Source: Bdellovibrionales bacterium
GTDB taxonomy: Bacteria > Bdellovibrionota > Bdellovibrionia > Bdellovibrionales > UBA1609
Assembly: GCA_050249195.1 (NCBI GenBank)
Contig: JBFWQY010000013.1
Span: forward strand, 24,293 to 88,292
Direction of reading: 5' to 3'
Length of the DNA stretch: 64,000 nt
Made by a program: the position numbers and the translations under genes. The stretch's first letter is position 1; each line of letters opens with the position of its first letter. This document shows, in pieces, positions 1 to 64,000 of the stretch. The notes beneath the pieces were generated by a model. It was not told the origin of the DNA. It did not search any database and saw only the letters and a list, made by a program, of their open reading frames with translations.

Positions 1-662
1 GATTGGCGCTCAATCGTTTTAATTGTTTCCTCAAAGATTAAAGGCACAGCTCCTGCCTGAATAGCTGCATCTTCCATAGATTTGTAAGTCCGCCAAGTAT
101 TGTGGAGCAGAGTAACGGAACTTCCAACTCTCTTTGCAAGTGACAAGGCAAATTCCTCGACTGTCTTTGATCGGTCTGAGAGATCCGTAGCCACCAACAT
201 TTTACGATCATCTGGAAATTCAGATTTGTTTTCCCAACTTACAAGTGCATGGGAGCTTAAAAGCGCCAACGGTTTCTCCGATTTCTTAGCAAGCTCCTCC
301 GTAACGGAGCCCAAATAAAGGCGCTTAACAATTCCGATTTCTCGAACGCCTAGCACATAAATCTCAACTGGATTATTAACATCATTACCTAGCTGCAAAA
401 GCTCGGAAACTGGTTGCCCTGTTCTCAAACTAAACGTCCAATTCCAGTTTTGTGTTAAACTTTTCAGCTTTTCAAGTTGTTCGGGCTGCTCGTTTGAATG
501 TGCGTTGTTGGTACCTGATGCAAAGACCAAATGCACAGATGATTTGAGCCACCCCTCAAGAGCACGAGCGAAATTAGATAACGCCAACGGCCTTGATTTT
601 CCAAATTCTGATGAGTCGTTAAGGTCAACTCCTACTATGATTTGTCCCGGTTTTGAATTCAT
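1..662 (-). CDS. Universal stress protein family (two USP-like halves); 3' end runs off the left edge
   Basis: Absent from the ORF track because it has no in-window stop. Manual minus-strand translation from the ATG at 662 gives MNSKPGQIIVGVDLNDSSEFGK...GVREIGIVKRLYLGSVTEELAKKSEKPLALL...KMLVATDLSDRS with no stop down to position 1. Confidence 0.6.
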   Translation of the reverse strand, partial: MNSKPGQIIVGVDLNDSSEFGKSRPLALSNFARALEGWLKSSVHLVFASGTNNAHSNEQPEQLEKLKSLTQNWNWTFSLRTGQPVSELLQLGNDVNNPVEIYVLGVREIGIVKRLYLGSVTEELAKKSEKPLALLSSHALVSWENKSEFPDDRKMLVATDLSDRSKTVEEFALSLAKRVGSSVTLLHNTWRTYKSMEDAAIQAGAVPLIFEETIKTIERQ

Positions 663-670
663 AAAGACCT

Positions 671-2005
671 CTAATTTCCTTGAGATGTCAAAATGTCTAA
701 GCTTTTTCCAAGCGCAAGCTCCAAATTTGAAACCGATTCAACAGCATCGATTTGAGCATGCACCACTTTTGCCTTTGCCACATTTAAGTCGTGCTCGGCA
801 TCGAGTACTTCAGTGTTAGTTCTTGTTCCTGCTCGAACTGCGGATTTAGCAAGTCGAATAGCTTCTTCAGATTTTTTGATACCGCTCAGACCAGATTGAT
901 AGACGGCTATTCCGTGGGTGAGTTTGCGTTTCCAAAAGTCGATATCTACCGGAATCGACTGATCGAGAGCTCTCAAGCCTTCCCGTGCTTTTTTAATTTC
1001 CTCAAGAGCAATTGTTCGTTCAGAAGTAGAAGCACCACCATCAAATAAATTCCAGTTCAACATGACTCCTACAGTATAGGCGTCTTTGAATCTTGAATTT
1101 CCGCCAATGTCAGAACTTTCAAAGTTGTACCATTCTTGCTGTCCAAAAAGGTAAATCTTGGGTGACCATGCCGAGAGACTTGCGCTGGATTTAGCCATCG
1201 CACTTTCTTCTCTCTCAAGAAGTGCTCTTCGATCAACACGATCAGCTTTCGTCAGATCCAGTTTCTTTAGTATCTCTTGTTCTAAGGCAGGAAGCTTTCC
1301 TTGGAGAGGGCCAGTGATTGAATCGACGCCTAAGACACGCGCCAACTGGGCTATTGACAGGACCGCATTGTCTTCCGCAGCCAGTAGATCAGTCCTGGCA
1401 TCCTGGAGCTGCACCTCCACTTTTAAGAGATCAAGTTTAGTGGCAACCCCTCCTTTAATCAAATTCCTAACATCTTCAAGGTGCGCCTCAAGCATCGACA
1501 CACTTTGTTTAGACACTTCGACGAGGGCTTGAGATCCCAGCGCTTTAAAATATTGAACGCGGACCTTTTGATCGAGATCAAATTCTGCTCGCTCAAGTTC
1601 TAACTCTTTTGCCGAGCGTTCATACTTCGCAGATCTATAGTTGTTCCACGTGCCAAGGCCGTCGAAAACCAAAAGTGATGCGCCCAAGGTCACCTGAGAC
1701 AACGGCTGACGAACCGGGAACTCAATGGGTGAAGGTCCAAGGCTTACTTCCATGACTTGAAATTTCTGATCCAAAAGGTGCCGAGCTGTTGCGTTGACTT
1801 GAGGAAGTTGAGGGGCGAGAGCTTTTGTGACTTTGGCTCTTGTGATTTCAACTTCTGAATTCATTTGCCGAATACTTGGATTATTCTCACGCGCCGTCCT
1901 TTGAGCCTCTAAAAGCGTTAACTGTTGTGCCCAGGAAGCGGAGGAATATAGAAGTGCAATTATCAGAAAAATTTTTTTTAAACTAACTTTAGTCTTCATG
2001 TTCAC
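671..2005 (-). CDS. TolC-family outer membrane efflux channel
   Basis: 444 aa with an N-terminal signal peptide (LLYSSASWAQQ). Two-repeat coiled OEP-like sequence. Last gene of the MarR-HlyD-MFS operon. Confidence 0.85.
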   Translation of the reverse strand: MNMKTKVSLKKIFLIIALLYSSASWAQQLTLLEAQRTARENNPSIRQMNSEVEITRAKVTKALAPQLPQVNATARHLLDQKFQVMEVSLGPSPIEFPVRQPLSQVTLGASLLVFDGLGTWNNYRSAKYERSAKELELERAEFDLDQKVRVQYFKALGSQALVEVSKQSVSMLEAHLEDVRNLIKGGVATKLDLLKVEVQLQDARTDLLAAEDNAVLSIAQLARVLGVDSITGPLQGKLPALEQEILKKLDLTKADRVDRRALLEREESAMAKSSASLSAWSPKIYLFGQQEWYNFESSDIGGNSRFKDAYTVGVMLNWNLFDGGASTSERTIALEEIKKAREGLRALDQSIPVDIDFWKRKLTHGIAVYQSGLSGIKKSEEAIRLAKSAVRAGTRTNTEVLDAEHDLNVAKAKVVHAQIDAVESVSNLELALGKSLDILTSQGN

Positions 2006-2008
2006 GTC

Positions 2009-3577
2009 CTATTCCATAATCATTGGTTCTTCCGATTTGTGCTGCGGGGGATCGCCCGGTAAAAATAACGCCGGTAAGATGGTTACAGCCACAATGATGG
2101 AACCTGTTAAAAACGAGTCTTGAAAGGCATGCTCAGAAGCTCTCATGGCACCAGCCTTTGCAATGACGCTTTTTGCGATTAGTGCCGCGTTTGCATGTGA
2201 ATATCCAATGGCGTGAGCGCGCTCGGCCAAGTTTCTTATACCCTCTTGGAAAACTGGAGATGAGGCGTTCATCAGACTTCCTGCGACTGAAAGATGATGA
2301 TGAATCCTATTGCTTAAGACTGTTGCTAGTACCGCAATACCTAGAGATCCGCCAACTTGTTGAATGATATTCATCATCGATGACGCCATTCCGGCTTTAT
2401 GTTTAGGAACTGCGTTCATCATAGTGGCCATGAGCGGAGCCATTAAAAAAGAGATGCCAAAGCCACGAACAAGAGTGGGTAAAATGATGTGCCAATTACT
2501 CGTATCTTGGTTGATATCGCGATACATATACATAAAGACAGCCAGTGCCGTAAGCCCAGCTAAGGCCAGATAACGAGGCCCAACTTTTTCGCTAAGCCGT
2601 CCCGCCATGGGCATAAAAAAACCTATGATGAGAGATCCTGGCAGAAGAATCAGACCACTTTCAATTTCATCGAGCCCTTTCACTTGCTGTAAAAAAACGG
2701 GAAGAAGAAAAACCCCTCCGAAAAGGGCCATAGACCTCGTGGCTGTTAAGATCATGCTCACTGTAAAAACAGGAAATTTAAATAATTCTAAATCAATGAC
2801 ACGATAGGGAACTTGAGACTCGACAAGCAGAAAAATAACGAAGCTAAAAAAAGCGATGATCCCGCACCAAACAATTAGTGGCGAAGTCCAACCTTCATGC
2901 TCTCCCTTAGAAATTCCAAACAAGAATGAAATTAAGAAAATTGTAAGAAACGCAAAACCCCAGCCATCAAATGGACGATGCTCAGTGTGATGGGGCTTAT
3001 CTGCTGCTAAAATACTCGTCGCCATAAGAACACCAGCAATTCCAATGGGCAAATTGATAAGAAAAATGGAGGGCCATCCGAAAACTTTCGTTAAATAACC
3101 ACCAACCGTGGGACCAAATGCCGGACCGACAATAACCCCAATTCCCCAATAACCCATGGCACGGCCTCTCTCGTGAGGCTCAAAGACTTCAGAAATCATG
3201 GCCATCCCGGTGGGTGTAAGTGCGCCGCCTCCAATAGCCTGAATAATTCTAGCGATTACGAGTGACGGAGTATCCCACGCGAGGCCACAAAGAACTGAGC
3301 CTGCGGTGAAAATAATAAGGCTTCCAATATAGAGCTGCTTGTGGCCGACTCGCTCTCTGAACCAAGCCGTCAGCGGCATAAGGGCAGCAAAGGCGAGCAT
3401 ATACCCCGTCACAACCCATTCAATGTCATCAAGACTTGCGCCGAAATCAGCCATGATAGCTGGGATAGACACGTTTACAATGCTTGAGTCGAGAGCCGCC
3501 ATCATGGTGCCGATCATGACCACTACGAGAACTCGCCATTTGTACTGACTGTCAACTCCGGCAACAACTGAATTCAT
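2009..3577 (-). CDS. MFS drug:H+ antiporter, EmrB/QacA (DHA2, 14-TMS type)
   Basis: 522 aa and polytopic. The N-terminus (WRVLVVVMIGTMMAALDSSIVNVSIPAI) is typical of DHA2. Flanked by HlyD-type and TolC-type genes. Confidence 0.9.
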   Translation of the reverse strand: MNSVVAGVDSQYKWRVLVVVMIGTMMAALDSSIVNVSIPAIMADFGASLDDIEWVVTGYMLAFAALMPLTAWFRERVGHKQLYIGSLIIFTAGSVLCGLAWDTPSLVIARIIQAIGGGALTPTGMAMISEVFEPHERGRAMGYWGIGVIVGPAFGPTVGGYLTKVFGWPSIFLINLPIGIAGVLMATSILAADKPHHTEHRPFDGWGFAFLTIFLISFLFGISKGEHEGWTSPLIVWCGIIAFFSFVIFLLVESQVPYRVIDLELFKFPVFTVSMILTATRSMALFGGVFLLPVFLQQVKGLDEIESGLILLPGSLIIGFFMPMAGRLSEKVGPRYLALAGLTALAVFMYMYRDINQDTSNWHIILPTLVRGFGISFLMAPLMATMMNAVPKHKAGMASSMMNIIQQVGGSLGIAVLATVLSNRIHHHLSVAGSLMNASSPVFQEGIRNLAERAHAIGYSHANAALIAKSVIAKAGAMRASEHAFQDSFLTGSIIVAVTILPALFLPGDPPQHKSEEPMIME

Positions 3578-3579
3578 AA

Positions 3580-4458
3580 TTAGTGTACTCTTACTTTGAT
3601 CTCAACTGACTGACCGACGCGAAGATGAGAGCCCTGTCCTGCCTCAAGTGCGACTTTCACGGGAATTCTTTGAACGACCTTAGTGAAATTTCCAGCGGCA
3701 TTGTCACTTGGAATGAGAGCAAATTGAGAAGCGGTAGCAGATCTTACTTCGCTAATCTTTCCCTGAAGCTCGCCACCCTCATCAATAGAAACATGGACCG
3801 GTTGACCAATCTTCACCAATCCGACGGATGTTTCTTCGATATTCGCCGAAATCCAAGCGTGATCCGCATCGGCAACAGAAAGGGCGGTCTGCCCAGCCTC
3901 AAGAATATTTCCGACTTCTGCCACCTTTTGAATGACCACGCCATCAAACGGACTTTTTAAAAAAGTATTTTCTAAGGCAACTTCCGCCTCATTCAGGTCG
4001 GCTTTTGCGGAATCATAGTTGGATCTTGCATTGTCCAAGTTCTGCGGAGTAACTGAACCTTGTTTGAAAAGCTGCTGCATCCGCTGAAACTCTTTTTCAG
4101 CAAAATCAGCTTTTGCTTTTGCTCGGTCGTATTTGGCCTGCGGAACCCGATGGTCTAGCTCCACAAGAACATTGCCGGTCTTAACTCGACTACCTTCTTC
4201 GACATTAACTTTAGTGACACGCCCGCCAGTACCAAAGGAAGCAACTCGTACAACCGTCATGGCAACTCGCGCGTCATCGGTTGAAACAAAAGGGTAAAAG
4301 AAAATTCGCCACATCACTGTCCCGGCCACCGCAATCACAAGTAGTGCTGCGCCGACTCGTTTAGATTTAGTCGATTGCCACCACTTGATCTTCTCTTTCT
4401 TTTCACTAATAGTATTGCCGACAGGACGCTCCATAGTTAAATTTGCACTATTTGACAT
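3580..4458 (-). CDS. HlyD/EmrA-family membrane fusion protein
   Basis: 292 aa with one N-terminal TM. Lipoyl-like hairpin motif VTKVNVEEGSRVKTGNVLVELD. Coiled-coil middle section. Confidence 0.85.
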   Translation of the reverse strand: MSNSANLTMERPVGNTISEKKEKIKWWQSTKSKRVGAALLVIAVAGTVMWRIFFYPFVSTDDARVAMTVVRVASFGTGGRVTKVNVEEGSRVKTGNVLVELDHRVPQAKYDRAKAKADFAEKEFQRMQQLFKQGSVTPQNLDNARSNYDSAKADLNEAEVALENTFLKSPFDGVVIQKVAEVGNILEAGQTALSVADADHAWISANIEETSVGLVKIGQPVHVSIDEGGELQGKISEVRSATASQFALIPSDNAAGNFTKVVQRIPVKVALEAGQGSHLRVGQSVEIKVRVH

Positions 4459-4953
4459 TTAAGACTCCACGTTTGTTTCCATTATTTTGCAATTATCAGG
4501 GCTTAGCCCATTTTCAATTTTAGTAAGTAATCTCAAAAGTTCCTTTTGCTCTTTCGGCTCAAGAACTGAGGCTAGGTGATCTGCAATTTGCTCGTATGTT
4601 TTTTCGATTTTTGAAAAATTACGAGAACCTTTCGCCGAAAGCGTAATAAAGATCTGTCTTCTGTCGGAGACCCCGTGCTTTCGTTGCAGCCAGCCAGCGT
4701 CCACTAGCGAACTGACAATGCGGGTGACTGAAGCTTTATCGCTGTTTGTTCCATCAGCGATTTCGGCCATCGTGCATTGTTTTCGCTTACCGATCAGTCT
4801 TAATGCGACAAGTTGCTTTGGCCCAAAGCCGAGTTCGCGAAGATAATGAACAGCCATGCGGCCCACGGCCCTCCGAACATTACCATATTTCTCAAGAAGC
4901 ATGACATTGCTTAACATATCAACTAATTTAAAGGTGAATGGTTGATATGTCAA
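4459..4953 (-). CDS. MarR-family transcriptional regulator
   Basis: 164 aa with a winged HTH (TMAEIADGTNSDKASVTRIVSSLVDAGWLQRKHGVSDRRQIFITLSAKG). First gene of the efflux operon. Confidence 0.85.
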   Translation of the reverse strand: MTYQPFTFKLVDMLSNVMLLEKYGNVRRAVGRMAVHYLRELGFGPKQLVALRLIGKRKQCTMAEIADGTNSDKASVTRIVSSLVDAGWLQRKHGVSDRRQIFITLSAKGSRNFSKIEKTYEQIADHLASVLEPKEQKELLRLLTKIENGLSPDNCKIMETNVES

Positions 4954-5188
4954 CTTTATTAGAGATTCGTATCGAAAAGGGATTGCCGCAGATCAGTACT
5001 TTTCATTTGCAATTTTGTATGAGCATAGACAAAACCAGACTGGTTGACGTGGAGGATACTGTCAATCACCGAGCTGTGACTTAAGCAAGGATACTCATTT
5101 GAATAGCGGGCCGGAGCAAGCCGAGGTCTGACTTGGGGTTCCTTTGTGGAATCCTCTGTGTCGCATCGAAAACGATCCATTTAAAGGC

Positions 5189-5599
5189 TTATCTTTGATT
5201 GGCTACCTTATCATGCCGCTCTTGCGCCTGCCGAACTCGGTTCCAGTTTTTTGAGACCCAAGAGACCAACTGGTTCATCGGAGTCATAATATCCACACCT
5301 AAATCCGTAAGCTCATATTCGACCTTTGGTGGAATTTCGGGGTAGATATGGCGAACAACAAGTCCATCTCGCTCCAGTGAGCGTAATGTTTGCGTCAGCA
5401 TTGTTTGGGAGATGCCATAGAGGTTCTTCCTCAACTCAGAAAAGCGAGCTTTTTGGTTCGGGCTTTTTGAGATTACGAGGATAATGAGCATACTCCATTT
5501 GTCGGCCACGCGATCAAGAAACTCCCGCGTCGCCTCTGTGTCTACGCCCAAGCAAATCGTTTCATCCCTTAATTTAGGCATTTTTTTAGACTTTCCCAT
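5189..5599 (-). CDS. HxlR-family transcriptional regulator
   Basis: 136 aa; WSMLIILVI...RFSELRKNLYGISQTMLTQTLRSLERDGLVVRHIYPEIPPKVEYELTDLG is a classic HxlR wHTH. Confidence 0.85.
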   Translation of the reverse strand: MGKSKKMPKLRDETICLGVDTEATREFLDRVADKWSMLIILVISKSPNQKARFSELRKNLYGISQTMLTQTLRSLERDGLVVRHIYPEIPPKVEYELTDLGVDIMTPMNQLVSWVSKNWNRVRQAQERHDKVANQR

Positions 5600-5723
5600 T
5601 GGTACTCCAGAACTTACTTAGTCAGTTAATCCTGCCTTCTTCTCTTACCAACCGCTTCAATCCATAATAACTCCATAAAGCATACTAACACAGTTAAACG
5701 CACTAAGAAAGAAAGGAACATCA

Positions 5724-6098
5724 ATGTCTCAACCAGAAACAAAGTTAAAAATAAAGAGTGTAACCTTCTATTTTGCGACGGGTTTGATCTCGCTGATGAT
5801 GGTTTTCAGCGCCTACTCGTATTTTACCTCCGATCAACTTGTGGCAGCTTTTAAGCATCTCGGCTTCCCTGATTACTTCCGCGCTGAGCTTGGGATAGCA
5901 AAGATTCTGGGAGTTGTTGCTCTATGGGCGCCTGGATTCAGAACTATCAAGGAATGGGCCTACGCGGGCTTCACGATCACCTTCGTTTCAGCCTTTATCG
6001 CTCATTCTAGCAGTGGCGATCCCGCAAGTGCTATGGCGAATCCAGTCGTCGCACTTATACTTCTGGGCGTTTCCTACTTTACGAGAAAGACTGAATAG
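5724..6098 (+). CDS. DoxX-like small membrane protein
   Basis: 124 aa with four predicted TM helices. Divergent from the HxlR gene, a common pairing. Confidence 0.6.
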   Translation: MSQPETKLKIKSVTFYFATGLISLMMVFSAYSYFTSDQLVAAFKHLGFPDYFRAELGIAKILGVVALWAPGFRTIKEWAYAGFTITFVSAFIAHSSSGDPASAMANPVVALILLGVSYFTRKTE

Positions 6099-6141
6099 TC
6101 ATTTGGATATGAGATTTAAAATTTAATTAGAGGAGAGAAAA

Positions 6142-6705
6142 ATGAGTCTTAAAATTGCGATCATTACTGGAAGCACGCGACCTGGAAGAAAAAGTGACAC
6201 CGTTGCAAAATGGGTCCACGGAATCGCATCGAAACGCAAAGACGCCGAGTTTGAAGTCGTTGATATTGCTGACTACGACCTTCCGCTTTTTGATGAGCCG
6301 ATGCCTCCCATGATGAAGCAATATCAAAATGCGCACACAAAAAAATGGTCGGAAAAAATCTCTACATTTGACGCTTATATTTTCGTGACGCCTGAATACA
6401 ATCACAGCACAAGCGGAGCTTTGAAGAACGCCATCGACTACCTCGCACACGAATGGTTCAACAAGGCCGCAGGATTTGTCAGCTATGGCGGCGGATCGAG
6501 TGGGGCGAGAGCCGTCGAACACCTACGCTTGATCTTGGCGGAACTTTCTATTGCGACTGTGCGGGCGAGCGTTGGCCTGTCCCTTTATACGGATTTTGAG
6601 AACTTCACCACATTCAAGCCTGGCGCACAGCGGGAGCAGGAAGTGAACACAGTCCTCGATCAGGTTATTGCTTGGGGTAAAGCTCTCAGCCCTCTCAGGC
6701 AATAA
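6142..6705 (+). CDS. NAD(P)H-dependent FMN reductase
   Basis: 187 aa. The N-terminus IAIITGSTRPGRKSDTVAKWV and the later TPEYNHSTSGALKNAIDYL are flavodoxin-like FMN_red signatures. Confidence 0.85.
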   Translation: MSLKIAIITGSTRPGRKSDTVAKWVHGIASKRKDAEFEVVDIADYDLPLFDEPMPPMMKQYQNAHTKKWSEKISTFDAYIFVTPEYNHSTSGALKNAIDYLAHEWFNKAAGFVSYGGGSSGARAVEHLRLILAELSIATVRASVGLSLYTDFENFTTFKPGAQREQEVNTVLDQVIAWGKALSPLRQ

Positions 6706-6740
6706 AATTCTGTTAAGTCAGTGAGCTTCGCACCACAGCT

Positions 6741-7166
6741 TCAGAATTGTTTTTGGATAAATAGCGCTTTTGCGCGAACAATCTCCACACCGCTTGAAAG
6801 ACGAAGGCTTGCGGAAGCTTTTATTTTTCGACCTCTAATCTTTCCAATCCAAGCGTTCAACCTCAAATTCTTACAGAGAGGAGTGGGAGAAAGGAATTCG
6901 ACTTCAAGCTTCAAGGTGTATCCTGTGTTTTGGCTAAGCCAAACAGCGGCTCCCATTGCTTCATCAAGTACCGAAGCAATCGCGCCGCCATGAACTCGCC
7001 CTGGTGGGCCTTCGGCGCGCTTTCCGAAGTAAACGTCGGCGATGATTCGATCTCGTTGTGCGTTGGTACCGTAACGAACCCGAATGAACCCTGAGCCCTT
7101 ACCGCTAGACACAAAAGATCTGGACTGACGAAATGGATTATTCTTGAGCGGAAATTTACTCATCAT
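6741..7166 (-). CDS. PaaI/hotdog-fold thioesterase
   Basis: GRVHGGAIASVLDEAMGAAVW motif. Start moved from the ORF-track 7319 to the MMSKF ATG at 7166, which has a GAGGA RBS and avoids overlapping the upstream gene. Confidence 0.7.
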   Translation of the reverse strand: MMSKFPLKNNPFRQSRSFVSSGKGSGFIRVRYGTNAQRDRIIADVYFGKRAEGPPGRVHGGAIASVLDEAMGAAVWLSQNTGYTLKLEVEFLSPTPLCKNLRLNAWIGKIRGRKIKASASLRLSSGVEIVRAKALFIQKQF

Positions 7167-7233
7167 TAATTCCTCAGCGATTCGGCTCTTGAACTCAATC
7201 CAAATCCATCCCCTTGGCCTGACGGCAAGAACT

Positions 7234-7716
7234 CTACAAAAGACTCTCAATGTTGAGAGTGAGAGACTCCGGTTTTGTTTTCGGTGAAACTCGGTCCACA
7301 ATATTTCCATGTCTATCAACTAAAAACTTTGTGAAATTCCATTTGATACTTTTCGTACAAAAAATTCCTCTTCGTTCTCGCTTTAGAAATTGATAAAGCG
7401 GGTGTGCATTGGCGCCATTAACGTCTATCTTTGAAAACAACGGAAAACTCACACCAAAATTGGTTTCACAATAACTTTTGATTTCATCTGCGTCCCCTGG
7501 CTCCTGTCCACCAAACTGATTGCAAGGAAATCCAAGAATTTCTAGTCCACGAGAGTTGTATTTTCGGTAAAGATCCTCCAGGCCCTTATATTGCGGAGTG
7601 AATCCGCAATGACTTGCGACGTTTACGATAAGGAGAACCTTGCCTTTGAATTCAGACAATTTGATATCTTTGCCGCTAATTGCTTTTGCAGTGAAATCAT
7701 ACACGGTTGGTTTCAT
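7234..7716 (-). CDS. Glutathione peroxidase
   Basis: NVASHCGFTPQY, LGFPCNQFGGQEPG and IKWNFTKFLVDRHG motifs. Start refined to MKPTVYDF at 7716, overlapping the RND gene stop by 20 nt. Confidence 0.9.
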   Translation of the reverse strand: MKPTVYDFTAKAISGKDIKLSEFKGKVLLIVNVASHCGFTPQYKGLEDLYRKYNSRGLEILGFPCNQFGGQEPGDADEIKSYCETNFGVSFPLFSKIDVNGANAHPLYQFLKRERRGIFCTKSIKWNFTKFLVDRHGNIVDRVSPKTKPESLTLNIESLL

Positions 7717-10700
7717 TAACGACCTCCACAATTTCAGGGGCGGGCACTTTATGTGAGCCATTTGTGACAACCTGATGACCACCAGATTTAGATTTGTTTC
7801 CAACCAGGCGTAACACCAGGCCAAGACTCCAGACCCGATAGCGTTCCATGTAGGAAAACGCCGCAGGAACAACCAATAGTGTTAATAAAGTCGAACTGAT
7901 CAATCCGCCAATTACCGCAACACCCATTCCTGTACGCTGCTTCGAGGCTTCGTTGAGTCCGATTGCAATGGGGAGCATGCCTGCAATCAAAGCGAAGGTT
8001 GTCATAAGAATAGGCCGCAATCGGACCTTTCCAGCCGCAATAACGGCTTTTGAATAATCCATTCCTTCTTTAAGCATCTGATTCGTGTAATCGACCAAAA
8101 GAATGGAGTTCTTTGTTGCCACTCCAAGCAGCATGATACAACCGATCATCGAAAAAATATTGAGGGATTCGCCAGCCACCAAGAGTCCAAAAAAAGCTCC
8201 GCAAGCAGCCAGTGGCAAAACTAGCATAATCGTAAATGGAGTGACAAAAGACTCATAAAGGCTGGCAAGGACCAAGTATATAAATAAAATACCCAAAAGG
8301 GCCGCTGCGATCATACTTGAGACAAGCTCCTGAAAGTTTTCGGCTTGCCCAACAAAGGCATATTTCATTCCAGGAGGAAGCTTGATGTCGTTTGCAAACA
8401 TTTGCTGAATGTCCGTCATTACGGCCCCCATGCCTGGGCCTTTGGGCGCAACATCTGCTGCGATCTGAATATACCGGCCACGATCTTGCCGAGTGATATT
8501 TGCAGGTCCCGTGGTTTCCACTGGTTGCGCCACACTGCTCAAGCGCACTAGGCTTTGATTCACATTCGGAACGTATGTATCGCCAAAAGCTTGTTTCAAA
8601 TTTCTCTGATTTTCTTCAAGGCGAACTCGAATGTCATATTCTTCGCCCTTTTCCCTAAAAACCGCAGCAACCGTGCCTTCGATTTGAGTTCGAAGCTCCT
8701 GGCCAATTATAGTCGTCGCAACTCCAAGCCGTTCAGCTCTTACTTTGTCAGGGACTACTTGGAACTCTGGTTTTCCTGGGCGATAGGTAATATCCACGTC
8801 CTTAAGAGCGGGATGATCTTTTAACTTTTCGTACACCTTGTTAGAAATTTCCTCAATCTGCGCGAGATCAGTACCAATGATATTTAGGTTGAAGGGACGT
8901 TGACCGCCCATAACCATGTCGATGTCTTTTACAATGGGTCGCGCTTGTGAGAAGGGTTTAAGTTGCTCCCGCACTTTATCTTTGAAATCAGATGTATTTA
9001 TCTTTCTTTGATCACTAGGAACCATGGTAACAAAGAACTGGGCTTTATTTGCCTCGCCAGTTCTTCCCCCAATGATCATTACAGAATCTGCAACCTCAGG
9101 GTTGGCTCTCATTATTTTATCGACTTCTACTGCCACCTCTGACATCGCATTCAAGCTGGTTCCCGGCGGCATATCGAGTGATACCGAGAATTCCCCCATA
9201 TCTTGTGCTGGCAAAAATGTCTTGGGGATGAATTTTATAATCCATAAGCTCCCAACAAAAATGATAAGGCTAGTACCAATGACTAAGAGAGGGTTCTTCA
9301 GAGTCCAACCGAGAATTTCTTCATAACGATTTTCAAGCCAGGTTTGAAATCGATCAAATCCTCCGACCAAACGACCCATCGTTTTGCCCCAAAAACCCTT
9401 GCTATCTTTTGGGCCATGGGTTGTACCGGCAAAATAAGCGGAAAGCATGGGGGCCATAGTTACAGCATCAAACAAACTTATTGCCATCGCAAAACAAACC
9501 GTCAGACCGAATTCCTTAAAGAATTGCCCTACAACGCCCTTTAAAAATCCTATCGGAGCAAATACCGCGACCACAGCAAGAGTTGTGGCAATTACGGCGA
9601 GAAGAACCTCTTTGGTTCCCTCTGAAGCGGCCCGTATAGGTTCTTTGCCCAATTCCGTATGTCGGAAAATATTCTCCCGAACGACGATGGCATCATCGAT
9701 CAAAAGCCCGACTGCGAGGCTTAATGCAAGTAATGACATGACGTTGATAGTAAATCCAGCCGTGGACATCAAAAAGAAAGCGCCGATCAAGGACGTAGGG
9801 AGCGCCAAACCCGTAATGAAAGTCGACCGACCGCTACCGAGGAAGAAATAAACCACGATAATCGTCAAAATAATTCCGATAATGATCGCCTCATAAACAT
9901 CGGCGACATTGGCGCGAATCATTTTTGATCCATCACGAACAACTGTAACTTTCCCACCATTAAGTTCAGAGTTTAATTTTTCAACACGAGCTTTCACGGC
10001 ATCGGCGACAGCAATTGTATTCGCTCCGGATTGTCTGAAAACCATCATGAAGACGGACCGCTCACCGTTGGTATAAGCACGTGACTTTTCATCTTGAACC
10101 GTATCAACAACTTGGCCGACATCAGCCACTGTCACAGGGACGTCGTTTCCCAGGAAGCTTACAATGACAGAACTGATATCCTTTACATTTTTAAATTCAC
10201 CTAATGTTCTAAAGACTGTTTCTGTCTTCGCCTCATCTACTTTCCCGGCGGGGATATTTTGTCCGGCAGCCGAAATGCGATTGACGACCGTTGAAGCTGA
10301 AACCTCGTATGACTTTAATTTTTTTCGATCCAACTCAACATGAATTTCTCTCTCACGACCACCGATAATTTCAACCAGTCCAACTTGGTTAACCTGCTCA
10401 ATCTTTGGTTTTACGGTTTTATCGGCGAGGTCAAACAACTCAGCTTCTGGAAGCTTTGCCGTCAGAGCGAGAATAACAATGGGCTGATCCGCAGGGTCAA
10501 TTCTACGTATTACAGGCTCTTCAATATCTTTGGGGAGCTTGCGCTTAGCGGAGCTAACTCTGTCGCGGATTTGTTGTTCTGCATACTTAATATCGGTTTC
10601 TAGTGTAAATTCAGCGATTACCATACTCAGGCCTTCGCTGTTTGTTGAGCGCAATGTTTTAATCCCCGTGACGGTGCTCATTTCCTCTTCGAGTACACGT

Positions 10701-10891
10701 GAGACAAGGGTTTCAACTTCTTCGGGTCCAGCTCCAGGGTAAAGAGTACTTACTGAAACAATAGGAAATGTGATGTTTGGAAACAAATCTACCGACATGC
10801 TTCTTAGAGACATATAACCAAGAGCCAGAAGAATAATGGCGAGCGCTGTAACAAAAACGGGCCTTTTTATGGAAATATCTGCTGGGCTCAT
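7697..10891 (-). CDS. RND efflux transporter, AcrB/AcrD/AcrF family
   Basis: 1064 aa with 12-TM, two-large-loop architecture. N-terminus SIKRPVFVTALAIILLALGYMSL. Typical AcrB-like sequence throughout. Confidence 0.95.
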   Translation of the reverse strand: MSPADISIKRPVFVTALAIILLALGYMSLRSMSVDLFPNITFPIVSVSTLYPGAGPEEVETLVSRVLEEEMSTVTGIKTLRSTNSEGLSMVIAEFTLETDIKYAEQQIRDRVSSAKRKLPKDIEEPVIRRIDPADQPIVILALTAKLPEAELFDLADKTVKPKIEQVNQVGLVEIIGGREREIHVELDRKKLKSYEVSASTVVNRISAAGQNIPAGKVDEAKTETVFRTLGEFKNVKDISSVIVSFLGNDVPVTVADVGQVVDTVQDEKSRAYTNGERSVFMMVFRQSGANTIAVADAVKARVEKLNSELNGGKVTVVRDGSKMIRANVADVYEAIIIGIILTIIVVYFFLGSGRSTFITGLALPTSLIGAFFLMSTAGFTINVMSLLALSLAVGLLIDDAIVVRENIFRHTELGKEPIRAASEGTKEVLLAVIATTLAVVAVFAPIGFLKGVVGQFFKEFGLTVCFAMAISLFDAVTMAPMLSAYFAGTTHGPKDSKGFWGKTMGRLVGGFDRFQTWLENRYEEILGWTLKNPLLVIGTSLIIFVGSLWIIKFIPKTFLPAQDMGEFSVSLDMPPGTSLNAMSEVAVEVDKIMRANPEVADSVMIIGGRTGEANKAQFFVTMVPSDQRKINTSDFKDKVREQLKPFSQARPIVKDIDMVMGGQRPFNLNIIGTDLAQIEEISNKVYEKLKDHPALKDVDITYRPGKPEFQVVPDKVRAERLGVATTIIGQELRTQIEGTVAAVFREKGEEYDIRVRLEENQRNLKQAFGDTYVPNVNQSLVRLSSVAQPVETTGPANITRQDRGRYIQIAADVAPKGPGMGAVMTDIQQMFANDIKLPPGMKYAFVGQAENFQELVSSMIAAALLGILFIYLVLASLYESFVTPFTIMLVLPLAACGAFFGLLVAGESLNIFSMIGCIMLLGVATKNSILLVDYTNQMLKEGMDYSKAVIAAGKVRLRPILMTTFALIAGMLPIAIGLNEASKQRTGMGVAVIGGLISSTLLTLLVVPAAFSYMERYRVWSLGLVLRLVGNKSKSGGHQVVTNGSHKVPAPEIVEVVNETNRV

Positions 10892-12321
10892 CGGCCACCT
10901 CCAAATGTCTTAAGTTGCGCAAAAATATTTAACACTTCCGCTTGGGCGCGAATGCGAGCGAGCTGTGAACTGGCGAAATCTTGCTCGAATAAGATGACCT
11001 GATAGGTCGTAGTGCGTCCGCGCTTGTGACGATTTCGTTCATGATCAAGCTTTGTTCTCTGGGCAGACTCAATTTGGCGTGCAAGATCCAGCCTCTGGCG
11101 CGCTTCAGAGAATTTTTTATTGAGATCATTCCACAGACGCTGCTCTTCAAATAATTTTTGCTGATAAACCATCTGGGCGGCTCTAGATTCACTTTCATAT
11201 GCACGACGGTCATCGCTGAGCTGCCCTATATCAAGTGGCATATTAAAGCGTATTCCAACAGTACTATGTGGGTGCTTGTCTGTAAAAGACTCCGACATCG
11301 ACTCATCGGATTTCGGATCACGTCCGTTAAGACCAACATTGACGTAAGCATCTAAAGTGGGTTTATTTCGCTGCCTCGCAAGCTCTGCGTTGGCTTGTGC
11401 GGCAATCTGCTCTTGCTCCGCTGCCTTAACGTCCTCTCGAACTCCTTTTTTATCAGGAGTCTTGAGATTTTTAATTGTATTCTCATCAAATCCATTCAAA
11501 TTTTCAGAGACGAAATCGGACTCAAGGCCTCGTGTAGTATTGAATGCGCGGCTTGCTGCCTTCTCTTCATCTGTAGCAGATTGCATCTCAAGTCTACGTG
11601 ATAACAATGCCGCTTCAGCCTGAAGAAAATCCGCCTTGTCGGCGAGATCCAACTTTGTGCGACCAGAACTCCAGCTTCGTATTCTTTCCGCACGCTCCAG
11701 ATTTTCTTTGGCCGCCGCTAAGGCTTCACGGGCTAAAGCCAGGCGCCAATAAAGAGATTCCGCTTCAGCACCAATAGATGTCTGGCGGAAACTCGCTAAA
11801 TATTTCGCTGACAGCGCCTGGGCTTCTTGCAGTTTCTGCGTCGCTCGAATTTCTCCACCGAACCCATTTTTACCAAAGGACTGTGTTAACTCTAAGTATG
11901 GACCCGTAGTAAAAAAATGGGGTTCGGCCAGAAACGAGGGATTTGCGCCGTTTACAGTCGTATCGTTGTAATTGTAAGAAAGCTTTGCCGAAAGACCAAA
12001 TCGTGTTTGCTGACTCACACCCAAACTATAAGTATCAACGGTTGTTTCATTTCCCTGCAGAGTCGGAGAACTCACTTCTCGTTCATCCTTAAACCGTTGA
12101 GCTGATCCGAATAGTGAAGGGGAGGTTAGAAGCGTCCACTCTTCCTTTCTCAATTCAGCGGCTTCTTCGCTTATTTCGGCACCTTTGTATATTCCGTTTT
12201 TAGCACCCACCTGCTTCAGGTAGTCATCAAGACTCAGCTTTGTTGCTACGGAATCTTGAGCCCATGCTGGGCAGAATACAAAAACGCCGGAAATTACAGC
12301 CAACCATCTATTCATTTTCAT
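10888..12321 (-). CDS. TolC-family outer membrane factor
   Basis: 477 aa with a signal peptide (VFVFCPAWAQD) and OEP repeats. 4-nt start/stop overlaps with both neighbours. Confidence 0.85.
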   Translation of the reverse strand: MKMNRWLAVISGVFVFCPAWAQDSVATKLSLDDYLKQVGAKNGIYKGAEISEEAAELRKEEWTLLTSPSLFGSAQRFKDEREVSSPTLQGNETTVDTYSLGVSQQTRFGLSAKLSYNYNDTTVNGANPSFLAEPHFFTTGPYLELTQSFGKNGFGGEIRATQKLQEAQALSAKYLASFRQTSIGAEAESLYWRLALAREALAAAKENLERAERIRSWSSGRTKLDLADKADFLQAEAALLSRRLEMQSATDEEKAASRAFNTTRGLESDFVSENLNGFDENTIKNLKTPDKKGVREDVKAAEQEQIAAQANAELARQRNKPTLDAYVNVGLNGRDPKSDESMSESFTDKHPHSTVGIRFNMPLDIGQLSDDRRAYESESRAAQMVYQQKLFEEQRLWNDLNKKFSEARQRLDLARQIESAQRTKLDHERNRHKRGRTTTYQVILFEQDFASSQLARIRAQAEVLNIFAQLKTFGGGR

Positions 12322-13022
12322 TTTGAATTCTCCTTAGGCTCTAAACCTCTGGCCGATAAGCCTTCAAGAAAAATAGGAAGTATTTGTTCCTCAAGCTTTT
12401 TACGGACAGCGGGCATTTGGACTGAAAAATTAAATAATTTTTCGTTTAAACTGTTCAATCGTCCCAATTGATTCAGACTCCCTATAAAAAGGGATGCCGC
12501 AATAAAAGGTTCTATGTCTTTTCGAATCAGCCCCTTTTTTGCGGCAGACTCGAAGAATTTCAGGAGACACTCAAAGACTTTTAGAAACGTTTGCGTGAAA
12601 ATATCTCTGGCAACAGGTAGACCTAATTCGCACTCTCGATGAATGATCGCAGTCAGTTCAGGTTCATCCGTATAGCAAACGAGCATTTGTTCTATGAACA
12701 TCTGAAGTCTGACTCGAACCTCCTCAGCGTTTTCGGCTGGATGCAATATCCTCTCCGCCAGTTCTAGATTTTCCCGGCCAAATCTGTCTAAACAGGCTTG
12801 GTACAAGCCTTCTTTACCGTTGAAGTAATAACTGACTAAACTAATGTTTACCTTAGCTAGTTCAGAAATTTCCCTAACGGAAGTTCCTGCATAGCCATGA
12901 GAGGCAAACAGCTTAATAGCAGCAGAAATCAAAAGTTGTTTTGTTGTCTCGTGCGCAGCCCCCGACGGGTGATCGGACTTCGCTTCTTCCTTTTTAGCAT
13001 TTCGAACCTTCACTTTTCCCAT
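12318..13022 (-). CDS. TetR-family transcriptional regulator
   Basis: HTH LLISAAIKLFASHGYAGTSVREISELAKVNISLVSYYFNGKEGLY. Confidence 0.9.
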   Translation of the reverse strand: MGKVKVRNAKKEEAKSDHPSGAAHETTKQLLISAAIKLFASHGYAGTSVREISELAKVNISLVSYYFNGKEGLYQACLDRFGRENLELAERILHPAENAEEVRVRLQMFIEQMLVCYTDEPELTAIIHRECELGLPVARDIFTQTFLKVFECLLKFFESAAKKGLIRKDIEPFIAASLFIGSLNQLGRLNSLNEKLFNFSVQMPAVRKKLEEQILPIFLEGLSARGLEPKENSK

Positions 13023-13055
13023 GATTTTCTCATCTCTCAGATAAAAATATCGGTC

Positions 13056-13068
13056 ATATTGACAATAT
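13056..13068. promoter_or_regulatory. Perfect 13-bp palindrome ATATTGACAATAT in the TetR/OMP divergent intergenic region (candidate TetR operator overlapping a -35)
   Basis: Read directly from the sequence. TTGACA at 13059-13064 is followed 16 nt later by TAATAT at 13081-13086 on the plus strand. The reverse reading gives TTGTCA for the TetR operon. Confidence 0.4.
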
Positions 13069-13168
13069 CCTTAATTAATATAATATAAAAATTCAAATTT
13101 TTGTTTAAAAAATTACGCTGGCGCACAATGGCGTATTTTGTTGAGACAATGGCGGGCACAGTTGGGGA

Positions 13169-14155
13169 ATGACGAGAAGTTTAAAGCACGTATGTTTTAC
13201 TAAAAAATTCCGAACTTTAATCTTCAGTTTGCTATTTGCGTCTGGGACATTTTTAGCTGGCCCAGTTTTTGGCCAAGAAATGAACATGTTTCCTGGTTCG
13301 GCAGGAAAACTGACGTTGTCACTGGACCAGACCTATCTTGAGGCACGAGAAAACGCTGACCCAAAGTTCGAAGAGCAAAGGGGATCGCTTAATCTCCCCA
13401 TTTGGGATGGCGTCGATTCTTCCTTGGCAATGATTTTGCGTGGCCAACGCACCAGCTTCGGTCAGCGCGTTTACTTTCCAGAAAAAGGAGTTGAACTACC
13501 TGAAGAGTTTGGTGCCGCTGATATTGGCTTGGCGTGGAGCCGCGAAACTCTCTCTGGCGACCAACTCTCAGCTTCAGCAACATATGGTCATGCTGGAACA
13601 AAGCTGCTAGACAATGGTCATTCAGCGATTGTAAGCGCCAACTTTTTTTATGAAGACAGGGGGCCAACCTCGTCCTGCCTTTATTTTGTCAATTACTCAA
13701 ACAACCGGCCCTACTTAAACAATATCCCGATTCCAGGGGTGGCGTACATGAGCCGAGGCAAGTCACATACATGGATATTCGGCTTACCGTTTATTTTTCT
13801 TTCATGGAGGCCCTCGCTCTTTAGTTTGACAACCTCGATTTCACCATTTGGTGCTTTAATCGAACCTGCATTCCGAATTTACGGCCCGCTTCAAATTTTT
13901 GGCAATCTCTCTTGGTCTCCAAGGTCATATCAAGGTGTCGTAAAGCATGGCGATGATCGTCTGATTGCAGATAAGAAGGAGGTCGGCGGAGGTTTGCGTA
14001 TGAGTTTTTCCAAGGATGCAAGCTTATCGTTGGGATATATTTATGCCTTCGATCGCCGGCTTCTGGTCGCGCGCTCGTTGACCGACGACGCCGCCGAGTC
14101 AATCAACGTCAGAGATTCAGGTGGATTTCAGATCAAAGGAAGATTGTCGTATTAA
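13169..14155 (+). CDS. Secreted protein, probable outer-membrane beta-barrel (function unknown)
   Basis: 328 aa. Signal-peptide-like N-terminus (LIFSLLFASGTFLAGPVFGQE). Alternating beta-like pattern. C-terminus ends in ...GRLSY, the aromatic terminal residue typical of OMPs. Confidence 0.5.
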   Translation: MTRSLKHVCFTKKFRTLIFSLLFASGTFLAGPVFGQEMNMFPGSAGKLTLSLDQTYLEARENADPKFEEQRGSLNLPIWDGVDSSLAMILRGQRTSFGQRVYFPEKGVELPEEFGAADIGLAWSRETLSGDQLSASATYGHAGTKLLDNGHSAIVSANFFYEDRGPTSSCLYFVNYSNNRPYLNNIPIPGVAYMSRGKSHTWIFGLPFIFLSWRPSLFSLTTSISPFGALIEPAFRIYGPLQIFGNLSWSPRSYQGVVKHGDDRLIADKKEVGGGLRMSFSKDASLSLGYIYAFDRRLLVARSLTDDAAESINVRDSGGFQIKGRLSY

Positions 14156-14406
14156 CAATATGTTTATATACAGTTGAGTATCAGTGCTTGATCGCGCAGT
14201 AAATAAACATTTATGAGTAGTTTAAACAACATGTTGATTTTATAGAAATCTGCCAAGCGTCCTTGTGGACCAAAACCCAGCAGTAGGTTTTCAGGCGAAC
14301 TTCTTTTTTGTTAGCTCACTGGTCAAAACATGAAGAGATGAAATTCTGTCGAAGAAAACAGAGGGCAGGAAAAAAGGAAAAAATGTAAGAGCTGCAACTT
14401 ATTGAT

Positions 14407-15174
14407 CTAACTATCAACTCCACGAACGACTGAGACTGCTAAGTAATATTGGCAGTAATCACAATCCTGAGAATAGCTGGGAATTTCTTTACTTTGAAGA
14501 CACTTGTATGCGGCCATAATGGTATCAGACACCCATCCGTCATTGCCTTTGTATGGAATAATGGACACATCGAATTCCAATCGTTTATCGAAGCGAAGAT
14601 GATCTGTTCTGCCATTGCAGTAAACAAAGTAGGCAGTATCTAGGACTAGAAAACCATTTTTCCTGAACAACCATTGGTAAATCTCTGCCTGTCTCTTATA
14701 ACCGATTTGCCAATCAGCATCCAAGGTCACTGGTTCAGCTTTAGAGGTAGCTTTATAGTCTACAATGATCAGTGATTTTGTTTCTGAGCAAATCCAGATG
14801 TCGTCTACACCGCCCGTTATTACGAAGCTTGTCTGAGGAACAGCGTATCGGATACCCCCGTGAAGGGAGTCACGCCATCTGTTCATCTCTGGATGAGCAA
14901 AGGGAATCGCATTAACTTGGTGGTCGAAAAACAAAGGATGAGGTTGCTGTAGCCCTCGATAGTGATCGAATTCTTTTTTCAAAAGAGCATCAACGGCGGT
15001 ATTTAAAGTAAACGGATAGCTTGGGGGATGTCCAACACCAAGGCGTCGATCAACATAAAAACAACGCGGGCACTTGAGGAAAAGATCGAGTTTACTACGA
15101 CTGACTGTGAATGGAGTGGCGGACTTTGGATCATAGAGATTACGGGTTCGCTGTGATCGGTAGTATTTGCTCAC
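14407..15174 (-). CDS. PD-(D/E)XK nuclease, Cas4/RecB-like with Cys cluster
   Basis: 255 aa. N-terminal SRSKLDLFLKCPRCFY. Core GGVDDIW...LIIVDYKATSK (D...D/E-x-K). QAEIYQW (QxxxY). C-terminal Cys (CLQ...CDYCQY), consistent with an Fe-S Cas4-like fold. Lies 22 nt downstream of the GHKL gene. Confidence 0.75.
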   Translation of the reverse strand: MSKYYRSQRTRNLYDPKSATPFTVSRSKLDLFLKCPRCFYVDRRLGVGHPPSYPFTLNTAVDALLKKEFDHYRGLQQPHPLFFDHQVNAIPFAHPEMNRWRDSLHGGIRYAVPQTSFVITGGVDDIWICSETKSLIIVDYKATSKAEPVTLDADWQIGYKRQAEIYQWLFRKNGFLVLDTAYFVYCNGRTDHLRFDKRLEFDVSIIPYKGNDGWVSDTIMAAYKCLQSKEIPSYSQDCDYCQYYLAVSVVRGVDS

Positions 15175-15196
15175 AATGAAGCCCTACTATGCCAGT

Positions 15197-17095
15197 TCAA
15201 GACTTACTCTCGCTCTCCATTTGACCCAGAAAATCTTCTAAGCAGCGGCCCCAGTCTTCTCTCATTCGGTGTAGACGCCGTTTCTCTTCGCTGTCGCTTT
15301 GAGTTTGTGTTTCCACTTTTGCCCACGCCTCTAACATTAACATTATGGTAGTTTTGGTTTCCTTAAGGCGCTGTTTGAGTTCATCAACATTGTCAACAGC
15401 CTCATCCCCAATGCTACTTAAAAGCATTGGATAAACGGGATGATCTTTATTCAGCTCAATTATTTTTGCATCTACTACGCTTCGAACATTAAAGAAAGAT
15501 GACCCCAAGCCAGATTTAGAAACGATTGCATAGGACAATCCACGTTCCACGATTCGTGCAGCCAATTGTTCAGCGTCTCTTTGCGGAACGCCGCCGACAG
15601 TAATTAGATCTTCTATCAGCTCTTTTCGCCGTTTCTCTTTGTCAGTATCAGATGTAGATGCTTCCCCTTTTGTCGACTTGTCGGCCTTTGTCGCCACATT
15701 CTCAGCCGTACTTTCTGGAGTTGGAGATTCCCCCTTCTTTGTCTTAGATCCTGGCTCTCGCGTGTCTACCTCGATTACACGGCTTTTTTCATGTTCGTCT
15801 TTTGTATCATCCCAAACTTTTTGCATCAGCCATGCAAGCTCTAAGCAGACGGCCAAATGAGGATCTTCGGTATGTAATCTGCGAATGCATTCGTCTGTTG
15901 ATTCTTTATCCTCCTTATAGTCGCTTTGACTTTGTCTTAAGACCTGATCCAGACGCGTATATCCTTGTTTGTTGTTGGTCATGCCTAGAATTGCATCGAG
16001 TTCTTGAGGAATATCAAATTCCACTCCAAACCATCTCTCTTGTGGCTTGTTGTGTTCAACTAGAGCCAAACTTAACTCTACCTCACGACCCTCCCTCATG
16101 ATTGATAAGCCTGTATTTCTGGCGGCATGTTCTCCGTGTGGCAATTTACCTGCCTTAACACCATTCAAAGTCGCATTCGTATTTTTCTTTGCTACAGATC
16201 TTCGATAGGTAACACGCACCTTACTGGTGGTGTTGTCTGGTAATTTTATTTTTAGATCAATGCCGTTATCATTTCCCGTTATATCCTCGAACAGTGGGTC
16301 GTCAGGGGGCCATAGCGTCCCATCCTCAACTTCTTTTTTCGGAATATTACAACCAGGAATTATATAGAGAGGATCGTTTGGGGTTATGTTTACTTTCTCA
16401 ATCTCTTTAAAAGACTCATTTATCACAAATACCGAAATTGTTAGTTCGGGCTTCTTGCCGCCTAACATTTTTCGATAAATTCTTCCGACATGAAATTCGA
16501 GGTTGGGAATAAGGCCCGATCTTTCGCCCCATCTCGCTCGTGACCAAGTAATCCCGTCTAAGGCTTCCCATAAAATAAAGGTTCCGTGCGGTTCTTTTTC
16601 TAAGTCCGCAGCCTTGAGCCATTTGCCATCAGGGGATTCTTTCCATGAGGGCAGAACATTTGCTCCCTTTTCAATCCAATCATGATCTTCAATATTCACC
16701 AAATTGCCGTAGGCATTTCCGAACCCTTTTGATGTCCAACTCCAAACAGAAAATTTATTGCATTGTGAGATTGAAGCCTTTGGCAAACCAACGCCATATT
16801 TTCCTAGTTTTCTTCTGCTTGGAGTTCCTTTACTGTATTGGCGGTTAAGATACTCACCACTTTTCTCGCACACCGCCGCTTGAAGTATCGTGGGCTCCAT
16901 ACCATTTCCATTGTCGAGTACTCCTATTTTTTGAAGTCGATTTTCTCGATCAACCATCAGGACTATTGCAATTTTTGTTGCGGTAGCCTCAAATGAATTA
17001 TCTATGAGTTCTGCCAACGCATGGACAGTAGTTTTGTATCCTGCGTTTTTTTCGAATGAATGTTTGCTAATTGAAAAATATGGTCTTGCTTTCAT
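15197..17095 (-). CDS. GHKL (Bergerat-fold, HATPase_c_3/MORC-like) ATPase
   Basis: N-box HALAELIDNSFEA, G1 box GVLDNGNGM, G2 box GKYGVGLPKAS. Start refined to the ATG at 17095, which has a GGAGGAG RBS and a TGATG overlap with the helicase stop. My recollection is that this domain type belongs to the SspFGH module, but I cannot assign the letter. Confidence 0.8.
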   Translation of the reverse strand: MKARPYFSISKHSFEKNAGYKTTVHALAELIDNSFEATATKIAIVLMVDRENRLQKIGVLDNGNGMEPTILQAAVCEKSGEYLNRQYSKGTPSRRKLGKYGVGLPKASISQCNKFSVWSWTSKGFGNAYGNLVNIEDHDWIEKGANVLPSWKESPDGKWLKAADLEKEPHGTFILWEALDGITWSRARWGERSGLIPNLEFHVGRIYRKMLGGKKPELTISVFVINESFKEIEKVNITPNDPLYIIPGCNIPKKEVEDGTLWPPDDPLFEDITGNDNGIDLKIKLPDNTTSKVRVTYRRSVAKKNTNATLNGVKAGKLPHGEHAARNTGLSIMREGREVELSLALVEHNKPQERWFGVEFDIPQELDAILGMTNNKQGYTRLDQVLRQSQSDYKEDKESTDECIRRLHTEDPHLAVCLELAWLMQKVWDDTKDEHEKSRVIEVDTREPGSKTKKGESPTPESTAENVATKADKSTKGEASTSDTDKEKRRKELIEDLITVGGVPQRDAEQLAARIVERGLSYAIVSKSGLGSSFFNVRSVVDAKIIELNKDHPVYPMLLSSIGDEAVDNVDELKQRLKETKTTIMLMLEAWAKVETQTQSDSEEKRRLHRMREDWGRCLEDFLGQMESESKS

Positions 17096-18768
17096 CACTC
17101 CTCCGCTGAGTTTTTCCAAGAATCGTCAAACGCATGAAATTGACGTATTGTCTCTACCAATTCTGGAACTTGTGTATCTACGACGGTTACCAGAAGGGCT
17201 TCTTTGTTACCTTTAACTTTTGGCCCTCGAATAGCTCTCCCTGCCATCTGATTTAATAAAACAATGGAAGTCGTGGGCCTTGCTACAACGACGGCGGATG
17301 TTTTTGGAGCATCAAAGCCTGTTGTTAAGACGCCAAAATTAGTTAGAACAAAAGGTGTTTCGGTCGTTTTTTTATATTCCGATATACATTGCGAACGAAT
17401 ATATGAAGGCGTTTGATTTGTAATAGACGCAGATTGAATACCTCTTGCTTGAAGAATGTTTGCAATAACAATTGATGCCTCTACTGACGCCGCAAAAACA
17501 ATGACACGTTTGTGTCCCTCATCTAATACGAGTTTTTCCACCCTATTCACAACTTGCAGGTTACGAGTCGCATTTAATCCAAATGCACGTAAGAGGTGTT
17601 CGGGTAAATCCAAAGATGTTTCAAGACTAGTCTGAAGCTCCGCAAGTTGGGGTTTCGTCAATGTGGCACTCGCAATAGGGAGCTGCTCCTTTTTTAATTT
17701 TGCAAGATACTCCATTGCCACAAGTGCATCGACAGGGGAGTCGAAACCCGGAATTTCAAGCAGTACCTTCTGCCCTGCGAACATCTGCACTAACTTGTTA
17801 TCGTCGGTAACCTCACCACCATAGTGACGGCGACCAGGAGTTGCTGAAAGACCCAGGAGGGCGGTAGATTTATCCGTAATGCTATTTATTGTCTCAGAAT
17901 AAGTTTTTGCCACCGATCGATGAGCCTCATCAAAAACGACAAGACAAATATTCTTTCGTCGTCCAATTCTTTGTGAGGGCTCCCAGCTCATTACAATATT
18001 TCTGACTGAATCCACGCTGCCAATTATCATGGCGTCAGTAAGCGTCTCCGGCCACTTGTCGTTCGCAAACTGTTGAATCATGTGAGCTGGAATACTCGGA
18101 TCACCTACCTCGCTCCACAATCGAACAATTGGAAGCTCCCTTCCGCCGAGACTTCGCCAAGCGCGCTCAAATTCTTCAGATGCTTGTTGGCATAATTCCT
18201 TTCCTGCAACCAACCAAACTACAACACCGGCTTCACGAGAATTCAGAATATTGGAAATGAGGTGCATTGCCGTGCGTGTCTTTCCAGATCCAGTCGGCAT
18301 GTGCAGCATTACTCGTGGCAAACTAGAGTGAAAAAAACTTTTACTTCGTTGCAGAGCTGAGTTTTGATGAGCGAACAACGAATACTCTGGACTTAGAATC
18401 TCGACTCTCGGAAGTCCGACTTCTTGCTCCGAGCGTTCTGGGGGAAGAGCACATCCAAAATATTCATAAATAATAGGTTTGCGTTCACTCGTGAGCTTAA
18501 AACTGTTTAGGGAGGAAATTCCCAAAGCGTTCATTAAAGTTGTTCGATCAGTTTTGTTCAGTGAAAGGAATAAAACTTTTCGCTTTTGAGCACTCTCTAA
18601 TAGAGCCTGCGGTCCCCCAACAACCTGTAGAATCAAATCACCACGCTCTACTTTGGCATCTCTAGATCGAGAGATTTCATTTACAAGTTCAACAATTTTT
18701 GCGTCCCCGATCAAATCTGACAGCGTACCATGATCAACAGAAGCAAGATGAGTTTTCAGGCGACTCAT
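17095..18768 (-). CDS. SF2 DEAH-box helicase (type III restriction res-subunit-like)
   Basis: Motif I MPTGSGKT, motif II VFDEAH, motif III SATP, motif VI QMAGRAIRG. ATGA overlap with the PLD gene. Confidence 0.9.
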   Translation of the reverse strand: MSRLKTHLASVDHGTLSDLIGDAKIVELVNEISRSRDAKVERGDLILQVVGGPQALLESAQKRKVLFLSLNKTDRTTLMNALGISSLNSFKLTSERKPIIYEYFGCALPPERSEQEVGLPRVEILSPEYSLFAHQNSALQRSKSFFHSSLPRVMLHMPTGSGKTRTAMHLISNILNSREAGVVVWLVAGKELCQQASEEFERAWRSLGGRELPIVRLWSEVGDPSIPAHMIQQFANDKWPETLTDAMIIGSVDSVRNIVMSWEPSQRIGRRKNICLVVFDEAHRSVAKTYSETINSITDKSTALLGLSATPGRRHYGGEVTDDNKLVQMFAGQKVLLEIPGFDSPVDALVAMEYLAKLKKEQLPIASATLTKPQLAELQTSLETSLDLPEHLLRAFGLNATRNLQVVNRVEKLVLDEGHKRVIVFAASVEASIVIANILQARGIQSASITNQTPSYIRSQCISEYKKTTETPFVLTNFGVLTTGFDAPKTSAVVVARPTTSIVLLNQMAGRAIRGPKVKGNKEALLVTVVDTQVPELVETIRQFHAFDDSWKNSAEE

Positions 18769-19742
18769 GACTTCTTCTTTGTTGAAATGATTTCGGAATG
18801 ATTCGGTCGCGTAACTTCAAACTTGTCTGGACCAAGCTCTACAAGCCAACTATATAGCACCTGCACATTGTCGGTTAGAGTTCGACGCGAAGGCACCGGA
18901 ACATCTGTACAGGTGTTTTGAACCCATTCTTTTATAGCTCCAAACCTTCGAGACTCCTGATCAATAAATTTGCAGAGAGCCGCAATGAATGGATGTTGAA
19001 AAAATCTGCTGCCCAGTTGCGCTTGAAATGCTTGATAGTCAAGGCTTTCAAGGTTTTCTAACTCATAGTTAGCAATGTCATGTCGAGCATTTGCGAGCAC
19101 TTCATCATCAAAGTTAGTTTCGCCTTTGAGCGCCTTAAACAATTGCTCAATAGAACGGCTCATAGGCAAAGCCGAAATTAGAAATGATTTTCTTGAGTCG
19201 AGAGAAGTGTCAAAGGTGAATTGAGCTTCGTCTACGAGATTTCGATGATCGAGAATTTCCTTACGGAACTTTTTGTATAGCTCTTCAAACTGAGCCGCAA
19301 TTTCGTCGGTAACAAGAGTTGCTTCCTTTCTGATTTTAGAAAGGTACACAAGATAGGGTTGAGGGGGATCATCGACTCGGACAAGGGTTTCGTAGTTTGC
19401 CTTCTTTGAAAGTCCTAAAGCTCGGCCCGTCAAATTTGCCGAACCTGTTAGAAGCCTTCGATAATCGGCGACAAAGGTCTTTAGGTGAATATCCTGGTTT
19501 AGAAAAAGAAAAATGCCGTTCTTTTTGCAGTATGGATAGATCGAAAGATCGGACGCGCCGAAAGCAATATCGGCAATTCTCCATGTTGTGACGATTGCGA
19601 CACGGGATTCAGCTTTCTTTGCCTTTAATATTTCGGTCAGGGGCTGACAGGAAATATAGGGGGAATAAAGCTCAATCGTGCTTTGAGAGGTTTGAACGAG
19701 GTCTGAGACCTCTCGGTGTAGATTCTCGAAAAGTAAATTCAT
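18765..19742 (-). CDS. PLD-family (single HKD motif, Nuc-like) nuclease
   Basis: Perfect HxK(x4)D(x6)GSxN motif: HLKTFVADYRRLLTGSANLT. First gene of the minus-strand operon. Confidence 0.85.
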   Translation of the reverse strand: MNLLFENLHREVSDLVQTSQSTIELYSPYISCQPLTEILKAKKAESRVAIVTTWRIADIAFGASDLSIYPYCKKNGIFLFLNQDIHLKTFVADYRRLLTGSANLTGRALGLSKKANYETLVRVDDPPQPYLVYLSKIRKEATLVTDEIAAQFEELYKKFRKEILDHRNLVDEAQFTFDTSLDSRKSFLISALPMSRSIEQLFKALKGETNFDDEVLANARHDIANYELENLESLDYQAFQAQLGSRFFQHPFIAALCKFIDQESRRFGAIKEWVQNTCTDVPVPSRRTLTDNVQVLYSWLVELGPDKFEVTRPNHSEIISTKKKS

Positions 19743-20105
19743 CTGTTTTCAATTCTTTCCTTAAGTTACCTATAAATGTTCGCACCTAAAGTAAAACTAC
19801 GCAATAAATGGCCGCAGCTTCCGCGACTATTCGCCTAACCGAAAACCCCTTTGTCCTATCGGTAGGCCAAAAAACTTACTACATTGTAGGGCGGCGCATA
19901 AGTTCCTAAAAGGGGGGTTTTACTTTGTTCGCGCTCGTGCTCGAAGACCGGGCACTAAATTGAAGTTGTTCTTTATGCGGAGCAAGATAGCCCGAAAAAC
20001 GGATTCTCACCCCTGTTGCGGTCCCGTCAGAAAAGTCCGGGGTGGAGGTAGTTTCCTTGCATCCGCCACCCGGTTAGGGTTTAATAATTGACAAGAGGGA
20101 CAACG

Positions 20106-21017
20106 ATGCAGTTTGCAGCACATGAAACATTTCACATCAGAGACGGATGGCTTCACAAAGGTCTTTCGGTAATTTCAAAAAGACCGGATATTTTTTCTGA
20201 TCCTCATGCAACCGACACTTTCGGTGTCGGTCGGAACATGGTCGATGCTTTAAGGTATTGGTTAATCGCGGCGGATCTTGCAAAAGAGGAAAAGCTCAAA
20301 GAGGGCGAAGTAAAAACCGGAAATCGGTATGGCTTTACACCGCTTGGTAAACTGCTTTTCAAAAGAGATCGCTTCATCGAAGAAGATTTAAGTCTCTGGG
20401 CTTTGCACTACCATATCGCTACGAACAAGCAAAAGGCGACGAGCTGGTATTGGTTTTTCAATAAGCTGCCCGTAACTCGCTTTGATACGCAAACTTGTCT
20501 GAATTATCTTCTTCGATGGGTTGAACAGCTTGAGGGAAAAAGAAAGCCTAACATCACTTCTCTCCAGAAGGACATCAGCTGTCTTTTAAGAACCTATACA
20601 AAGGCACATGGTAAAAGGAAATCTGATTATTCCCCTGAAGACTCATTTGAGTGCCCTTTTGCTTCTCTGGGTTTGGTTGATTATCTAGAAAACTCTGATT
20701 CCTACAAAGTAAATTACGGCAAAAGAACAATTCCCGTTCATGCTTTTGCTTATGCGGTTTTGTGTTTTATGAAGGGCTCGGAACAAGCTCGAACAGAAGT
20801 TGGCTTTCAGGATTTACTTTCTTCCGAAGGCTCTCCTGGTCGCGCATTTCTACTCTCTTCAGAGGGGCTATTGAGCAATATTGATTTAATGATTGAGTCC
20901 TTTTCGAAGGAATTCTCTTTTTCCAAAACTGCCGGACTCAACACTCTCCGATTAAGAAAGGGAGATGTTCGCGCAATTGAAATTCTTGAAAGAGGTTACA
21001 TCGGGATGGACACATGA
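20106..21017 (+). CDS. sspB: DUF4007-like protein, SspB-type (PT-system nickase candidate)
   Basis: N-terminus MQFAAHETFHIRDGWLHKG matches my memory of the DUF4007 signature (HETF.lR.GWL.K). About 300 aa. Immediately precedes the large ATPase and the PAPS-reductase-like gene. Start refined to the ATG at 20106, which has an AAGAGGGA RBS. Confidence 0.7.
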   Translation: MQFAAHETFHIRDGWLHKGLSVISKRPDIFSDPHATDTFGVGRNMVDALRYWLIAADLAKEEKLKEGEVKTGNRYGFTPLGKLLFKRDRFIEEDLSLWALHYHIATNKQKATSWYWFFNKLPVTRFDTQTCLNYLLRWVEQLEGKRKPNITSLQKDISCLLRTYTKAHGKRKSDYSPEDSFECPFASLGLVDYLENSDSYKVNYGKRTIPVHAFAYAVLCFMKGSEQARTEVGFQDLLSSEGSPGRAFLLSSEGLLSNIDLMIESFSKEFSFSKTAGLNTLRLRKGDVRAIEILERGYIGMDT

Positions 21018-24000
21018 AAAAGCAAAGCAAAAAGAATTTCGATGTTAGAACCCTAAGATCAATAAACCTTGAAATGGATTTGCCGGAGCCGTCCAGACTT
21101 CTCGGCTATGTCCCGACCAGAAAGGCAGTCACTCTCAGTGCGGAAATCCTATCGAGCTTGATTGGAAAATCAAATGATCGGGCGTTTGCAATTTCGGCTC
21201 CGTATGGAAGCGGGAAATCGAGCGCGGCACTGTTCTGGTGTCAACTGTTAGAGCTAGGGAAAAAGCCTGCTGAACTGAAAGTTTTGTTCGAAGAAGCCAA
21301 GAAGAAAGATCGTCAGTCAGAAAAGGATGAAAGTGTTTTCTGTCAATGGGAGCGCCGAAAACCGAACGGCCTTGCAGTACCTATTGTCGGATTTGATGGC
21401 GGATCTATTCCAAATGTTATCTTTCAGGCTATTTTGAATTCCCTAGAACGCAATGGGCAGGGGGCGCTGGCTACAAAGCTAAAGAAATTGCCGAAAACAA
21501 TGGATGGACTTAAACACGCCATTGAATTGGTAACGGTCAGTTCCGGCAAATATGATGCTCTTCTCATTGTGTGGGATGAGTTTGGGAAAGTGCTAGAGAG
21601 AGCAACTCTTCAGGGCGATGGAAAGGCTCTTCTTGAGATTCAAATTCTTGCAGAATTCGCTTCACGTTCTCCTGCAGAATCACCGTTTGTATTTTGTATT
21701 TTAATGCACCAAACTTTTGCCAGATATTCGGCGTCTCTTCCTGGTTATGTACGCAACGAGTGGGCCAAAATTGAAGGTCGCTTCCGACAGATCAACTACA
21801 TAGAGGACAGCAAAGAAATCTATGAACTGATTTCGCAGGTTGTGTCCCGAAAATACGGGATTCCTGAAGAAAAGAAATCCGTATTCAAGGGTCTAGCCGA
21901 GCGTTGTCATGCCGTAGGCATGTTTAAGGAATTCGATCAGGAAGCTCTAACCGAATTACTTTGGTCTTCAGCGCCGTTGTCTCCGGTCTCTTTGTATCTC
22001 TTGCCCCGCGTTTCTGCGAGAGTTGCTCAGAATGAGAGAACGATGTTTTCATTCCTTTGGTCAGAGGAAACAACCGCGCTTCCGCAGCTCAAGAGAAAAT
22101 GGGTTGCACCATCAGATATATTTGATTTTTTCGCGGACCTCATGAGGATTGACACTTCTATTGGTGGTGCTCATAGGCTTTGGGTTGAAGCAAACTCCGC
22201 CTTAAAAAAGATCGAATCCGGCACAGAAGAAGATTTAGTTAAAGCGTTAGCCTGTATAAAAGTCGGAACATCATCCGGCAGTCTTGCGGGAACGACAAAG
22301 ATTCTTGAAATTGCATTCGGCGATCAAACTGAGGCTTCCACCAAAAAGCTCCACCAGGCGGTCAAATCTCTAGAGAAGAAGAAAGCTATTTTTCACAGGA
22401 AGCTCACCGGCGAATATTCTGTGTGGCAAGGTTCTGATGTCGATATTCGTGGCGCGGTCGAAGAGAACAAGGCCAAGCTCGTTGAAAGTTTGGATTTAAC
22501 AAAAGTTCTTACGAGAGACTTTGCTCCGCCATACCGATTCCCTCAAAGGCACAATGACATTCACTGCATTCGGCGCTATTTCGACGGGCGATATATTTTA
22601 TCCAACGAATTAGATTCGAGAGTCGCCTCGGAAACGGCAAATAATGACGGTTATCTTGATGGTCGCATCTACTACGTCATTGCTGAAACTGCAGAAGAAC
22701 TTCGCAAGGCTGTAAAGGCGGCTGAATCAGCAGCTGACGACAGGGTCCTATTTGCGATCCCCCAATTCCCATTGCACTTGCGAGAGGGATTGGCAGAACT
22801 TGAGGCTTACCACCAACTACTTGCCGATCCTGATTTTAGAAAACAGGATCCCATTGTCGAACAGGAACTAAAACAGCTCGCGGATGATAGCGAGCAACAC
22901 CTAAGAGTCCTCGTTTCAAAAATAATGCAGCCCTCAGTTGAAGGACCGATTTATTTTTGGAAAGGCCATGCTTACAAAGACGTTGATACGATGGGTGCTT
23001 TGAAGCGCCTGTTGTCGAAGGTGTGCGACAAAAACTATTCTCAAACACCAATTATCAACAACGAACTGATCAACAAAGCCGAACCATCTCCTCAAATTGT
23101 GAATGCGCGAAAGAGCATTATCCGTGGCATTTTTGAGAATTATGGAAAAGAGCAGTTGGGTCTTTCTGGATACGGTCCCGACGTTTCGGTATTTAGAGCG
23201 CTCTTTCTAAACACTGGCATTTACCGCAAACAAGCGTCTGGGTGGTCTTTTGCTCCAAAGGGTCGTGAGCTAGAAAACAAAGGGTTAAGTGAAGTTTGGC
23301 AGATTGGAATTGATTTCTGGTCTAAGCCGAGTCGCGTTCCGAAAGACCTCCGTTCTCTTCTGGCAAATTGGCAGTCGCCTCCGTTCGGTATGCGCCGGGG
23401 GATAATGCCACTTATCTTGGCTTCGAGCTTCCGATGTGCCGGAAGTCAGGCGCAGGTATTTGAAGACGGAATCTTTGTTACAGATTTTAAACCAGAAACT
23501 TTCGAGAGAATGGTCCGCACTCCACAGGCTTTCAATATCCTCGTTCCTGAACTGAAGAAGGACTTTATTGAATTCTTGGATAACGTAATCGATCTCTTTA
23601 CCGAATCAGAAAAACAAGTTCTATCTGGAGATCGAATTCGAGCTGCTGCTCAAGCGTTGATGGTATGGCTCAAGGACTTACCTCAAATTGCGAGGGAACG
23701 TGGAATGCTCTCTCCAGTGGTCGACGAATTTGTTTTAACGCTTCTTGAGGCCCGTGATCCCACGCTTCTTTTAAGCGAATCACTCAAGAAGAATTGGAGT
23801 TTGGACTCGTATTCTTTGGTTTTTCAAAAAATAGAAAAACTTAAAAAAGAGATAGAGGGCATCGAGAGTTCCTACTTTGACAAATGTAGAAGTACCTTGC
23901 TTGCCGCGATCCAGTTTGGGGCTACAAAAAACCTTAATTCTTTTTATCAGAAGTGGATTGAAACTCTTCCGGGTATGGATTCCGATGAATTGAGAAAGAG

Positions 24001-24364
24001 GTATCTCACGGATAAGCGCGCAGCGGGACTGATTAGTAGAATTGAACAAGGGTATTCAACAGAAAATCTCTTCGTGATGAGTCTGGCCGAGCTATTCGCT
24101 GAAAAGCCGCTCAAATTTTGGAACTCTTCAAGCCTAAGCATTTTCGAAGTAAATCTACATCAGACCATTCGTTGGATGGAGGATCTGGCAGACGATATTG
24201 ACCTTGAAACTTGGCGGCACAGTTCTTCCGACAGTAGCGGTGCTGGGAAGTGGATTGAGAAGAGGGTTAGAAATCAATTCGAACGAGTTGTTCAGCGTTT
24301 AGGAAAAAAGGAAGCTAAGAAATTCGTTGAGCGTGTCATGGAAAGTCTTGGAGAAGGTCCATGA
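21014..24364 (+). CDS. sspC: Large P-loop ATPase, SspC-type
   Basis: 1116 aa. Walker A SAPYGSGKSS and Walker B LLIVWDEFGK. Position between the DUF4007 and PP-loop genes. ATGA-type overlaps at both ends. Confidence 0.7.
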   Translation: MKKQSKKNFDVRTLRSINLEMDLPEPSRLLGYVPTRKAVTLSAEILSSLIGKSNDRAFAISAPYGSGKSSAALFWCQLLELGKKPAELKVLFEEAKKKDRQSEKDESVFCQWERRKPNGLAVPIVGFDGGSIPNVIFQAILNSLERNGQGALATKLKKLPKTMDGLKHAIELVTVSSGKYDALLIVWDEFGKVLERATLQGDGKALLEIQILAEFASRSPAESPFVFCILMHQTFARYSASLPGYVRNEWAKIEGRFRQINYIEDSKEIYELISQVVSRKYGIPEEKKSVFKGLAERCHAVGMFKEFDQEALTELLWSSAPLSPVSLYLLPRVSARVAQNERTMFSFLWSEETTALPQLKRKWVAPSDIFDFFADLMRIDTSIGGAHRLWVEANSALKKIESGTEEDLVKALACIKVGTSSGSLAGTTKILEIAFGDQTEASTKKLHQAVKSLEKKKAIFHRKLTGEYSVWQGSDVDIRGAVEENKAKLVESLDLTKVLTRDFAPPYRFPQRHNDIHCIRRYFDGRYILSNELDSRVASETANNDGYLDGRIYYVIAETAEELRKAVKAAESAADDRVLFAIPQFPLHLREGLAELEAYHQLLADPDFRKQDPIVEQELKQLADDSEQHLRVLVSKIMQPSVEGPIYFWKGHAYKDVDTMGALKRLLSKVCDKNYSQTPIINNELINKAEPSPQIVNARKSIIRGIFENYGKEQLGLSGYGPDVSVFRALFLNTGIYRKQASGWSFAPKGRELENKGLSEVWQIGIDFWSKPSRVPKDLRSLLANWQSPPFGMRRGIMPLILASSFRCAGSQAQVFEDGIFVTDFKPETFERMVRTPQAFNILVPELKKDFIEFLDNVIDLFTESEKQVLSGDRIRAAAQALMVWLKDLPQIARERGMLSPVVDEFVLTLLEARDPTLLLSESLKKNWSLDSYSLVFQKIEKLKKEIEGIESSYFDKCRSTLLAAIQFGATKNLNSFYQKWIETLPGMDSDELRKRYLTDKRAAGLISRIEQGYSTENLFVMSLAELFAEKPLKFWNSSSLSIFEVNLHQTIRWMEDLADDIDLETWRHSSSDSSGAGKWIEKRVRNQFERVVQRLGKKEAKKFVERVMESLGEGP

Positions 24365-25149
24365 AGAAAACACGGCATATTCTAGGATTGTCAGGGGGCA
24401 AAGACAGTACAGCACTTGCGATCTATATGAGAGATAAAGTCCCCAATATGGAGTATGTTTTCACCGATACCGGGGCCGAACTTCCTGAAACCTACGAGTT
24501 TCTTGAAAAGCTAGAAGCATTCCTTGGAAAGAAAGTTGTACGCCTCAATGCTGAGACCGCCTTTGATGATTTGCTCGAAAGAAAAAATGGCTATCTGCCC
24601 TCGCCACGCGCCCGTTGGTGTACGGTCGCATTGAAGATCGTGCCATTTGAGAAATATGTCGGTGATGACGATGTCTACAGCTACGTCGGGATTCGTGCTG
24701 ATGAAAATCGTTCTGGTTATGTCTCATCAAAGCCAAACATTAAGCCTGTTTTTCCGTTCAAAGAAGCTGGAATCACTCTCAAAGAGGTTCAAGAGATTCT
24801 AGACACCGCAGGCGTCGGCCTTCCGAAATACTATGAATGGCGCAGTCGATCTGGATGCTACTTTTGTTTTTTTCAGCAGAGAAAAGAATGGGTTGGGTTA
24901 CTCCGTCGGCATCCTGATCTTTATGAAAAGGCCAAGGCTTACGAGAAAACCCAAGGCGATAAGAAGTTTACCTGGGTTGAGGGATCAACTCTGAAAGATG
25001 TAGAGCGCAATGCTGATGAGATCATGCGAAGAGCTGACGAGAAGGCCCTCAAAGAAGAGAAGAATAAAAAGAAGCTAACACTTTTTGAAATATTAAACTC
25101 TGAGACTGAAGACAAGAACGATCAGTCCTGCTTGATTTGCGAACTCTGA
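24361..25149 (+). CDS. sspD: PAPS-reductase-family PP-loop ATP pyrophosphatase, SspD/DndC-like
   Basis: PP-loop LGLSGGKDSTALAIYM. Conserved Cys motifs (ARWCT, SGCYFCFF, CLICE). Confidence 0.85.
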   Translation: MKKTRHILGLSGGKDSTALAIYMRDKVPNMEYVFTDTGAELPETYEFLEKLEAFLGKKVVRLNAETAFDDLLERKNGYLPSPRARWCTVALKIVPFEKYVGDDDVYSYVGIRADENRSGYVSSKPNIKPVFPFKEAGITLKEVQEILDTAGVGLPKYYEWRSRSGCYFCFFQQRKEWVGLLRRHPDLYEKAKAYEKTQGDKKFTWVEGSTLKDVERNADEIMRRADEKALKEEKNKKKLTLFEILNSETEDKNDQSCLICEL

Positions 25150-26339
25150 TGGAAATTGATGTCTCAAACTCTTTTCATAGGCAAGAAACACCCTTAGATT
25201 TCGAAGGCGTCTCTCCCTTTTATTGCGACTACAATGCGACCACTCCAATTCCATCAAAGCTCATTCGAGCAACATCAAAAATCTATGCATCCCATTGGTT
25301 TAATCTGAGTGCTCCTTATGGGTCTGCCAACGATGAAAATCAGTGGATGAATCAAATGCGGTATAAATTCTCTGCTTTATCGGGAGATCGAGAGGCAAAG
25401 GTCGTATTTTGTGCTTCATCAACAGAGGCTATTAACCAAGCGATCTACTCTCTATCGTTAGAGCTGGGGTCCGAAGGAAAGATTGTAATTTCTGACATTG
25501 AGCACTCGGCGGTTCGTGCCGCCGCTGAGAAGTGGTTTTCCAATAGAGTTGTCATTATCTCCGCGAAGCAAATTCTTTCGGGTGATTTTTCTGAGGTGGT
25601 CAGAATCACCGAGAACGCCCAATCCTTCGCAGTATTTATTCAAGCGGGCAATAACGAAACTGGCGTAATTCTTCCTCTTACAGAGCTTCGCAAGCATATA
25701 TCTGGCCATCGATTGATTGTGGACGCTTCCCAAGTATTCGGAAAGAACGAAGACTTTGTTGATCAACTCAGCATTGCTGATGGCGCGATTATTTCTCCAC
25801 ACAAATTTTACGGGCCTAAGGGTGTAGGGGTTTTGATTTGGAAAAAGAGCCTCGGCACACTCCATCCTCTGATAGTTGGAGGTGGTCAAGAACATGGACT
25901 TCGTTCGGGAACAGAAAATACTCCTGCCCTATATCTGACAAATTTGTGGTTACAAAGTCTTCCCGAAATAATGGAAGCGTTTAGTCCTGTTTCTGAGTTT
26001 TGCTCTGCTTTTGAAAAACACCTCACTGAGCATTGCCCTAACGCTAAAGTTGTTGGATCAGAATATGACCGACTCAGAAATACGACCGCAATTTGTTTTT
26101 CTGGTGTCTTGTCGGACCATATTGTTCCAGCGTTAGACTACGCAGGTATATCGGCGTCGTCGGGTTCCGCGTGTAATTACGGAACTCAAGAGCCAAGCAG
26201 AAGCTACTTATCGCTCGGTCTATCTTGGGATGATGCTCGCTGCGTGATCAGATTTTCTTTTGGATGTCCTAATCTCAAAACGACCCCCACAACTTTAGCT
26301 GACAACGTAACTCAGGTCATAAAGAAGGTTTCAGGGTAA
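25149..26339 (+). CDS. sspA: Class V aminotransferase / cysteine desulfurase (IscS/NifS/DndA-like)
   Basis: PLP-lysine motif ISPHKFYGPKGVGVL. Catalytic-Cys loop SSGSACNYG. Start taken at the ATG at 25149 (TGATG overlap with sspD). The ORF track's alternative TTG start is at 25137. Confidence 0.85.
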   Translation: MEIDVSNSFHRQETPLDFEGVSPFYCDYNATTPIPSKLIRATSKIYASHWFNLSAPYGSANDENQWMNQMRYKFSALSGDREAKVVFCASSTEAINQAIYSLSLELGSEGKIVISDIEHSAVRAAAEKWFSNRVVIISAKQILSGDFSEVVRITENAQSFAVFIQAGNNETGVILPLTELRKHISGHRLIVDASQVFGKNEDFVDQLSIADGAIISPHKFYGPKGVGVLIWKKSLGTLHPLIVGGGQEHGLRSGTENTPALYLTNLWLQSLPEIMEAFSPVSEFCSAFEKHLTEHCPNAKVVGSEYDRLRNTTAICFSGVLSDHIVPALDYAGISASSGSACNYGTQEPSRSYLSLGLSWDDARCVIRFSFGCPNLKTTPTTLADNVTQVIKKVSG

Positions 26340-27781
26340 TGATGGCGGCTTCGGAAATTCGCAATCATAGGCATAAGACCGCTATGAGGCGAAATGCCCT
26401 CTCCCGTCCAGTTAGTGCAGCAATCAAGGATAGAGTTCTTAAGCCACAGAAATCATTTTTTGACTATGGATGTGGCTATGGCTCTGACATTGAAATTTTG
26501 AAAGCTAGTGGCTTTGCGCCAAGTGGGTGGGATCCATTTTACTTTCCGAAAAATCAAAAGGTTTCCTCTGAAATAGTAAACCTCGGCTTTGTCTTAAATG
26601 TCATTGAGGACCCCAACGAACGTGCTTCGGTTTTGAAGGATGCTTTCGACTTAGCGACCGAGTGTCTTATTGCATCCGTTAGAATCGATTCGGCCTTCTT
26701 CGAAGATTGTTTTGGCGATGGTGCAATCACTAAAGATGGGACTTTCCAAAAAATCTATTCTCAAGCTGAGTTCAGGGCATTTGTTGAATCTATTCTTGGA
26801 AAGAAAATCTACTTTACTGAGCCAGGAATCGGGTATGTCTTTAAATCAGACGTTCTTGAGCATGAGTTTAAGTCGAACCGCTACCTAAATCGACTCACCA
26901 ACCATGACGAAGCAATTCTTAAGAAAATTCAGGAAGCAATTGATGCCGATAAAATTGCCCGCCTAATTGAAGATTTAGGCAGAATTCCTGGGCCTGGCGA
27001 AATATCGGAATTGGCCTTTCTTGGTAAGAAAAAGTTCAAAGACTTCATTGAATCGACAGTTCTTCCGTCGCTTAACAAGGAACGATTTGAATCCAGTCGT
27101 GAGAGAATTCGACAGGATCTCTTGCAGGCTTTGGCGATGACCCGCATTGAGAATAGATCCTTCATGCCTCAAAAGGAATTGTCGGCTGAATTTCAGCAGG
27201 CCGTTAAAGAAATGTTCGGAGAGTATCGGGAAGCATGTCGTCTTTCTGAAGAAATGCTTTTCCGTTTAGGTAAAGAAGGGGAAGTTTCAAAGGCCGCCAA
27301 GTCTTCTGTTGTTGGAAAGCTTCTCCCAGAAGACCTTTACGTCCATCGAAGTGCTGTTGAATATATTCCTGGTCTTTTGAAGCTCATGCTTTCTTTGGGG
27401 GAAAGCATTGTTGGGCGAGCCAACTCCGACTTAATCAAATTCAGTCTTCATGGAAAGAGCATGAGTTTCCTCTTTTATGGAAGCTTTGACGAGGATCCCC
27501 ACCCTGCACTTCAGGGAAGCATTCGTGTGGATTTCCGAACCGGAAAAAATCAAGTTCGGGACTATTCGAAATCTGAGAATTCACCAATACTGCATCGTAA
27601 AGAAACCTTAGTGCTACCCTCTTATGAGCACTACGAAAGATTTAAAAAATTAACGGAACAGGAAGAGGCCGCAGGACTTCTTGGAGGTGCAGGCATCGGT
27701 TTCCGTAAACAATGGGATGAGCTTCTAAAGCAGTCTGGTTACTTTCTTGATGGCCACACTCTAAAGACGCTCTTGTCATAA
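26339..27781 (+). CDS. SAM-dependent methyltransferase-like protein (resembles the 'DNA phosphorothioation-associated putative methyltransferase' family) with a long C-terminal extension
   Basis: 480 aa. Motif I FFDYGCGYGSDI, then GWDP and NLGFVLNVIED. No DPPY/NPPY/SPPY motif. N-terminus RHKTAMRRNALSRP matches my memory of that family. Overlaps the sspA stop. Confidence 0.65.
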   Translation: MMAASEIRNHRHKTAMRRNALSRPVSAAIKDRVLKPQKSFFDYGCGYGSDIEILKASGFAPSGWDPFYFPKNQKVSSEIVNLGFVLNVIEDPNERASVLKDAFDLATECLIASVRIDSAFFEDCFGDGAITKDGTFQKIYSQAEFRAFVESILGKKIYFTEPGIGYVFKSDVLEHEFKSNRYLNRLTNHDEAILKKIQEAIDADKIARLIEDLGRIPGPGEISELAFLGKKKFKDFIESTVLPSLNKERFESSRERIRQDLLQALAMTRIENRSFMPQKELSAEFQQAVKEMFGEYREACRLSEEMLFRLGKEGEVSKAAKSSVVGKLLPEDLYVHRSAVEYIPGLLKLMLSLGESIVGRANSDLIKFSLHGKSMSFLFYGSFDEDPHPALQGSIRVDFRTGKNQVRDYSKSENSPILHRKETLVLPSYEHYERFKKLTEQEEAAGLLGGAGIGFRKQWDELLKQSGYFLDGHTLKTLLS

Positions 27782-27846
27782 AAAATGGAAGCGTCTTTGA
27801 AACTTTATCTCGAATTCCTTCCGGCAATTGGTGCAAACCTTTTGAA

Positions 27847-28047
27847 TCATGTGCTTACCTCTTCTTTTCTAAATTGGTATTGCCAAGGCAATAACAAATA
27901 ATCTGCATCAGCAATGCGGAACGACTTAGTCCATTTTCTTTTGCCATTTTTTCGAATGCTGCTTTTTCGCCCCGTGAGTTTGGTTGACACATGAATTGAT
28001 TCTTTATCTTTTCGCGTATTGGTTTGTGGTTTCACTTGAAAATTCAT
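27847..28047 (-). CDS. Small, very basic hypothetical protein (66 aa)
   Basis: Start MNFQVKPQTNTRKDKE is preceded by an AAAGGAGAAG RBS. No recognisable motif. Lies in the island/prophage junction. Confidence 0.3.
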   Translation of the reverse strand: MNFQVKPQTNTRKDKESIHVSTKLTGRKSSIRKNGKRKWTKSFRIADADYLLLPWQYQFRKEEVST

Positions 28048-28891
28048 TTTAGCTTCTCCTTTATTTTTTCGATTGAACACATAGCGTTGTCAGGATCTCA
28101 ATTCAATTAACACAACGTAGTAGAAACCCCTTTTGAAAAAAATGTGGCGCGGATTTGAGAGAGGGATGCCACCGGAAAAAACGAAAATTTTCCCCATTTT
28201 CCGTGATAGGGGTGGGGGTCTATCCCTTTGATTCGTCTACACTAAGCCAACTGAGACCCGCCTCGTGCGTCTGCTTGCGCTTCTCGCGCCCGATAGTCGC
28301 CACGATCCGCGTACTTGCCTTGCTCCACTACGGGACTCCTTAACTTCGAATATAGGCGCATACTTAGTCTTAGGCTTGATGATGTCCGCAAATAGGTAAA
28401 AGCGGACGTACTACTTGCGCGACACCTTTGGGGAATCTGTGGCGACTCTGTCGTTATGCCCTTGGCTGACCACCGAGTAGTCGATCTCTATTGGGACTTT
28501 TTCCTGGGCCGTCCTAGAAAAAGACTCTCCCGAATAGGACGCCAGGTAACCCAAACCAACCCCCGTCCACGCGGCCTTCAACTCTAACACCCAAGTCTTA
28601 GCGACCTTAACCAATCGTAAAGGCTGACCTATTTACCCACTTGAATACGCTGGGCATTTTAGTTTTAATCCCTAAGCATAGTGTTGGGGTTAGCGCCGTC
28701 TTACCCTATGGCGAGCCGTTACCAACCGTTTTCTATCCGAACCACTTTAGTCTTAACTCAACACCCATTTAAGATTCCGACAGATAGCCCGACGTTAGGC
28801 CCGCTCGTATGCAGCAGCGCAATAGGAATCGCGTGGACAAGTTGGTGGATAATGCTCACAACTCCGGCAAATGTCAGGGCCGTGTTTGGCT

Positions 28892-29131
28892 TTATAGCGC
28901 CGTCTCCGGTTGTGAGGCGGGTCGATCTACCCTGATGAGCTTTGAGGCGTGAATTAGGGCGTCTGTGGCGGTTAGGCTTTGAATATTTGGGTCAGTCGAG
29001 AGGCGCTTCACCGCCTCGGCTATCTCCTGGACTATGGCTCGACGCTCCATCGGTAAGTAGAAGTGTGTGCCATAGCCGTCGTTGTGGACGGAGACTCGCT
29101 GGCTACAGACTTCGCATAAGCGCATTTGCAT
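28892..29131 (-). CDS. Phage hypothetical protein (79 aa)
   Basis: ORF only. Last minus-strand ORF of the phage early block. Confidence 0.35.
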   Translation of the reverse strand: MQMRLCEVCSQRVSVHNDGYGTHFYLPMERRAIVQEIAEAVKRLSTDPNIQSLTATDALIHASKLIRVDRPASQPETAL

Positions 29132-29244
29132 TGGGATCCTCTAGAACAACAGTTCAATCAAACTAAGACTTAAGAAAACTAAAACCGTAAGGCCGATAGA
29201 AACTAAGACGTAAGCTGTGAGTCTTCCCCACTCAAAAGGCGGCA

Positions 29245-29445
29245 TCAGTAAAACCCTTCAAATAACATTTCGACTCGACCGCACTTCTTACAGGTGGCGT
29301 TTGGTTGTTTCTTAAGACCACTCATTTCTGAAACCTCGATGGTCTTATCAGCTTTGACAAACCTTCCGCACTTCTCACAAACCGGAACGAAGACCGCACC
29401 GCCCTCGTAAGTAATGCGTCTGACGTTTTCATATTCTCCATCCAT
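29245..29445 (-). CDS. Phage zinc-ribbon protein (66 aa)
   Basis: Two CxxC pairs (CEKCGR ... CKKCGR). Confidence 0.5.
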   Translation of the reverse strand: MDGEYENVRRITYEGGAVFVPVCEKCGRFVKADKTIEVSEMSGLKKQPNATCKKCGRVEMLFEGFY

Positions 29446-29447
29446 CG

Positions 29448-29732
29448 TTAGCTCCGCATATAACTGTGAACGACTTCACGGATCCGTTCGAACGTGGCTT
29501 CGGCGTCCTGGATTTGATCTTCAGGGAGCATTCCACCGGGTGCATTGTATCTTCGCTTCAGATCGCCCACGAGTTTTGGAAACACTGACTCCAAACGCAT
29601 GAGGTTGTCGGTGTCGGCCTTTCGAACTGCAGCAGCGATCAAAGCGTTGAACGGCAGGTCTTTTGCGGCCAGGTGTTTACTTATCTCGTAGTCGACTAGA
29701 TTCAATTCATCCATGCTGTGCCTCTCTTTCAA
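29448..29732 (-). CDS. Phage hypothetical protein (94 aa)
   Basis: ORF in tight operon spacing. Confidence 0.45.
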   Translation of the reverse strand: MKERHSMDELNLVDYEISKHLAAKDLPFNALIAAAVRKADTDNLMRLESVFPKLVGDLKRRYNAPGGMLPEDQIQDAEATFERIREVVHSYMRS

Positions 29733-30169
29733 AGTCCTGGGAGTAGTTTGATGTCTTGGCCCGTGCGATAGGCTTCGGCCACTTGGGGGCTGGTGAGTTG
29801 TCCGATGGTCTTTCCACCTGGCATCACAATGTCGTAGTAGAACGCCTGTTCAACCGTTCGAATGCCGGAATCAACGGAAACAAGCTTTGCTTTCACATCC
29901 AAGACCAGTGCTCGCCAACGCTGTCTGTTCTCGCGTTTTGCACCGTCTTCTCCCCAAACGTAACGCTTTGGGTGTCCTTCGTTTGAGTCCTTGCGGGCGA
30001 GAGGAAGAGTGATTTTGACAAACCGATCTTTCAAACGAAAGGCGATAAAGGCCAATTCCGGTGTGGCCCCTGAAAAGAACTGCTCGGCTCCGTACTTTTG
30101 AACGAGGTTTCTAATTTCGCTTTCCGAGCGGTCAGCACTAACGGACGTATTTTGAGCATATCGCTTCAT
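29729..30169 (-). CDS. Phage hypothetical protein (146 aa)
   Basis: Start refined to MKRYAQNTS at 30169, which has a GGAGGAG RBS. Confidence 0.5.
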   Translation of the reverse strand: MKRYAQNTSVSADRSESEIRNLVQKYGAEQFFSGATPELAFIAFRLKDRFVKITLPLARKDSNEGHPKRYVWGEDGAKRENRQRWRALVLDVKAKLVSVDSGIRTVEQAFYYDIVMPGGKTIGQLTSPQVAEAYRTGQDIKLLPGL

Positions 30170-30179
30170 CTCTCCTCCT

Positions 30180-30602
30180 CTATGCATCTTTTGTGAGTTC
30201 AATGGGGCAAAAGAAATCTTCAGGCATGATCCAAAGCCAATAGATATTGGCCACGTCGATCAGGTTTCTTTGTTTTGGATAGACCTCAAGAGCTGTGGCT
30301 TCTTCTCCGAACACTTCGTTTTTGATTCGCTGGAGTTTGTTCCAATCGTGTTCGGGGAGTTCATCGTTTCTTCGGATCATCACCCGCTTGACCATTCCCC
30401 ACCCGCAGGAGTGATTGAACACTTGGACGATGTAGATATTGTTTTGAAAGACTTGGTCAGGCAAACGGCCCTGAGCTTTCCCGTCGTTCAGACTTAAATG
30501 CTTTTTGATCGCAAGGTCTGTTACGTCATAGAACTCATTCCAACCTTTCTTAACTAGGCGCTTTCCCTCGGCCTTTGCAGCCCTCATCATTTCTCTGTTC
30601 AT
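30180..30602 (-). CDS. Phage hypothetical protein (140 aa)
   Basis: Start refined to MNREMMRAAK at 30602 (GGAGG RBS, ATGA overlap with the upstream stop). Confidence 0.5.
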   Translation of the reverse strand: MNREMMRAAKAEGKRLVKKGWNEFYDVTDLAIKKHLSLNDGKAQGRLPDQVFQNNIYIVQVFNHSCGWGMVKRVMIRRNDELPEHDWNKLQRIKNEVFGEEATALEVYPKQRNLIDVANIYWLWIMPEDFFCPIELTKDA

Positions 30603-30841
30603 AGCGAACCTCCTACGTTCTGCGTGAACTCCTCGTAAACCCAAATATTCTGTGATTCGGATAGTGGTTCGGCGAGGAACACTTGCGGGCGCTCGCCATC
30701 GTATTTTACTTTTTCAACCGCAAAGGCGCGTCCCGATAGGAGCAACCCCATAACGACAGGGCATTTGATCCCTTGCTGTTTCAATTCCTCTTCCGTTGCT
30801 TTGATTCTTACATGCCGACACATCAATCGTTCCCCCTTCAA
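30599..30841 (-). CDS. Phage hypothetical protein (74-80 aa)
   Basis: ORF in the operon. An alternative start MCRHV lies at 30823. Confidence 0.4.
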   Translation of the reverse strand: MKGERLMCRHVRIKATEEELKQQGIKCPVVMGLLLSGRAFAVEKVKYDGERPQVFLAEPLSESQNIWVYEEFTQNVGGSL

Positions 30842-31065
30842 ATGAAAAACTCTAACCTAATCTTAAGCAGATACCCTTGAGGCACCTTTCGTTTAATACT
30901 TCGTAGTAAGTCTTCAAGCTCGTGACCCATTTCAAATACTGGATAGGTGTCGAGCGTGACCTCATATAGTGGCTTACCTTCAAATTCCTTCTCTTCGACT
31001 TTGACGTCTCTCACCAGGCTACAGGCCCGTGCTGCGACGGTGATCTCTGCTTCGGCGTTGTTCAT
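30838..31065 (-). CDS. Phage hypothetical protein (75 aa)
   Basis: Start refined to MNNAEAEI at 31065 (ATGA overlap with the upstream stop). Confidence 0.45.
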   Translation of the reverse strand: MNNAEAEITVAARACSLVRDVKVEEKEFEGKPLYEVTLDTYPVFEMGHELEDLLRSIKRKVPQGYLLKIRLEFFI

Positions 31066-31484
31066 TTGCGTTTCCCCTTTTTCTGAAAGAGCGATTTGAT
31101 CTCCACCTTTTCTGGGCGCTCTTCTTTTTCTTTCCAGAAGGTGACTTTGCAATGAGGGCATTGAGTGACGATGCTGCCTTGGAGTTTGACCCGACTGGTT
31201 TTAAGATTCTTTTTGGTCTTGGGGTCAGTGATCTTTAAAAGATCCTCCTTTGAAAGCTGGCCTAGCATCTCCTTTTTAGCCGGACACTTATGAACAACCT
31301 GTGTGGCGGTGTTGGGAATTTTGTATTTGATCATTCGAACTACGGCATGACTCTCAACGATCAAAACTCTATAGGTGACTTCATCGATCACGAACTCGTC
31401 ACCGATTTGCAGTTCCTTTTTGAAATTGCGTTTGACCGGATTTACTTTCTTTCTGTCGAAGACATCAAAGAGTGTGTATTCCAT
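31062..31484 (-). CDS. Phage hypothetical protein (140 aa), C-terminal Cys pair
   Basis: ORF with a CPHCKV motif near the C-terminus. Confidence 0.45.
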   Translation of the reverse strand: MEYTLFDVFDRKKVNPVKRNFKKELQIGDEFVIDEVTYRVLIVESHAVVRMIKYKIPNTATQVVHKCPAKKEMLGQLSKEDLLKITDPKTKKNLKTSRVKLQGSIVTQCPHCKVTFWKEKEERPEKVEIKSLFQKKGKRK

Positions 31485-32008
31485 CAGTTCACCTTCGTAT
31501 GCTGGTTAACGAGCTTCATCCGTCTGCCATCAAGGGCCGCGTTGATAATAGTGTTGAGCTGACCTGAGAAGGTGAGCCTGTCGAAGAACTCTATCTCGTC
31601 TTTTGTGATTTTCTTTTTCACAAAGACCATGCTGCGGATGAGGTGGGAGTGTTTGAAAAGCTCCTTCACCGATTTTCTGCATTGAGCGACGATTAGCTTT
31701 ATCTTATCATCGCCAACACCTGTGACTCCGGCATGATCAAGCTCCAGTTTCACATAGTGCGCGGTGAGGTTCCATGTGAGGTCAGGCATGCCGACCTTGT
31801 CGTAGGCTTGACCGCAAAGGGAGCAGCACTTGTCTTTGTAGAAGTTCTTTTTCTTTTCAAACCGCACCGCCTGGCGAACGATAACTTTTTGAGGGGCTAC
31901 CATTCGCTCCAACAAATCTTTGAAGGTGGGTTTTTCATCTGGGTGAAAGCCTGTGCAATAAAGGCACCACGGTATTCCATGTGTTGTTCGTTTGACTTCG
32001 ATGTTCAT
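31484..32008 (-). CDS. Phage hypothetical Cys-rich protein (174 aa)
   Basis: ORF with several Cys (WCLYCTG, CCSLCGQ), suggesting zinc binding. Confidence 0.45.
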   Translation of the reverse strand: MNIEVKRTTHGIPWCLYCTGFHPDEKPTFKDLLERMVAPQKVIVRQAVRFEKKKNFYKDKCCSLCGQAYDKVGMPDLTWNLTAHYVKLELDHAGVTGVGDDKIKLIVAQCRKSVKELFKHSHLIRSMVFVKKKITKDEIEFFDRLTFSGQLNTIINAALDGRRMKLVNQHTKVN

Positions 32009-32508
32009 AGTTGCTCTCCAATCCGTTGTTTTATTTCTTGATAGGGAATTTTTCTTAAGTCGTCCCAGAGAAAGATCCTAAACTTTGGGATTGAGACTAA
32101 GACCGTAGTGGCGGCTTTAAGGTCGGCTCTCTTAAAAAGTTTCGTCTCGCACATGCAGTAGACCTGATCGAAGTTCTTGGTGAAAATCAGAAGTGGAATG
32201 CGATTTGATTTTCTGGCGTCGGCAAGACATTGATTCCACCAAGCGTTGATCTGTTTGTTGGGCTTTCCTCCTAAGAACGAACTTGAAAATGACCAACCCT
32301 CTTGATGCTTCAGCTCCACACAGAAAATAAACTCCACCATGTCCTTTGGACTTTTGGGTGTGACGTCGCCAGTCTTTGCCCATCCACCGGAGAGCGGTGT
32401 GCGTTTGCAAACGAAGCCACACCAATCGGAAAAGTCCTTTGCAATTACTCGTTCGAACCGCGAGCCTTTACTACGCGAGTTCTTGCGTTTTTTCTTTATT
32501 TTTTTCAT
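32005..32508 (-). CDS. PD-(D/E)XK nuclease, Holliday-junction-resolvase-like
   Basis: SKGSRFERVIAKDF ... SGGWAKTGDVT ... FCVELKH (D...E-x-K arrangement). Located in the replication/recombination module. Confidence 0.45.
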   Translation of the reverse strand: MKKIKKKRKNSRSKGSRFERVIAKDFSDWCGFVCKRTPLSGGWAKTGDVTPKSPKDMVEFIFCVELKHQEGWSFSSSFLGGKPNKQINAWWNQCLADARKSNRIPLLIFTKNFDQVYCMCETKLFKRADLKAATTVLVSIPKFRIFLWDDLRKIPYQEIKQRIGEQL

Positions 32509-33383
32509 TGGAGAATAACCCCCTCTCGTCGCGCCTTTGGAGGCCGCGTCTCTTTTGACAGTACAAAGATGTCTTTGATTTCATTTTGAATCCCAAAGGT
32601 CGATGGATCGTGTTCGGCGAATACGCCAATGCCTGGCTTGGTTCTTTCAAATTGGTAGTGCTTTAAAACTTCGTGCTTCTCTTCCTTGGTGAGCACTTCA
32701 CCTACACTAAAGAGGTATTTGTTGCGGTTTAAAATCTTTTGATCAAACGAGTTCAGAGGGAACTTGCGTCCGGTCTTTAATTTATGTTGTATCAATCGCT
32801 TGGCGCGATCACGGCCCAGGCGCTTAATGCCTGTGACTGAGTATTGAGCGTCGCCGACGATGGACTTCCAGAGCAGATAGTATTTGGGTGGGAAACCTAA
32901 AATGAGTTCCGCCTCGATCTCTGAGATGATCAGACCGTCCTTTGGTTCCATCACTTGCAGGTCAGGTTTTAGAATTTGGAAATAATCTTTGCTGGCCGAG
33001 ACGACGAGCTTTGGCTTCTGAAGAATCTTTGAGAGATAACCAATGGCATCCTTGGATTCTATTCCAATGGGGGAGATCGACCTCACTGGACAATGACTTA
33101 GGAAGTAAGTGGCAATCTCAATTTCATTTGCAAGTGCCTTCTTTTCTTTTTCATCCCGACGTTCATTTCGGAGCGACCCGTACTTTGAATAGAACTCCTG
33201 CTTTGATTTTGAGAAGTGATCGCCAAACACCACGCAGATGGTTTGTGGTTGGAACTCTTTCATCGTTGATACGATCAAAGAAAATAGGGCCTTAACCGAA
33301 GAGAAGCGCTCTTGATTTGAGTAAAAGACAGGAACCATAACGCTTCTGGCGTCAATAAAGACATGGGTGTAGTGGGACTTCAT
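32505..33383 (-). CDS. 5'-3' exonuclease / flap endonuclease (Pol I N-terminal-domain-like)
   Basis: PIN-like N-terminus (HVFIDARS...ICVVFGDH) and H3TH-like segment LLWKSIVGDAQYSVTGIKRLGRDRAKRLI. Start refined to MKSHYTHV at 33383. Confidence 0.65.
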   Translation of the reverse strand: MKSHYTHVFIDARSVMVPVFYSNQERFSSVKALFSLIVSTMKEFQPQTICVVFGDHFSKSKQEFYSKYGSLRNERRDEKEKKALANEIEIATYFLSHCPVRSISPIGIESKDAIGYLSKILQKPKLVVSASKDYFQILKPDLQVMEPKDGLIISEIEAELILGFPPKYYLLWKSIVGDAQYSVTGIKRLGRDRAKRLIQHKLKTGRKFPLNSFDQKILNRNKYLFSVGEVLTKEEKHEVLKHYQFERTKPGIGVFAEHDPSTFGIQNEIKDIFVLSKETRPPKARREGVILQ

Positions 33384-34393
33384 GTGCTCCCCCCGGATAA
33401 GGCCCACGCAGGATAAAGATGTCTGCCCTCGATAGGAGCAAAGCCTCTTCCGTCATCGGACGTGGTTCCTAAGATGAAATCGTCCTCATAACGATTCGTT
33501 TCAATATTGAATGCACACTTGGCGATATAGCGAGACACCGAGCCGTCGACTCTGAACTTCGCCACGCGAATGAAGGTGGAGAATTTCTTTGGATCCACAG
33601 GAGCGTCCCGGTCAGGGGAGAGCAGGATTGCTTTTGTGGCAATCTTTGTGATGTTCGATGTTCCGTGGAAGTCATCGATCTCAGGTGCGACGGTGCGAAA
33701 CTTTTTATCGGCCTTCTTTATGTGGGCCACAAGAATGATTGGAAGGTTTGATAATAGAGCGAGGTCACGGATCCGCTTTACAATGTCGGTGACGGCTTTG
33801 TTTTCGTTTGGCTCGTCAGTGTCGAAGTAGTTTAAGTGATCGACAATGACGAGATCGGTCTCGTCTTTAAAGAGCATGAGATGCCTTTGCAGGTCCTCGA
33901 TCTTGAATTCTGTTTTTCGATAAATGGTTCTAAAAGTTTTAAAGCTCTTTTGGAAACGCTCATCGGCCTGTGCCTCGTAGGGAGCGAACGCCTCTCCAAG
34001 TTTATTGTGATACCAGTTACGGTAGTTGACGGCTCTGATAATCACCTTATCGGGCCGCTGATCGTGGAAATAGGCTTGTGCCGCCAGTTTAAATTTTATG
34101 CGACTTTCGATTTCGCACTCTTCCGCCTCTAATGGGAAAAAGAGAATGCGCTTTCCCTTCCAAGCATTGAAGGCTCCAATGTGGGTTACGAGTTCTGTTT
34201 TGCCTGTGCCTGTCGGTGCGCCAAGGATGATGAGATCGTTTCTGGCAATTCCCTCAAGAGCGCAATTTAAAAACTTCACGCCAAAGTCTAAGAGATTCTC
34301 AGCTCTGGTTTTTCGAAGTTCCTTTTCTCTTTTTGATCGCTCTTCGATGGTGGGGATTTTCACCATCAGGCGCTCGTTTGCATCTATTTCCAT
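33380..34393 (-). CDS. DnaB-like / RepA-like replicative helicase (RecA-fold)
   Basis: Walker A ILGAPTGTGKTELV and Walker B DLVIVDHLNYF. Start refined to MEIDANE at 34393. Confidence 0.7.
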   Translation of the reverse strand: MEIDANERLMVKIPTIEERSKREKELRKTRAENLLDFGVKFLNCALEGIARNDLIILGAPTGTGKTELVTHIGAFNAWKGKRILFFPLEAEECEIESRIKFKLAAQAYFHDQRPDKVIIRAVNYRNWYHNKLGEAFAPYEAQADERFQKSFKTFRTIYRKTEFKIEDLQRHLMLFKDETDLVIVDHLNYFDTDEPNENKAVTDIVKRIRDLALLSNLPIILVAHIKKADKKFRTVAPEIDDFHGTSNITKIATKAILLSPDRDAPVDPKKFSTFIRVAKFRVDGSVSRYIAKCAFNIETNRYEDDFILGTTSDDGRGFAPIEGRHLYPAWALSGGST

Positions 34394-35289
34394 AGTTCGG
34401 GGAATTCCTCTTTCATGATTGAAACGACTTCGTTGTTTTGTCGGCCATACCATTTAAGCCAGGAGAAGATGGTCGGCCCCCCGCCGTTAGGTGAACCGAT
34501 GCGCTTATTGGTATCGATCCAGCAGCTGGTGCTTTTGTTATTCACGAAAATATTCAGATTGCCGCTTGAAACTCTTTTGAAGGTGTATTGCTCGCCAAAC
34601 ACATGCGAACCACCTGAAAGCCGCTTAAGGGATTCTTCGCAATCCAGGTTGAAAACTTTCTCCCAGAGATTATCTCCATGAACTTTGAAAACAGTTCGGA
34701 GTTCTTGTTTCGCAACGGCCTCTTTCTCTTTGGCCTTTGAGAGCTTGAATGCGTAAAACATATCGTCTTCGGTGTATCTGCCGGGATTCCAATAAAGAAC
34801 TTTGACGAGAAAAGGATCCTTGGGATTCTTCACATGAAAAAACCCAGGCACACGCAGGAGCCTTGAGACATCTTTGGCTCTCGGATCACCGTCAAAGAAG
34901 GGAATGAGTCTGTCCTGCACAATAGCTTCGTAAGTATCTTGTGTTGCGTTCTTTGCGTTCCAGTAAATGTGAAAGCCATTTTTGGATTCGATGACGAGAT
35001 TCGGATAGAGCGGGACCCTTTTAAGGATTTCCAACTGCTTCTCTTTTGAACCTTTGTCGATGTCGATGGCCCACGCAGTGATACGATCAAGATTTTCTTT
35101 TTTCCTTGAGCCTTTAAAAAGCTGAACCGTGTGGAAGATCCCCCAGCCTGTCTTGTTCCAACTCTCTGCCTCATCTTCGACAATGGGGATTGCACCAGAC
35201 TTTTGATCCGAGTCGTGCATTCGATATAGGCTTCTGTGAAAACCAAATTTTTCTTCAATCACAGAATAGAGTCTTCGTTCGGGCTGCAT
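34384..35289 (-). CDS. Archaeo-eukaryotic-type primase-polymerase (prim-pol)
   Basis: DxD motif WAIDIDKGS, sxH motif NGFHIYW, and RVPGFFHVKNP. Start refined to MQPERRLY at 35289, which has an AAGGAG RBS. Confidence 0.75.
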   Translation of the reverse strand: MQPERRLYSVIEEKFGFHRSLYRMHDSDQKSGAIPIVEDEAESWNKTGWGIFHTVQLFKGSRKKENLDRITAWAIDIDKGSKEKQLEILKRVPLYPNLVIESKNGFHIYWNAKNATQDTYEAIVQDRLIPFFDGDPRAKDVSRLLRVPGFFHVKNPKDPFLVKVLYWNPGRYTEDDMFYAFKLSKAKEKEAVAKQELRTVFKVHGDNLWEKVFNLDCEESLKRLSGGSHVFGEQYTFKRVSSGNLNIFVNNKSTSCWIDTNKRIGSPNGGGPTIFSWLKWYGRQNNEVVSIMKEEFPELWK

Positions 35290-36161
35290 GTGTTCTCCTT
35301 TCCGCACACGATAATTTCTTTGTCTGCTGCATGACCGTTGGGCTTGATCCAATCGATCCAATAAGTCTTGGACATGAAATGTCCCCACGTCTTGATGAAG
35401 CTAATGTCGTAGTCGAAGCGTTTTCGTTTTTCGGATTTGATGTGCTCGTCGTAGTTGATGACGGCTGATTTAAGTTTGTCGTACTGCTCTTGAGTTTTGA
35501 TCTGGGCTTTGCACTTCTGCATGCCAAGGGACTTCTTCATGTCCTTGCCGCGCTTCGGAAAGAGTTTGTAAAGGGCTTCAAAGTCGAAATGGACACCATT
35601 AGATGGCGGATCCGCCTGGGTGGGTGCGAGAGGCGTATGCCCGTTAGATCCGCCCGAATCCGCCTTCGCGGTATTGGTCTTCTTATTTGGTATTATTATA
35701 TTGGTATTATTGGAGGCTGATAATCGTACTAGGTCTGGTTCGATTATCGTACTAGAACTAGGCTGTTTATCGCCCTGGTTCGAATTCTGACCTAGTTCGA
35801 ATTTCGTACTAGGGGTAGTTCGATAATCATCCTGGTTCGAATTTCGTCCTAGTTCGATTACCGTACTAGGAAGAGTCCATTTATCCGGCGAGTTAATTTG
35901 ATATTCGTTTGCCACTCCACCTGTATGTCCCTTCCGGGTCACTTGAATGATGTTGCTCTGGCAAAGCTCTCGGATTGCCAGTCCTACGGTGGATCTTGAT
36001 AGGCCAGTCTCTTGTCGAATTCTTGAGTAACTCGGATGAGAAGGCGAGTAGGACGCAATCACACCATAAACACGATAAGCACTGCAGGAGATCGAACTCC
36101 CCGCACGAGCAAGTTTATTAGGTGTCATGTGCCATCCTTTGTCGGCCTTCTTTGTAGCCAT
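35259..36161 (-). CDS. Phage replication initiator-like wHTH protein (contains the iteron array)
   Basis: N-terminal wHTH (YSRIRQETGLSRSTVGLAIRELCQSNIIQVTRKG). The central part is encoded by the 17-bp-period repeats. Confidence 0.6.
   Translation of the reverse strand: MATKKADKGWHMTPNKLARAGSSISCSAYRVYGVIASYSPSHPSYSRIRQETGLSRSTVGLAIRELCQSNIIQVTRKGHTGGVANEYQINSPDKWTLPSTVIELGRNSNQDDYRTTPSTKFELGQNSNQGDKQPSSSTIIEPDLVRLSASNNTNIIIPNKKTNTAKADSGGSNGHTPLAPTQADPPSNGVHFDFEALYKLFPKRGKDMKKSLGMQKCKAQIKTQEQYDKLKSAVINYDEHIKSEKRKRFDYDISFIKTWGHFMSKTYWIDWIKPNGHAADKEIIVCGKENTCSPNEDSIL
35717..35869. repeat. Iteron-like array: six copies of a 19-bp unit RGTTCGAWWWYCGTMCTAG (candidate phage origin)
   Basis: Units read at 35737-35755, 35777-35795, 35794-35812, 35817-35835, 35834-35852 and 35851-35869, plus a partial unit at 35717-35732. 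Within the two blocks the period is 17 bp. Confidence 0.7.
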
Positions 36162-36164
36162 CGA

Positions 36165-36551
36165 TCACCCGTATCTGCGCTTCAGATTGTTGTAGAACCT
36201 CATGAGTGAAGTGTGTTGGCGCTCCGATAGGGAGCCCCGCTCGGTCCACGAATCATAGAGAGACTCGACGAAACTCAAAGCCTCAGTGTCTTCGAGCATC
36301 CCCAAGACGTAGTCGAAAATATCTTCGTATTCTGATAGGCTGAACTGATCACCACCGCCTCTGCGCCGATGAGAGGTAGGCGAATAACTTTTTTGAATTG
36401 TATCAGACCATCCCGCCTCCATGCGCTTTTGCATTGGCGTTACCGAGCAAAGACTGCTGATAACTTCTCGATCTTCTTCTATAGAGGAAACAATTGGTGG
36501 TGCTGGCTTATCCAACTCTCCTTCTGTAAATTTCATTGTTTTGACGTTCAT
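36165..36551 (-). CDS. Phage hypothetical protein (128 aa)
   Basis: ORF in the operon. Confidence 0.45.
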   Translation of the reverse strand: MNVKTMKFTEGELDKPAPPIVSSIEEDREVISSLCSVTPMQKRMEAGWSDTIQKSYSPTSHRRRGGGDQFSLSEYEDIFDYVLGMLEDTEALSFVESLYDSWTERGSLSERQHTSLMRFYNNLKRRYG

Positions 36552-37432
36552 GGATTCTCCTGTTGATTTTGACTTTGTTGTTCATGTGGAAACTTAAAAA
36601 CGTGTTTTCCATCTTTTGTCCTCGTGACTTTCACGCCCATGCAATTGACCTTCGAGTGCGGAAGCATACCGATAATGCATTCACGAATTTGCTTCTCGTG
36701 CGCTTTATCCTTTCGATGATGAGCATCCATCAGATGCGAAAATGCTTCGATACTGAAGGCGTCGGTCAGTTCCAGCGTGTCGAGTTCGGTCAATGGCGGT
36801 GGAGTTTTTGAAACCAAGAGTTCGCGGAATTCGAAGACCTTCGCCATGACCCTATTTACATAGTCAGGATCAAAGGTGATCTCCATCGTTTGAGTATCGT
36901 CTTCTTGATTGTTGTAGACAGTGAAGTCGCACTCTAGAAATCCACTTACAAATGACTGCTGACAAAGTTGTGGAAGGTAGCGCCTTAATAGTGGAGCTGC
37001 TGGAACCTTCTTTGCTGCTGCTACATGAATCGACTTCGGCGAGTTTTTCACCGCCATGTAGTTGTCGACACCGACGTACTTGTTCTCCCAGAATCGCTTA
37101 ATATCTACGTTTAGCCCATCAAACGACGCTTTGATAAAATGGTGAGTAGAGTGCTCGGCACAAACCCCACGCTTATATTCACGATCCGTTTCAAGACCGC
37201 TCATTGCATGGCCACGAGCTTCGAAAGCTCTTGCCTTCTCGACCAAATAATCGTTTAAGTGCTTTCTGCCGGATGCAACTCTGCCGTAGAGTTTCTCATC
37301 GAACAGCATTCTTGGTGATGTGTACTTGTCCACTCCCCAAATTGCCGGAGCGTCAGATGCTCCGAGACTTAAAGAGTCAGACCGCCACCTCTCCCATTCG
37401 GGAGTGTTCTGTTTAAGCTTTATGATTTCCAT
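36548..37432 (-). CDS. YqaJ-like / lambda-Exo-like recombination exonuclease
   Basis: N-terminus LKQNTPEWERWRSDSLSLGASDAPAIWG is typical of YqaJ. Sits next to the annealing-ATPase genes. Confidence 0.65.
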   Translation of the reverse strand: MEIIKLKQNTPEWERWRSDSLSLGASDAPAIWGVDKYTSPRMLFDEKLYGRVASGRKHLNDYLVEKARAFEARGHAMSGLETDREYKRGVCAEHSTHHFIKASFDGLNVDIKRFWENKYVGVDNYMAVKNSPKSIHVAAAKKVPAAPLLRRYLPQLCQQSFVSGFLECDFTVYNNQEDDTQTMEITFDPDYVNRVMAKVFEFRELLVSKTPPPLTELDTLELTDAFSIEAFSHLMDAHHRKDKAHEKQIRECIIGMLPHSKVNCMGVKVTRTKDGKHVFKFPHEQQSQNQQENP

Positions 37433-37446
37433 TCAACCCGCTTTAC

Positions 37447-37941
37447 TTATAAAAGAGGGTCCTGATCGTTCGGATCAGAAGTGTTCATTTCCTTTCGAGC
37501 TTGCACCATCGAACCGCGCAGATCACCGAGCTGGTTCTTTAATGACTGAGCTTCGCCCCCAGTGGGTTTTGCGATGCCAACGGCACTTGGATCATTCACC
37601 CAGCCAATTTTGTTTTTAACTTTGCCGTTGTAAGACTCTTGAATGACTTCGATCTCGTAGAGACCTTTTTCATCCAGCTTGCCAGAGCCATAGTGATAAT
37701 CGATCAGCACGGACGGGTCGTTGCCCTGAAGTTTTAGAATGGCCAAAAGCTGAAGCGCGTACTTCTTGCCGTTGTCGGTAAAATATTTGTAACAGGTGAG
37801 CTTTCGCTTTCCGAGTCCTGGCACATCAAACTCAAACATCACCTGAAGTTCGAGCGACGTTTGGCCCTCGCGCTTTACAATTCCGTAGTCCACAACTTTT
37901 CCCATGTATTTTCCCACGGGGATTAGATTCTTGTCGTTCAT
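37447..37941 (-). CDS. Phage protein, possibly DUF669-like ssDNA-binding partner of Sak4
   Basis: 164 aa. The call rests on position immediately downstream of the AAA_24-type ATPase. Sequence resemblance is weak. Confidence 0.35.
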   Translation of the reverse strand: MNDKNLIPVGKYMGKVVDYGIVKREGQTSLELQVMFEFDVPGLGKRKLTCYKYFTDNGKKYALQLLAILKLQGNDPSVLIDYHYGSGKLDEKGLYEIEVIQESYNGKVKNKIGWVNDPSAVGIAKPTGGEAQSLKNQLGDLRGSMVQARKEMNTSDPNDQDPLL

Positions 37942-37943
37942 AA

Positions 37944-38909
37944 CTATTCCTTCCTTTCTTCAACAATGACGATGAGTTTGTCTTTAAGGGCGGAGAGCTT
38001 TTCGACATCATCTCCAGCCTCTTCAAGACGCTTTTGCGCAGTTTGTTTCGTTTGCTCTTTTTTGATTCGAGTGAGGAGTCCACCAATGGCTTGTTTTAAA
38101 GCCTCTGGACTTTCCGGCTCTCCCTTATCAACAGCTTCTTTGAACGATTCCCAAGCAAGGGGCAGGTGATACGGTAATCCCAGGCGATTCCCTGCATCCC
38201 ACTGCGGACTGTATTCGGTGTAGAGGATCCGCTTCCCCTTGCCTTCGATATGAGCCGACGTAACTTTGCCATTCTTGTCGCGCTCAATAAGCACTTCTCT
38301 TGTTGCAAAGAGAATTGCGTCGGCGTGGTAGCGAACGATGGATGCGACCTTCGGGTGAAGCTGCAGCTTGTACTGCTTGTAAGCACCACCTGCGACAATA
38401 TCCTCTTCGGTTTTCACCTCGCTGTGGCCAACGAGAATGATCTCCATGTTTCGGGAGGAGCGAATGTCTTTTAGCTGGTCAAAGAGGTCATCCCAAATGT
38501 CCTGCGCGTAAGAGTGTCCCTTACCCCAGCCATAGTCTTCGATATGCGTAACGCTTCGGCCTTTCTCGTCTGTCGGCCTTTGAGTCACAATATCGTGCTC
38601 GACATAGGTTGCGAGCTTCTCAAGTCCATCAATCACGAACGACTTGTGATCGTGTTTTCCGTGCCGCACGAATTTCAAATGGGTCAAGAGATCACTGTAT
38701 TTTTCGATGAAGGGAAGCCGCGCTACATTCAAGTGCTTGGTTCCCCGCTCAATATCGGCAAAGATCGGATTGGGGGCCTTAGCCGAAAATGTCGACTTCC
38801 CAATTTTGGGTGTGCCGTGAAGCACGATAATACTCGGCTCCTTAATCACACCTTGTGAGATTTTCAACTCCGGCACTGGGCCGGGAGTTGCGGTCGTTGT
38901 CTCCATCAT
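37944..38909 (-). CDS. Sak4-like (AAA_24) RecA-fold ATPase
   Basis: Walker A IIVLHGTPKIGKSTF, then PIFADIERG and Walker B ILVGHS. This is the typical phage AAA_24 layout. Confidence 0.7.
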   Translation of the reverse strand: MMETTTATPGPVPELKISQGVIKEPSIIVLHGTPKIGKSTFSAKAPNPIFADIERGTKHLNVARLPFIEKYSDLLTHLKFVRHGKHDHKSFVIDGLEKLATYVEHDIVTQRPTDEKGRSVTHIEDYGWGKGHSYAQDIWDDLFDQLKDIRSSRNMEIILVGHSEVKTEEDIVAGGAYKQYKLQLHPKVASIVRYHADAILFATREVLIERDKNGKVTSAHIEGKGKRILYTEYSPQWDAGNRLGLPYHLPLAWESFKEAVDKGEPESPEALKQAIGGLLTRIKKEQTKQTAQKRLEEAGDDVEKLSALKDKLIVIVEERKE

Positions 38910-39817
38910 TTCTTTAACCCTCCTTTAAGAGCATTTTTGATCCAGCGTTGAATGTCCTGTTTGGATCCGATAGCGGTCGGCTTTCGCGTGTAACCGAGAA
39001 GTCCCGGCATAATGAGAAGGTCGCGGTATTTCAGGCGCATGACGAGGTTCGGATCTTTTTTGAATTTTGGAATCAGGCTTTCGAGTTTTTTCCGTCTGAC
39101 TTCTCGTTCAGCGTATTTTTCAGCGTGAGCGGTCATGGGCCGATTGACTGGTTTTTTTGACAGAAAATGATTCCCCTTAAGCGCGGCCTTCTTTGGACCG
39201 CTGAGTGGTTCTTCATCTTCCTCGTCGAAATCATCTTCTTCGGTGTCTTCTTCAAAGTCGGAGCCTTCTTCTTCTGACGAATCATCCTCCTCGGACATCT
39301 CATCTTCCAATTCACGGTCTTCGGATTCCTCGGCATCTTCGTCTGCATCGTCTTCCTCGATTTCGTCTACGTCGTTACCCTCATCCTCGTCGTTGGCTTC
39401 TTCCTCATTTTCTTCCGCAAGCAAATCGTCAGCAGCATCATCCTCTGATTCATCCTCATTAAAATCGTCGAGATCATCGACGGGCTTTGCTTTTTTTGGA
39501 GTTGAATATTCAGGATCGAGATCAGAGAGGTCGCTGGCTTCCATTTCAGGTTCGACAAAATCGAGACTCTTGCCACAGACGGGACAATCTTTAAGTCCCA
39601 AATGAACATTGCTTCCGCAATTTGGGCATCCTCCCCATTGCTCGGACTCATTTCCCATTCGTTGAATCACTTCGGTGACTCGCCCGCGATATTCTGCAAG
39701 TGGAACTGTTCGCTTTGAAACTTCGAGTAGAAAATCCAGAAGACTGAACTTGTCTCCAACGGGAATTGGAACCTTGTGTTTCCTGCAAAAATCTCCGAGC
39801 CCTTTAACTGTGTTCAT
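38906..39817 (-). CDS. Zinc-ribbon protein with an extreme D/E-rich central tract (about 115 aa) and a basic C-terminus
   Basis: CPNCGS...CPVCGK, then DDLDDFNEDESEDDAADDLLAEENEEEANDEDEGNDVDEIEEDDADEDAEESEDRELEDEMSEEDDSSEEEGSDFEEDTEEDDFDEEDEE. GGAGG RBS. First large gene of the early operon. Confidence 0.6.
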   Translation of the reverse strand: MNTVKGLGDFCRKHKVPIPVGDKFSLLDFLLEVSKRTVPLAEYRGRVTEVIQRMGNESEQWGGCPNCGSNVHLGLKDCPVCGKSLDFVEPEMEASDLSDLDPEYSTPKKAKPVDDLDDFNEDESEDDAADDLLAEENEEEANDEDEGNDVDEIEEDDADEDAEESEDRELEDEMSEEDDSSEEEGSDFEEDTEEDDFDEEDEEPLSGPKKAALKGNHFLSKKPVNRPMTAHAEKYAEREVRRKKLESLIPKFKKDPNLVMRLKYRDLLIMPGLLGYTRKPTAIGSKQDIQRWIKNALKGGLKK

Positions 39818-40082
39818 CGTGCGACCTCCTCTAATTTGGTGTGAATTAAAAAATTCCCAGAGCCAAACGATCTAAGAGTTGGGCGTTGGCACTCCACATT
39901 CCTCATGGAGTTCTCTTCAGATCGCTGGCTCTGGGCGGGGATGGAGGGACTGCGGAGCGAGATAATTAAAGACTTAATGCTGGTCTTAGTTTTAGTATTA
40001 AATCCAAGACTAAGATTGTTGTTAACAACAAACGATTTCTTCATTTCCCCTCTCACGATCCTCATCCCCTTCAAGGTTGAGC

Positions 40083-40112
40083 GTTGTAAGTGACACTTAA
40101 AATTTGTGTCAA
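40083..40112 (-). promoter_or_regulatory. Candidate sigma70-type early promoter (TTGACA-N18-TACAAC, minus strand)
   Basis: Read on the minus strand: TTGACA at 40112-40107 and TACAAC at 40088-40083. It points toward the early operon. Confidence 0.3.
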
Positions 40113-40232
40113 ATTACTAATTGCATTTTCTTCAAAAAAAGTGAGTTGCAGCTCCATTTCATGATCGATCTCTCATGCAAATCTCGATTGGTTTAGGTGA
40201 ACAATGGTTTTTCACAACGTAGTTTTCCATTG

Positions 40233-40439
40233 CTAAGACCCGCTGTTTTTTCCGTTTAAGAGATCAAGAAGTGTTAAATCCCCATTCACTAATATCCACG
40301 TTCCCTTCGGACTTAGTGTTTGGTTAACCGCTTGTAGGAGGTGATGAAGTTTGAGGTCCTCATTCAGCGAGAGCCACCCTTCGGGGAGTGCCTCTCGAAT
40401 CAATGCGAATACTTTCTCGACTTCTTCTCTCTCGCTCAT
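40233..40439 (-). CDS. Small phage protein (68 aa)
   Basis: Start chosen at MSEREEVEK (40439) because the ORF-track N-terminal extension (TTG at 40580) has no RBS and contains a promoter-like palindrome. Confidence 0.45.
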   Translation of the reverse strand: MSEREEVEKVFALIREALPEGWLSLNEDLKLHHLLQAVNQTLSPKGTWILVNGDLTLLDLLNGKNSGS

Positions 40440-40460
40440 CTCACTTATTTCCTTATCAAC

Positions 40461-40477
40461 GTGATACATTGTATCAC
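40461..40477 (-). promoter_or_regulatory. 17-bp near-palindrome, copy 1 (minus strand GTGATACAATGTATCAC; extended -10 TGATACAAT)
   Basis: Exact string read from the sequence and cross-checked against overlapping ORF translations. Lies 21 nt upstream of the 40439 start. Confidence 0.6.
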
Positions 40478-40664
40478 CTATAAACAGAAAAGTGAAAAGG
40501 GTAAAATTGAAAAAGCGAAATTTGAAATGTCGCGCCAGCTCCCTGGATGGAGAGCGCACTGCCTGCGAATTTGGCTTCAACTATATATTGGGGTGATAAA
40601 TCTTAGGTGGATTCTTAGTCTTAGTGTTGGGTTTAAGCCTAAAACAAAGACTTTGACAGTCTTA

Positions 40665-40681
40665 GTGTTACATTGTATCAC
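40665..40681. promoter_or_regulatory. 17-bp near-palindrome, copy 2 (minus strand GTGATACAATGTAACAC), overlapping a plus-strand TTGACA-N17-TATCAC promoter
   Basis: TTGACA at 40653-40658 and TATCAC at 40676-40681 (plus strand). The minus-strand TACAAT at 40677-40672 overlaps that -10. Lies 28 nt upstream of the plus-strand ATG at 40710. Confidence 0.55.
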
Positions 40682-40709
40682 TTTTATTAAACCTGCATGG
40701 AGTGAAACG

Positions 40710-41168
40710 ATGGCAAAGCCAAAAAACGAAGATTGGGAATTGGGAGAGCAGTGGGAAAGTTTTCGGGTAAAGGAGAGCGATGACCTGATGGCCCTTTTGA
40801 GTGATGTCGAGGGGAATCGTGGGGAGTTCATCCGTAACGCCCTTTTGAAATTCTATGAAGGGAAACTTCTCATCGATTGTCCAACTTGTGAGGGCGAAGG
40901 TCAGATTTATAGCGGCAGCGGTAAAGGACAGACCCCCTCCAAAAAGAAGGGTAAGGACGGCAAAAGTAAGGTGTTCACCTTTAGATCCGACAGCGGACTC
41001 CGGAAGGATCTCGCAAAGGCCAAAGACAAGGGTGAGACCATTAAGATGTCGCTTGCTGTAGCACTATCAAAGGAGCACGTCTTGGAATGTCCGACTTGCC
41101 GGGGCGTTGGCAAAATTATTGGTGGCCCAAAACTTAGAAAATCAGTGCTGGCTAAGTTTTCGACTTAG
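40710..41168 (+). CDS. RHH-like DNA-binding protein with two DnaJ-type CxxCxGxG zinc-finger motifs (candidate prophage regulator)
   Basis: 152 aa starting at MAKPKNEDWE. RGEFIRNALLKFYEG resembles a CopG/Arc RHH helix. CPTCEGEGQ and CPTCRGVGK are CxxCxGxG repeats. GGAG RBS. Confidence 0.55.
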   Translation: MAKPKNEDWELGEQWESFRVKESDDLMALLSDVEGNRGEFIRNALLKFYEGKLLIDCPTCEGEGQIYSGSGKGQTPSKKKGKDGKSKVFTFRSDSGLRKDLAKAKDKGETIKMSLAVALSKEHVLECPTCRGVGKIIGGPKLRKSVLAKFST

Positions 41169-41220
41169 AAAATTCTAAAAATCTTAAACTATCTGACGGA
41201 CTCTGCCCGCAAAGGACTAA

Positions 41221-42273
41221 ATGGACGAGATTATCATTATTGCGACCTGCCTATTTTTGAATGCTCTTTTTGCGGCCTATGAGATGGCGTTTGTTTCTAT
41301 CCCAAGATCAGAACTTCGAGCATTAGCAAAGGCCGGAAACAAGGATGCCAAAACACTTCTATCGCTGAGAGAAAGCCCAGAAAGAACCCTCTCCGTAATT
41401 CAAATCGGAATCACCCTAGTGGGCGCAGTTGCCGCTGCTATCGGCGGAGCTGGGGCCGGAGAAACCATTGAGCCTTATTTTAGACAAACTTATGGCATGC
41501 CGGAGAGAACTGCCGAAGCTCTGTCGGTTATACTTGTCGTTCTTCCGATCACATATATGAGCGTGGTCGTCGGAGAGCTTGTGCCCAAGACGCTTGCGCT
41601 CAGAAACCCTGCAAAGATAGTCCTGGCAGGCGCAAGGATCCTTTTTTTCGCTGATCGATTTCTCTCGCCAGTGATCACCACCCTAGAGTGGTCTACTAAA
41701 AAGATATTGAAAGTCTTTTTTCGCAAATCGAAGATGGCTCCACCTTCAGAAAATGCACCAATCGAAATTGATAGCTTCTCGCCCGTACATCAAAAATTCA
41801 TGCTTAACATGGCGGGTATTGAGAAGAAAAATACCAGGGACATTCTTCTGCCTTGGCCGCAGGTCATTTCAATTAAAAAATCAGCTACAATAGATGAAGT
41901 CACACAGGCTGTTGTAAGTTCGGGGCATACACGGCTGCCAGTAAAAGATGACGGTCAAGTAGCAGGGGTATTGCACACGAAAGAATTTATTGCGCTCAAA
42001 GAATCCGGTGAAGTTAATTGGCAAAGTATTATTCGTCCCGCTCTGACCGTACAGCCAACGGATTCGGCCTTGGGGGTTATGCGTTTACTCCAAGATAAAA
42101 GATACCACATGGCAATCGTCGCACTGCCATCGGGCGAGAGACTTGGAATTGTAACTTTGGAAGATATTCTCGAAGAAATTGTAGGTGATATTTTTGATGA
42201 AGACGACGACGACCGTGTGCGAAGAGTTTTTGCAGCAAAAATCAAGTCACGAGTCGTCCCGAAAGAGGAGTAA
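41221..42273 (+). CDS. CNNM/DUF21 transmembrane domain plus CBS-pair protein (TlyC/CorB-like), no CorC_HlyC tail
   Basis: 350 aa. The N-terminus IIIIATCLFLNALFAAYEMAFVSIPRSELRAL is typical of DUF21. CBS-like C-terminal half (GHTRLPV...MAIVALPSGERLGIVTLEDILEEIVGDIFDE). Confidence 0.8.
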   Translation: MDEIIIIATCLFLNALFAAYEMAFVSIPRSELRALAKAGNKDAKTLLSLRESPERTLSVIQIGITLVGAVAAAIGGAGAGETIEPYFRQTYGMPERTAEALSVILVVLPITYMSVVVGELVPKTLALRNPAKIVLAGARILFFADRFLSPVITTLEWSTKKILKVFFRKSKMAPPSENAPIEIDSFSPVHQKFMLNMAGIEKKNTRDILLPWPQVISIKKSATIDEVTQAVVSSGHTRLPVKDDGQVAGVLHTKEFIALKESGEVNWQSIIRPALTVQPTDSALGVMRLLQDKRYHMAIVALPSGERLGIVTLEDILEEIVGDIFDEDDDDRVRRVFAAKIKSRVVPKEE

Positions 42274-42274
42274 G

Positions 42275-42292
42275 GAGATTCAGTAGAATCTC
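42275..42292. terminator. Hairpin GAGATTC-AGTA-GAATCTC between convergent genes
   Basis: 7-bp stem with a 4-nt loop, 2 nt after the CNNM stop. No clear U-tract, so the call is weak. Confidence 0.3.
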
Positions 42293-42339
42293 GGATCAAA
42301 AGCAAGAGGGCAGAACTCGCTAGGTTTTAGTTTAAAACC

Positions 42340-42567
42340 TTAATAATTCTTACGAGTGTGACTTGGGCACGAGCATACAGGCTGTGGTGGCAGCGGGATC
42401 TCTTTCATCGGATGGTTTTTTCCGGCACGGCAGAAAGGACATCGATACATTGAACTTGTTCCTTCCGCTTCGTTTTTAACCCAAATTAACCCCTCATTTT
42501 CGCAGTATTTGCAGACAGTTTTTTGTTTATCTTTCATCTTCATCATTTCGATGTATGAGGCAAACAT
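42340..42567 (-). CDS. Zinc-ribbon protein (75 aa)
   Basis: CKYC...CPFC pairs. Confidence 0.45.
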   Translation of the reverse strand: MFASYIEMMKMKDKQKTVCKYCENEGLIWVKNEAEGTSSMYRCPFCRAGKNHPMKEIPLPPQPVCSCPSHTRKNY

Positions 42568-42950
42568 ACCTGTAAAAGTAGTGTCACCACCTTTTGCCGT
42601 CGTTTTTTAATAACAAATTAAGACGGGGCGCGTAGGCCAAGACACTGGCAGGTTGCCTAAAAACCTGCAGTCTAATCAAAATGGCAACTAAATGGCTTCA
42701 GATTAGATGCTGCGACAAAGGAAACTTGCAACGCAGACACCAGTCTTGAGTAGCTAAACAGGAATTTGTTGACTATTTATACTTAAATATTTTTTGTTTA
42801 GCCGATTAAATCCAGTTACTTCATTGAATTTATGGCTTGATGCGGGCGGTTAGGGCAAATCCAGTATCTGAATAGCTATTATATGTTTTGCTGGAAGGCA
42901 AGGCTTTAAAAGGGAAATTATTAACTTATTTAGCAAAGAAAGGAAATGGC

Positions 42951-43268
42951 ATGTCAATCCGCAAACACTTACCGCCTCGTTCTAAAGACGCGTACACGAG
43001 CCTTCAGGTCAAAATGGAGACCTCGGTCGTCGACGAGGTTAAATCTTTTATGAAAATCGATGGGATTTCATGGAACGACCTGCTCACGGCGTGTTTCACG
43101 AAATACCTGGAAGAGTCACGAGTGGTTCACGGCGAGAAAAAGAAAGAACAGGAAGAAGCCGCTAAGAAAAAGATCAACTCAACTCTTCTGGGCATCGTTA
43201 CTATAGTCAGTCTTTGTGAAAGTCCAATACTTCAGATCGTTTTCGATCTTAGCGACTATATTGCGTAA
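42951..43268 (+). CDS. Small protein, RHH-like N-terminus, hydrophobic C-terminus (105 aa)
   Basis: Start refined to MSIRKHLPP, which has an AAAGGAAA RBS. The VDEVKSFMKIDGISWNDLLTACFTKYLEE pattern is RHH-like. Weak call. Confidence 0.35.
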   Translation: MSIRKHLPPRSKDAYTSLQVKMETSVVDEVKSFMKIDGISWNDLLTACFTKYLEESRVVHGEKKKEQEEAAKKKINSTLLGIVTIVSLCESPILQIVFDLSDYIA

Positions 43269-43401
43269 AAAATTGAGACTTAAGAGGTTGGAACAACTTT
43301 ATACTTTTGTCAGAGCACGATGGGCTGAGAACTGTCCGTCACAGTATGCTCAAATTCTAATTAATTTCAATTTAAGTTTCGTTTACTGCTAGTTAAGATT
43401 T

Positions 43402-44082
43402 CTACAAACCATTTTCCGTAAACTCAAAATGCATCGGATCTTTTCTCTTAAAATTCCCGCCCCAATAAAAGCCTTCTGATTCAAAAATCTCGACGATCTC
43501 AGAATTCATGTCTCCATCCGCACCAAGAGGATTTGTTTTAGCGTTATGATCAACTGCAATTCCCCACGAGTGCATAGAGAGCTTTTTTGCTCCCCTCGTG
43601 TAGCGAAGATTATAACACCCATCAAATGAGTAGAGTTTGTCTGACAAGTCGGCATGAACAATGGCCTGATAGATATTCTGGAAAAACTGAATCAAAAGTT
43701 TATTGCACCAGAAACCATGCTTTTCGTCCTTCTGGTAGGTAAAGACGTGGTTAAGTTCCGGTGGGGTTTCGCAGAAGCCGCCATAAGCCTTCCAATATCC
43801 ACTTTCAAGAGGATCTCCGAACAGTTTGTAGAGTTCATCTCGTGACCGAGGAACAACCAGTTCAGGAATGTGCGGATTCGTATTGGGAAAAAGTTTTTCC
43901 CAAGTGACAGGACCGACTACTCCGTCGGCGTTGATCTTGTTTCTGATTTGAAATTCAACGACCGCCAATTTTGTATTGTTACCAAAAATGCCATCTACTT
44001 TACCGATGGGATGTCCCAACTGCTTTAATGTCTGTTGGATCTTTTGAACGTCTTCACTTCGTGAACCTATTTTGAAAATCAT
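43402..44082 (-). CDS. Endolysin: PG_binding_1 domain plus M15-family (VanY/D-Ala-D-Ala carboxypeptidase-like) peptidase
   Basis: GSRSEDVQKIQQTLKQLGHPIGKVDGIFGNNTKLAVVEFQ is the PG-binding repeat. SMHSWGIAVDHN and DPMHFE are the M15 metal ligands. Confidence 0.85.
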   Translation of the reverse strand: MIFKIGSRSEDVQKIQQTLKQLGHPIGKVDGIFGNNTKLAVVEFQIRNKINADGVVGPVTWEKLFPNTNPHIPELVVPRSRDELYKLFGDPLESGYWKAYGGFCETPPELNHVFTYQKDEKHGFWCNKLLIQFFQNIYQAIVHADLSDKLYSFDGCYNLRYTRGAKKLSMHSWGIAVDHNAKTNPLGADGDMNSEIVEIFESEGFYWGGNFKRKDPMHFEFTENGL

Positions 44083-45143
44083 AGATCTACTCCAGTGAAG
44101 GCCGACTCTGGCTCTTCTGAAAAGTGATTAAAAAGTGGTGCATCAGAAATGATTTTTGACCGTGCAAGCTCGACGTATTCAGGATTAAGTTCGACTCCAA
44201 CGAAACTACGATTGTGCTTTAGGGAAACGACTCCGGTGGTGCCGGATCCACAAAAGGGATCAAGTATGGTGCCGCCACTTGGACATCCCGCAAGGATGCA
44301 AGGTTCGATAAGCTTTTCAGGGAAGACAGCAAAATGAGCGTCGCTTGAACAAGCTGTGCTGACGGTCCATACGGATCTTTTATTTCGCCCATCTTCTAAG
44401 TAACTGCCATCATCTTCTCGTCCAGAATGAAGGCGTGTTCCATAGCCTGAATGCTTATTTCGACCACCAAAAACCGCTTTCATGGGGCCATTGGTTTTCC
44501 CCGGCACTCTTGAGCTGCCTTCTTGATGTTCAATATCTTGTGAAAGTCGTTGAACCGTAGACTCGGCGACGGGCTCTTTGATGGCGTCGTTGTCAAAATA
44601 ATATCTGGGCGATTTGCTTAGAAGAAAAAGATATTCGTGCGCCTTCGTGCAGCGATCCTGTACTGATTCGGGCATCGCATTGGACTTGGACCAGATAATG
44701 TCTTGCCTCAAATACCAACCTTGCGCTTGCAGGGCGAAGGCGACACGCCAGGGAATACCGACAAGGTCCTTGGGTTTTAGAATGGAATGAAACTTCAACG
44801 CTCCTTTGAATCCTATTCCAGAAACGGATCCAGCTCCGCGATTGGATTTCTGCTTTCGACTAACTTCTTTGGTATTTCCACGGTTATTGCCACCACCATA
44901 GTATGTGTCGCCAAGATTCAGCCAAAGAGTTCCTTTAGGCTTTAGGATCCTCCGAATTTCCTCAAAAATGACGGATAAATTTTGAACGTACTCTTCTGGA
45001 GTGGACTCTAAACCAAGCTGATCTTCCGCCTTGTAGTCGCGGAGGCCCCAATAGGGAGGAGAAGTTATACAACAATCAATGGATGAATTCGGAAGACTCT
45101 TAAGAATGCCTTGGCATTTGCCACTAAGAATCTTCCATCCCAT
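44079..45143 (-). CDS. DNA methyltransferase, N4/N6 family (beta class), no cognate nuclease seen
   Basis: Motif IV TSPPYWGLRDY is near the N-terminus and motif I ILDPFCGSGTTGVV is near the C-terminus. SPPY favours N4-cytosine but cannot exclude N6-adenine. Confidence 0.85.
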   Translation of the reverse strand: MGWKILSGKCQGILKSLPNSSIDCCITSPPYWGLRDYKAEDQLGLESTPEEYVQNLSVIFEEIRRILKPKGTLWLNLGDTYYGGGNNRGNTKEVSRKQKSNRGAGSVSGIGFKGALKFHSILKPKDLVGIPWRVAFALQAQGWYLRQDIIWSKSNAMPESVQDRCTKAHEYLFLLSKSPRYYFDNDAIKEPVAESTVQRLSQDIEHQEGSSRVPGKTNGPMKAVFGGRNKHSGYGTRLHSGREDDGSYLEDGRNKRSVWTVSTACSSDAHFAVFPEKLIEPCILAGCPSGGTILDPFCGSGTTGVVSLKHNRSFVGVELNPEYVELARSKIISDAPLFNHFSEEPESAFTGVDL

Positions 45144-45386
45144 TTACTTTTCAAATTCGGCAACCAATGCGGCCACAGCATTGAGTTTGGCTTTGATGTC
45201 ATTAAGAAGCGTGAGAGCGGTCGGCAAGTCAGTGGCGTCAGGTTCTGTTACCTCAAGCCCAGCTTTGATGGCATCAAGCTCTGTTCGAACGGCCTCGAAC
45301 AATTCCTTATCGGATGCTTGGTTACTGTTTGAATGACCTTCGGTTAAGCCCACGCCATCGCGTGAGCCAATTTTTGGTTTTCCCAT
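45144..45386 (-). CDS. Phage hypothetical protein (80 aa)
   Basis: ORF abutting the MTase start. Confidence 0.45.
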   Translation of the reverse strand: MGKPKIGSRDGVGLTEGHSNSNQASDKELFEAVRTELDAIKAGLEVTEPDATDLPTALTLLNDIKAKLNAVAALVAEFEK

Positions 45387-45398
45387 AGAGAAATCTCC

Positions 45399-45695
45399 TT
45401 ATTCGTTGAGGGACTCTTCGGCGTAGTAGTGAAGCTCCTTGCCGTTCACAGCCAACGCCGCCTTTACGGTAAAGCCTTCACTATCCAGTTCGACATACGG
45501 GTTCACCGTGCCGTCGCCATTTGCAGCTCTCACGAGTGCATCATTGGCTGGCATAGTGTCCAATTTGACTGCTGAAATTCGGTCGGTGACGTTGTGGATT
45601 TCAACCTTGCGAGGCTTGAAACCCAGAACAATTTTTTTATCGGCACCGCCACCGATAATTTTTCCAGATTTTGAAAAGGGTGCTTTGCTCGACAT
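45399..45695 (-). CDS. Phage hypothetical protein (98 aa)
   Basis: ORF with a GGAGA RBS. Confidence 0.5.
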   Translation of the reverse strand: MSSKAPFSKSGKIIGGGADKKIVLGFKPRKVEIHNVTDRISAVKLDTMPANDALVRAANGDGTVNPYVELDSEGFTVKAALAVNGKELHYYAEESLNE

Positions 45696-45714
45696 GGTTT
45701 TTCTCCTTGTGATC

Positions 45715-46146
45715 TTAAGACGGAGGGTGTGCTCCGTTTGATTTCTGTGCCATCAAAAATTCAATGATTTGTTTTTCGGTGTTTTCAAGTGCGCCTTGGA
45801 GTTTGATTGTTTCTTGGGAGAGATCGTTCAACTCCTTCATAATCCCGACGTAGATAGCCTTCATAGACCGCTGCTTTTCAATGTAGCTTTGTCTTGAAGA
45901 CTCGCGCATTTTCATGAGCTGCAGGAGAACCGGATCGGTGATCTTGTTCTCAGAAAAACTTTTGACTAGATGACTTAAGAGATTCTTTTCGTCATTGGTA
46001 AGATGGGATTTGTGGGGCCGCTCTTCTGAGAGGTTCTTGACCTCTTTTTCAACTTCGTCGACCTCGGATTCAGTTGGAACGCCATCCATCTTTGCTGCTT
46101 TCACTTCATCCATCGTGCGGTCGAATTTTTCCTTCGAAGTTTCCAA
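45715..46146 (-). CDS. Phage coiled-coil protein (143 aa), TTG start
   Basis: AAGGAG RBS 6 nt upstream of the TTG. Palindrome copy 3 lies 17 nt upstream. Confidence 0.5.
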   Translation of the reverse strand: METSKEKFDRTMDEVKAAKMDGVPTESEVDEVEKEVKNLSEERPHKSHLTNDEKNLLSHLVKSFSENKITDPVLLQLMKMRESSRQSYIEKQRSMKAIYVGIMKELNDLSQETIKLQGALENTEKQIIEFLMAQKSNGAHPPS

Positions 46147-46163
46147 TGCGATCTCCTTATTTA

Positions 46164-46180
46164 GTGATACATTGTATCAC
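46164..46180 (-). promoter_or_regulatory. 17-bp near-palindrome, copy 3, with an upstream TTGACT -35 (strong sigma70-like promoter)
   Basis: Minus strand reads TTGACT-N16-TACAAT with a TG extension: ...TTTGACTGATTTTCATTATGTGATACAATGTATCAC. Confidence 0.65.
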
Positions 46181-46190
46181 ATAATGAAAA

Positions 46191-46376
46191 TCAGTCAAAG
46201 CTCTTTTCGATCTGGGAAAGAGAGAGGTAGTGAGTCCCGTGCTGAGTGCTCACATAGACAAATTCTCCATCGATCTTTTTGATTACCCCAGGCTCCTGAT
46301 TTAAATTCACAACTTCTTTGTTCTTGTTGAGAATCGGAGCCGTAACCTTCACCTGATCGTTAACGCTTAGTTCCAT
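46191..46376 (-). CDS. Phage hypothetical protein (61 aa)
   Basis: ORF in the operon. Confidence 0.4.
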   Translation of the reverse strand: MELSVNDQVKVTAPILNKNKEVVNLNQEPGVIKKIDGEFVYVSTQHGTHYLSLSQIEKSFD

Positions 46377-46787
46377 CTAGAAATCCATATCCAGCACAAC
46401 AACCGTTGCACTTCCTACGAGGCCCCCAACCAGTCCGGCGATGACGTAGGACTTCGACTGCTCTCCAGCCACAGCTCCTAACGCCGAACCGATAAGAACT
46501 CCTGCGGGCACCTTCACCCACCATTCTTGCCAAATGGCTTTGTGCTGAACCTTTGAATCCAAGAGTGTCGTGTTGAGTTCCTTTTGGTTTTTGAGATCGA
46601 TGCGGTCGGCCTCGCACTGCTCAACGCCTTTTCTTAAATCAGACATCTTCTTGGCATTGAAGCACCAGGCTTCGACTTGAGATGCCTCTCCCGGCTTAAG
46701 CTGAAAATACGATTTAGGAGTCTCCGCCGCTTTTGTTGATAAACTCGTCAACAACATCAGCATCGGAAGTATTCTTATTTTTCTCAT
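46377..46787 (-). CDS. Secreted/membrane protein (136 aa): signal peptide plus C-terminal glycine-zipper TM
   Basis: MRKIRILPMLMLLTSLSTKAAE...VLIGSALGAVAGEQSKSYVIAGLVGGLVGSA. The start lies inside the 3' end of the upstream gene (74-nt overlap, different frame). Confidence 0.45.
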   Translation of the reverse strand: MRKIRILPMLMLLTSLSTKAAETPKSYFQLKPGEASQVEAWCFNAKKMSDLRKGVEQCEADRIDLKNQKELNTTLLDSKVQHKAIWQEWWVKVPAGVLIGSALGAVAGEQSKSYVIAGLVGGLVGSATVVVLDMDF

Positions 46788-46959
46788 ATAGCTCCTTCTT
46801 CTCAGCTTCAGTTTTCAGTTCTGTCTTGAGCGCCCGATTTTCATTCTCTTTCTTCTGAATGACGCCCTTCAAATGGTGATAAACAGCAAGGGCAATGGTT
46901 GGAATATTGTCCTTAAAGAACCTGTAAACGATGTCGAAAACCGATTTAAGCCAAGCCAT
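46714..46959 (-). CDS. Small membrane/coiled-coil protein (81 aa)
   Basis: Hydrophobic segment IPTIALAVYHHL followed by a charged helix. Confidence 0.4.
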   Translation of the reverse strand: MAWLKSVFDIVYRFFKDNIPTIALAVYHHLKGVIQKKENENRALKTELKTEAEKKELYEKNKNTSDADVVDEFINKSGGDS

Positions 46960-47214
46960 TTATTTCGGGGGTGTTTCGGTTGGTTTCGGAGACTCATTTG
47001 TTTTGTGTTGAGCGTTCCCTTGGAGCCAATCAATAATTTTGGCAACGAAATCAGAAGCTGATCCCAGTTTCTGAGCCAGCTCATCATCCCAAGTGGCTTT
47101 TGTTTTTGTTGAGACCCAACGGAAGAGCTGGGCGAGCCCACCAAGCGCCACGTTGACAGCCAGGAAGAGGGCAATCAAATCCCATTTTTCAAGAATCTGC
47201 TTGATAATTTCCAT
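46960..47214 (-). CDS. Small single-TM protein (84 aa), holin candidate
   Basis: TM segment WDLIALFLAVNVALGGLAQLF. First gene after palindrome copy 4. AAGGAG RBS. Confidence 0.4.
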   Translation of the reverse strand: MEIIKQILEKWDLIALFLAVNVALGGLAQLFRWVSTKTKATWDDELAQKLGSASDFVAKIIDWLQGNAQHKTNESPKPTETPPK

Positions 47215-47231
47215 CTCGATCTCCTTTTATC

Positions 47232-47248
47232 GTGTTACATTGTATCAC
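47232..47248 (-). promoter_or_regulatory. 17-bp near-palindrome, copy 4 (minus strand GTGATACAATGTAACAC)
   Basis: Lies 17 nt upstream of the 47214 start. String cross-checked via the overlapping ORF translation (RVTLYH). Confidence 0.6.
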
Positions 47249-47324
47249 GTTTCGGCATACAAAATAAAACATTTAATTTTGATCTGGGCTCCATTCAGTT
47301 GATTTGTGCGTCAAGCCATTGGTC

Positions 47325-47891
47325 TTAAGTGGACTCACTGCCGGAGCCTCCCTTTGATCCTTGTTTCTTTTCCGAAATAATGACCAAATTTTCGCTTATC
47401 CGTTTGATCTCAGATTTCATGTTCAGGATCTCTTCGCGGTGTTGATGCATGGCTTTCGCTCCGAGGCTTAGGCTATTGTGATGGGCCTCAACGGTTTTCT
47501 GCACTTCAGAGACATGAGTGCAGAGATTCTTTACTTGGGAGGCAGTTTCATCGAACTGGGTTTTTAACTGTTCGGCTTTGCTGTTGACCTGCTCAAATGC
47601 GCCCTCGATTTGAATGGCCTTTTTATGGATTTGAAAAAGCTCGTGGTTCACTTTTCCTTCAAACCCAACCATTGCCTTTTTTATTTCGAGAGAATCCTTC
47701 TTAATTTCTGATGCTGTAGTTTCCATTTTCTCAGCCGATGTCTTTACGTCCTTCGCATGTTCATCGAGCTTTTCATTTACAGAATCCTTGAATTGGTCGT
47801 GACGATTTACAAAGCGAACTAAGAACCACAGCGCGAGAGCCGTGGCAGCAGGTGCAATCCAATAGGAAAAAGAGACGAAAAACTCTTTCAT
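47325..47891 (-). CDS. Membrane-anchored coiled-coil protein (188 aa)
   Basis: N-terminal TM (YWIAPAATALALWFLV) followed by a long heptad-like region. Confidence 0.5.
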   Translation of the reverse strand: MKEFFVSFSYWIAPAATALALWFLVRFVNRHDQFKDSVNEKLDEHAKDVKTSAEKMETTASEIKKDSLEIKKAMVGFEGKVNHELFQIHKKAIQIEGAFEQVNSKAEQLKTQFDETASQVKNLCTHVSEVQKTVEAHHNSLSLGAKAMHQHREEILNMKSEIKRISENLVIISEKKQGSKGGSGSEST

Positions 47892-48115
47892 GTGTCTGCT
47901 TTGAACTGCTCCAATAAATCTTCAGCAGGAGCTAAGTCTCCCGGTTCGGTTTCAAAGCGAAACTCGCAGTAAGGGGCATCTTCTGTGGCATAGGCAGGAG
48001 GAATATAGTCAAAGACCTCCAGGAAATTTTCTCCGTAAGCTGCCTTGAGTTGCGCATGAAGCTCCGACATTGTTTCAAACTTCAGATTCACGTTATCAAA
48101 ACGCTTTGCCCACAT
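47888..48115 (-). CDS. Small acidic phage protein (75 aa)
   Basis: ORF with a 4-nt overlap with the downstream gene. Confidence 0.45.
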   Translation of the reverse strand: MWAKRFDNVNLKFETMSELHAQLKAAYGENFLEVFDYIPPAYATEDAPYCEFRFETEPGDLAPAEDLLEQFKADT

Positions 48116-48125
48116 ATTCCCTCCC

Positions 48126-48668
48126 TTAGAAAATTGAAAAGGCCATAATTCTCACTTTTTCGATTCTTAGTGTAAGGCCGCTTGCCCCGCCGTTGATGCG
48201 GAACCCGTACTGCCTACGACCTGTCAAATCGCCGTCCTCATAATCGATAGTCCAAAGGGAGCTTGGCGGGAGCATGTTACGACCGAACGGACCTGTTTGT
48301 GTCCCCGGTTGCCAGGTTGCGCTCGTGAGATCGTTCGTTGGTGTGCTGCCGTTCGTGCCTTTAGTAAGGCGAAGTTCGTAAAATCCCTGGCCCGTAGAGT
48401 TTGCATCCCCTCCAATACCTCTCAATTGTGTGTCGGCCTTATCCACAACCAAACCCACAAAGACAGGCCGTCCATTCTCTCCGGCAAAATCAATGAATTG
48501 AACGGGTGATAGTAACGCTCCAGTGGTCGTTTGTGTTCCAAGCCCCTGGCTGAGTAAAATGCTGGTGCCCCCTCCTACAGAAATACTTGAGGTTCCGATG
48601 ACGGTAGTTCTCTTTTTCAAGAAGGTTGAATTTATCTCTTTGAGAAGTGCAGAATCGAAAATTCCCAT
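48126..48668 (-). CDS. Tail-fibre-associated protein (180 aa)
   Basis: G/T/S-rich. Immediately follows receptor-binding paralog B, overlapping it by 1 nt. Confidence 0.45.
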   Translation of the reverse strand: MGIFDSALLKEINSTFLKKRTTVIGTSSISVGGGTSILLSQGLGTQTTTGALLSPVQFIDFAGENGRPVFVGLVVDKADTQLRGIGGDANSTGQGFYELRLTKGTNGSTPTNDLTSATWQPGTQTGPFGRNMLPPSSLWTIDYEDGDLTGRRQYGFRINGGASGLTLRIEKVRIMAFSIF

Positions 48669-49600
48669 TAAGCCTCCGTCACGATCCGAATGTTGTTGTC
48701 TATGCCGTTATCCTCAATGACTTGAGAGGGCGCTATCCAACAATCCGCAAGTTGAATTTGATTTGCGTTGAAAGTGAGTTTTCTGTTGAAGCGTAGTCCT
48801 CGAACGATAGATCGCTCTGAACCTGCTTGAAAGTTCAGGATACCTTCAATTTGTGAGGCATAACCGGATCCTTCGATTCGAAGTCTTTTGGAAATATTCA
48901 CGCCAGTAGTAGTGCCGACAATTTTAAAAGCTGCCCACTCATCAAAGGTCGTTGCGAAAAAGCCAGCACCTTCGACATCGTCGAATAAGTATCCTTGTGT
49001 CTGGATTGGGCGAGCTGTGAAGAATGTCATTTGAGCGCCGCCAGTATCGAACACATTTTGCTTGGTAGAGAAAGCGTAAGTCGTAGATGGAGTGAGAACA
49101 AAAGGTGAAGGGAGATTGAAGTTCGTAAATGTATTGTAGTTCAGGGGATTAGGAAGTGCGCTGAAAAGAACTGCATTGGCTGAAGCAATAAAGCCTCCAA
49201 TGCCGCCGACAGGAATTCCTCCAGATGTATTCCAGAGATCGACGACGATACCTGGAGTTCCTGTTATCGTTCCACTATTACGACCCACATTCAGCTGGAG
49301 ATGAGTCATGGTTGTTGGAAATGTCGGAGTCGTAAAAATATCTCCCCGACGCTCTCCCTGGTTATTAAATAGTACATTGGATCCAGTTTGTGGCCGGAGT
49401 TTCTGGGCAATATTGAACGAGATCACTTGGGCAGGCGTGAACGTATTTGCCAATATCAACATAGATTGTCCGTTGGACAATGAATCATGCGCCACTTGAA
49501 GATCGGAGTGCGTCGCTAGTCCTGCAGATACTTGCGCGGGCGAACCCACCACAGCATCAAATTTTAAACTTTTGAAATCAGATTTCGGTAGTTTCGGCAT
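48668..49600 (-). CDS. Tail fibre / receptor-binding protein, paralog B (310 aa)
   Basis: Start refined to MPKLPKSDF at 49600, which has an AAGGTG RBS. Shares N- and C-terminal motifs with 51468-52487 and with the C-terminus of the 1942-aa fibre. Confidence 0.6.
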   Translation of the reverse strand: MPKLPKSDFKSLKFDAVVGSPAQVSAGLATHSDLQVAHDSLSNGQSMLILANTFTPAQVISFNIAQKLRPQTGSNVLFNNQGERRGDIFTTPTFPTTMTHLQLNVGRNSGTITGTPGIVVDLWNTSGGIPVGGIGGFIASANAVLFSALPNPLNYNTFTNFNLPSPFVLTPSTTYAFSTKQNVFDTGGAQMTFFTARPIQTQGYLFDDVEGAGFFATTFDEWAAFKIVGTTTGVNISKRLRIEGSGYASQIEGILNFQAGSERSIVRGLRFNRKLTFNANQIQLADCWIAPSQVIEDNGIDNNIRIVTEA

Positions 49601-49602
49601 TG

Positions 49603-50505
49603 TCACCTTACCTTCGCCATAAGAATGGGGTCGAAAACCGTATTGAGGTTTAAAGACCAGTTCATTTGTCCTGACGAGAGTGTGATAGTCGAGTTGCTCG
49701 CAATCGCTGTGACGGTTGTCGAATCGCACCACACCTCTCCATATCCGGCGTTCGCAGCGGCACCGGCATTTCCGGTTCCAAACGTCACAGTTCCTGTGGT
49801 GGCAAAGCTACCGTCATAGAACCTGGCTGTGCCAGCCGCGAGAACAGAACTTCCGCCTGATGGTGCATGCGTAAGCGTCCACCCATATCTGGCTCCGTTA
49901 AAAGGTAGATTTCGACCTGAACCGCCGCTCATTCCATATACTGGATTGATCGTTGAGCCAAATGAGGTGACTGGTCCCGATGATCCATCATACCGGATCC
50001 CTGTCATATTACCGTTCGTTGGGTTCCAGAAATTTAAGATTGGTCCCACTTTCCCAAATCGAGCAATGTCATTCTGCCCGGAAGATAAATCTGCTCCGTT
50101 CTTAAAGACTCCTAGATATCGCCATTTAGTGAATCCAGCCGGGCCAGGCTGAGTGATTGGATCGCGTGTAGTCGCCTTCAAAATGTAAGCGGTTCCGACC
50201 CCCGGCACTGCATATAGGGCGTACCATTGGTTTGGGGCTTCTGCTCCTGTATCGAGCCCATTTGAACCCGTGCCGTTTGCAAAATCGAAAACGAGATCTC
50301 CCGATTGATAAATCGTGGCGTCAGCGATTAATCCACTTGTTCCGATAGCGATCTTCGATCCAGGCATGAGAACTTGTGATGCCGATTGATATTTATAGTC
50401 GGCAACCTGTTCTCCCAATACTCCAAGAAGAGCAGAGAAATTCCCCGTAAGGGTGGCGAGATTTGTTGCAACTGTTGGATCAACTAAATTGGTCTTTACT
50501 CCCAT
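49603..50505 (-). CDS. Tail fibre-like protein (300 aa)
   Basis: G/S/T/N-rich, beta-rich sequence located in the fibre cluster. Confidence 0.5.
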   Translation of the reverse strand: MGVKTNLVDPTVATNLATLTGNFSALLGVLGEQVADYKYQSASQVLMPGSKIAIGTSGLIADATIYQSGDLVFDFANGTGSNGLDTGAEAPNQWYALYAVPGVGTAYILKATTRDPITQPGPAGFTKWRYLGVFKNGADLSSGQNDIARFGKVGPILNFWNPTNGNMTGIRYDGSSGPVTSFGSTINPVYGMSGGSGRNLPFNGARYGWTLTHAPSGGSSVLAAGTARFYDGSFATTGTVTFGTGNAGAAANAGYGEVWCDSTTVTAIASNSTITLSSGQMNWSLNLNTVFDPILMAKVR

Positions 50506-50517
50506 AAATATCTTTCC

Positions 50518-50949
50518 TTAAGTGTTTCCAAAGTCTTCAACCAATTGATCGATGTCTGCTTCCGATAGTGGCGCTCCAATAACGATCTTTCTTTGTTCTG
50601 TAGTTAGCTGATCCCAAACTGAGTTAGCTGCCGCCGATTTTGCATTCTCGATTGCAAGAGGTCTGGCTGTTGCGAGATCAATTTTTTCTTGCTGATCTTC
50701 TTGGTCTATTGAACTCCAGATTGATTCAAACAAAGTATCCTCTTCGGAAGACAGTTCGTCCCTGAAACAAAACCTGATCTCTCCTTCATTGTCCGATTTG
50801 ATCCAGCACCAATAGAGTGGAAGTGACTCAGCGCCTGAACCATGATTGAAGGCAACCAGCCTACTGAAATTTGTTGCAAGCTCCTTGTCTAAATCAGTAA
50901 GCGATAGGGGAAACGGGATTATCTTCTGTTTGATAAATGGCATATCCAT
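50518..50949 (-). CDS. Acidic protein (143 aa), tail-fibre assembly chaperone candidate
   Basis: Start refined to MDMPFIKQK at 50949, which has a GGGAGGAG RBS. The chaperone call is based on position only. Confidence 0.4.
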   Translation of the reverse strand: MDMPFIKQKIIPFPLSLTDLDKELATNFSRLVAFNHGSGAESLPLYWCWIKSDNEGEIRFCFRDELSSEEDTLFESIWSSIDQEDQQEKIDLATARPLAIENAKSAAANSVWDQLTTEQRKIVIGAPLSEADIDQLVEDFGNT

Positions 50950-50950
50950 T

Positions 50951-51466
50951 TTAGAACTCCTCCCAAACAATGAATGTGCAAGCCTCAAGACTTATCCCGC
51001 CTCCGGCTCCAGGCCCTCTGAACATGAGAGTGAAAGTGTGCGAGCCAGCTGGAACTGTTTTCTTAATGAACAAGCCGGGAGTACCAAGACGCATCTGAAT
51101 AGTTCCAGATCCGATCTGGGTTAGGTTGTATTCTGATAGAGAAGGAACGTCCGTTTCATATCTGAGACCCAGCCCCCATGTCATTGCAGAAACCGAAGAC
51201 ATATTTGCTTGAACGTAAGCAAAGCTATTCGGTGATCCTAAGAATCCTGCATTGATAATCCCACCACGAGTAACCAAATCTATCGCTGAGTTTGGGACAT
51301 CAATGAAGGAAGTCGCATTTGTAGATTGACCGCCGACAAAACGACTTCCTACCTGGCCGATTTGCAATCCCGTTTGTCCAGCGGCAGGTCGAGACTTCTG
51401 ACGGATGATGCCGTTTACTATTTCAAGAGTGAAATTGTCTGGGCGTGTGCCTACTGTCGTGAACAT
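50951..51466 (-). CDS. Tail-fibre-associated protein (171 aa)
   Basis: Start refined to MFTTVGTRP at 51466, which has a GGAGGAAAG RBS. Follows receptor-binding paralog A. Confidence 0.45.
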   Translation of the reverse strand: MFTTVGTRPDNFTLEIVNGIIRQKSRPAAGQTGLQIGQVGSRFVGGQSTNATSFIDVPNSAIDLVTRGGIINAGFLGSPNSFAYVQANMSSVSAMTWGLGLRYETDVPSLSEYNLTQIGSGTIQMRLGTPGLFIKKTVPAGSHTFTLMFRGPGAGGGISLEACTFIVWEEF

Positions 51467-51467
51467 A

Positions 51468-52487
51468 TTAGCTTTCCTCCGCGACAATGGCAGCAGTATC
51501 AATTCCCTGATCAATTGGGCTTAAGCCGCTCGCATGCCATCCGGTTAAGAAGTTTTGGTTGCCGACAATATAGACCTGCCCGCCATACCGGAGGTTTTCG
51601 AGTCGTGATCGATTTCCACCTAATGTGATCGCCGTATTAAATTTAGAATCAAATCCAAGGCCGACCCAATTGAATCTCTTTGTGAAGACATAGCCTCCGA
51701 CAGTCGAAGTATTGAGATTGTAGTTTGTGAATTCTAAATTCCCTCCAGAGGTCCAAGAGAATCCATTGTTGACGCTGTTTACAGTTCCAATGCCAGGGAT
51801 AAGAGTTGCTGGTGTTCTTCTTCCGACGATGACATTGCCGCCTCCAAAATTTAAAACGAAGTCAAAAGCAAATGCATAAGTTCGATTTGGATATAAAATC
51901 GTGGGTGGAAAAGTGAAGGTGTGTCTTATCCCTGTTGCCACAGGAAGCTGTGCTGGCAAAAATGAGTTTGAATCAGCAAGTTTTACTGTAGGAAGGTTGG
52001 CTGATGTTTCCCAGAGAGTTAAAAGCGTTTGAGCGGTGGTGCTGACAATTCCATTATTTCGAATCTCAACGTCTATCGAGTTTAAAATGCGAATTTGGTT
52101 TGCATGAGAGGGAAAGAGCGTCCCGAAGAGATTACTATTTCCGTCAAGACCGGCGTCTGAGTTCGAAACCTCAGTTTTATTGAGAAATACTTCGGAACCA
52201 CCAGCGGGTCCTGTAAAAGTATTTCGCAAAACCAGAATAGACGATCCTTCAGGCAAGGTATCGTGTGCGACTTGTGGATTACTAAAATCCGCAGCACCAG
52301 AGGCCACATCAGCAACAGAGCCCAAGATCCCATCAAACTTAATGGACTTTCCTGCGGCTGCAACAAATTGGAGTAGTTCATCACTTAGATGACGCTCTTG
52401 AATGCTTTTATCAGGAATGACGTTGTCGACAGAAACTGTCTTTTGCCTTACAGAGCGTCCCTTTCCTAGATCATAGATTTCTCTCAT
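51468..52487 (-). CDS. Tail fibre / receptor-binding protein, paralog A (339 aa)
   Basis: SIKFDGILGSVADVASGAADFSNPQVAHDTLPEGSSILVLRNTFTG and the C-terminal WHASGLSPIDQGIDTAAIVAEES align by eye with paralog B. Confidence 0.6.
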   Translation of the reverse strand: MREIYDLGKGRSVRQKTVSVDNVIPDKSIQERHLSDELLQFVAAAGKSIKFDGILGSVADVASGAADFSNPQVAHDTLPEGSSILVLRNTFTGPAGGSEVFLNKTEVSNSDAGLDGNSNLFGTLFPSHANQIRILNSIDVEIRNNGIVSTTAQTLLTLWETSANLPTVKLADSNSFLPAQLPVATGIRHTFTFPPTILYPNRTYAFAFDFVLNFGGGNVIVGRRTPATLIPGIGTVNSVNNGFSWTSGGNLEFTNYNLNTSTVGGYVFTKRFNWVGLGFDSKFNTAITLGGNRSRLENLRYGGQVYIVGNQNFLTGWHASGLSPIDQGIDTAAIVAEES

Positions 52488-52497
52488 CCATTACCTC

Positions 52498-55400
52498 TTA
52501 GTCGTCCGTGAACGAATACTGATTATCCGTTCCATTGTTCGTGACCGTTGACGCAGCAGTGATCCAATTGTCAGTGGCCCGATTTTTATTCCCGTTGAAA
52601 ATTACGTTGCCCGTCACTTTTAGATTCTTGAAGAGGTTCGCATTGCCATTGATCGTGAGGGCTCCATTTAGGACTGAGCCATTTCCTTTGCCTTCAAGAA
52701 AAAGCTGACTCTTCGTCCAAACCACTGCTCCGACAACTGTCGTTGCGAGAAGAAAAATCTTTCCAGGAGTTGATAGGAAGTCATGAGCTTGCTGGATCGA
52801 ACTAAAATCAGCTTTGCCGTTAGCAACGTCGAGTGCTGATCCGACAATCACGTCAGCAAATGCAGCAATTCGTAAGGCGTTTTGATCTTTCGTGTCTAGA
52901 GTTCCCTGGCGTCTCAAAGCGTGAATACTGACCACAGAGGTTGTGAGGTCTTCAGAAAATCGAATTCTGTTCGTTCCCACTTCTCTGTAAAAGAGCGTTT
53001 TGGCAGGATCAAGCCCAGCGTAATATCGCGGTATCTCAAGACCTTCGACAATTACGGTAAGGTCTCCGTTAGGCTTCCCAAGATTCAAGTTGGGAACGAA
53101 TGAGAACCCTAATTCAACTTCGCTGACGTTTAAACTAAGTGGGACGTCAAAGACGGTCGAAATTCCTAAGATACCATTGGCATTTGAACTGTCGCTAATG
53201 ATGAACCCTGAGTCGATGTATCCGCCATTATTGAACCCTTCGAGTTCATAGATACTTGCTTTGTAATTCAAAAGATTTGCGGCAGTAGTGACAACGTCGC
53301 TCGTTGGACTACAGAAGAATACAAAAAAGCATCGCTCGTTGTTTGTAGAAGTGGGAAAGACGACTTTCGGCAGAGTGCCCGAAGCTACAGGTCGCTCCAC
53401 AGCTTGTGAAAATGTTGAAGAGAGGGGTTGATTCAGATCCGTCACAAGTCCTGAACTTGACCCGGCGACCGCAATCCGCGATGCCTGATCCAGATCAGGG
53501 AACATATCGTTTGCGGCGAGGCTATCCTCATAGCGCACAACCGCTTCCAGCAGATCTCTTGGACCAAAGATTTTTGAGAATGGTAGATTATCGAGGAGGC
53601 CCGTCGGATCGCCTAGATTGACAAGATCCTTAGTCCACACGGCTTGAGAGAACATGATCGGAGCAACCGTGAAGACTTGCGAGAAGGGCGTATCAATAAC
53701 GTAATCGGTAGGGCCTTGAATAATTGTGATCCGTCGAAATTCTGGTGCGGTAACTTGCTCAAACAGTTCATAGAAGAGAACGCTTGTGCTATCAGCTAAT
53801 GACCACACTGAACCGTCGTAAATGTATCTAGCCTGGCCAGAGCCTGAACTGTCTCGAAGAATTCGGATCACATTTCCTGAAACAAAACCGGAAATGTAAG
53901 TTGTGTCAGCTTCGAACACGAGAAATTTAAGACCGGAAAGCGACTGGTTTTGAACATTCAGACTAAAAGCCGTGACTCCAAGCCCAAATGAACTTGCAGG
54001 AATTGTCATGGACGCAATGACGTCGAGAGGGTTGGTCGAAGGAAGACCGCTTATTGAATGCACCAATTTTACGACAACATTGCCGACAGGGTTTCCGTCG
54101 CGGAATCCTTTGATGACAATCTTGTTGATCTTTTGCCCTGTAAAATTGAAGTCGCCAGCGATCCCTCTTTGTGTCGTATTGTTAAGATCGTCTCCGCCGT
54201 TTTGTACAGTTTGATTGACGGTCCTAACTACGCCTGGCCAATAAACGATGTCTCCAACCTGAAGAGTGAATGAAGGAACACCGCTGGGAGTGATCTTGTG
54301 ATCGCCAGGCACTCCGTCTGTGAGAGTAGATATACTTGGTGTAACCACATCTTGACCCGGCACTCTTGGAACCTCGGCGGGAAAATTTGCTGTATGTTTT
54401 ACAGTTCTAAAGAGCTGAAGGTCATCGTAAGATCCAGACATCGACTCGGTAGCATCGTGCTTAGACCCAAGTGACATTGTGCTGTTGAAGAATAGGAAGT
54501 TTTGATCGCTCGTAAGATTAACGGCGGCTGATCCGATTAAAAGTCCATTGACGAAAAAGCGTTGGACATTTGTGACGTAGTCATAATCGAATTCGATTTC
54601 ATAGGTCTGGCCATTCACTATTGTCGGGAAGTTACCGAAGTTCGTGTTGAAAATATTGTTGCTGGAGTCAACCGAGGTTACTTGAACAATACCAGTCGTC
54701 GCCAATAGTCTCAGCGTAATTTCAGATTGGTTTCCTGTATCCTTGGCTCCAAACCATGATTTGTTAGTTACAGGAAAACCGCTGAAATCAGGAATCCACT
54801 TGAATCGAATGGTTCCGATATCATCATTGAGCCCTTGACCGAAGTTGGCGTACTGAGCGCGGCCACCGCCTCCAGGAACATTAAGGCGGTTTGATGAGAT
54901 CGTCGCACCGCCAGTTAAGACTCTCGCGGGAGCGCCAGCAGCAAAGTCAGCATTCGTAGAGGCGTTAACAAAAGTGTCTCTGAAAGTTTCATCAACTGTA
55001 GAAAGAACCCGTGGAATTTCACCTGTAAAGTTAGCGGTGTGCTGTATGGTCTTAAAGATTTGCAAGTCATCAAACTGGAAGTTGCCAGAAAAGTTCCCGT
55101 TCCCATCAGAGCCAAGAACAAAGTTCGCACTTACCGTATAGCTGGCACTTCGAGAGATAGTGCCCGTGTGAGTGGATCCGACCTGCACACCATTGACAAA
55201 AAGTCTTTGAGCGCCTGAGACAAAGTCGTAACTGAACTCCACCTCGCATTCAACTCCAGGGGTAACGCTTGGAATACCGAAGTTCGAATTGATATTTGTA
55301 AAACCAACGCTGTCGAATGCTTGATAAGTGAGTGCCCCGGAAGGTTGGCGTTGTAATGTCAGAGCATTTTCTGCAGCAGGTTCTCTCGCCTCGAACAACA

Positions 55401-58326
55401 CCTGAAATCCGCCAGGAGCATTTGGAATCCATTTAAATCTGATAGTGCCAACGCGAGGGTTGATATTTCCATCAGGGCCTGCAGTGAACGCTTGAATCCG
55501 AGTACCGCCCGAAGAGCCTGATGTGGTGGTGAGTTTTCCGGGATTCGCAGTGATATTGCCGCCGCCTAAGAAGAAAAATCGCTCATCGCCTTTTGAAATC
55601 AAAGCCTCAAGAAGAACGCCGACACCCGTAAAGTCACAGCGAAGGAGTTCATTGTTGTTGAATGGATCAGGGACCGTTCTGACTAGAGTATTGAGAGAAA
55701 CGACTAATTGGGGCTGATTGATGCCGCCTTCTGTAGTTCCAAAGGTAATATCAAAACCAGCGGTTTCACTTCCGACAATGTTCAAAGATGAAGAATCAAT
55801 TGATGATAATGCCTCAAGAAACCCAATTAACCCTGCTGCATTGGTGCCCGCAGGAATATTGGTTGTTTCATTCCCGTCATGACTTAGACGGTAAAATCCC
55901 CCGGTCGGAACCGCACTGAATATCAGGCGCTGAACTTCATTGACTTGGTTGATGATTGTAACGGAGGCTGTCTTGGATTTGTCACACTGAAGGCGATAGG
56001 CTCCATCCGTGTCGTGGTTTGCATTCGTGAGAGGATCATTGACCTTCGATGTAGGATCAGCGGGCGGTGTTGTGAGGTCATCGGTGACGGCTGCCTCAAA
56101 ACCGTCTTCAGGCTCAATCGGTGCTCCGCCTCCGCCACTCACAACTGGAGTTGCTGATCCTCCGCCTTTAGCTCCGAACCTTACGATGTTCGATTCAGAA
56201 ATAGCGAGAATGGTTCCGGCTCCGCCTGCGCCATTATCTTGAACAACCAAAATACCAATCGGTAAATTGTCCCCAAGATCTGGATCAGTGGCCGCTCCCT
56301 CAGTCGCACCGTCATTTGTCGGTAAGATAACGACCAATTCATTGTTATCATCAAGTGCAAGACCGTATTTGAAAAAGCGATTGGGAGCGGATGGTGTATA
56401 GGGGGTGAAGTTTGCTCCCCCGCCAGTGACGACACCCATTGCAAAGTTCGCTGTACCTCCAGCATAAACGACAACTTCCCCATTATTTGTCAGTGCAAAT
56501 TTGCTGGAGTCAGCGGCTAGAATTTGTGCCGGATCAATGATGACAGCAAAATTGTTGGGATTGTTAGGTCGTACCTTTAAGAGCTTTCTCGATAGAGTTT
56601 CATCGTAAGCTTCGTTGAGACTGGAATTCACGACGATGGGTGTGGTGTCCGCCTTCTTATAAACTGAGCCAAGAGCTGTCAGCTGATCACGGGCGGCCCT
56701 GTGATCGCCGAACTCGTTCACTTCTGTAAGAATCTGTCCGCCGTGTCTTGTGATCTTGAATGACTCGCCAGGATCGTTGTTGTCGGTGTCAAGATCGATT
56801 GAAAGTAGGCTTGCGGGCAAAGAGATATTTGTGCCGAAGAGATTTAAATTTCCATTCTCAAGAAGCTCAAAGAGGGTTTGTAGTCCACCATTCTTGCTGA
56901 CCCTGAAGGTTTCTCCCGTAACAAGATTGTCGGTATCGAGATCAATATTAAAGATAGGATTTTTAGCGAGGATATTTCCAAACAACCAGAGGTTTCCCGA
57001 TTCCAGGATTCGGAAGATTTCATTTAAGGGCGCTACAGAGTTGTTATAGAACTGATAGCCATGACCAGTTCCGTTGTTGTCGCTATCGATCAAGAAGATC
57101 ATGTCGGTCAGCGATTGAAGTTTCGCATTGAACGTGACCACGTCGACGTTGATGTCGTCACCAAGGGTGGAGCTTCCCTTAATATTTTGATCGCCTTCTA
57201 CAACAATCGTAGATTGGAAAATTGAACTGACGGCTGCAATGCTTTGAAAATATGCGTTTCCGTGAGCATCTATAAATGCAATAGGATTTCCCATTGCATT
57301 TCGAAGTCTCCACTTGATTCCTTGGATGCCAGATCCACCAGAAGACTGAAACAGCGTATGGGAAACAGGCACATCCGGCGAATCTTCATCACTCGCATTG
57401 ACCTGGGTATCAAGCTGAACTCCAGGCACGATTTGCTTTGTGGCAATTCTCTCTGGCGTTATCAAAGTGTGAGTGCCGTCAACGGAGCTGTGCTCCTCGA
57501 AAAAGAGAGAAACGAGACTTGGGAAACTCACTGCATGATTGTTGACATCGGTTTCATCAAAAGAACTGGGGGTGTTGCCAGAACCTGCACCAGTGACAAT
57601 GCCAAGAAATAGAATGTTGTTGTCGAGGCGCAGATCAGTGTTTCGCCTGATTGTCGGTCCTTTCAGGAACACCTGATAATCCGAAGGATCCGTTGAGATA
57701 TTGCCGAGGGTTTGACCGAGAGCCGTGAGTGTCTCGATTTTGTTATTTACTCCATCCCAAATCACAGTCAGCTCTTCAAAAGATTGAGCTTGATTTTGAG
57801 CGCGCTTAAGCCAGACAACGGCTTTTCTACCTGCGTGACTAACGCCAGGTTCACAAACGCTATCAACGATAAGAGTCAGAGTTTCATCACCATCATCAAC
57901 AACAGAGTTTGGATCGGCAACCTCTCCAATCGATTCTTCTTTGAATGTGTACTTTATCTCGCCCGTGCGGACGTTGATTTCTGTTTCGCGGGGAAGATAG
58001 TTGAAGCGAAGTCCGACGTAGTATGGAATCGAGAGTGCATTCTCAAAGGCGATAAGATTCGCATCGATGGGATCAAGAATAAGGTAATTTCCTTGAGCAC
58101 CATCGGTCCCCCGCAGTGGAGACGAAATATCAAACGTGTCGGGCGTGGAAGCCGAAAGGATATTTGAAACAAGAATGTTCGGCTCAAAAACACCATTAAC
58201 CGGGAAGAGCTTTGTAAAGACGTCATGGATCTTCTTTTCGAGAAAATCAAAAAAGTTTTCGGTGATCTGCTGCTGGGTCAGGAACTTTTTAAGGTATATG
58301 TCGACTTTTCGATTACCTGTGGCCAT
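52498..58326 (-). CDS. Giant tail fibre/adhesin (1942 aa) with internal repeats, two LamG/ConA-like domains and a C-terminal receptor-binding-type module
   Basis: Single long ORF downstream of palindrome copy 5. Internal repeats are described in the findings. Confidence 0.8.
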   Translation of the reverse strand: MATGNRKVDIYLKKFLTQQQITENFFDFLEKKIHDVFTKLFPVNGVFEPNILVSNILSASTPDTFDISSPLRGTDGAQGNYLILDPIDANLIAFENALSIPYYVGLRFNYLPRETEINVRTGEIKYTFKEESIGEVADPNSVVDDGDETLTLIVDSVCEPGVSHAGRKAVVWLKRAQNQAQSFEELTVIWDGVNNKIETLTALGQTLGNISTDPSDYQVFLKGPTIRRNTDLRLDNNILFLGIVTGAGSGNTPSSFDETDVNNHAVSFPSLVSLFFEEHSSVDGTHTLITPERIATKQIVPGVQLDTQVNASDEDSPDVPVSHTLFQSSGGSGIQGIKWRLRNAMGNPIAFIDAHGNAYFQSIAAVSSIFQSTIVVEGDQNIKGSSTLGDDINVDVVTFNAKLQSLTDMIFLIDSDNNGTGHGYQFYNNSVAPLNEIFRILESGNLWLFGNILAKNPIFNIDLDTDNLVTGETFRVSKNGGLQTLFELLENGNLNLFGTNISLPASLLSIDLDTDNNDPGESFKITRHGGQILTEVNEFGDHRAARDQLTALGSVYKKADTTPIVVNSSLNEAYDETLSRKLLKVRPNNPNNFAVIIDPAQILAADSSKFALTNNGEVVVYAGGTANFAMGVVTGGGANFTPYTPSAPNRFFKYGLALDDNNELVVILPTNDGATEGAATDPDLGDNLPIGILVVQDNGAGGAGTILAISESNIVRFGAKGGGSATPVVSGGGGAPIEPEDGFEAAVTDDLTTPPADPTSKVNDPLTNANHDTDGAYRLQCDKSKTASVTIINQVNEVQRLIFSAVPTGGFYRLSHDGNETTNIPAGTNAAGLIGFLEALSSIDSSSLNIVGSETAGFDITFGTTEGGINQPQLVVSLNTLVRTVPDPFNNNELLRCDFTGVGVLLEALISKGDERFFFLGGGNITANPGKLTTTSGSSGGTRIQAFTAGPDGNINPRVGTIRFKWIPNAPGGFQVLFEAREPAAENALTLQRQPSGALTYQAFDSVGFTNINSNFGIPSVTPGVECEVEFSYDFVSGAQRLFVNGVQVGSTHTGTISRSASYTVSANFVLGSDGNGNFSGNFQFDDLQIFKTIQHTANFTGEIPRVLSTVDETFRDTFVNASTNADFAAGAPARVLTGGATISSNRLNVPGGGGRAQYANFGQGLNDDIGTIRFKWIPDFSGFPVTNKSWFGAKDTGNQSEITLRLLATTGIVQVTSVDSSNNIFNTNFGNFPTIVNGQTYEIEFDYDYVTNVQRFFVNGLLIGSAAVNLTSDQNFLFFNSTMSLGSKHDATESMSGSYDDLQLFRTVKHTANFPAEVPRVPGQDVVTPSISTLTDGVPGDHKITPSGVPSFTLQVGDIVYWPGVVRTVNQTVQNGGDDLNNTTQRGIAGDFNFTGQKINKIVIKGFRDGNPVGNVVVKLVHSISGLPSTNPLDVIASMTIPASSFGLGVTAFSLNVQNQSLSGLKFLVFEADTTYISGFVSGNVIRILRDSSGSGQARYIYDGSVWSLADSTSVLFYELFEQVTAPEFRRITIIQGPTDYVIDTPFSQVFTVAPIMFSQAVWTKDLVNLGDPTGLLDNLPFSKIFGPRDLLEAVVRYEDSLAANDMFPDLDQASRIAVAGSSSGLVTDLNQPLSSTFSQAVERPVASGTLPKVVFPTSTNNERCFFVFFCSPTSDVVTTAANLLNYKASIYELEGFNNGGYIDSGFIISDSSNANGILGISTVFDVPLSLNVSEVELGFSFVPNLNLGKPNGDLTVIVEGLEIPRYYAGLDPAKTLFYREVGTNRIRFSEDLTTSVVSIHALRRQGTLDTKDQNALRIAAFADVIVGSALDVANGKADFSSIQQAHDFLSTPGKIFLLATTVVGAVVWTKSQLFLEGKGNGSVLNGALTINGNANLFKNLKVTGNVIFNGNKNRATDNWITAASTVTNNGTDNQYSFTDD
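54361..55449 (-). repeat. Tandem duplication of a roughly 150-aa LamG/ConA-like domain inside the giant fibre (copies at 55006-55449 and 54361-54816)
   Basis: Both copies start GTIRFKWIP and end HTANF(T/P)(G/A)E(I/V)PRV. Shared internal motifs: Y/CE(I/V)EF(D/S)YD(Y/F)V...QR(F/L)FVNG. Confidence 0.7.
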
Positions 58327-58350
58327 TCTTTTGCTTTCCTAACAGTTTAT

Positions 58351-58367
58351 GTGATACATTGTATCAC
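58351..58367 (-). promoter_or_regulatory. 17-bp near-palindrome, copy 5 (minus strand GTGATACAATGTATCAC)
   Basis: Lies 24 nt upstream of the giant-fibre ATG at 58326, in the only 68-bp gap within the baseplate-fibre block. Confidence 0.6.
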
Positions 58368-58394
58368 CTTAAATATTTAAACTCACCCCAAAAC

Positions 58395-60239
58395 TCATAA
58401 ATTAAAGCCTGGCAGCACATGCCTTACGTCAATGGGAAGCTCAAGCATCTCGATTTCTCCAGTCTGCATGGTCGTAAGAGCTGTGGTCTTAAACCCGAAC
58501 TTGCCCTTTTCAAAACTTGCATCCCTTAGTGAATGGATCCGATTGCTATCAAAATAGGTCTGGAGCAACGTGTCGTTAGACATAGAGTCAAAACTCGTTT
58601 GAATCGTAAATATATAGGAAGCCTCTGGGACTATATCCACGGGGACCGGGGCTGCGATTTGAATAGAAACTCCGCCCACAGTCTTATGAAGAGAAAGCTG
58701 ACGGTTAATTGTGTCGACCCGGTATTCGTAAAAGTTGTTCAGGTCTTGAACGAAAAATAGAACTGAAAAAACTCCGCCGACGGTAAGAGTGTCATTGGCC
58801 TTTACCTGAAGAACGATGTCTTTAAAATCCTCGTCTCCCAGAACGTCAGTCACAACTATGGAGTTCGGAGCGACTTCCAGCTGCTTATCCACATTGACTA
58901 GGGAGCTTCCGACGAGAGTGACGAAACGCCCACTTCCACTACTAAAATCCTCAAAGAAACTAATGAAGATGGCATTTACTCTTTCAGAGCTTGGCCGCAT
59001 CAAGTTCAGGATTCGAAGCATGAGAATCTTATTCAAATCCCCTTCATCGACAATGCGAACGTCAGAGTAGAATTCATCAAGCCGTTCTTCGATGTATTCA
59101 ATAAAACCTGTGATTGGAACAGTGAGAGTTGGCTGGCTTACTAGGTAAACGTCATTTAAAGAAACTCTTAAGTTATCGATATCTGCAAGCAGGTTGTTCA
59201 CAATGACACCAGAACCACCAATTACAATTTGACTACTATTTGTTAGGTCTCCAAGGGAACTAAGTGGAACAAGAGGAGTTGATTCTGCACCTCCATAGTA
59301 GAGCCTTGCGCCTGCACTTCGATCTATGACGAGGGCAAGATGCCGGACTTGCCCGTCGTCAATGTCGGCAATTGGGATAAGAGTATCGCTGACTATATTC
59401 ACTCCATCATTGAGTTGGAAGGAGATGGAGTTTGCAGCGGGATTGATTGTGATTTCAACTCCTTTGCCGGAGAAATCCTTCTTGTAAAAAACGGTTTTTG
59501 AAACTTGTGAAGTGTCTATTCGTAAAAATAGCTCAATAGTGAAATCGCCACTCAGATTATATTTCGACGTATTTGGAAAAGAGATCACTCCACCTTGGAG
59601 CTTTGCGTATTTGTGACTGCCTTGTGGAAATCCTGTCGGTGGGGTTTGAAAGAAACCAATCGGTCCACTTGATGTCGCATGATTCCCAGTCAGACTTCTG
59701 TCTTTGAGATTTCCTTCGAAAGTTAAAAGACAAACTACATTGTTTGAGGGGTCTTGGCTGGCCTCTACTCCTGGAACAGAAATGAGCCAGGAGTCCTCGC
59801 CCAACTGTTCCTCTCCAAAGGCTTTCTCACCAACGATAAGCCGAAAATCAAACCAGTTAAAAACGCGCACTGATTTTCCAGTAAAGATACGAACAATATC
59901 CTGATATCCAGGCTCAGTTCCTTTTTCATTCCAAATGGGAATTCCAACGGAGATCAGTTTTCTAAGGTCGGCCTCAGTCAAATCCTGAGTGATATTGTTA
60001 AGCTCCTTAGTGAAGCCTACATGATCTTTCAAATAGACCAAAAGGTCGGCTCTGGTTTTAGCCGGATTTTTAATATTCTTTAGCTCTTCACGTTTGGCAG
60101 AAATCTGCTCAAACATCGCCTGCGGTCCAGTCAGAAACCGCTCAAGAAAGTTATCTCCCTGCTCCACATCGAGAAGGCGAAGCGGCCTGTGGAGGAAGGT
60201 GAAAATATCGTGCTGAAAGTTAGGATCAATTTTCGCCAT
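58395..60239 (-). CDS. Baseplate/tail protein (P2 gpI-like position) with a LamG/ConA-like insertion
   Basis: 614 aa and follows the J-like gene. GDFTIELFLRIDTSQ...VRHLALVIDRSAGARLYYGG is Laminin_G_3-like (about 59250-59565). Confidence 0.6.
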   Translation of the reverse strand: MAKIDPNFQHDIFTFLHRPLRLLDVEQGDNFLERFLTGPQAMFEQISAKREELKNIKNPAKTRADLLVYLKDHVGFTKELNNITQDLTEADLRKLISVGIPIWNEKGTEPGYQDIVRIFTGKSVRVFNWFDFRLIVGEKAFGEEQLGEDSWLISVPGVEASQDPSNNVVCLLTFEGNLKDRSLTGNHATSSGPIGFFQTPPTGFPQGSHKYAKLQGGVISFPNTSKYNLSGDFTIELFLRIDTSQVSKTVFYKKDFSGKGVEITINPAANSISFQLNDGVNIVSDTLIPIADIDDGQVRHLALVIDRSAGARLYYGGAESTPLVPLSSLGDLTNSSQIVIGGSGVIVNNLLADIDNLRVSLNDVYLVSQPTLTVPITGFIEYIEERLDEFYSDVRIVDEGDLNKILMLRILNLMRPSSERVNAIFISFFEDFSSGSGRFVTLVGSSLVNVDKQLEVAPNSIVVTDVLGDEDFKDIVLQVKANDTLTVGGVFSVLFFVQDLNNFYEYRVDTINRQLSLHKTVGGVSIQIAAPVPVDIVPEASYIFTIQTSFDSMSNDTLLQTYFDSNRIHSLRDASFEKGKFGFKTTALTTMQTGEIEMLELPIDVRHVLPGFNL

Positions 60240-60242
60240 ATT

Positions 60243-62693
60243 TTAAATCACCACGATGTTGATGTTGCCCGCCAATGGAAGTTCCCTGGTGGTAAGTTGA
60301 ATGTCTGTCGCTGGTTGATTTAAAATCACCTTCTTAATATTGATCGGATCCACGTTCGTGATCTCTGCAATGATCGTGGATCGCGGAATCTCAGAAGCAA
60401 AGGCCCACCGTTTGGTTACACCATCATTGAATGTCGCCTCTGGATTTAGGAGTGCTGACACCGCATTTTTAATAGTCTCAGCGTTACCGCCAGTGACAAT
60501 TGCGTCGATGTTGATAATCCGAGGGGTATAGTTCACAACCGTAACTTCGTGATTCGACAGAATTGTGGGCTTAATTCCCTTTGGCTTGTTGCCGTTGAAG
60601 AAATCTCTCAGCTCTTCCCTTTGTGCTTCGGTCAGAAGGGCACCACCAGGCCCAACGACCACAAGCTCAATGGTCTTCACACCGAAAGTCTCCTCGATAG
60701 CAAGCCCACGAGCTACAATCCGACTTCCGGTGCTTGCGATGAATTTTGTCGCAAGCTCTTCAAAATCCGTTCGAACAATGGCCTGGTTTCTCGTTCTTAC
60801 TGTTGCGGGGCCTTCAATCTTGATCCGGGCAAAATCCTCTGGAGTAGAGCCCTCTTTCACATTGTAACCAATGGCCTGTCGGGGATTAAAAACTCGGTTC
60901 ACAAAGCTAATGGCGCTCTTATTCACAGTGACCGTATTGGCACCGACGTTTCCGTCGATGTCGGCACCGATGCGGTAGATCGCTCTGATATTGTCGATCC
61001 CTGGAGACGGGATTTTGCCACTCTTCGCATCACCGAAACGAACGGTCGCGGTATCATCACCTTTGATTTCAAGTTCGTAGTCTTTGGAGACGGAAGTGGA
61101 GTTAAGAAAGTTCTCGACAAGGTTCCATTTCTGAAAACCTGAACCCTCGTTCACCTCTACAATTAAGGTGCCTTCAATGAGCGGCCTAAATGTTAGTGTG
61201 AACTCTTGCTTCGGAGCGCCGTTCGAACTGCCGAGAGGATCTTCGGCCACGGTCTGTCCTTGAACAATGGGTACAAGTAAGAACTGTTTGCCTGAGTCGA
61301 TTCGAATTTCATCGACGTTGGGGTTAATTGGTGAGGTCACCTTCAAGACGCGAAATCTTAGCCAATGCCCATTCACAGCGTTGATACTGGTCTTAAGCCA
61401 GTTTTGCGATTGATTCTGAGGAAGGGAGTAGACGACCTTTCCGTCTTCCGAGAGAAGACCGGACTCGTCAGTTAGATCACTGACTTCATTCCAGATGGTT
61501 CCGACCACATAGGCTTGCTCATCAATATTTACGACAGCCTGGCCGAGCAAACCGCTTGTGCGAATAATATTTTTTCCCGCGACAAACTGACTCACCACGG
61601 TTTCTGCGGCACCGGATGACGACAGAACTACACGCACCACCGTGTTTCTTCTGTCTTGAGCACCTAGTAGAGTGGTCAGTTCAAACTCAAGGTTGGAGCC
61701 GAGATTTGTGACTACATCGGGCTTCGCATCTTCAAGATTGCCGTCGTAAAACTCCCAAACTCCATCTATACCACTGGCGGAAGTGTTTAAGATAAATTCA
61801 ACCGTGTCCCACATGATGTCCGCGTGCGAGATGTAGAGAATATCTCCGGCCTTCGGGGTATCATCAAAAAGATCAAAAAACACTCCAGGCGTTGAAGCAA
61901 CACCTGCGCGGTTCAGTCCAAAACCTGCATTTTTCACATCAAAATTAGGATTCGGATTGTCCGACGCCGTGACCACAATCTGCTCTACATTTTGAGCAAG
62001 CGGAATTAGAGAAATGGTGTTCACGCCATCGTGAATAGCAAAGATTTTGTCTTTGATGTTTTCAGAAACTGCATTGTTGATGGCGGTAACGAGATTTGTA
62101 AGTGTAGCAGGAATTGTCCCACCCGCAATCCACTCGACGCCAAAGCGGAATTCAACACCAGCGATGGTCACCTTGTCCAAAGGATCAAAGACGTTGGAGA
62201 GGATCTTTATCTTCCCCGCCGTGAAGGTGAAGACTGCCGTGGGTTTGTCAGTCGGGCTAATTGTAAAGCTACTGTTGGTTTCAAAAATGATCTGAGGACT
62301 TTCTTCTGTTTCTACAGTTCCGAACTGTGAGTTCAAGGGGACAATGTTCGTTGGAACAGTAAAGACTTTTGAAAACTCCAATACCTCGTCTGTTTGAGAC
62401 GGCGTTGCCTGTCTAAGTTTCACAGCAATAAGGCTAAGTTCTGACCGAACAGATTCAAGAAGCCTTGCCGTTGCAAAGAATGACTCGGTTGCCTGAATAT
62501 CTAAGAGAACATTATTTAAGTGTCCGACGAGAGCGAAAGCACTTAAAAGTTGAATATAAGGTTCATGCTCATTCTCGTCAGTGATCTCCGGCACATTCTG
62601 CCGTTTGAACTGGATGAGCGCCCGGAAGATTTCGGGATAGTAGAATCCTGAAAAATCAAAGTCCGGTATTTGTATCTCTTTTGCCTCTGCCAT
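60243..62693 (-). CDS. Baseplate J-like protein (gpJ / Mu gp47 / T4 gp6 class)
   Basis: 816 aa. Positioned between the gp25/W-like and I-like genes. The N-terminal region (EITDENEHEPYIQLLSAFALVGHLLN) is typical of Baseplate_J. Confidence 0.7.
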   Translation of the reverse strand: MAEAKEIQIPDFDFSGFYYPEIFRALIQFKRQNVPEITDENEHEPYIQLLSAFALVGHLNNVLLDIQATESFFATARLLESVRSELSLIAVKLRQATPSQTDEVLEFSKVFTVPTNIVPLNSQFGTVETEESPQIIFETNSSFTISPTDKPTAVFTFTAGKIKILSNVFDPLDKVTIAGVEFRFGVEWIAGGTIPATLTNLVTAINNAVSENIKDKIFAIHDGVNTISLIPLAQNVEQIVVTASDNPNPNFDVKNAGFGLNRAGVASTPGVFFDLFDDTPKAGDILYISHADIMWDTVEFILNTSASGIDGVWEFYDGNLEDAKPDVVTNLGSNLEFELTTLLGAQDRRNTVVRVVLSSSGAAETVVSQFVAGKNIIRTSGLLGQAVVNIDEQAYVVGTIWNEVSDLTDESGLLSEDGKVVYSLPQNQSQNWLKTSINAVNGHWLRFRVLKVTSPINPNVDEIRIDSGKQFLLVPIVQGQTVAEDPLGSSNGAPKQEFTLTFRPLIEGTLIVEVNEGSGFQKWNLVENFLNSTSVSKDYELEIKGDDTATVRFGDAKSGKIPSPGIDNIRAIYRIGADIDGNVGANTVTVNKSAISFVNRVFNPRQAIGYNVKEGSTPEDFARIKIEGPATVRTRNQAIVRTDFEELATKFIASTGSRIVARGLAIEETFGVKTIELVVVGPGGALLTEAQREELRDFFNGNKPKGIKPTILSNHEVTVVNYTPRIINIDAIVTGGNAETIKNAVSALLNPEATFNDGVTKRWAFASEIPRSTIIAEITNVDPINIKKVILNQPATDIQLTTRELPLAGNINIVVI

Positions 62694-62696
62694 ATT

Positions 62697-63062
62697 TTAC
62701 CTCGTAAACCTCGGCGTAAACTCTTCAACCTTGTTTGTCTCAATGTCGATGTACTTGATGCTAACTTCGAGTTCGCCCTCAACATCTTCTTTAAAAGTGA
62801 TCGGTTCGTTGGGAATGAGAACTATGCGATCAGAAAGTTGACTTATGATTTTTTCGATTTCTCTTTGCACTTGTGCGCGAGTTGCCACGTCTTTGATTTT
62901 GAAAATTAGATTGCCAATTCCGAGTCTTTGAAATGGGTTGTTGTCGCCACCTTCAGAAAGTGCCAAAAGCAAAATCTTTTTATTCTGCTTGGAGCTGCTG
63001 GATTCGATTGCGGCTCCGCCTGACTTGTCTACTCCAACGGGAATCTTTAAACCTGTGGCCAT
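62697..63062 (-). CDS. Baseplate wedge protein, GPW/gp25-like
   Basis: 121 aa. The size, the position immediately upstream of the J-like gene and the sequence pattern (NPFQRLGIG...EIEKIISQ) fit the gp25 family. Confidence 0.6.
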   Translation of the reverse strand: MATGLKIPVGVDKSGGAAIESSSSKQNKKILLLALSEGGDNNPFQRLGIGNLIFKIKDVATRAQVQREIEKIISQLSDRIVLIPNEPITFKEDVEGELEVSIKYIDIETNKVEEFTPRFTR

Positions 63063-63241
63063 ATCTTCTCCAAAGTACGCTTAATGAGTTTTACTCTTTG
63101 ACGAAATTGCCTCTTCGCGCATTTCGTGCAAAAGAGAAGTTCCTCTCCCGCCTCACTCTTTGCCTTGCGAACCGCATCCTTGGCCTGAAGCCTTACATCG
63201 CAGCGATAACAATTTACGAATCTCACACGCTCCTTATTCAT
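63047..63241 (-). CDS. Small zinc-ribbon protein (64 aa)
   Basis: CYRC...CTKC. Start refined to MNKERVRF (ATGA overlap with the upstream stop). Overlaps the gp25-like start by 16 nt. Confidence 0.3.
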   Translation of the reverse strand: MNKERVRFVNCYRCDVRLQAKDAVRKAKSEAGEELLFCTKCAKRQFRQRVKLIKRTLEKIWPQV

Positions 63242-63927
63242 ACGATCATCCCATTTCCTTGAGACGTTCCAGCGCCTGACCCGCTGCCGGGTGCTGCAGT
63301 TCCCATGACCGAGTCGCCCGTGAACATTGAACTTAAAAGCCAAATGGAAAATTGCTCGATAATGGTTTCTTCGATTGCCTGATTCAAAATGTGAAGCGAT
63401 GCCTTGGGCAAATCAAAGGGAGAACTTAGGCGCGATTCAATTTCCGATTTGATGCTCGCGGGATTCGTGCCTGAACCCAGAGTACCAATTGGTGCAGGAG
63501 GCGTTGCACCTGTGGCGTTAAAAGATCCAGGAGAGAGCGGTGTTGCCGTCGAAGTTCCGAGATATGGGACTGCGCTAAAAACAAAACTTGTCGTCCATAG
63601 ATTAAATTTCTCTTTGAACACATCCTTTAGAACTCCAACATATTGTTCAAAGGCTGGAGCAGAGTAAGTGGTAACCGCAATTTCAAGCGGAGATCCCTCG
63701 GTGATCGTTCCACCTCCACCAGTTCCAATCCAAGCTCCAATGCCGAGACCAGAGACATTGTTTTTCCCGCCAGTGAGACCTGACTGCCAACTGCTCCATT
63801 GAGAGGCCAGTTGGCTCGACAGATCATTTAAGAACTGATTAAAACTTGAATGCCTTGGGGACTGAAAAGGCGGCGTTAGCCTTCCATCGATTCCACTAAA
63901 AATAACTGAAGCGGAAGGTGCAGGCAT
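63238..63927 (-). CDS. Baseplate-module protein of unknown function (229 aa)
   Basis: G/S/T-rich ORF upstream of the gp25-like gene. ATG at 63927; the track's extra first residue is a GTG. Confidence 0.4.
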   Translation of the reverse strand: MPAPSASVIFSGIDGRLTPPFQSPRHSSFNQFLNDLSSQLASQWSSWQSGLTGGKNNVSGLGIGAWIGTGGGGTITEGSPLEIAVTTYSAPAFEQYVGVLKDVFKEKFNLWTTSFVFSAVPYLGTSTATPLSPGSFNATGATPPAPIGTLGSGTNPASIKSEIESRLSSPFDLPKASLHILNQAIEETIIEQFSIWLLSSMFTGDSVMGTAAPGSGSGAGTSQGNGMIV

Positions 63928-64000
63928 CACTTGCTCGCTTTCACGGTGCTACTGCCCACTTGAATGGGAGCACCAGTAAAATCGCTGATTGCACTTGGAG
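63927..64000 (-). CDS. 3' end of an upstream phage structural gene (partial; runs off the right edge)
   Basis: Manual translation of the minus strand gives ...PSAISDFTGAPIQVGSSTVKASK*, with the TGA overlapping the next ATG by 1 nt. Confidence 0.3.
   Translation of the reverse strand, partial: PSAISDFTGAPIQVGSSTVKASK

Follow-up and report, generated by a model that had tools for sequence, protein, structure and literature searches.

Within the 64,000-nt stretch of a Bdellovibrionales genome analyzed here (the window), a prophage carries three old copies of one small fibre-end domain, one fused to the C-terminus of a giant tail fibre and two, in the separate proteins A and B, split by an insert. 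Taken together, the existence of this paralogous module in contiguous and split forms, its supply to the fibre tip in cis or in trans and its location in a recombination hot zone make up a reading that we regard as probable. The module defines a domain family that is new, although its theme is a familiar one.

The 614-aa product of a gene at 58395..60239 (minus strand) matched Pfam Tail_P2_I (E 3.3e-5, above its cut-off) and Laminin_G_3 (E 5.7e-10), identifying the locus as a contractile-tail baseplate and fibre operon. In agreement with this, baseplate genes lie upstream and lysis genes downstream; an M15 endolysin with a PG_binding_1 domain is encoded at 43402-44082. The ORF list places the 1942-aa fibre gene (52498..58326, minus strand) directly downstream of the baseplate genes, and the gene order is collinear in four related contigs.

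Pairwise BLASTP with compositional adjustment aligned protein A (339 aa, 51468..52487, minus strand) with protein B (310 aa, 48668..49600, minus strand, starting at the ATG at 49600 as in the gene calls of orthologous contigs) with an E-value of 9e-16 and 26% identity across 318 aa. The fibre C-terminus was matched by A in two collinear segments, one covering the N-terminal motif (41% identity over 78 aa, E 3e-10) and the other the C-terminal motif (35% over 75 aa, E 2e-6), and B matched the same two motifs with E-values of 2e-6 and 4e-7, respectively. An alignment of eight sequences, orthologues included, contained 18 invariant columns together with the N- and C-terminal patterns described in the initial annotation. 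An independent profile, built from the fibre module and 50 unrelated metagenomic proteins with both A and B left out, found matches in three ORFs and no others across the six frames of the window: the fibre at residues ~1811-1942 (52501..52896, minus strand) in one piece (E 8.6e-43), and B (E 3.2e-40) and A (E 1.3e-21) in two collinear pieces each. The fibre copy, A and B were all matched significantly over both halves and in the same order, and all three copies reach to within 1-2 residues of the stop codon. The motifs that the initial annotation had noticed in A, B and the fibre end were thus confirmed by BLASTP, alignment and profile, in the three segments it had named and far above chance. 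A chance or compositional likeness could be argued from the biased, Gly/Ser/Thr/Asn-rich composition of fibre proteins and from the shortness of the single motifs, but its probability is negligible: BLASTP E-values of 9e-16 to 4e-7 persisted despite compositional adjustment, the independent profile yielded exactly three matches at 1e-21 to 9e-43, the matches are collinear, the secondary structures agree and the motifs are kept in orthologues. BLASTP and the independent profile had already led us to reject it. The fibre, A and B scaffolds are not one another's nearest relatives and, as judged by sequence comparison, represent ancient paralogous copies of one domain of ~120-130 aa.

The N- and C-terminal motifs adjoin each other in the fibre and lie ~165-172 residues apart in A and B. 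The two motifs are the halves of one ~120-aa domain, which in A and B is interrupted by a nested insert; for this reason conserved motifs occur at both ends of A and B. The suggestion that they mark the borders of a cassette was not borne out by the alignment and the split profile matches. In protein A an N-terminal anchor peptide (52350-52487) precedes the cap half of the module (52203-52349); the insert (51711-52202) comes next and the C-terminal half (51471-51710) last. In B a short N-terminus with the cap half (49427-49600) is followed by the insert (48911-49426) and the C-terminal half (48671-48910), all on the minus strand. The contiguous form was found in the fibre copy and in 146 other family members, and among the 150 best clusters only those of A and B are split. 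The AlphaFold models agree with this division, since the secondary-structure elements flanking the insert in the A model match those of the high-confidence fibre model. The inserts of A and B share their insertion point, are weakly homologous (E 3e-4), are beta-rich and, at 165-172 aa, exceed the host scaffold in size; they would interrupt the module in a turn of its first predicted rung. In the A model the insert was of moderate confidence (pLDDT 63-86) and contained two disordered stretches. The B insert matched NCBIfam choice-of-anchor R (NF041539) at 19.4 bits (E 7.9e-4), below the curated cut-off of 30 bits, and the same model gave sub-threshold matches to 6 of 11 family members at E<=0.1 (best 2.5e-5). 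This match is a lead for a possible remote homology of the insert rather than for membership.

To define the family, profiles A4/A7 were used with a threshold of E<=1e-3 and clustering at 50% identity. An exhaustive search recovered 525 protein clusters carrying the module, which, with few exceptions, either forms the very C-terminus of a fibre-like protein or is a stand-alone protein of 120-200 aa. The module was at the extreme C-terminus in 143 of the best 150 of the 525 clusters (the C-terminal end of a longer protein in 100, stand-alone in 43), near the N-terminus in three and short of the C-terminus in one more. Mean column identity of the family is 24%, and surface residues vary widely between members. 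The module was present on IMG/VR viral contigs, one of which carried it amid Phage Tail Collar fibre genes, and it was not found in 50,697 GenBank phage genomes. The fibre, A and B gave no Pfam match at E<=0.1 and the family members gave none either, and NCBIfam, PHROGs and PDB sequences gave none to the module. It would appear to form the extreme C-terminal fibre end in a large phage group, most members of which are uncultivated. In the window fibre it is preceded by a pre-module domain (residues 1529-1805, 52912..53742, minus strand; phmmer) that ends at a conserved SIHxxR junction. This domain lies directly upstream of the module in IMG/VR loci L011-L021 (phmmer, E 1e-9 to 1e-33), occurs in 36 of 100 longer module-bearing proteins and precedes the module in many unrelated phage fibres.

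Comparison with related prophages revealed that at the same fibre junction the module may be fused, free or absent. The fibre orthologue of L004 (1941 aa, 96% identical) carries the module fused as in the window. The fibres of L001 and L005 are 58-59% identical to that of the window over residues 1-1362 and 1529-1805 and have a different C-terminus after the same junction; L005 encodes a free 163-aa module protein, 51% identical to the fibre copy (E 2e-35), which bears the N-terminal peptide of A. In L007 the fibre (872 aa) shares the N- and C-terminal parts, stops at the equivalent of residue ~1802 and is directly followed by B, orthologues of which occur in four lineages (L001, L004, L005 and L007). 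Relative to L004, a block of approximate extent 50550..52250 (minus strand) showed a DNA identity of 61-72%, pS of 0.75-0.81 and pN of 0.15-0.20, compared with 80-93%, 0.39-0.59 and 0.00-0.045 in the flanks; pN of the A anchor was 0.009. The block contains A from just after the cap motif and the following 171-aa and 143-aa genes, and its breakpoint adjoins the cap motif. As judged from this divergence, the body of A and the two genes have been replaced by recombination. The fused, free and absent states at the junction and the recombinant block together support shuffling, and the region from the fibre to B would be a hot zone of recombination where such units are acquired or lost, become fused and are replaced. 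The proposal of a swappable cassette therefore holds as far as exchange between related phages is concerned, with one breakpoint beside the cap motif, and fails in taking the motifs as its borders. An invertible or shufflon-type host-range switch, as in the Mu G segment or the P1 C segment, was also considered and rejected: all genes are on the minus strand, and between the copies there were only chance-level repeats of 18-19 nt and no inverted or DNA repeats, indicating that there is no invertase-type switch.

Both A and B are followed by small genes on the minus strand. The ATG of the 171-aa gene (50951..51466) lies one base beyond the stop codon of A, and that of the 180-aa gene (48126..48668) overlaps the stop codon of B. 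Orthologues of the 171-aa protein follow A in L004 and L005 (73-76% identity), and L001 has an unrelated 347-aa protein at this position. The third gene of the A unit (143 aa, 50518..50949) has orthologues in L004 (73%) and L005 (63%), and its window copy lies inside the recombinant block. The 180-aa protein is the invariable partner of B, following it in the four lineages in which B occurs (47-100% identity); its family comprises only four clusters, and dN/dS against L004 was 0.004. The initial annotation had seen no clear similarity between the followers of A and B, and neither BLASTP nor profile-profile comparison revealed any. No match to Pfam, PHROG or NCBIfam families, Caudo_TAP/Tfa chaperones included, was obtained for either protein, and the two are mutually unrelated; their sequences thus give no support to a role as tail fibre assembly chaperones. 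Between the two units lies a gene for a 300-aa protein (49603..50505, minus strand) that is 93% identical in L004 and has a homologue beside the module protein P0012 in L008; its N-terminal heptapeptide, MGVKTNL, also heads the A-type protein of L005 (P0004). In the mechanism we propose, A would work with the tightly coupled 171-aa and 143-aa genes, and B with the 180-aa gene.

The AlphaFold model of the fibre module (pLDDT ~97) consists of a helix cap and short strands; in the A model the scaffold reached pLDDT 85-95 and residues 1-48 were disordered. The structural neighbours are almost all right-handed beta-helix proteins. The top Foldseek matches, all of them weak, were pectin methylesterases (TM 0.39-0.52), pectate, alginate and rhamnogalacturonan lyases (Pel9A, TM 0.54) and phage tail fibres (phage 7-7-1, TM 0.60), and the pectate-lyase domain of Salmonella phage 38 aligned with an rmsd of 2.5 A. 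The best E-values were 0.066 in PDB and 1.1e-3 in BFVD, with TM-scores of 0.4-0.6 normalised to the query. Since all these matches are weak, the assignment is one of fold class and not of homology: the module is predicted to be a short right-handed beta-helix in which about three to four rungs follow a strand-helix-helix cap at the N-terminus. The likeness to the beginning of a beta-helix tailspike that had been noted at the outset holds at this level. That A, B and the fibre end are pectate-lyase-type depolymerases degrading surface polysaccharide would fit these neighbours, which include beta-helix polysaccharide lyases and esterases, and the likeness of the cap motif to the start of such enzymes. 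On the other hand, the C-terminal half has only ~75-80 residues in about 3-4 rungs, and known beta-helix enzymes have many more; the Foldseek E-values are not significant; and no Pfam beta-helix family (Beta_helix, Pectate_lyase_3, DUF1565 and similar) or other sequence family recognised the module. Moreover, the positions conserved in at least 90% of 146 members are Gly, Ala, Val, Ile, Leu and one Asn, Asp, Glu, Lys, Arg and His are absent from the invariant and nearly invariant positions, and several moderately conserved polar residues are replaced in the window copies. A tailspike-type depolymerase is thus not supported, and we consider this activity very improbable.

The module would be a stable distal scaffold for the fibre tip, either present in cis through fusion to the fibre or provided in trans by a small protein whose flexible N-terminal anchor measures ~45 aa; the copies in A and B would bear an additional surface domain by which binding specificity is extended or altered. 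Receptor binding, multivalency and host-range effects, as first proposed, are putative, being suggested by the position of the genes in the tail-fibre operon. Two observations run counter to this role. A hypervariable specificity domain would be expected to be less conserved than its scaffold, whereas among A orthologues the insert is 62% conserved and the scaffold 38-43%; and the conservation of the module, which is the best-conserved part of the fibre relative to L004, is unusually high for a tip that binds receptors. The module could serve chiefly as an assembly device, acting as a nucleus for C-terminal folding or trimerisation, as a cap or as a platform for docking, and not bind the receptor; specificity would then reside in the inserts, in the LamG-like repeats of the fibre or in the 171-, 143-, 300- and 180-aa partners. 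The retention of the domain across 525 clusters with very different upstream sequences, the structural nature of the conserved positions (Gly, Ala, hydrophobic residues and one Asn), the lowest pN of the fibre relative to L004 (0.003; 0.000 in the C-terminal half of B) and the existence of a small stand-alone form with a disordered N-terminal anchor all favour such a device. However, the wide differences in surface residues leave room for different specificities, and fibres usually bind their receptors at the distal C-terminal position that the module occupies. An assembly device, which overlaps the scaffold model, is in our view possible but doubtful. The presence of a conserved C-terminal domain in otherwise diverse fibre proteins also recalls the Peptidase_S74 chaperone domains of endosialidases and the T5 L-shaped tail fibre, and the module might be an intramolecular chaperone of this kind, cleaved after fibre folding. 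This is most unlikely, given that neither Peptidase_S74 (PF13884) nor any other Pfam family matched, that a beta-helix is predicted, that a Ser-Lys-type dyad is not among the conserved residues, and that the stand-alone, N-terminal, internal and nested-domain forms are ill-suited to a disposable chaperone.

The scaffold model for the distal tip can be taken further, with rather little confidence. The mini beta-helix may be a general fibre-tip plug in a large group of uncultivated phages, used in cis, in trans as a stand-alone protein whose N-terminal anchor docks on the conserved pre-module domain, or as a chassis for a nested binding domain, with several tip types per virion and tips exchanged by recombination at the cap motif. 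If so, these phages of predatory Bdellovibrionales would possess a natural and portable platform for changing their host range. Apart from this, the results define a sizeable domain family that marks the distal fibre end in uncultivated phages and is invisible to standard databases; it could improve the annotation of receptor-binding proteins in metagenomes, and the module suggests a compact scaffold for fibre-tip engineering. Fusion and fission, nested domain insertion and block recombination are seen together in one small fold of one phage group. No current view is overturned, mosaic and multi-copy adsorption genes being a well-known phage theme.

Three-stranded rungs behind a helix cap are common to the predicted fold and to beta-helix tailspikes, lyases and esterases (P22 gp9, pectin methylesterase, PL6/PL9 lyases), and with the tailspikes the module also shares a place in the phage adsorption apparatus. 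It differs in having ~120 aa and ~3-4 rungs where those have ten or more, and in its location, which is the extreme C-terminus of long fibres or a protein of its own and not the main part of a spike. The dorsal fin of the P22 tailspike, an extra domain arising from a beta-helix turn, takes part in forming the site that binds the receptor; A and B likewise have their inserts in a turn of the predicted helix, but these are orphan beta-rich domains larger than their scaffold. The T-even long tail fibres have either a built-in tip (T4 gp37) or a separate gp38 adhesin (T2/S16 type). The present locus resembles them in that the distal element either belongs to the fibre polypeptide or is a small separate product of a gene immediately downstream, with the module fused in the window and L004, free in L005 (163 aa) and replaced by B in L007, although neither its sequence nor its fold is related to gp37 or gp38 and its attachment in trans is putative. 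Phages P2, Mu and P1 carry pairs of tail fibre and assembly-chaperone genes (H-G, S-U/S'-U') in switchable cassettes. The two tandem pairs A-171 and B-180, each made up of a fibre-end gene and, translationally coupled behind it, a gene of ~175 codons, are similar in layout, but their followers match no chaperone family and are unrelated to each other, and they have no invertase-type switch. Finally, branched phages with multiple receptor-binding proteins (CBA120, G7C, SP6/K1-5, PhiK64-1) conserve the N-terminal anchor and vary the distal part. As in these phages, several adsorption proteins are encoded in tandem and N-terminal peptides are portable, the A anchor being found on the mini-module of L005 and the heptapeptide of the 300-aa protein on its A-type protein; in contrast to them, the conserved part is here the distal scaffold itself.

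The similarity that the initial annotation had reported between protein A (51468-52487), protein B (48668-49600) and the C-terminus (residues ~1811-1942) of the 1942-aa fibre was borne out by BLASTP, by alignment with orthologues and by an independent profile. A and B matched each other over 318 aa (26% identity, E 9e-16). Within the final 200 residues of the fibre, A had two collinear matches, covering the N motif (E 3e-10) and the C motif (E 2e-6), and B matched the fibre C-terminus at E 2e-6 and 4e-7. The alignment with orthologues contained 18 invariant columns, and approximately 180 columns between the N and C motifs were present in A and B and absent from the fibre copy. The independent profile combined the fibre module with 50 unrelated metagenomic proteins and excluded both A and B; in the six frames of the window it found exactly three ORFs, the fibre as a single piece (8.6e-43) and B (3.2e-40) and A (1.3e-21) each as two pieces. 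Chance similarity is ruled out by the pairwise E-values and this profile, and the three copies are homologous. Recent duplication was also ruled out: the three scaffolds are old, with 36-37% identity to one another and closer relatives of each in other phages.

To determine the extent of the family, a 124-position profile in which the two halves were joined was run exhaustively with HMMER against 1.84 billion representative proteins. It matched 525 clusters at E<=1e-3, of which 353 reached <=1e-10. Among the best 150 clusters the module was contiguous and made up the very C-terminal end of a longer protein (201-2283 aa) in 100, formed a stand-alone protein of 120-200 aa in 43, lay away from the C-terminus in four and was split by an insert in two, the A and B clusters; one, P0067, was treated as a repeat-driven match to a cellular protein. 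P0067 is a T9SS/SprB-repeat cell protein with 12 partial matches, and a second profile did not match it. These arrangements indicate that the N- and C-terminal motifs, which had been taken for separate cassette borders, are instead the two halves of a single domain, split by an insert in A and B. A and B are rare variants carrying a nested insertion; their clusters number only nine among 5.8 billion proteins. The family consensus is DAVVGSAxQVxxGxATHxSIQxAIxAxxxGxxILxLxGTYTEN...IxGxGxxSxIxGTxT...LRxxGNxT...CW...TDxGTxNxxxxIQE, and the positions with at least 90% conservation are Gly, Ala, Val, Ile, Leu and one Asn. Searches of Pfam, PHROGs, NCBIfam, PDB sequences and GenBank phages yielded no match to the module, to A and B or to their partner proteins, and tblastn of a typical module against GenBank phages was likewise negative. 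Narrow peptide-pattern scans of species-representative genomes gave a single weak partial match, in a Pyrinomonadaceae MAG.

The AlphaFold model of fibre residues 1793-1942 (51-sequence alignment) had a pLDDT of ~97 across the module and consisted of one strand followed by two helices and a run of short strands. Foldseek E-values against the PDB were weak (0.066 or worse), and the neighbours were almost all right-handed beta-helix proteins, namely pectin methylesterases (TM 0.39-0.52), alginate, rhamnogalacturonan and PL6 lyases, Pel9A (TM 0.54) and the tail fibres of phage 7-7-1 (TM 0.60). The BFVD neighbours were DUF1565 proteins, tail fibres and a Salmonella phage 38 pectate-lyase domain (rmsd 2.5 A), with a best E of 1.1e-3. 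For A, a model from 11 sequences had a mean pLDDT of 68; in it the scaffold elements of the fibre model recurred on either side of the insert with pLDDT 85-95, the insert was formed by about eight strands (pLDDT 63-86) and residues 1-48 were disordered. Its weak PDB neighbours were a phi812 baseplate protein (E 3e-4, TM 0.30) and assorted jelly-roll/beta-sandwich domains. The A/B insert had no Pfam match even at E 10. The B-type insert matched NCBIfam choice-of-anchor R below threshold, scoring 19.4 bits where the cut-off is 30; 6 of 11 family members matched this model, with a best E of 2.5e-5. An origin of the insert as a copy of another fibre domain was discarded, as the insert HMM had no match in the fibre; its one marginal match was to the fibre of the distant locus L020 (E 0.03).

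The window derives from a Bdellovibrionales metagenome-assembled genome, and an NCBI MAG protein encoded on a 118-kb contig matches protein A at 100% identity. The host chromosome occupies positions 1-28000, which hold efflux genes (AcrB, OEP and MFS) as well as helicase/ATPase genes, and the prophage extends from ~29 kb onward. The host region beside it (14400-27800) encodes a HATPase_c_3 protein (640 aa), a ResIII/DEAD helicase (557 aa), an orphan 1116-aa protein and a class-V aminotransferase, and could be a defence-type island. The prophage carries the replication genes YqaJ, AAA_24 and DnaB_C and an M15 endolysin gene (43402-44082). Between its lysis and replication modules lie a TMEM106_N/zinc-ribbon-like gene and a CNNM/CBS gene (40341-42273, plus strand); a TMEM106_N-like gene is also found 3' of the endolysin in the related contigs L001 and L004, and the gene is therefore probably phage cargo. 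An N6/N4 DNA methylase gene (44079-45143, minus strand), which separates the small post-fibre genes from the endolysin, is missing from the same site in the otherwise collinear L004 and is therefore an indel or a moron. The tightly packed tail operon, on the minus strand, encodes in order an 816-aa protein, a 614-aa Tail_P2_I/Laminin_G_3 baseplate protein, the 1942-aa fibre, A (339 aa), proteins of 171, 143 and 300 aa, B (310 aa), and proteins of 180, 75 and 188 aa. The 188-aa protein (47325-47891, minus strand) has an N-terminal transmembrane segment, a long coiled coil and weak DUF948 and Rz-like spanin matches, and all four lineages have it conserved behind their fibre genes. Within the fibre, residues ~955-1107 and ~1166-1322 form an internal duplication (39% identity, E 7e-31; window 54361-55464, minus strand), and the orthologous L005 fibre matches Pfam Laminin_G_3 across this region. 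Promoter-like and terminator-like sites were not enriched, no tRNAs were found, and the locus DNA had no match among GenBank phages.

The contigs of the A/B clusters showed four arrangements 3' of conserved baseplate genes. In the window and L004 the fibre with its fused module is followed by A, 171, 143, 300, B and 180. L005 and L006 have a fibre with a different C-terminus, then a free 163-aa module, A, 173, 139, 590, 62, B and 179, and L001-L003 have an L005-type fibre, 646, 101, A, 347, a 163-aa protein unrelated to the module, B and 179. In L007 a shorter fibre, ending at the equivalent of window residue ~1802, is followed by B and 177. The free module of L005 shares 51% identity with the fused copy of the window (E 2e-35), and its first ~85 residues match the N-terminal anchor peptide and cap half of A. 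The heptapeptide MGVKTNL starts A in L005 (P0004) and the 300-aa protein in the window. The four gene orders and the L007 fibre end identify the junction after the conserved SIHxxR motif as the point at which the module is fused, free, replaced or absent; the module has undergone both fusion and fission, and B with its ~180-aa partner is the constant core. The context of the module is that of tail fibres. The ~280-aa domain before the junction (fibre residues 1529-1805) also directly precedes the module in many IMG/VR fibres, and in the distant locus L017 this domain and a stand-alone module occur in separate genes among Phage Tail Collar fibre genes. The L001/L005 fibre C-terminus was considered as a diverged module copy; hhalign gave the expected register, but the match was not significant (E 0.028, probability 1.8%). 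Accessory genes accompany module genes in distant phages (window 49603-50505; L005 10001-10915; L008 9168-9944; L020 8351-9400): a homologue of the 300-aa protein adjoins the module protein P0012 in L008, and a homologue of the L001 347-aa protein comes after a module-bearing fibre in L020.

A is translationally coupled with the 171-aa gene (50951-51466) and B with the 180-aa gene (48126-48668). The B stop codon (48668) overlaps the ATG of the 180-aa gene. The GAGGA of the conserved terminal Glu codons of the module proteins doubles as a Shine-Dalgarno sequence for the gene that follows (window 48668 and 51466-51470; junctions in L001, L005 and L007), suggesting that RNA-level constraint may act on part of the conserved '...QE/EE' ending. 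As initially annotated, the two followers of about 175 aa, the 171-aa and 180-aa proteins, showed no similarity to each other by BLASTP or hhalign; with no family matches either, a common chaperone family was rejected. The 180-aa B partner (minus strand) is 100% identical to its L004 orthologue at the protein level (pS 0.43, dN/dS 0.004), and its family comprises only four clusters in 5.8 billion proteins.

The window and L004 are collinear with 80-93% DNA identity, except from ~52250 to 50550, where identity falls to 61-72% and a block has been replaced. Flanking genes had pS of 0.39-0.59 and pN of 0.00-0.045, against pS 0.78 and pN 0.20 in the A insert, 0.79 and 0.16 in the A C-terminal half, 0.81 and 0.17 in the 171-aa gene and 0.75 and 0.17 in the 143-aa gene (50518-50949); the A anchor (0.61 and 0.009) and cap half (0.72 and 0.073) were also compared. 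Since synonymous sites of the block are saturated too, it originated in a more distant lineage rather than merely evolving faster. The left breakpoint lies within or just past the A cap motif and the right one at the boundary of the 143-aa and 300-aa genes. Consistent with such an origin, the A-173-139 unit of L005 shares 63-78% identity with its window counterpart, whereas the L005 fibre (58%) and B (49%) are far more distant. There were no meaningful DNA repeats common to the three copies and no meaningful inverted repeats; nothing therefore suggests a site-specific switch, and an invertase or repeat-mediated mechanism was ruled out.

We infer that the module is a distal tip scaffold. Stand-alone modules, A and B would dock via their N-terminal peptides, the inserts would add binding specificity, and the virion would be multivalent. 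Two observations speak against a simple receptor-binding reading: no other part of the fibre is as well conserved as the module, and A orthologues differ less in the insert than in the scaffold. That the module serves mainly in structure or assembly is a live alternative. No invariant catalytic-type residue was found in the module family, and a depolymerase role is unlikely. A cleavable-chaperone role is likewise unlikely.

The relationship first noted among the three proteins is real and goes beyond simple paralogy, and what emerges is a widespread, unannotated fibre-end domain occurring in fused, free and insert-bearing forms. A comparable fibre-end domain is not described in the phage 7-7-1 structure paper (PMC12796354), and literature searches on phi812 and on Bdellovibrio prophages found nothing relevant. 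The mosaic nature of phage adsorption genes is already known, and our finding falls within that theme.
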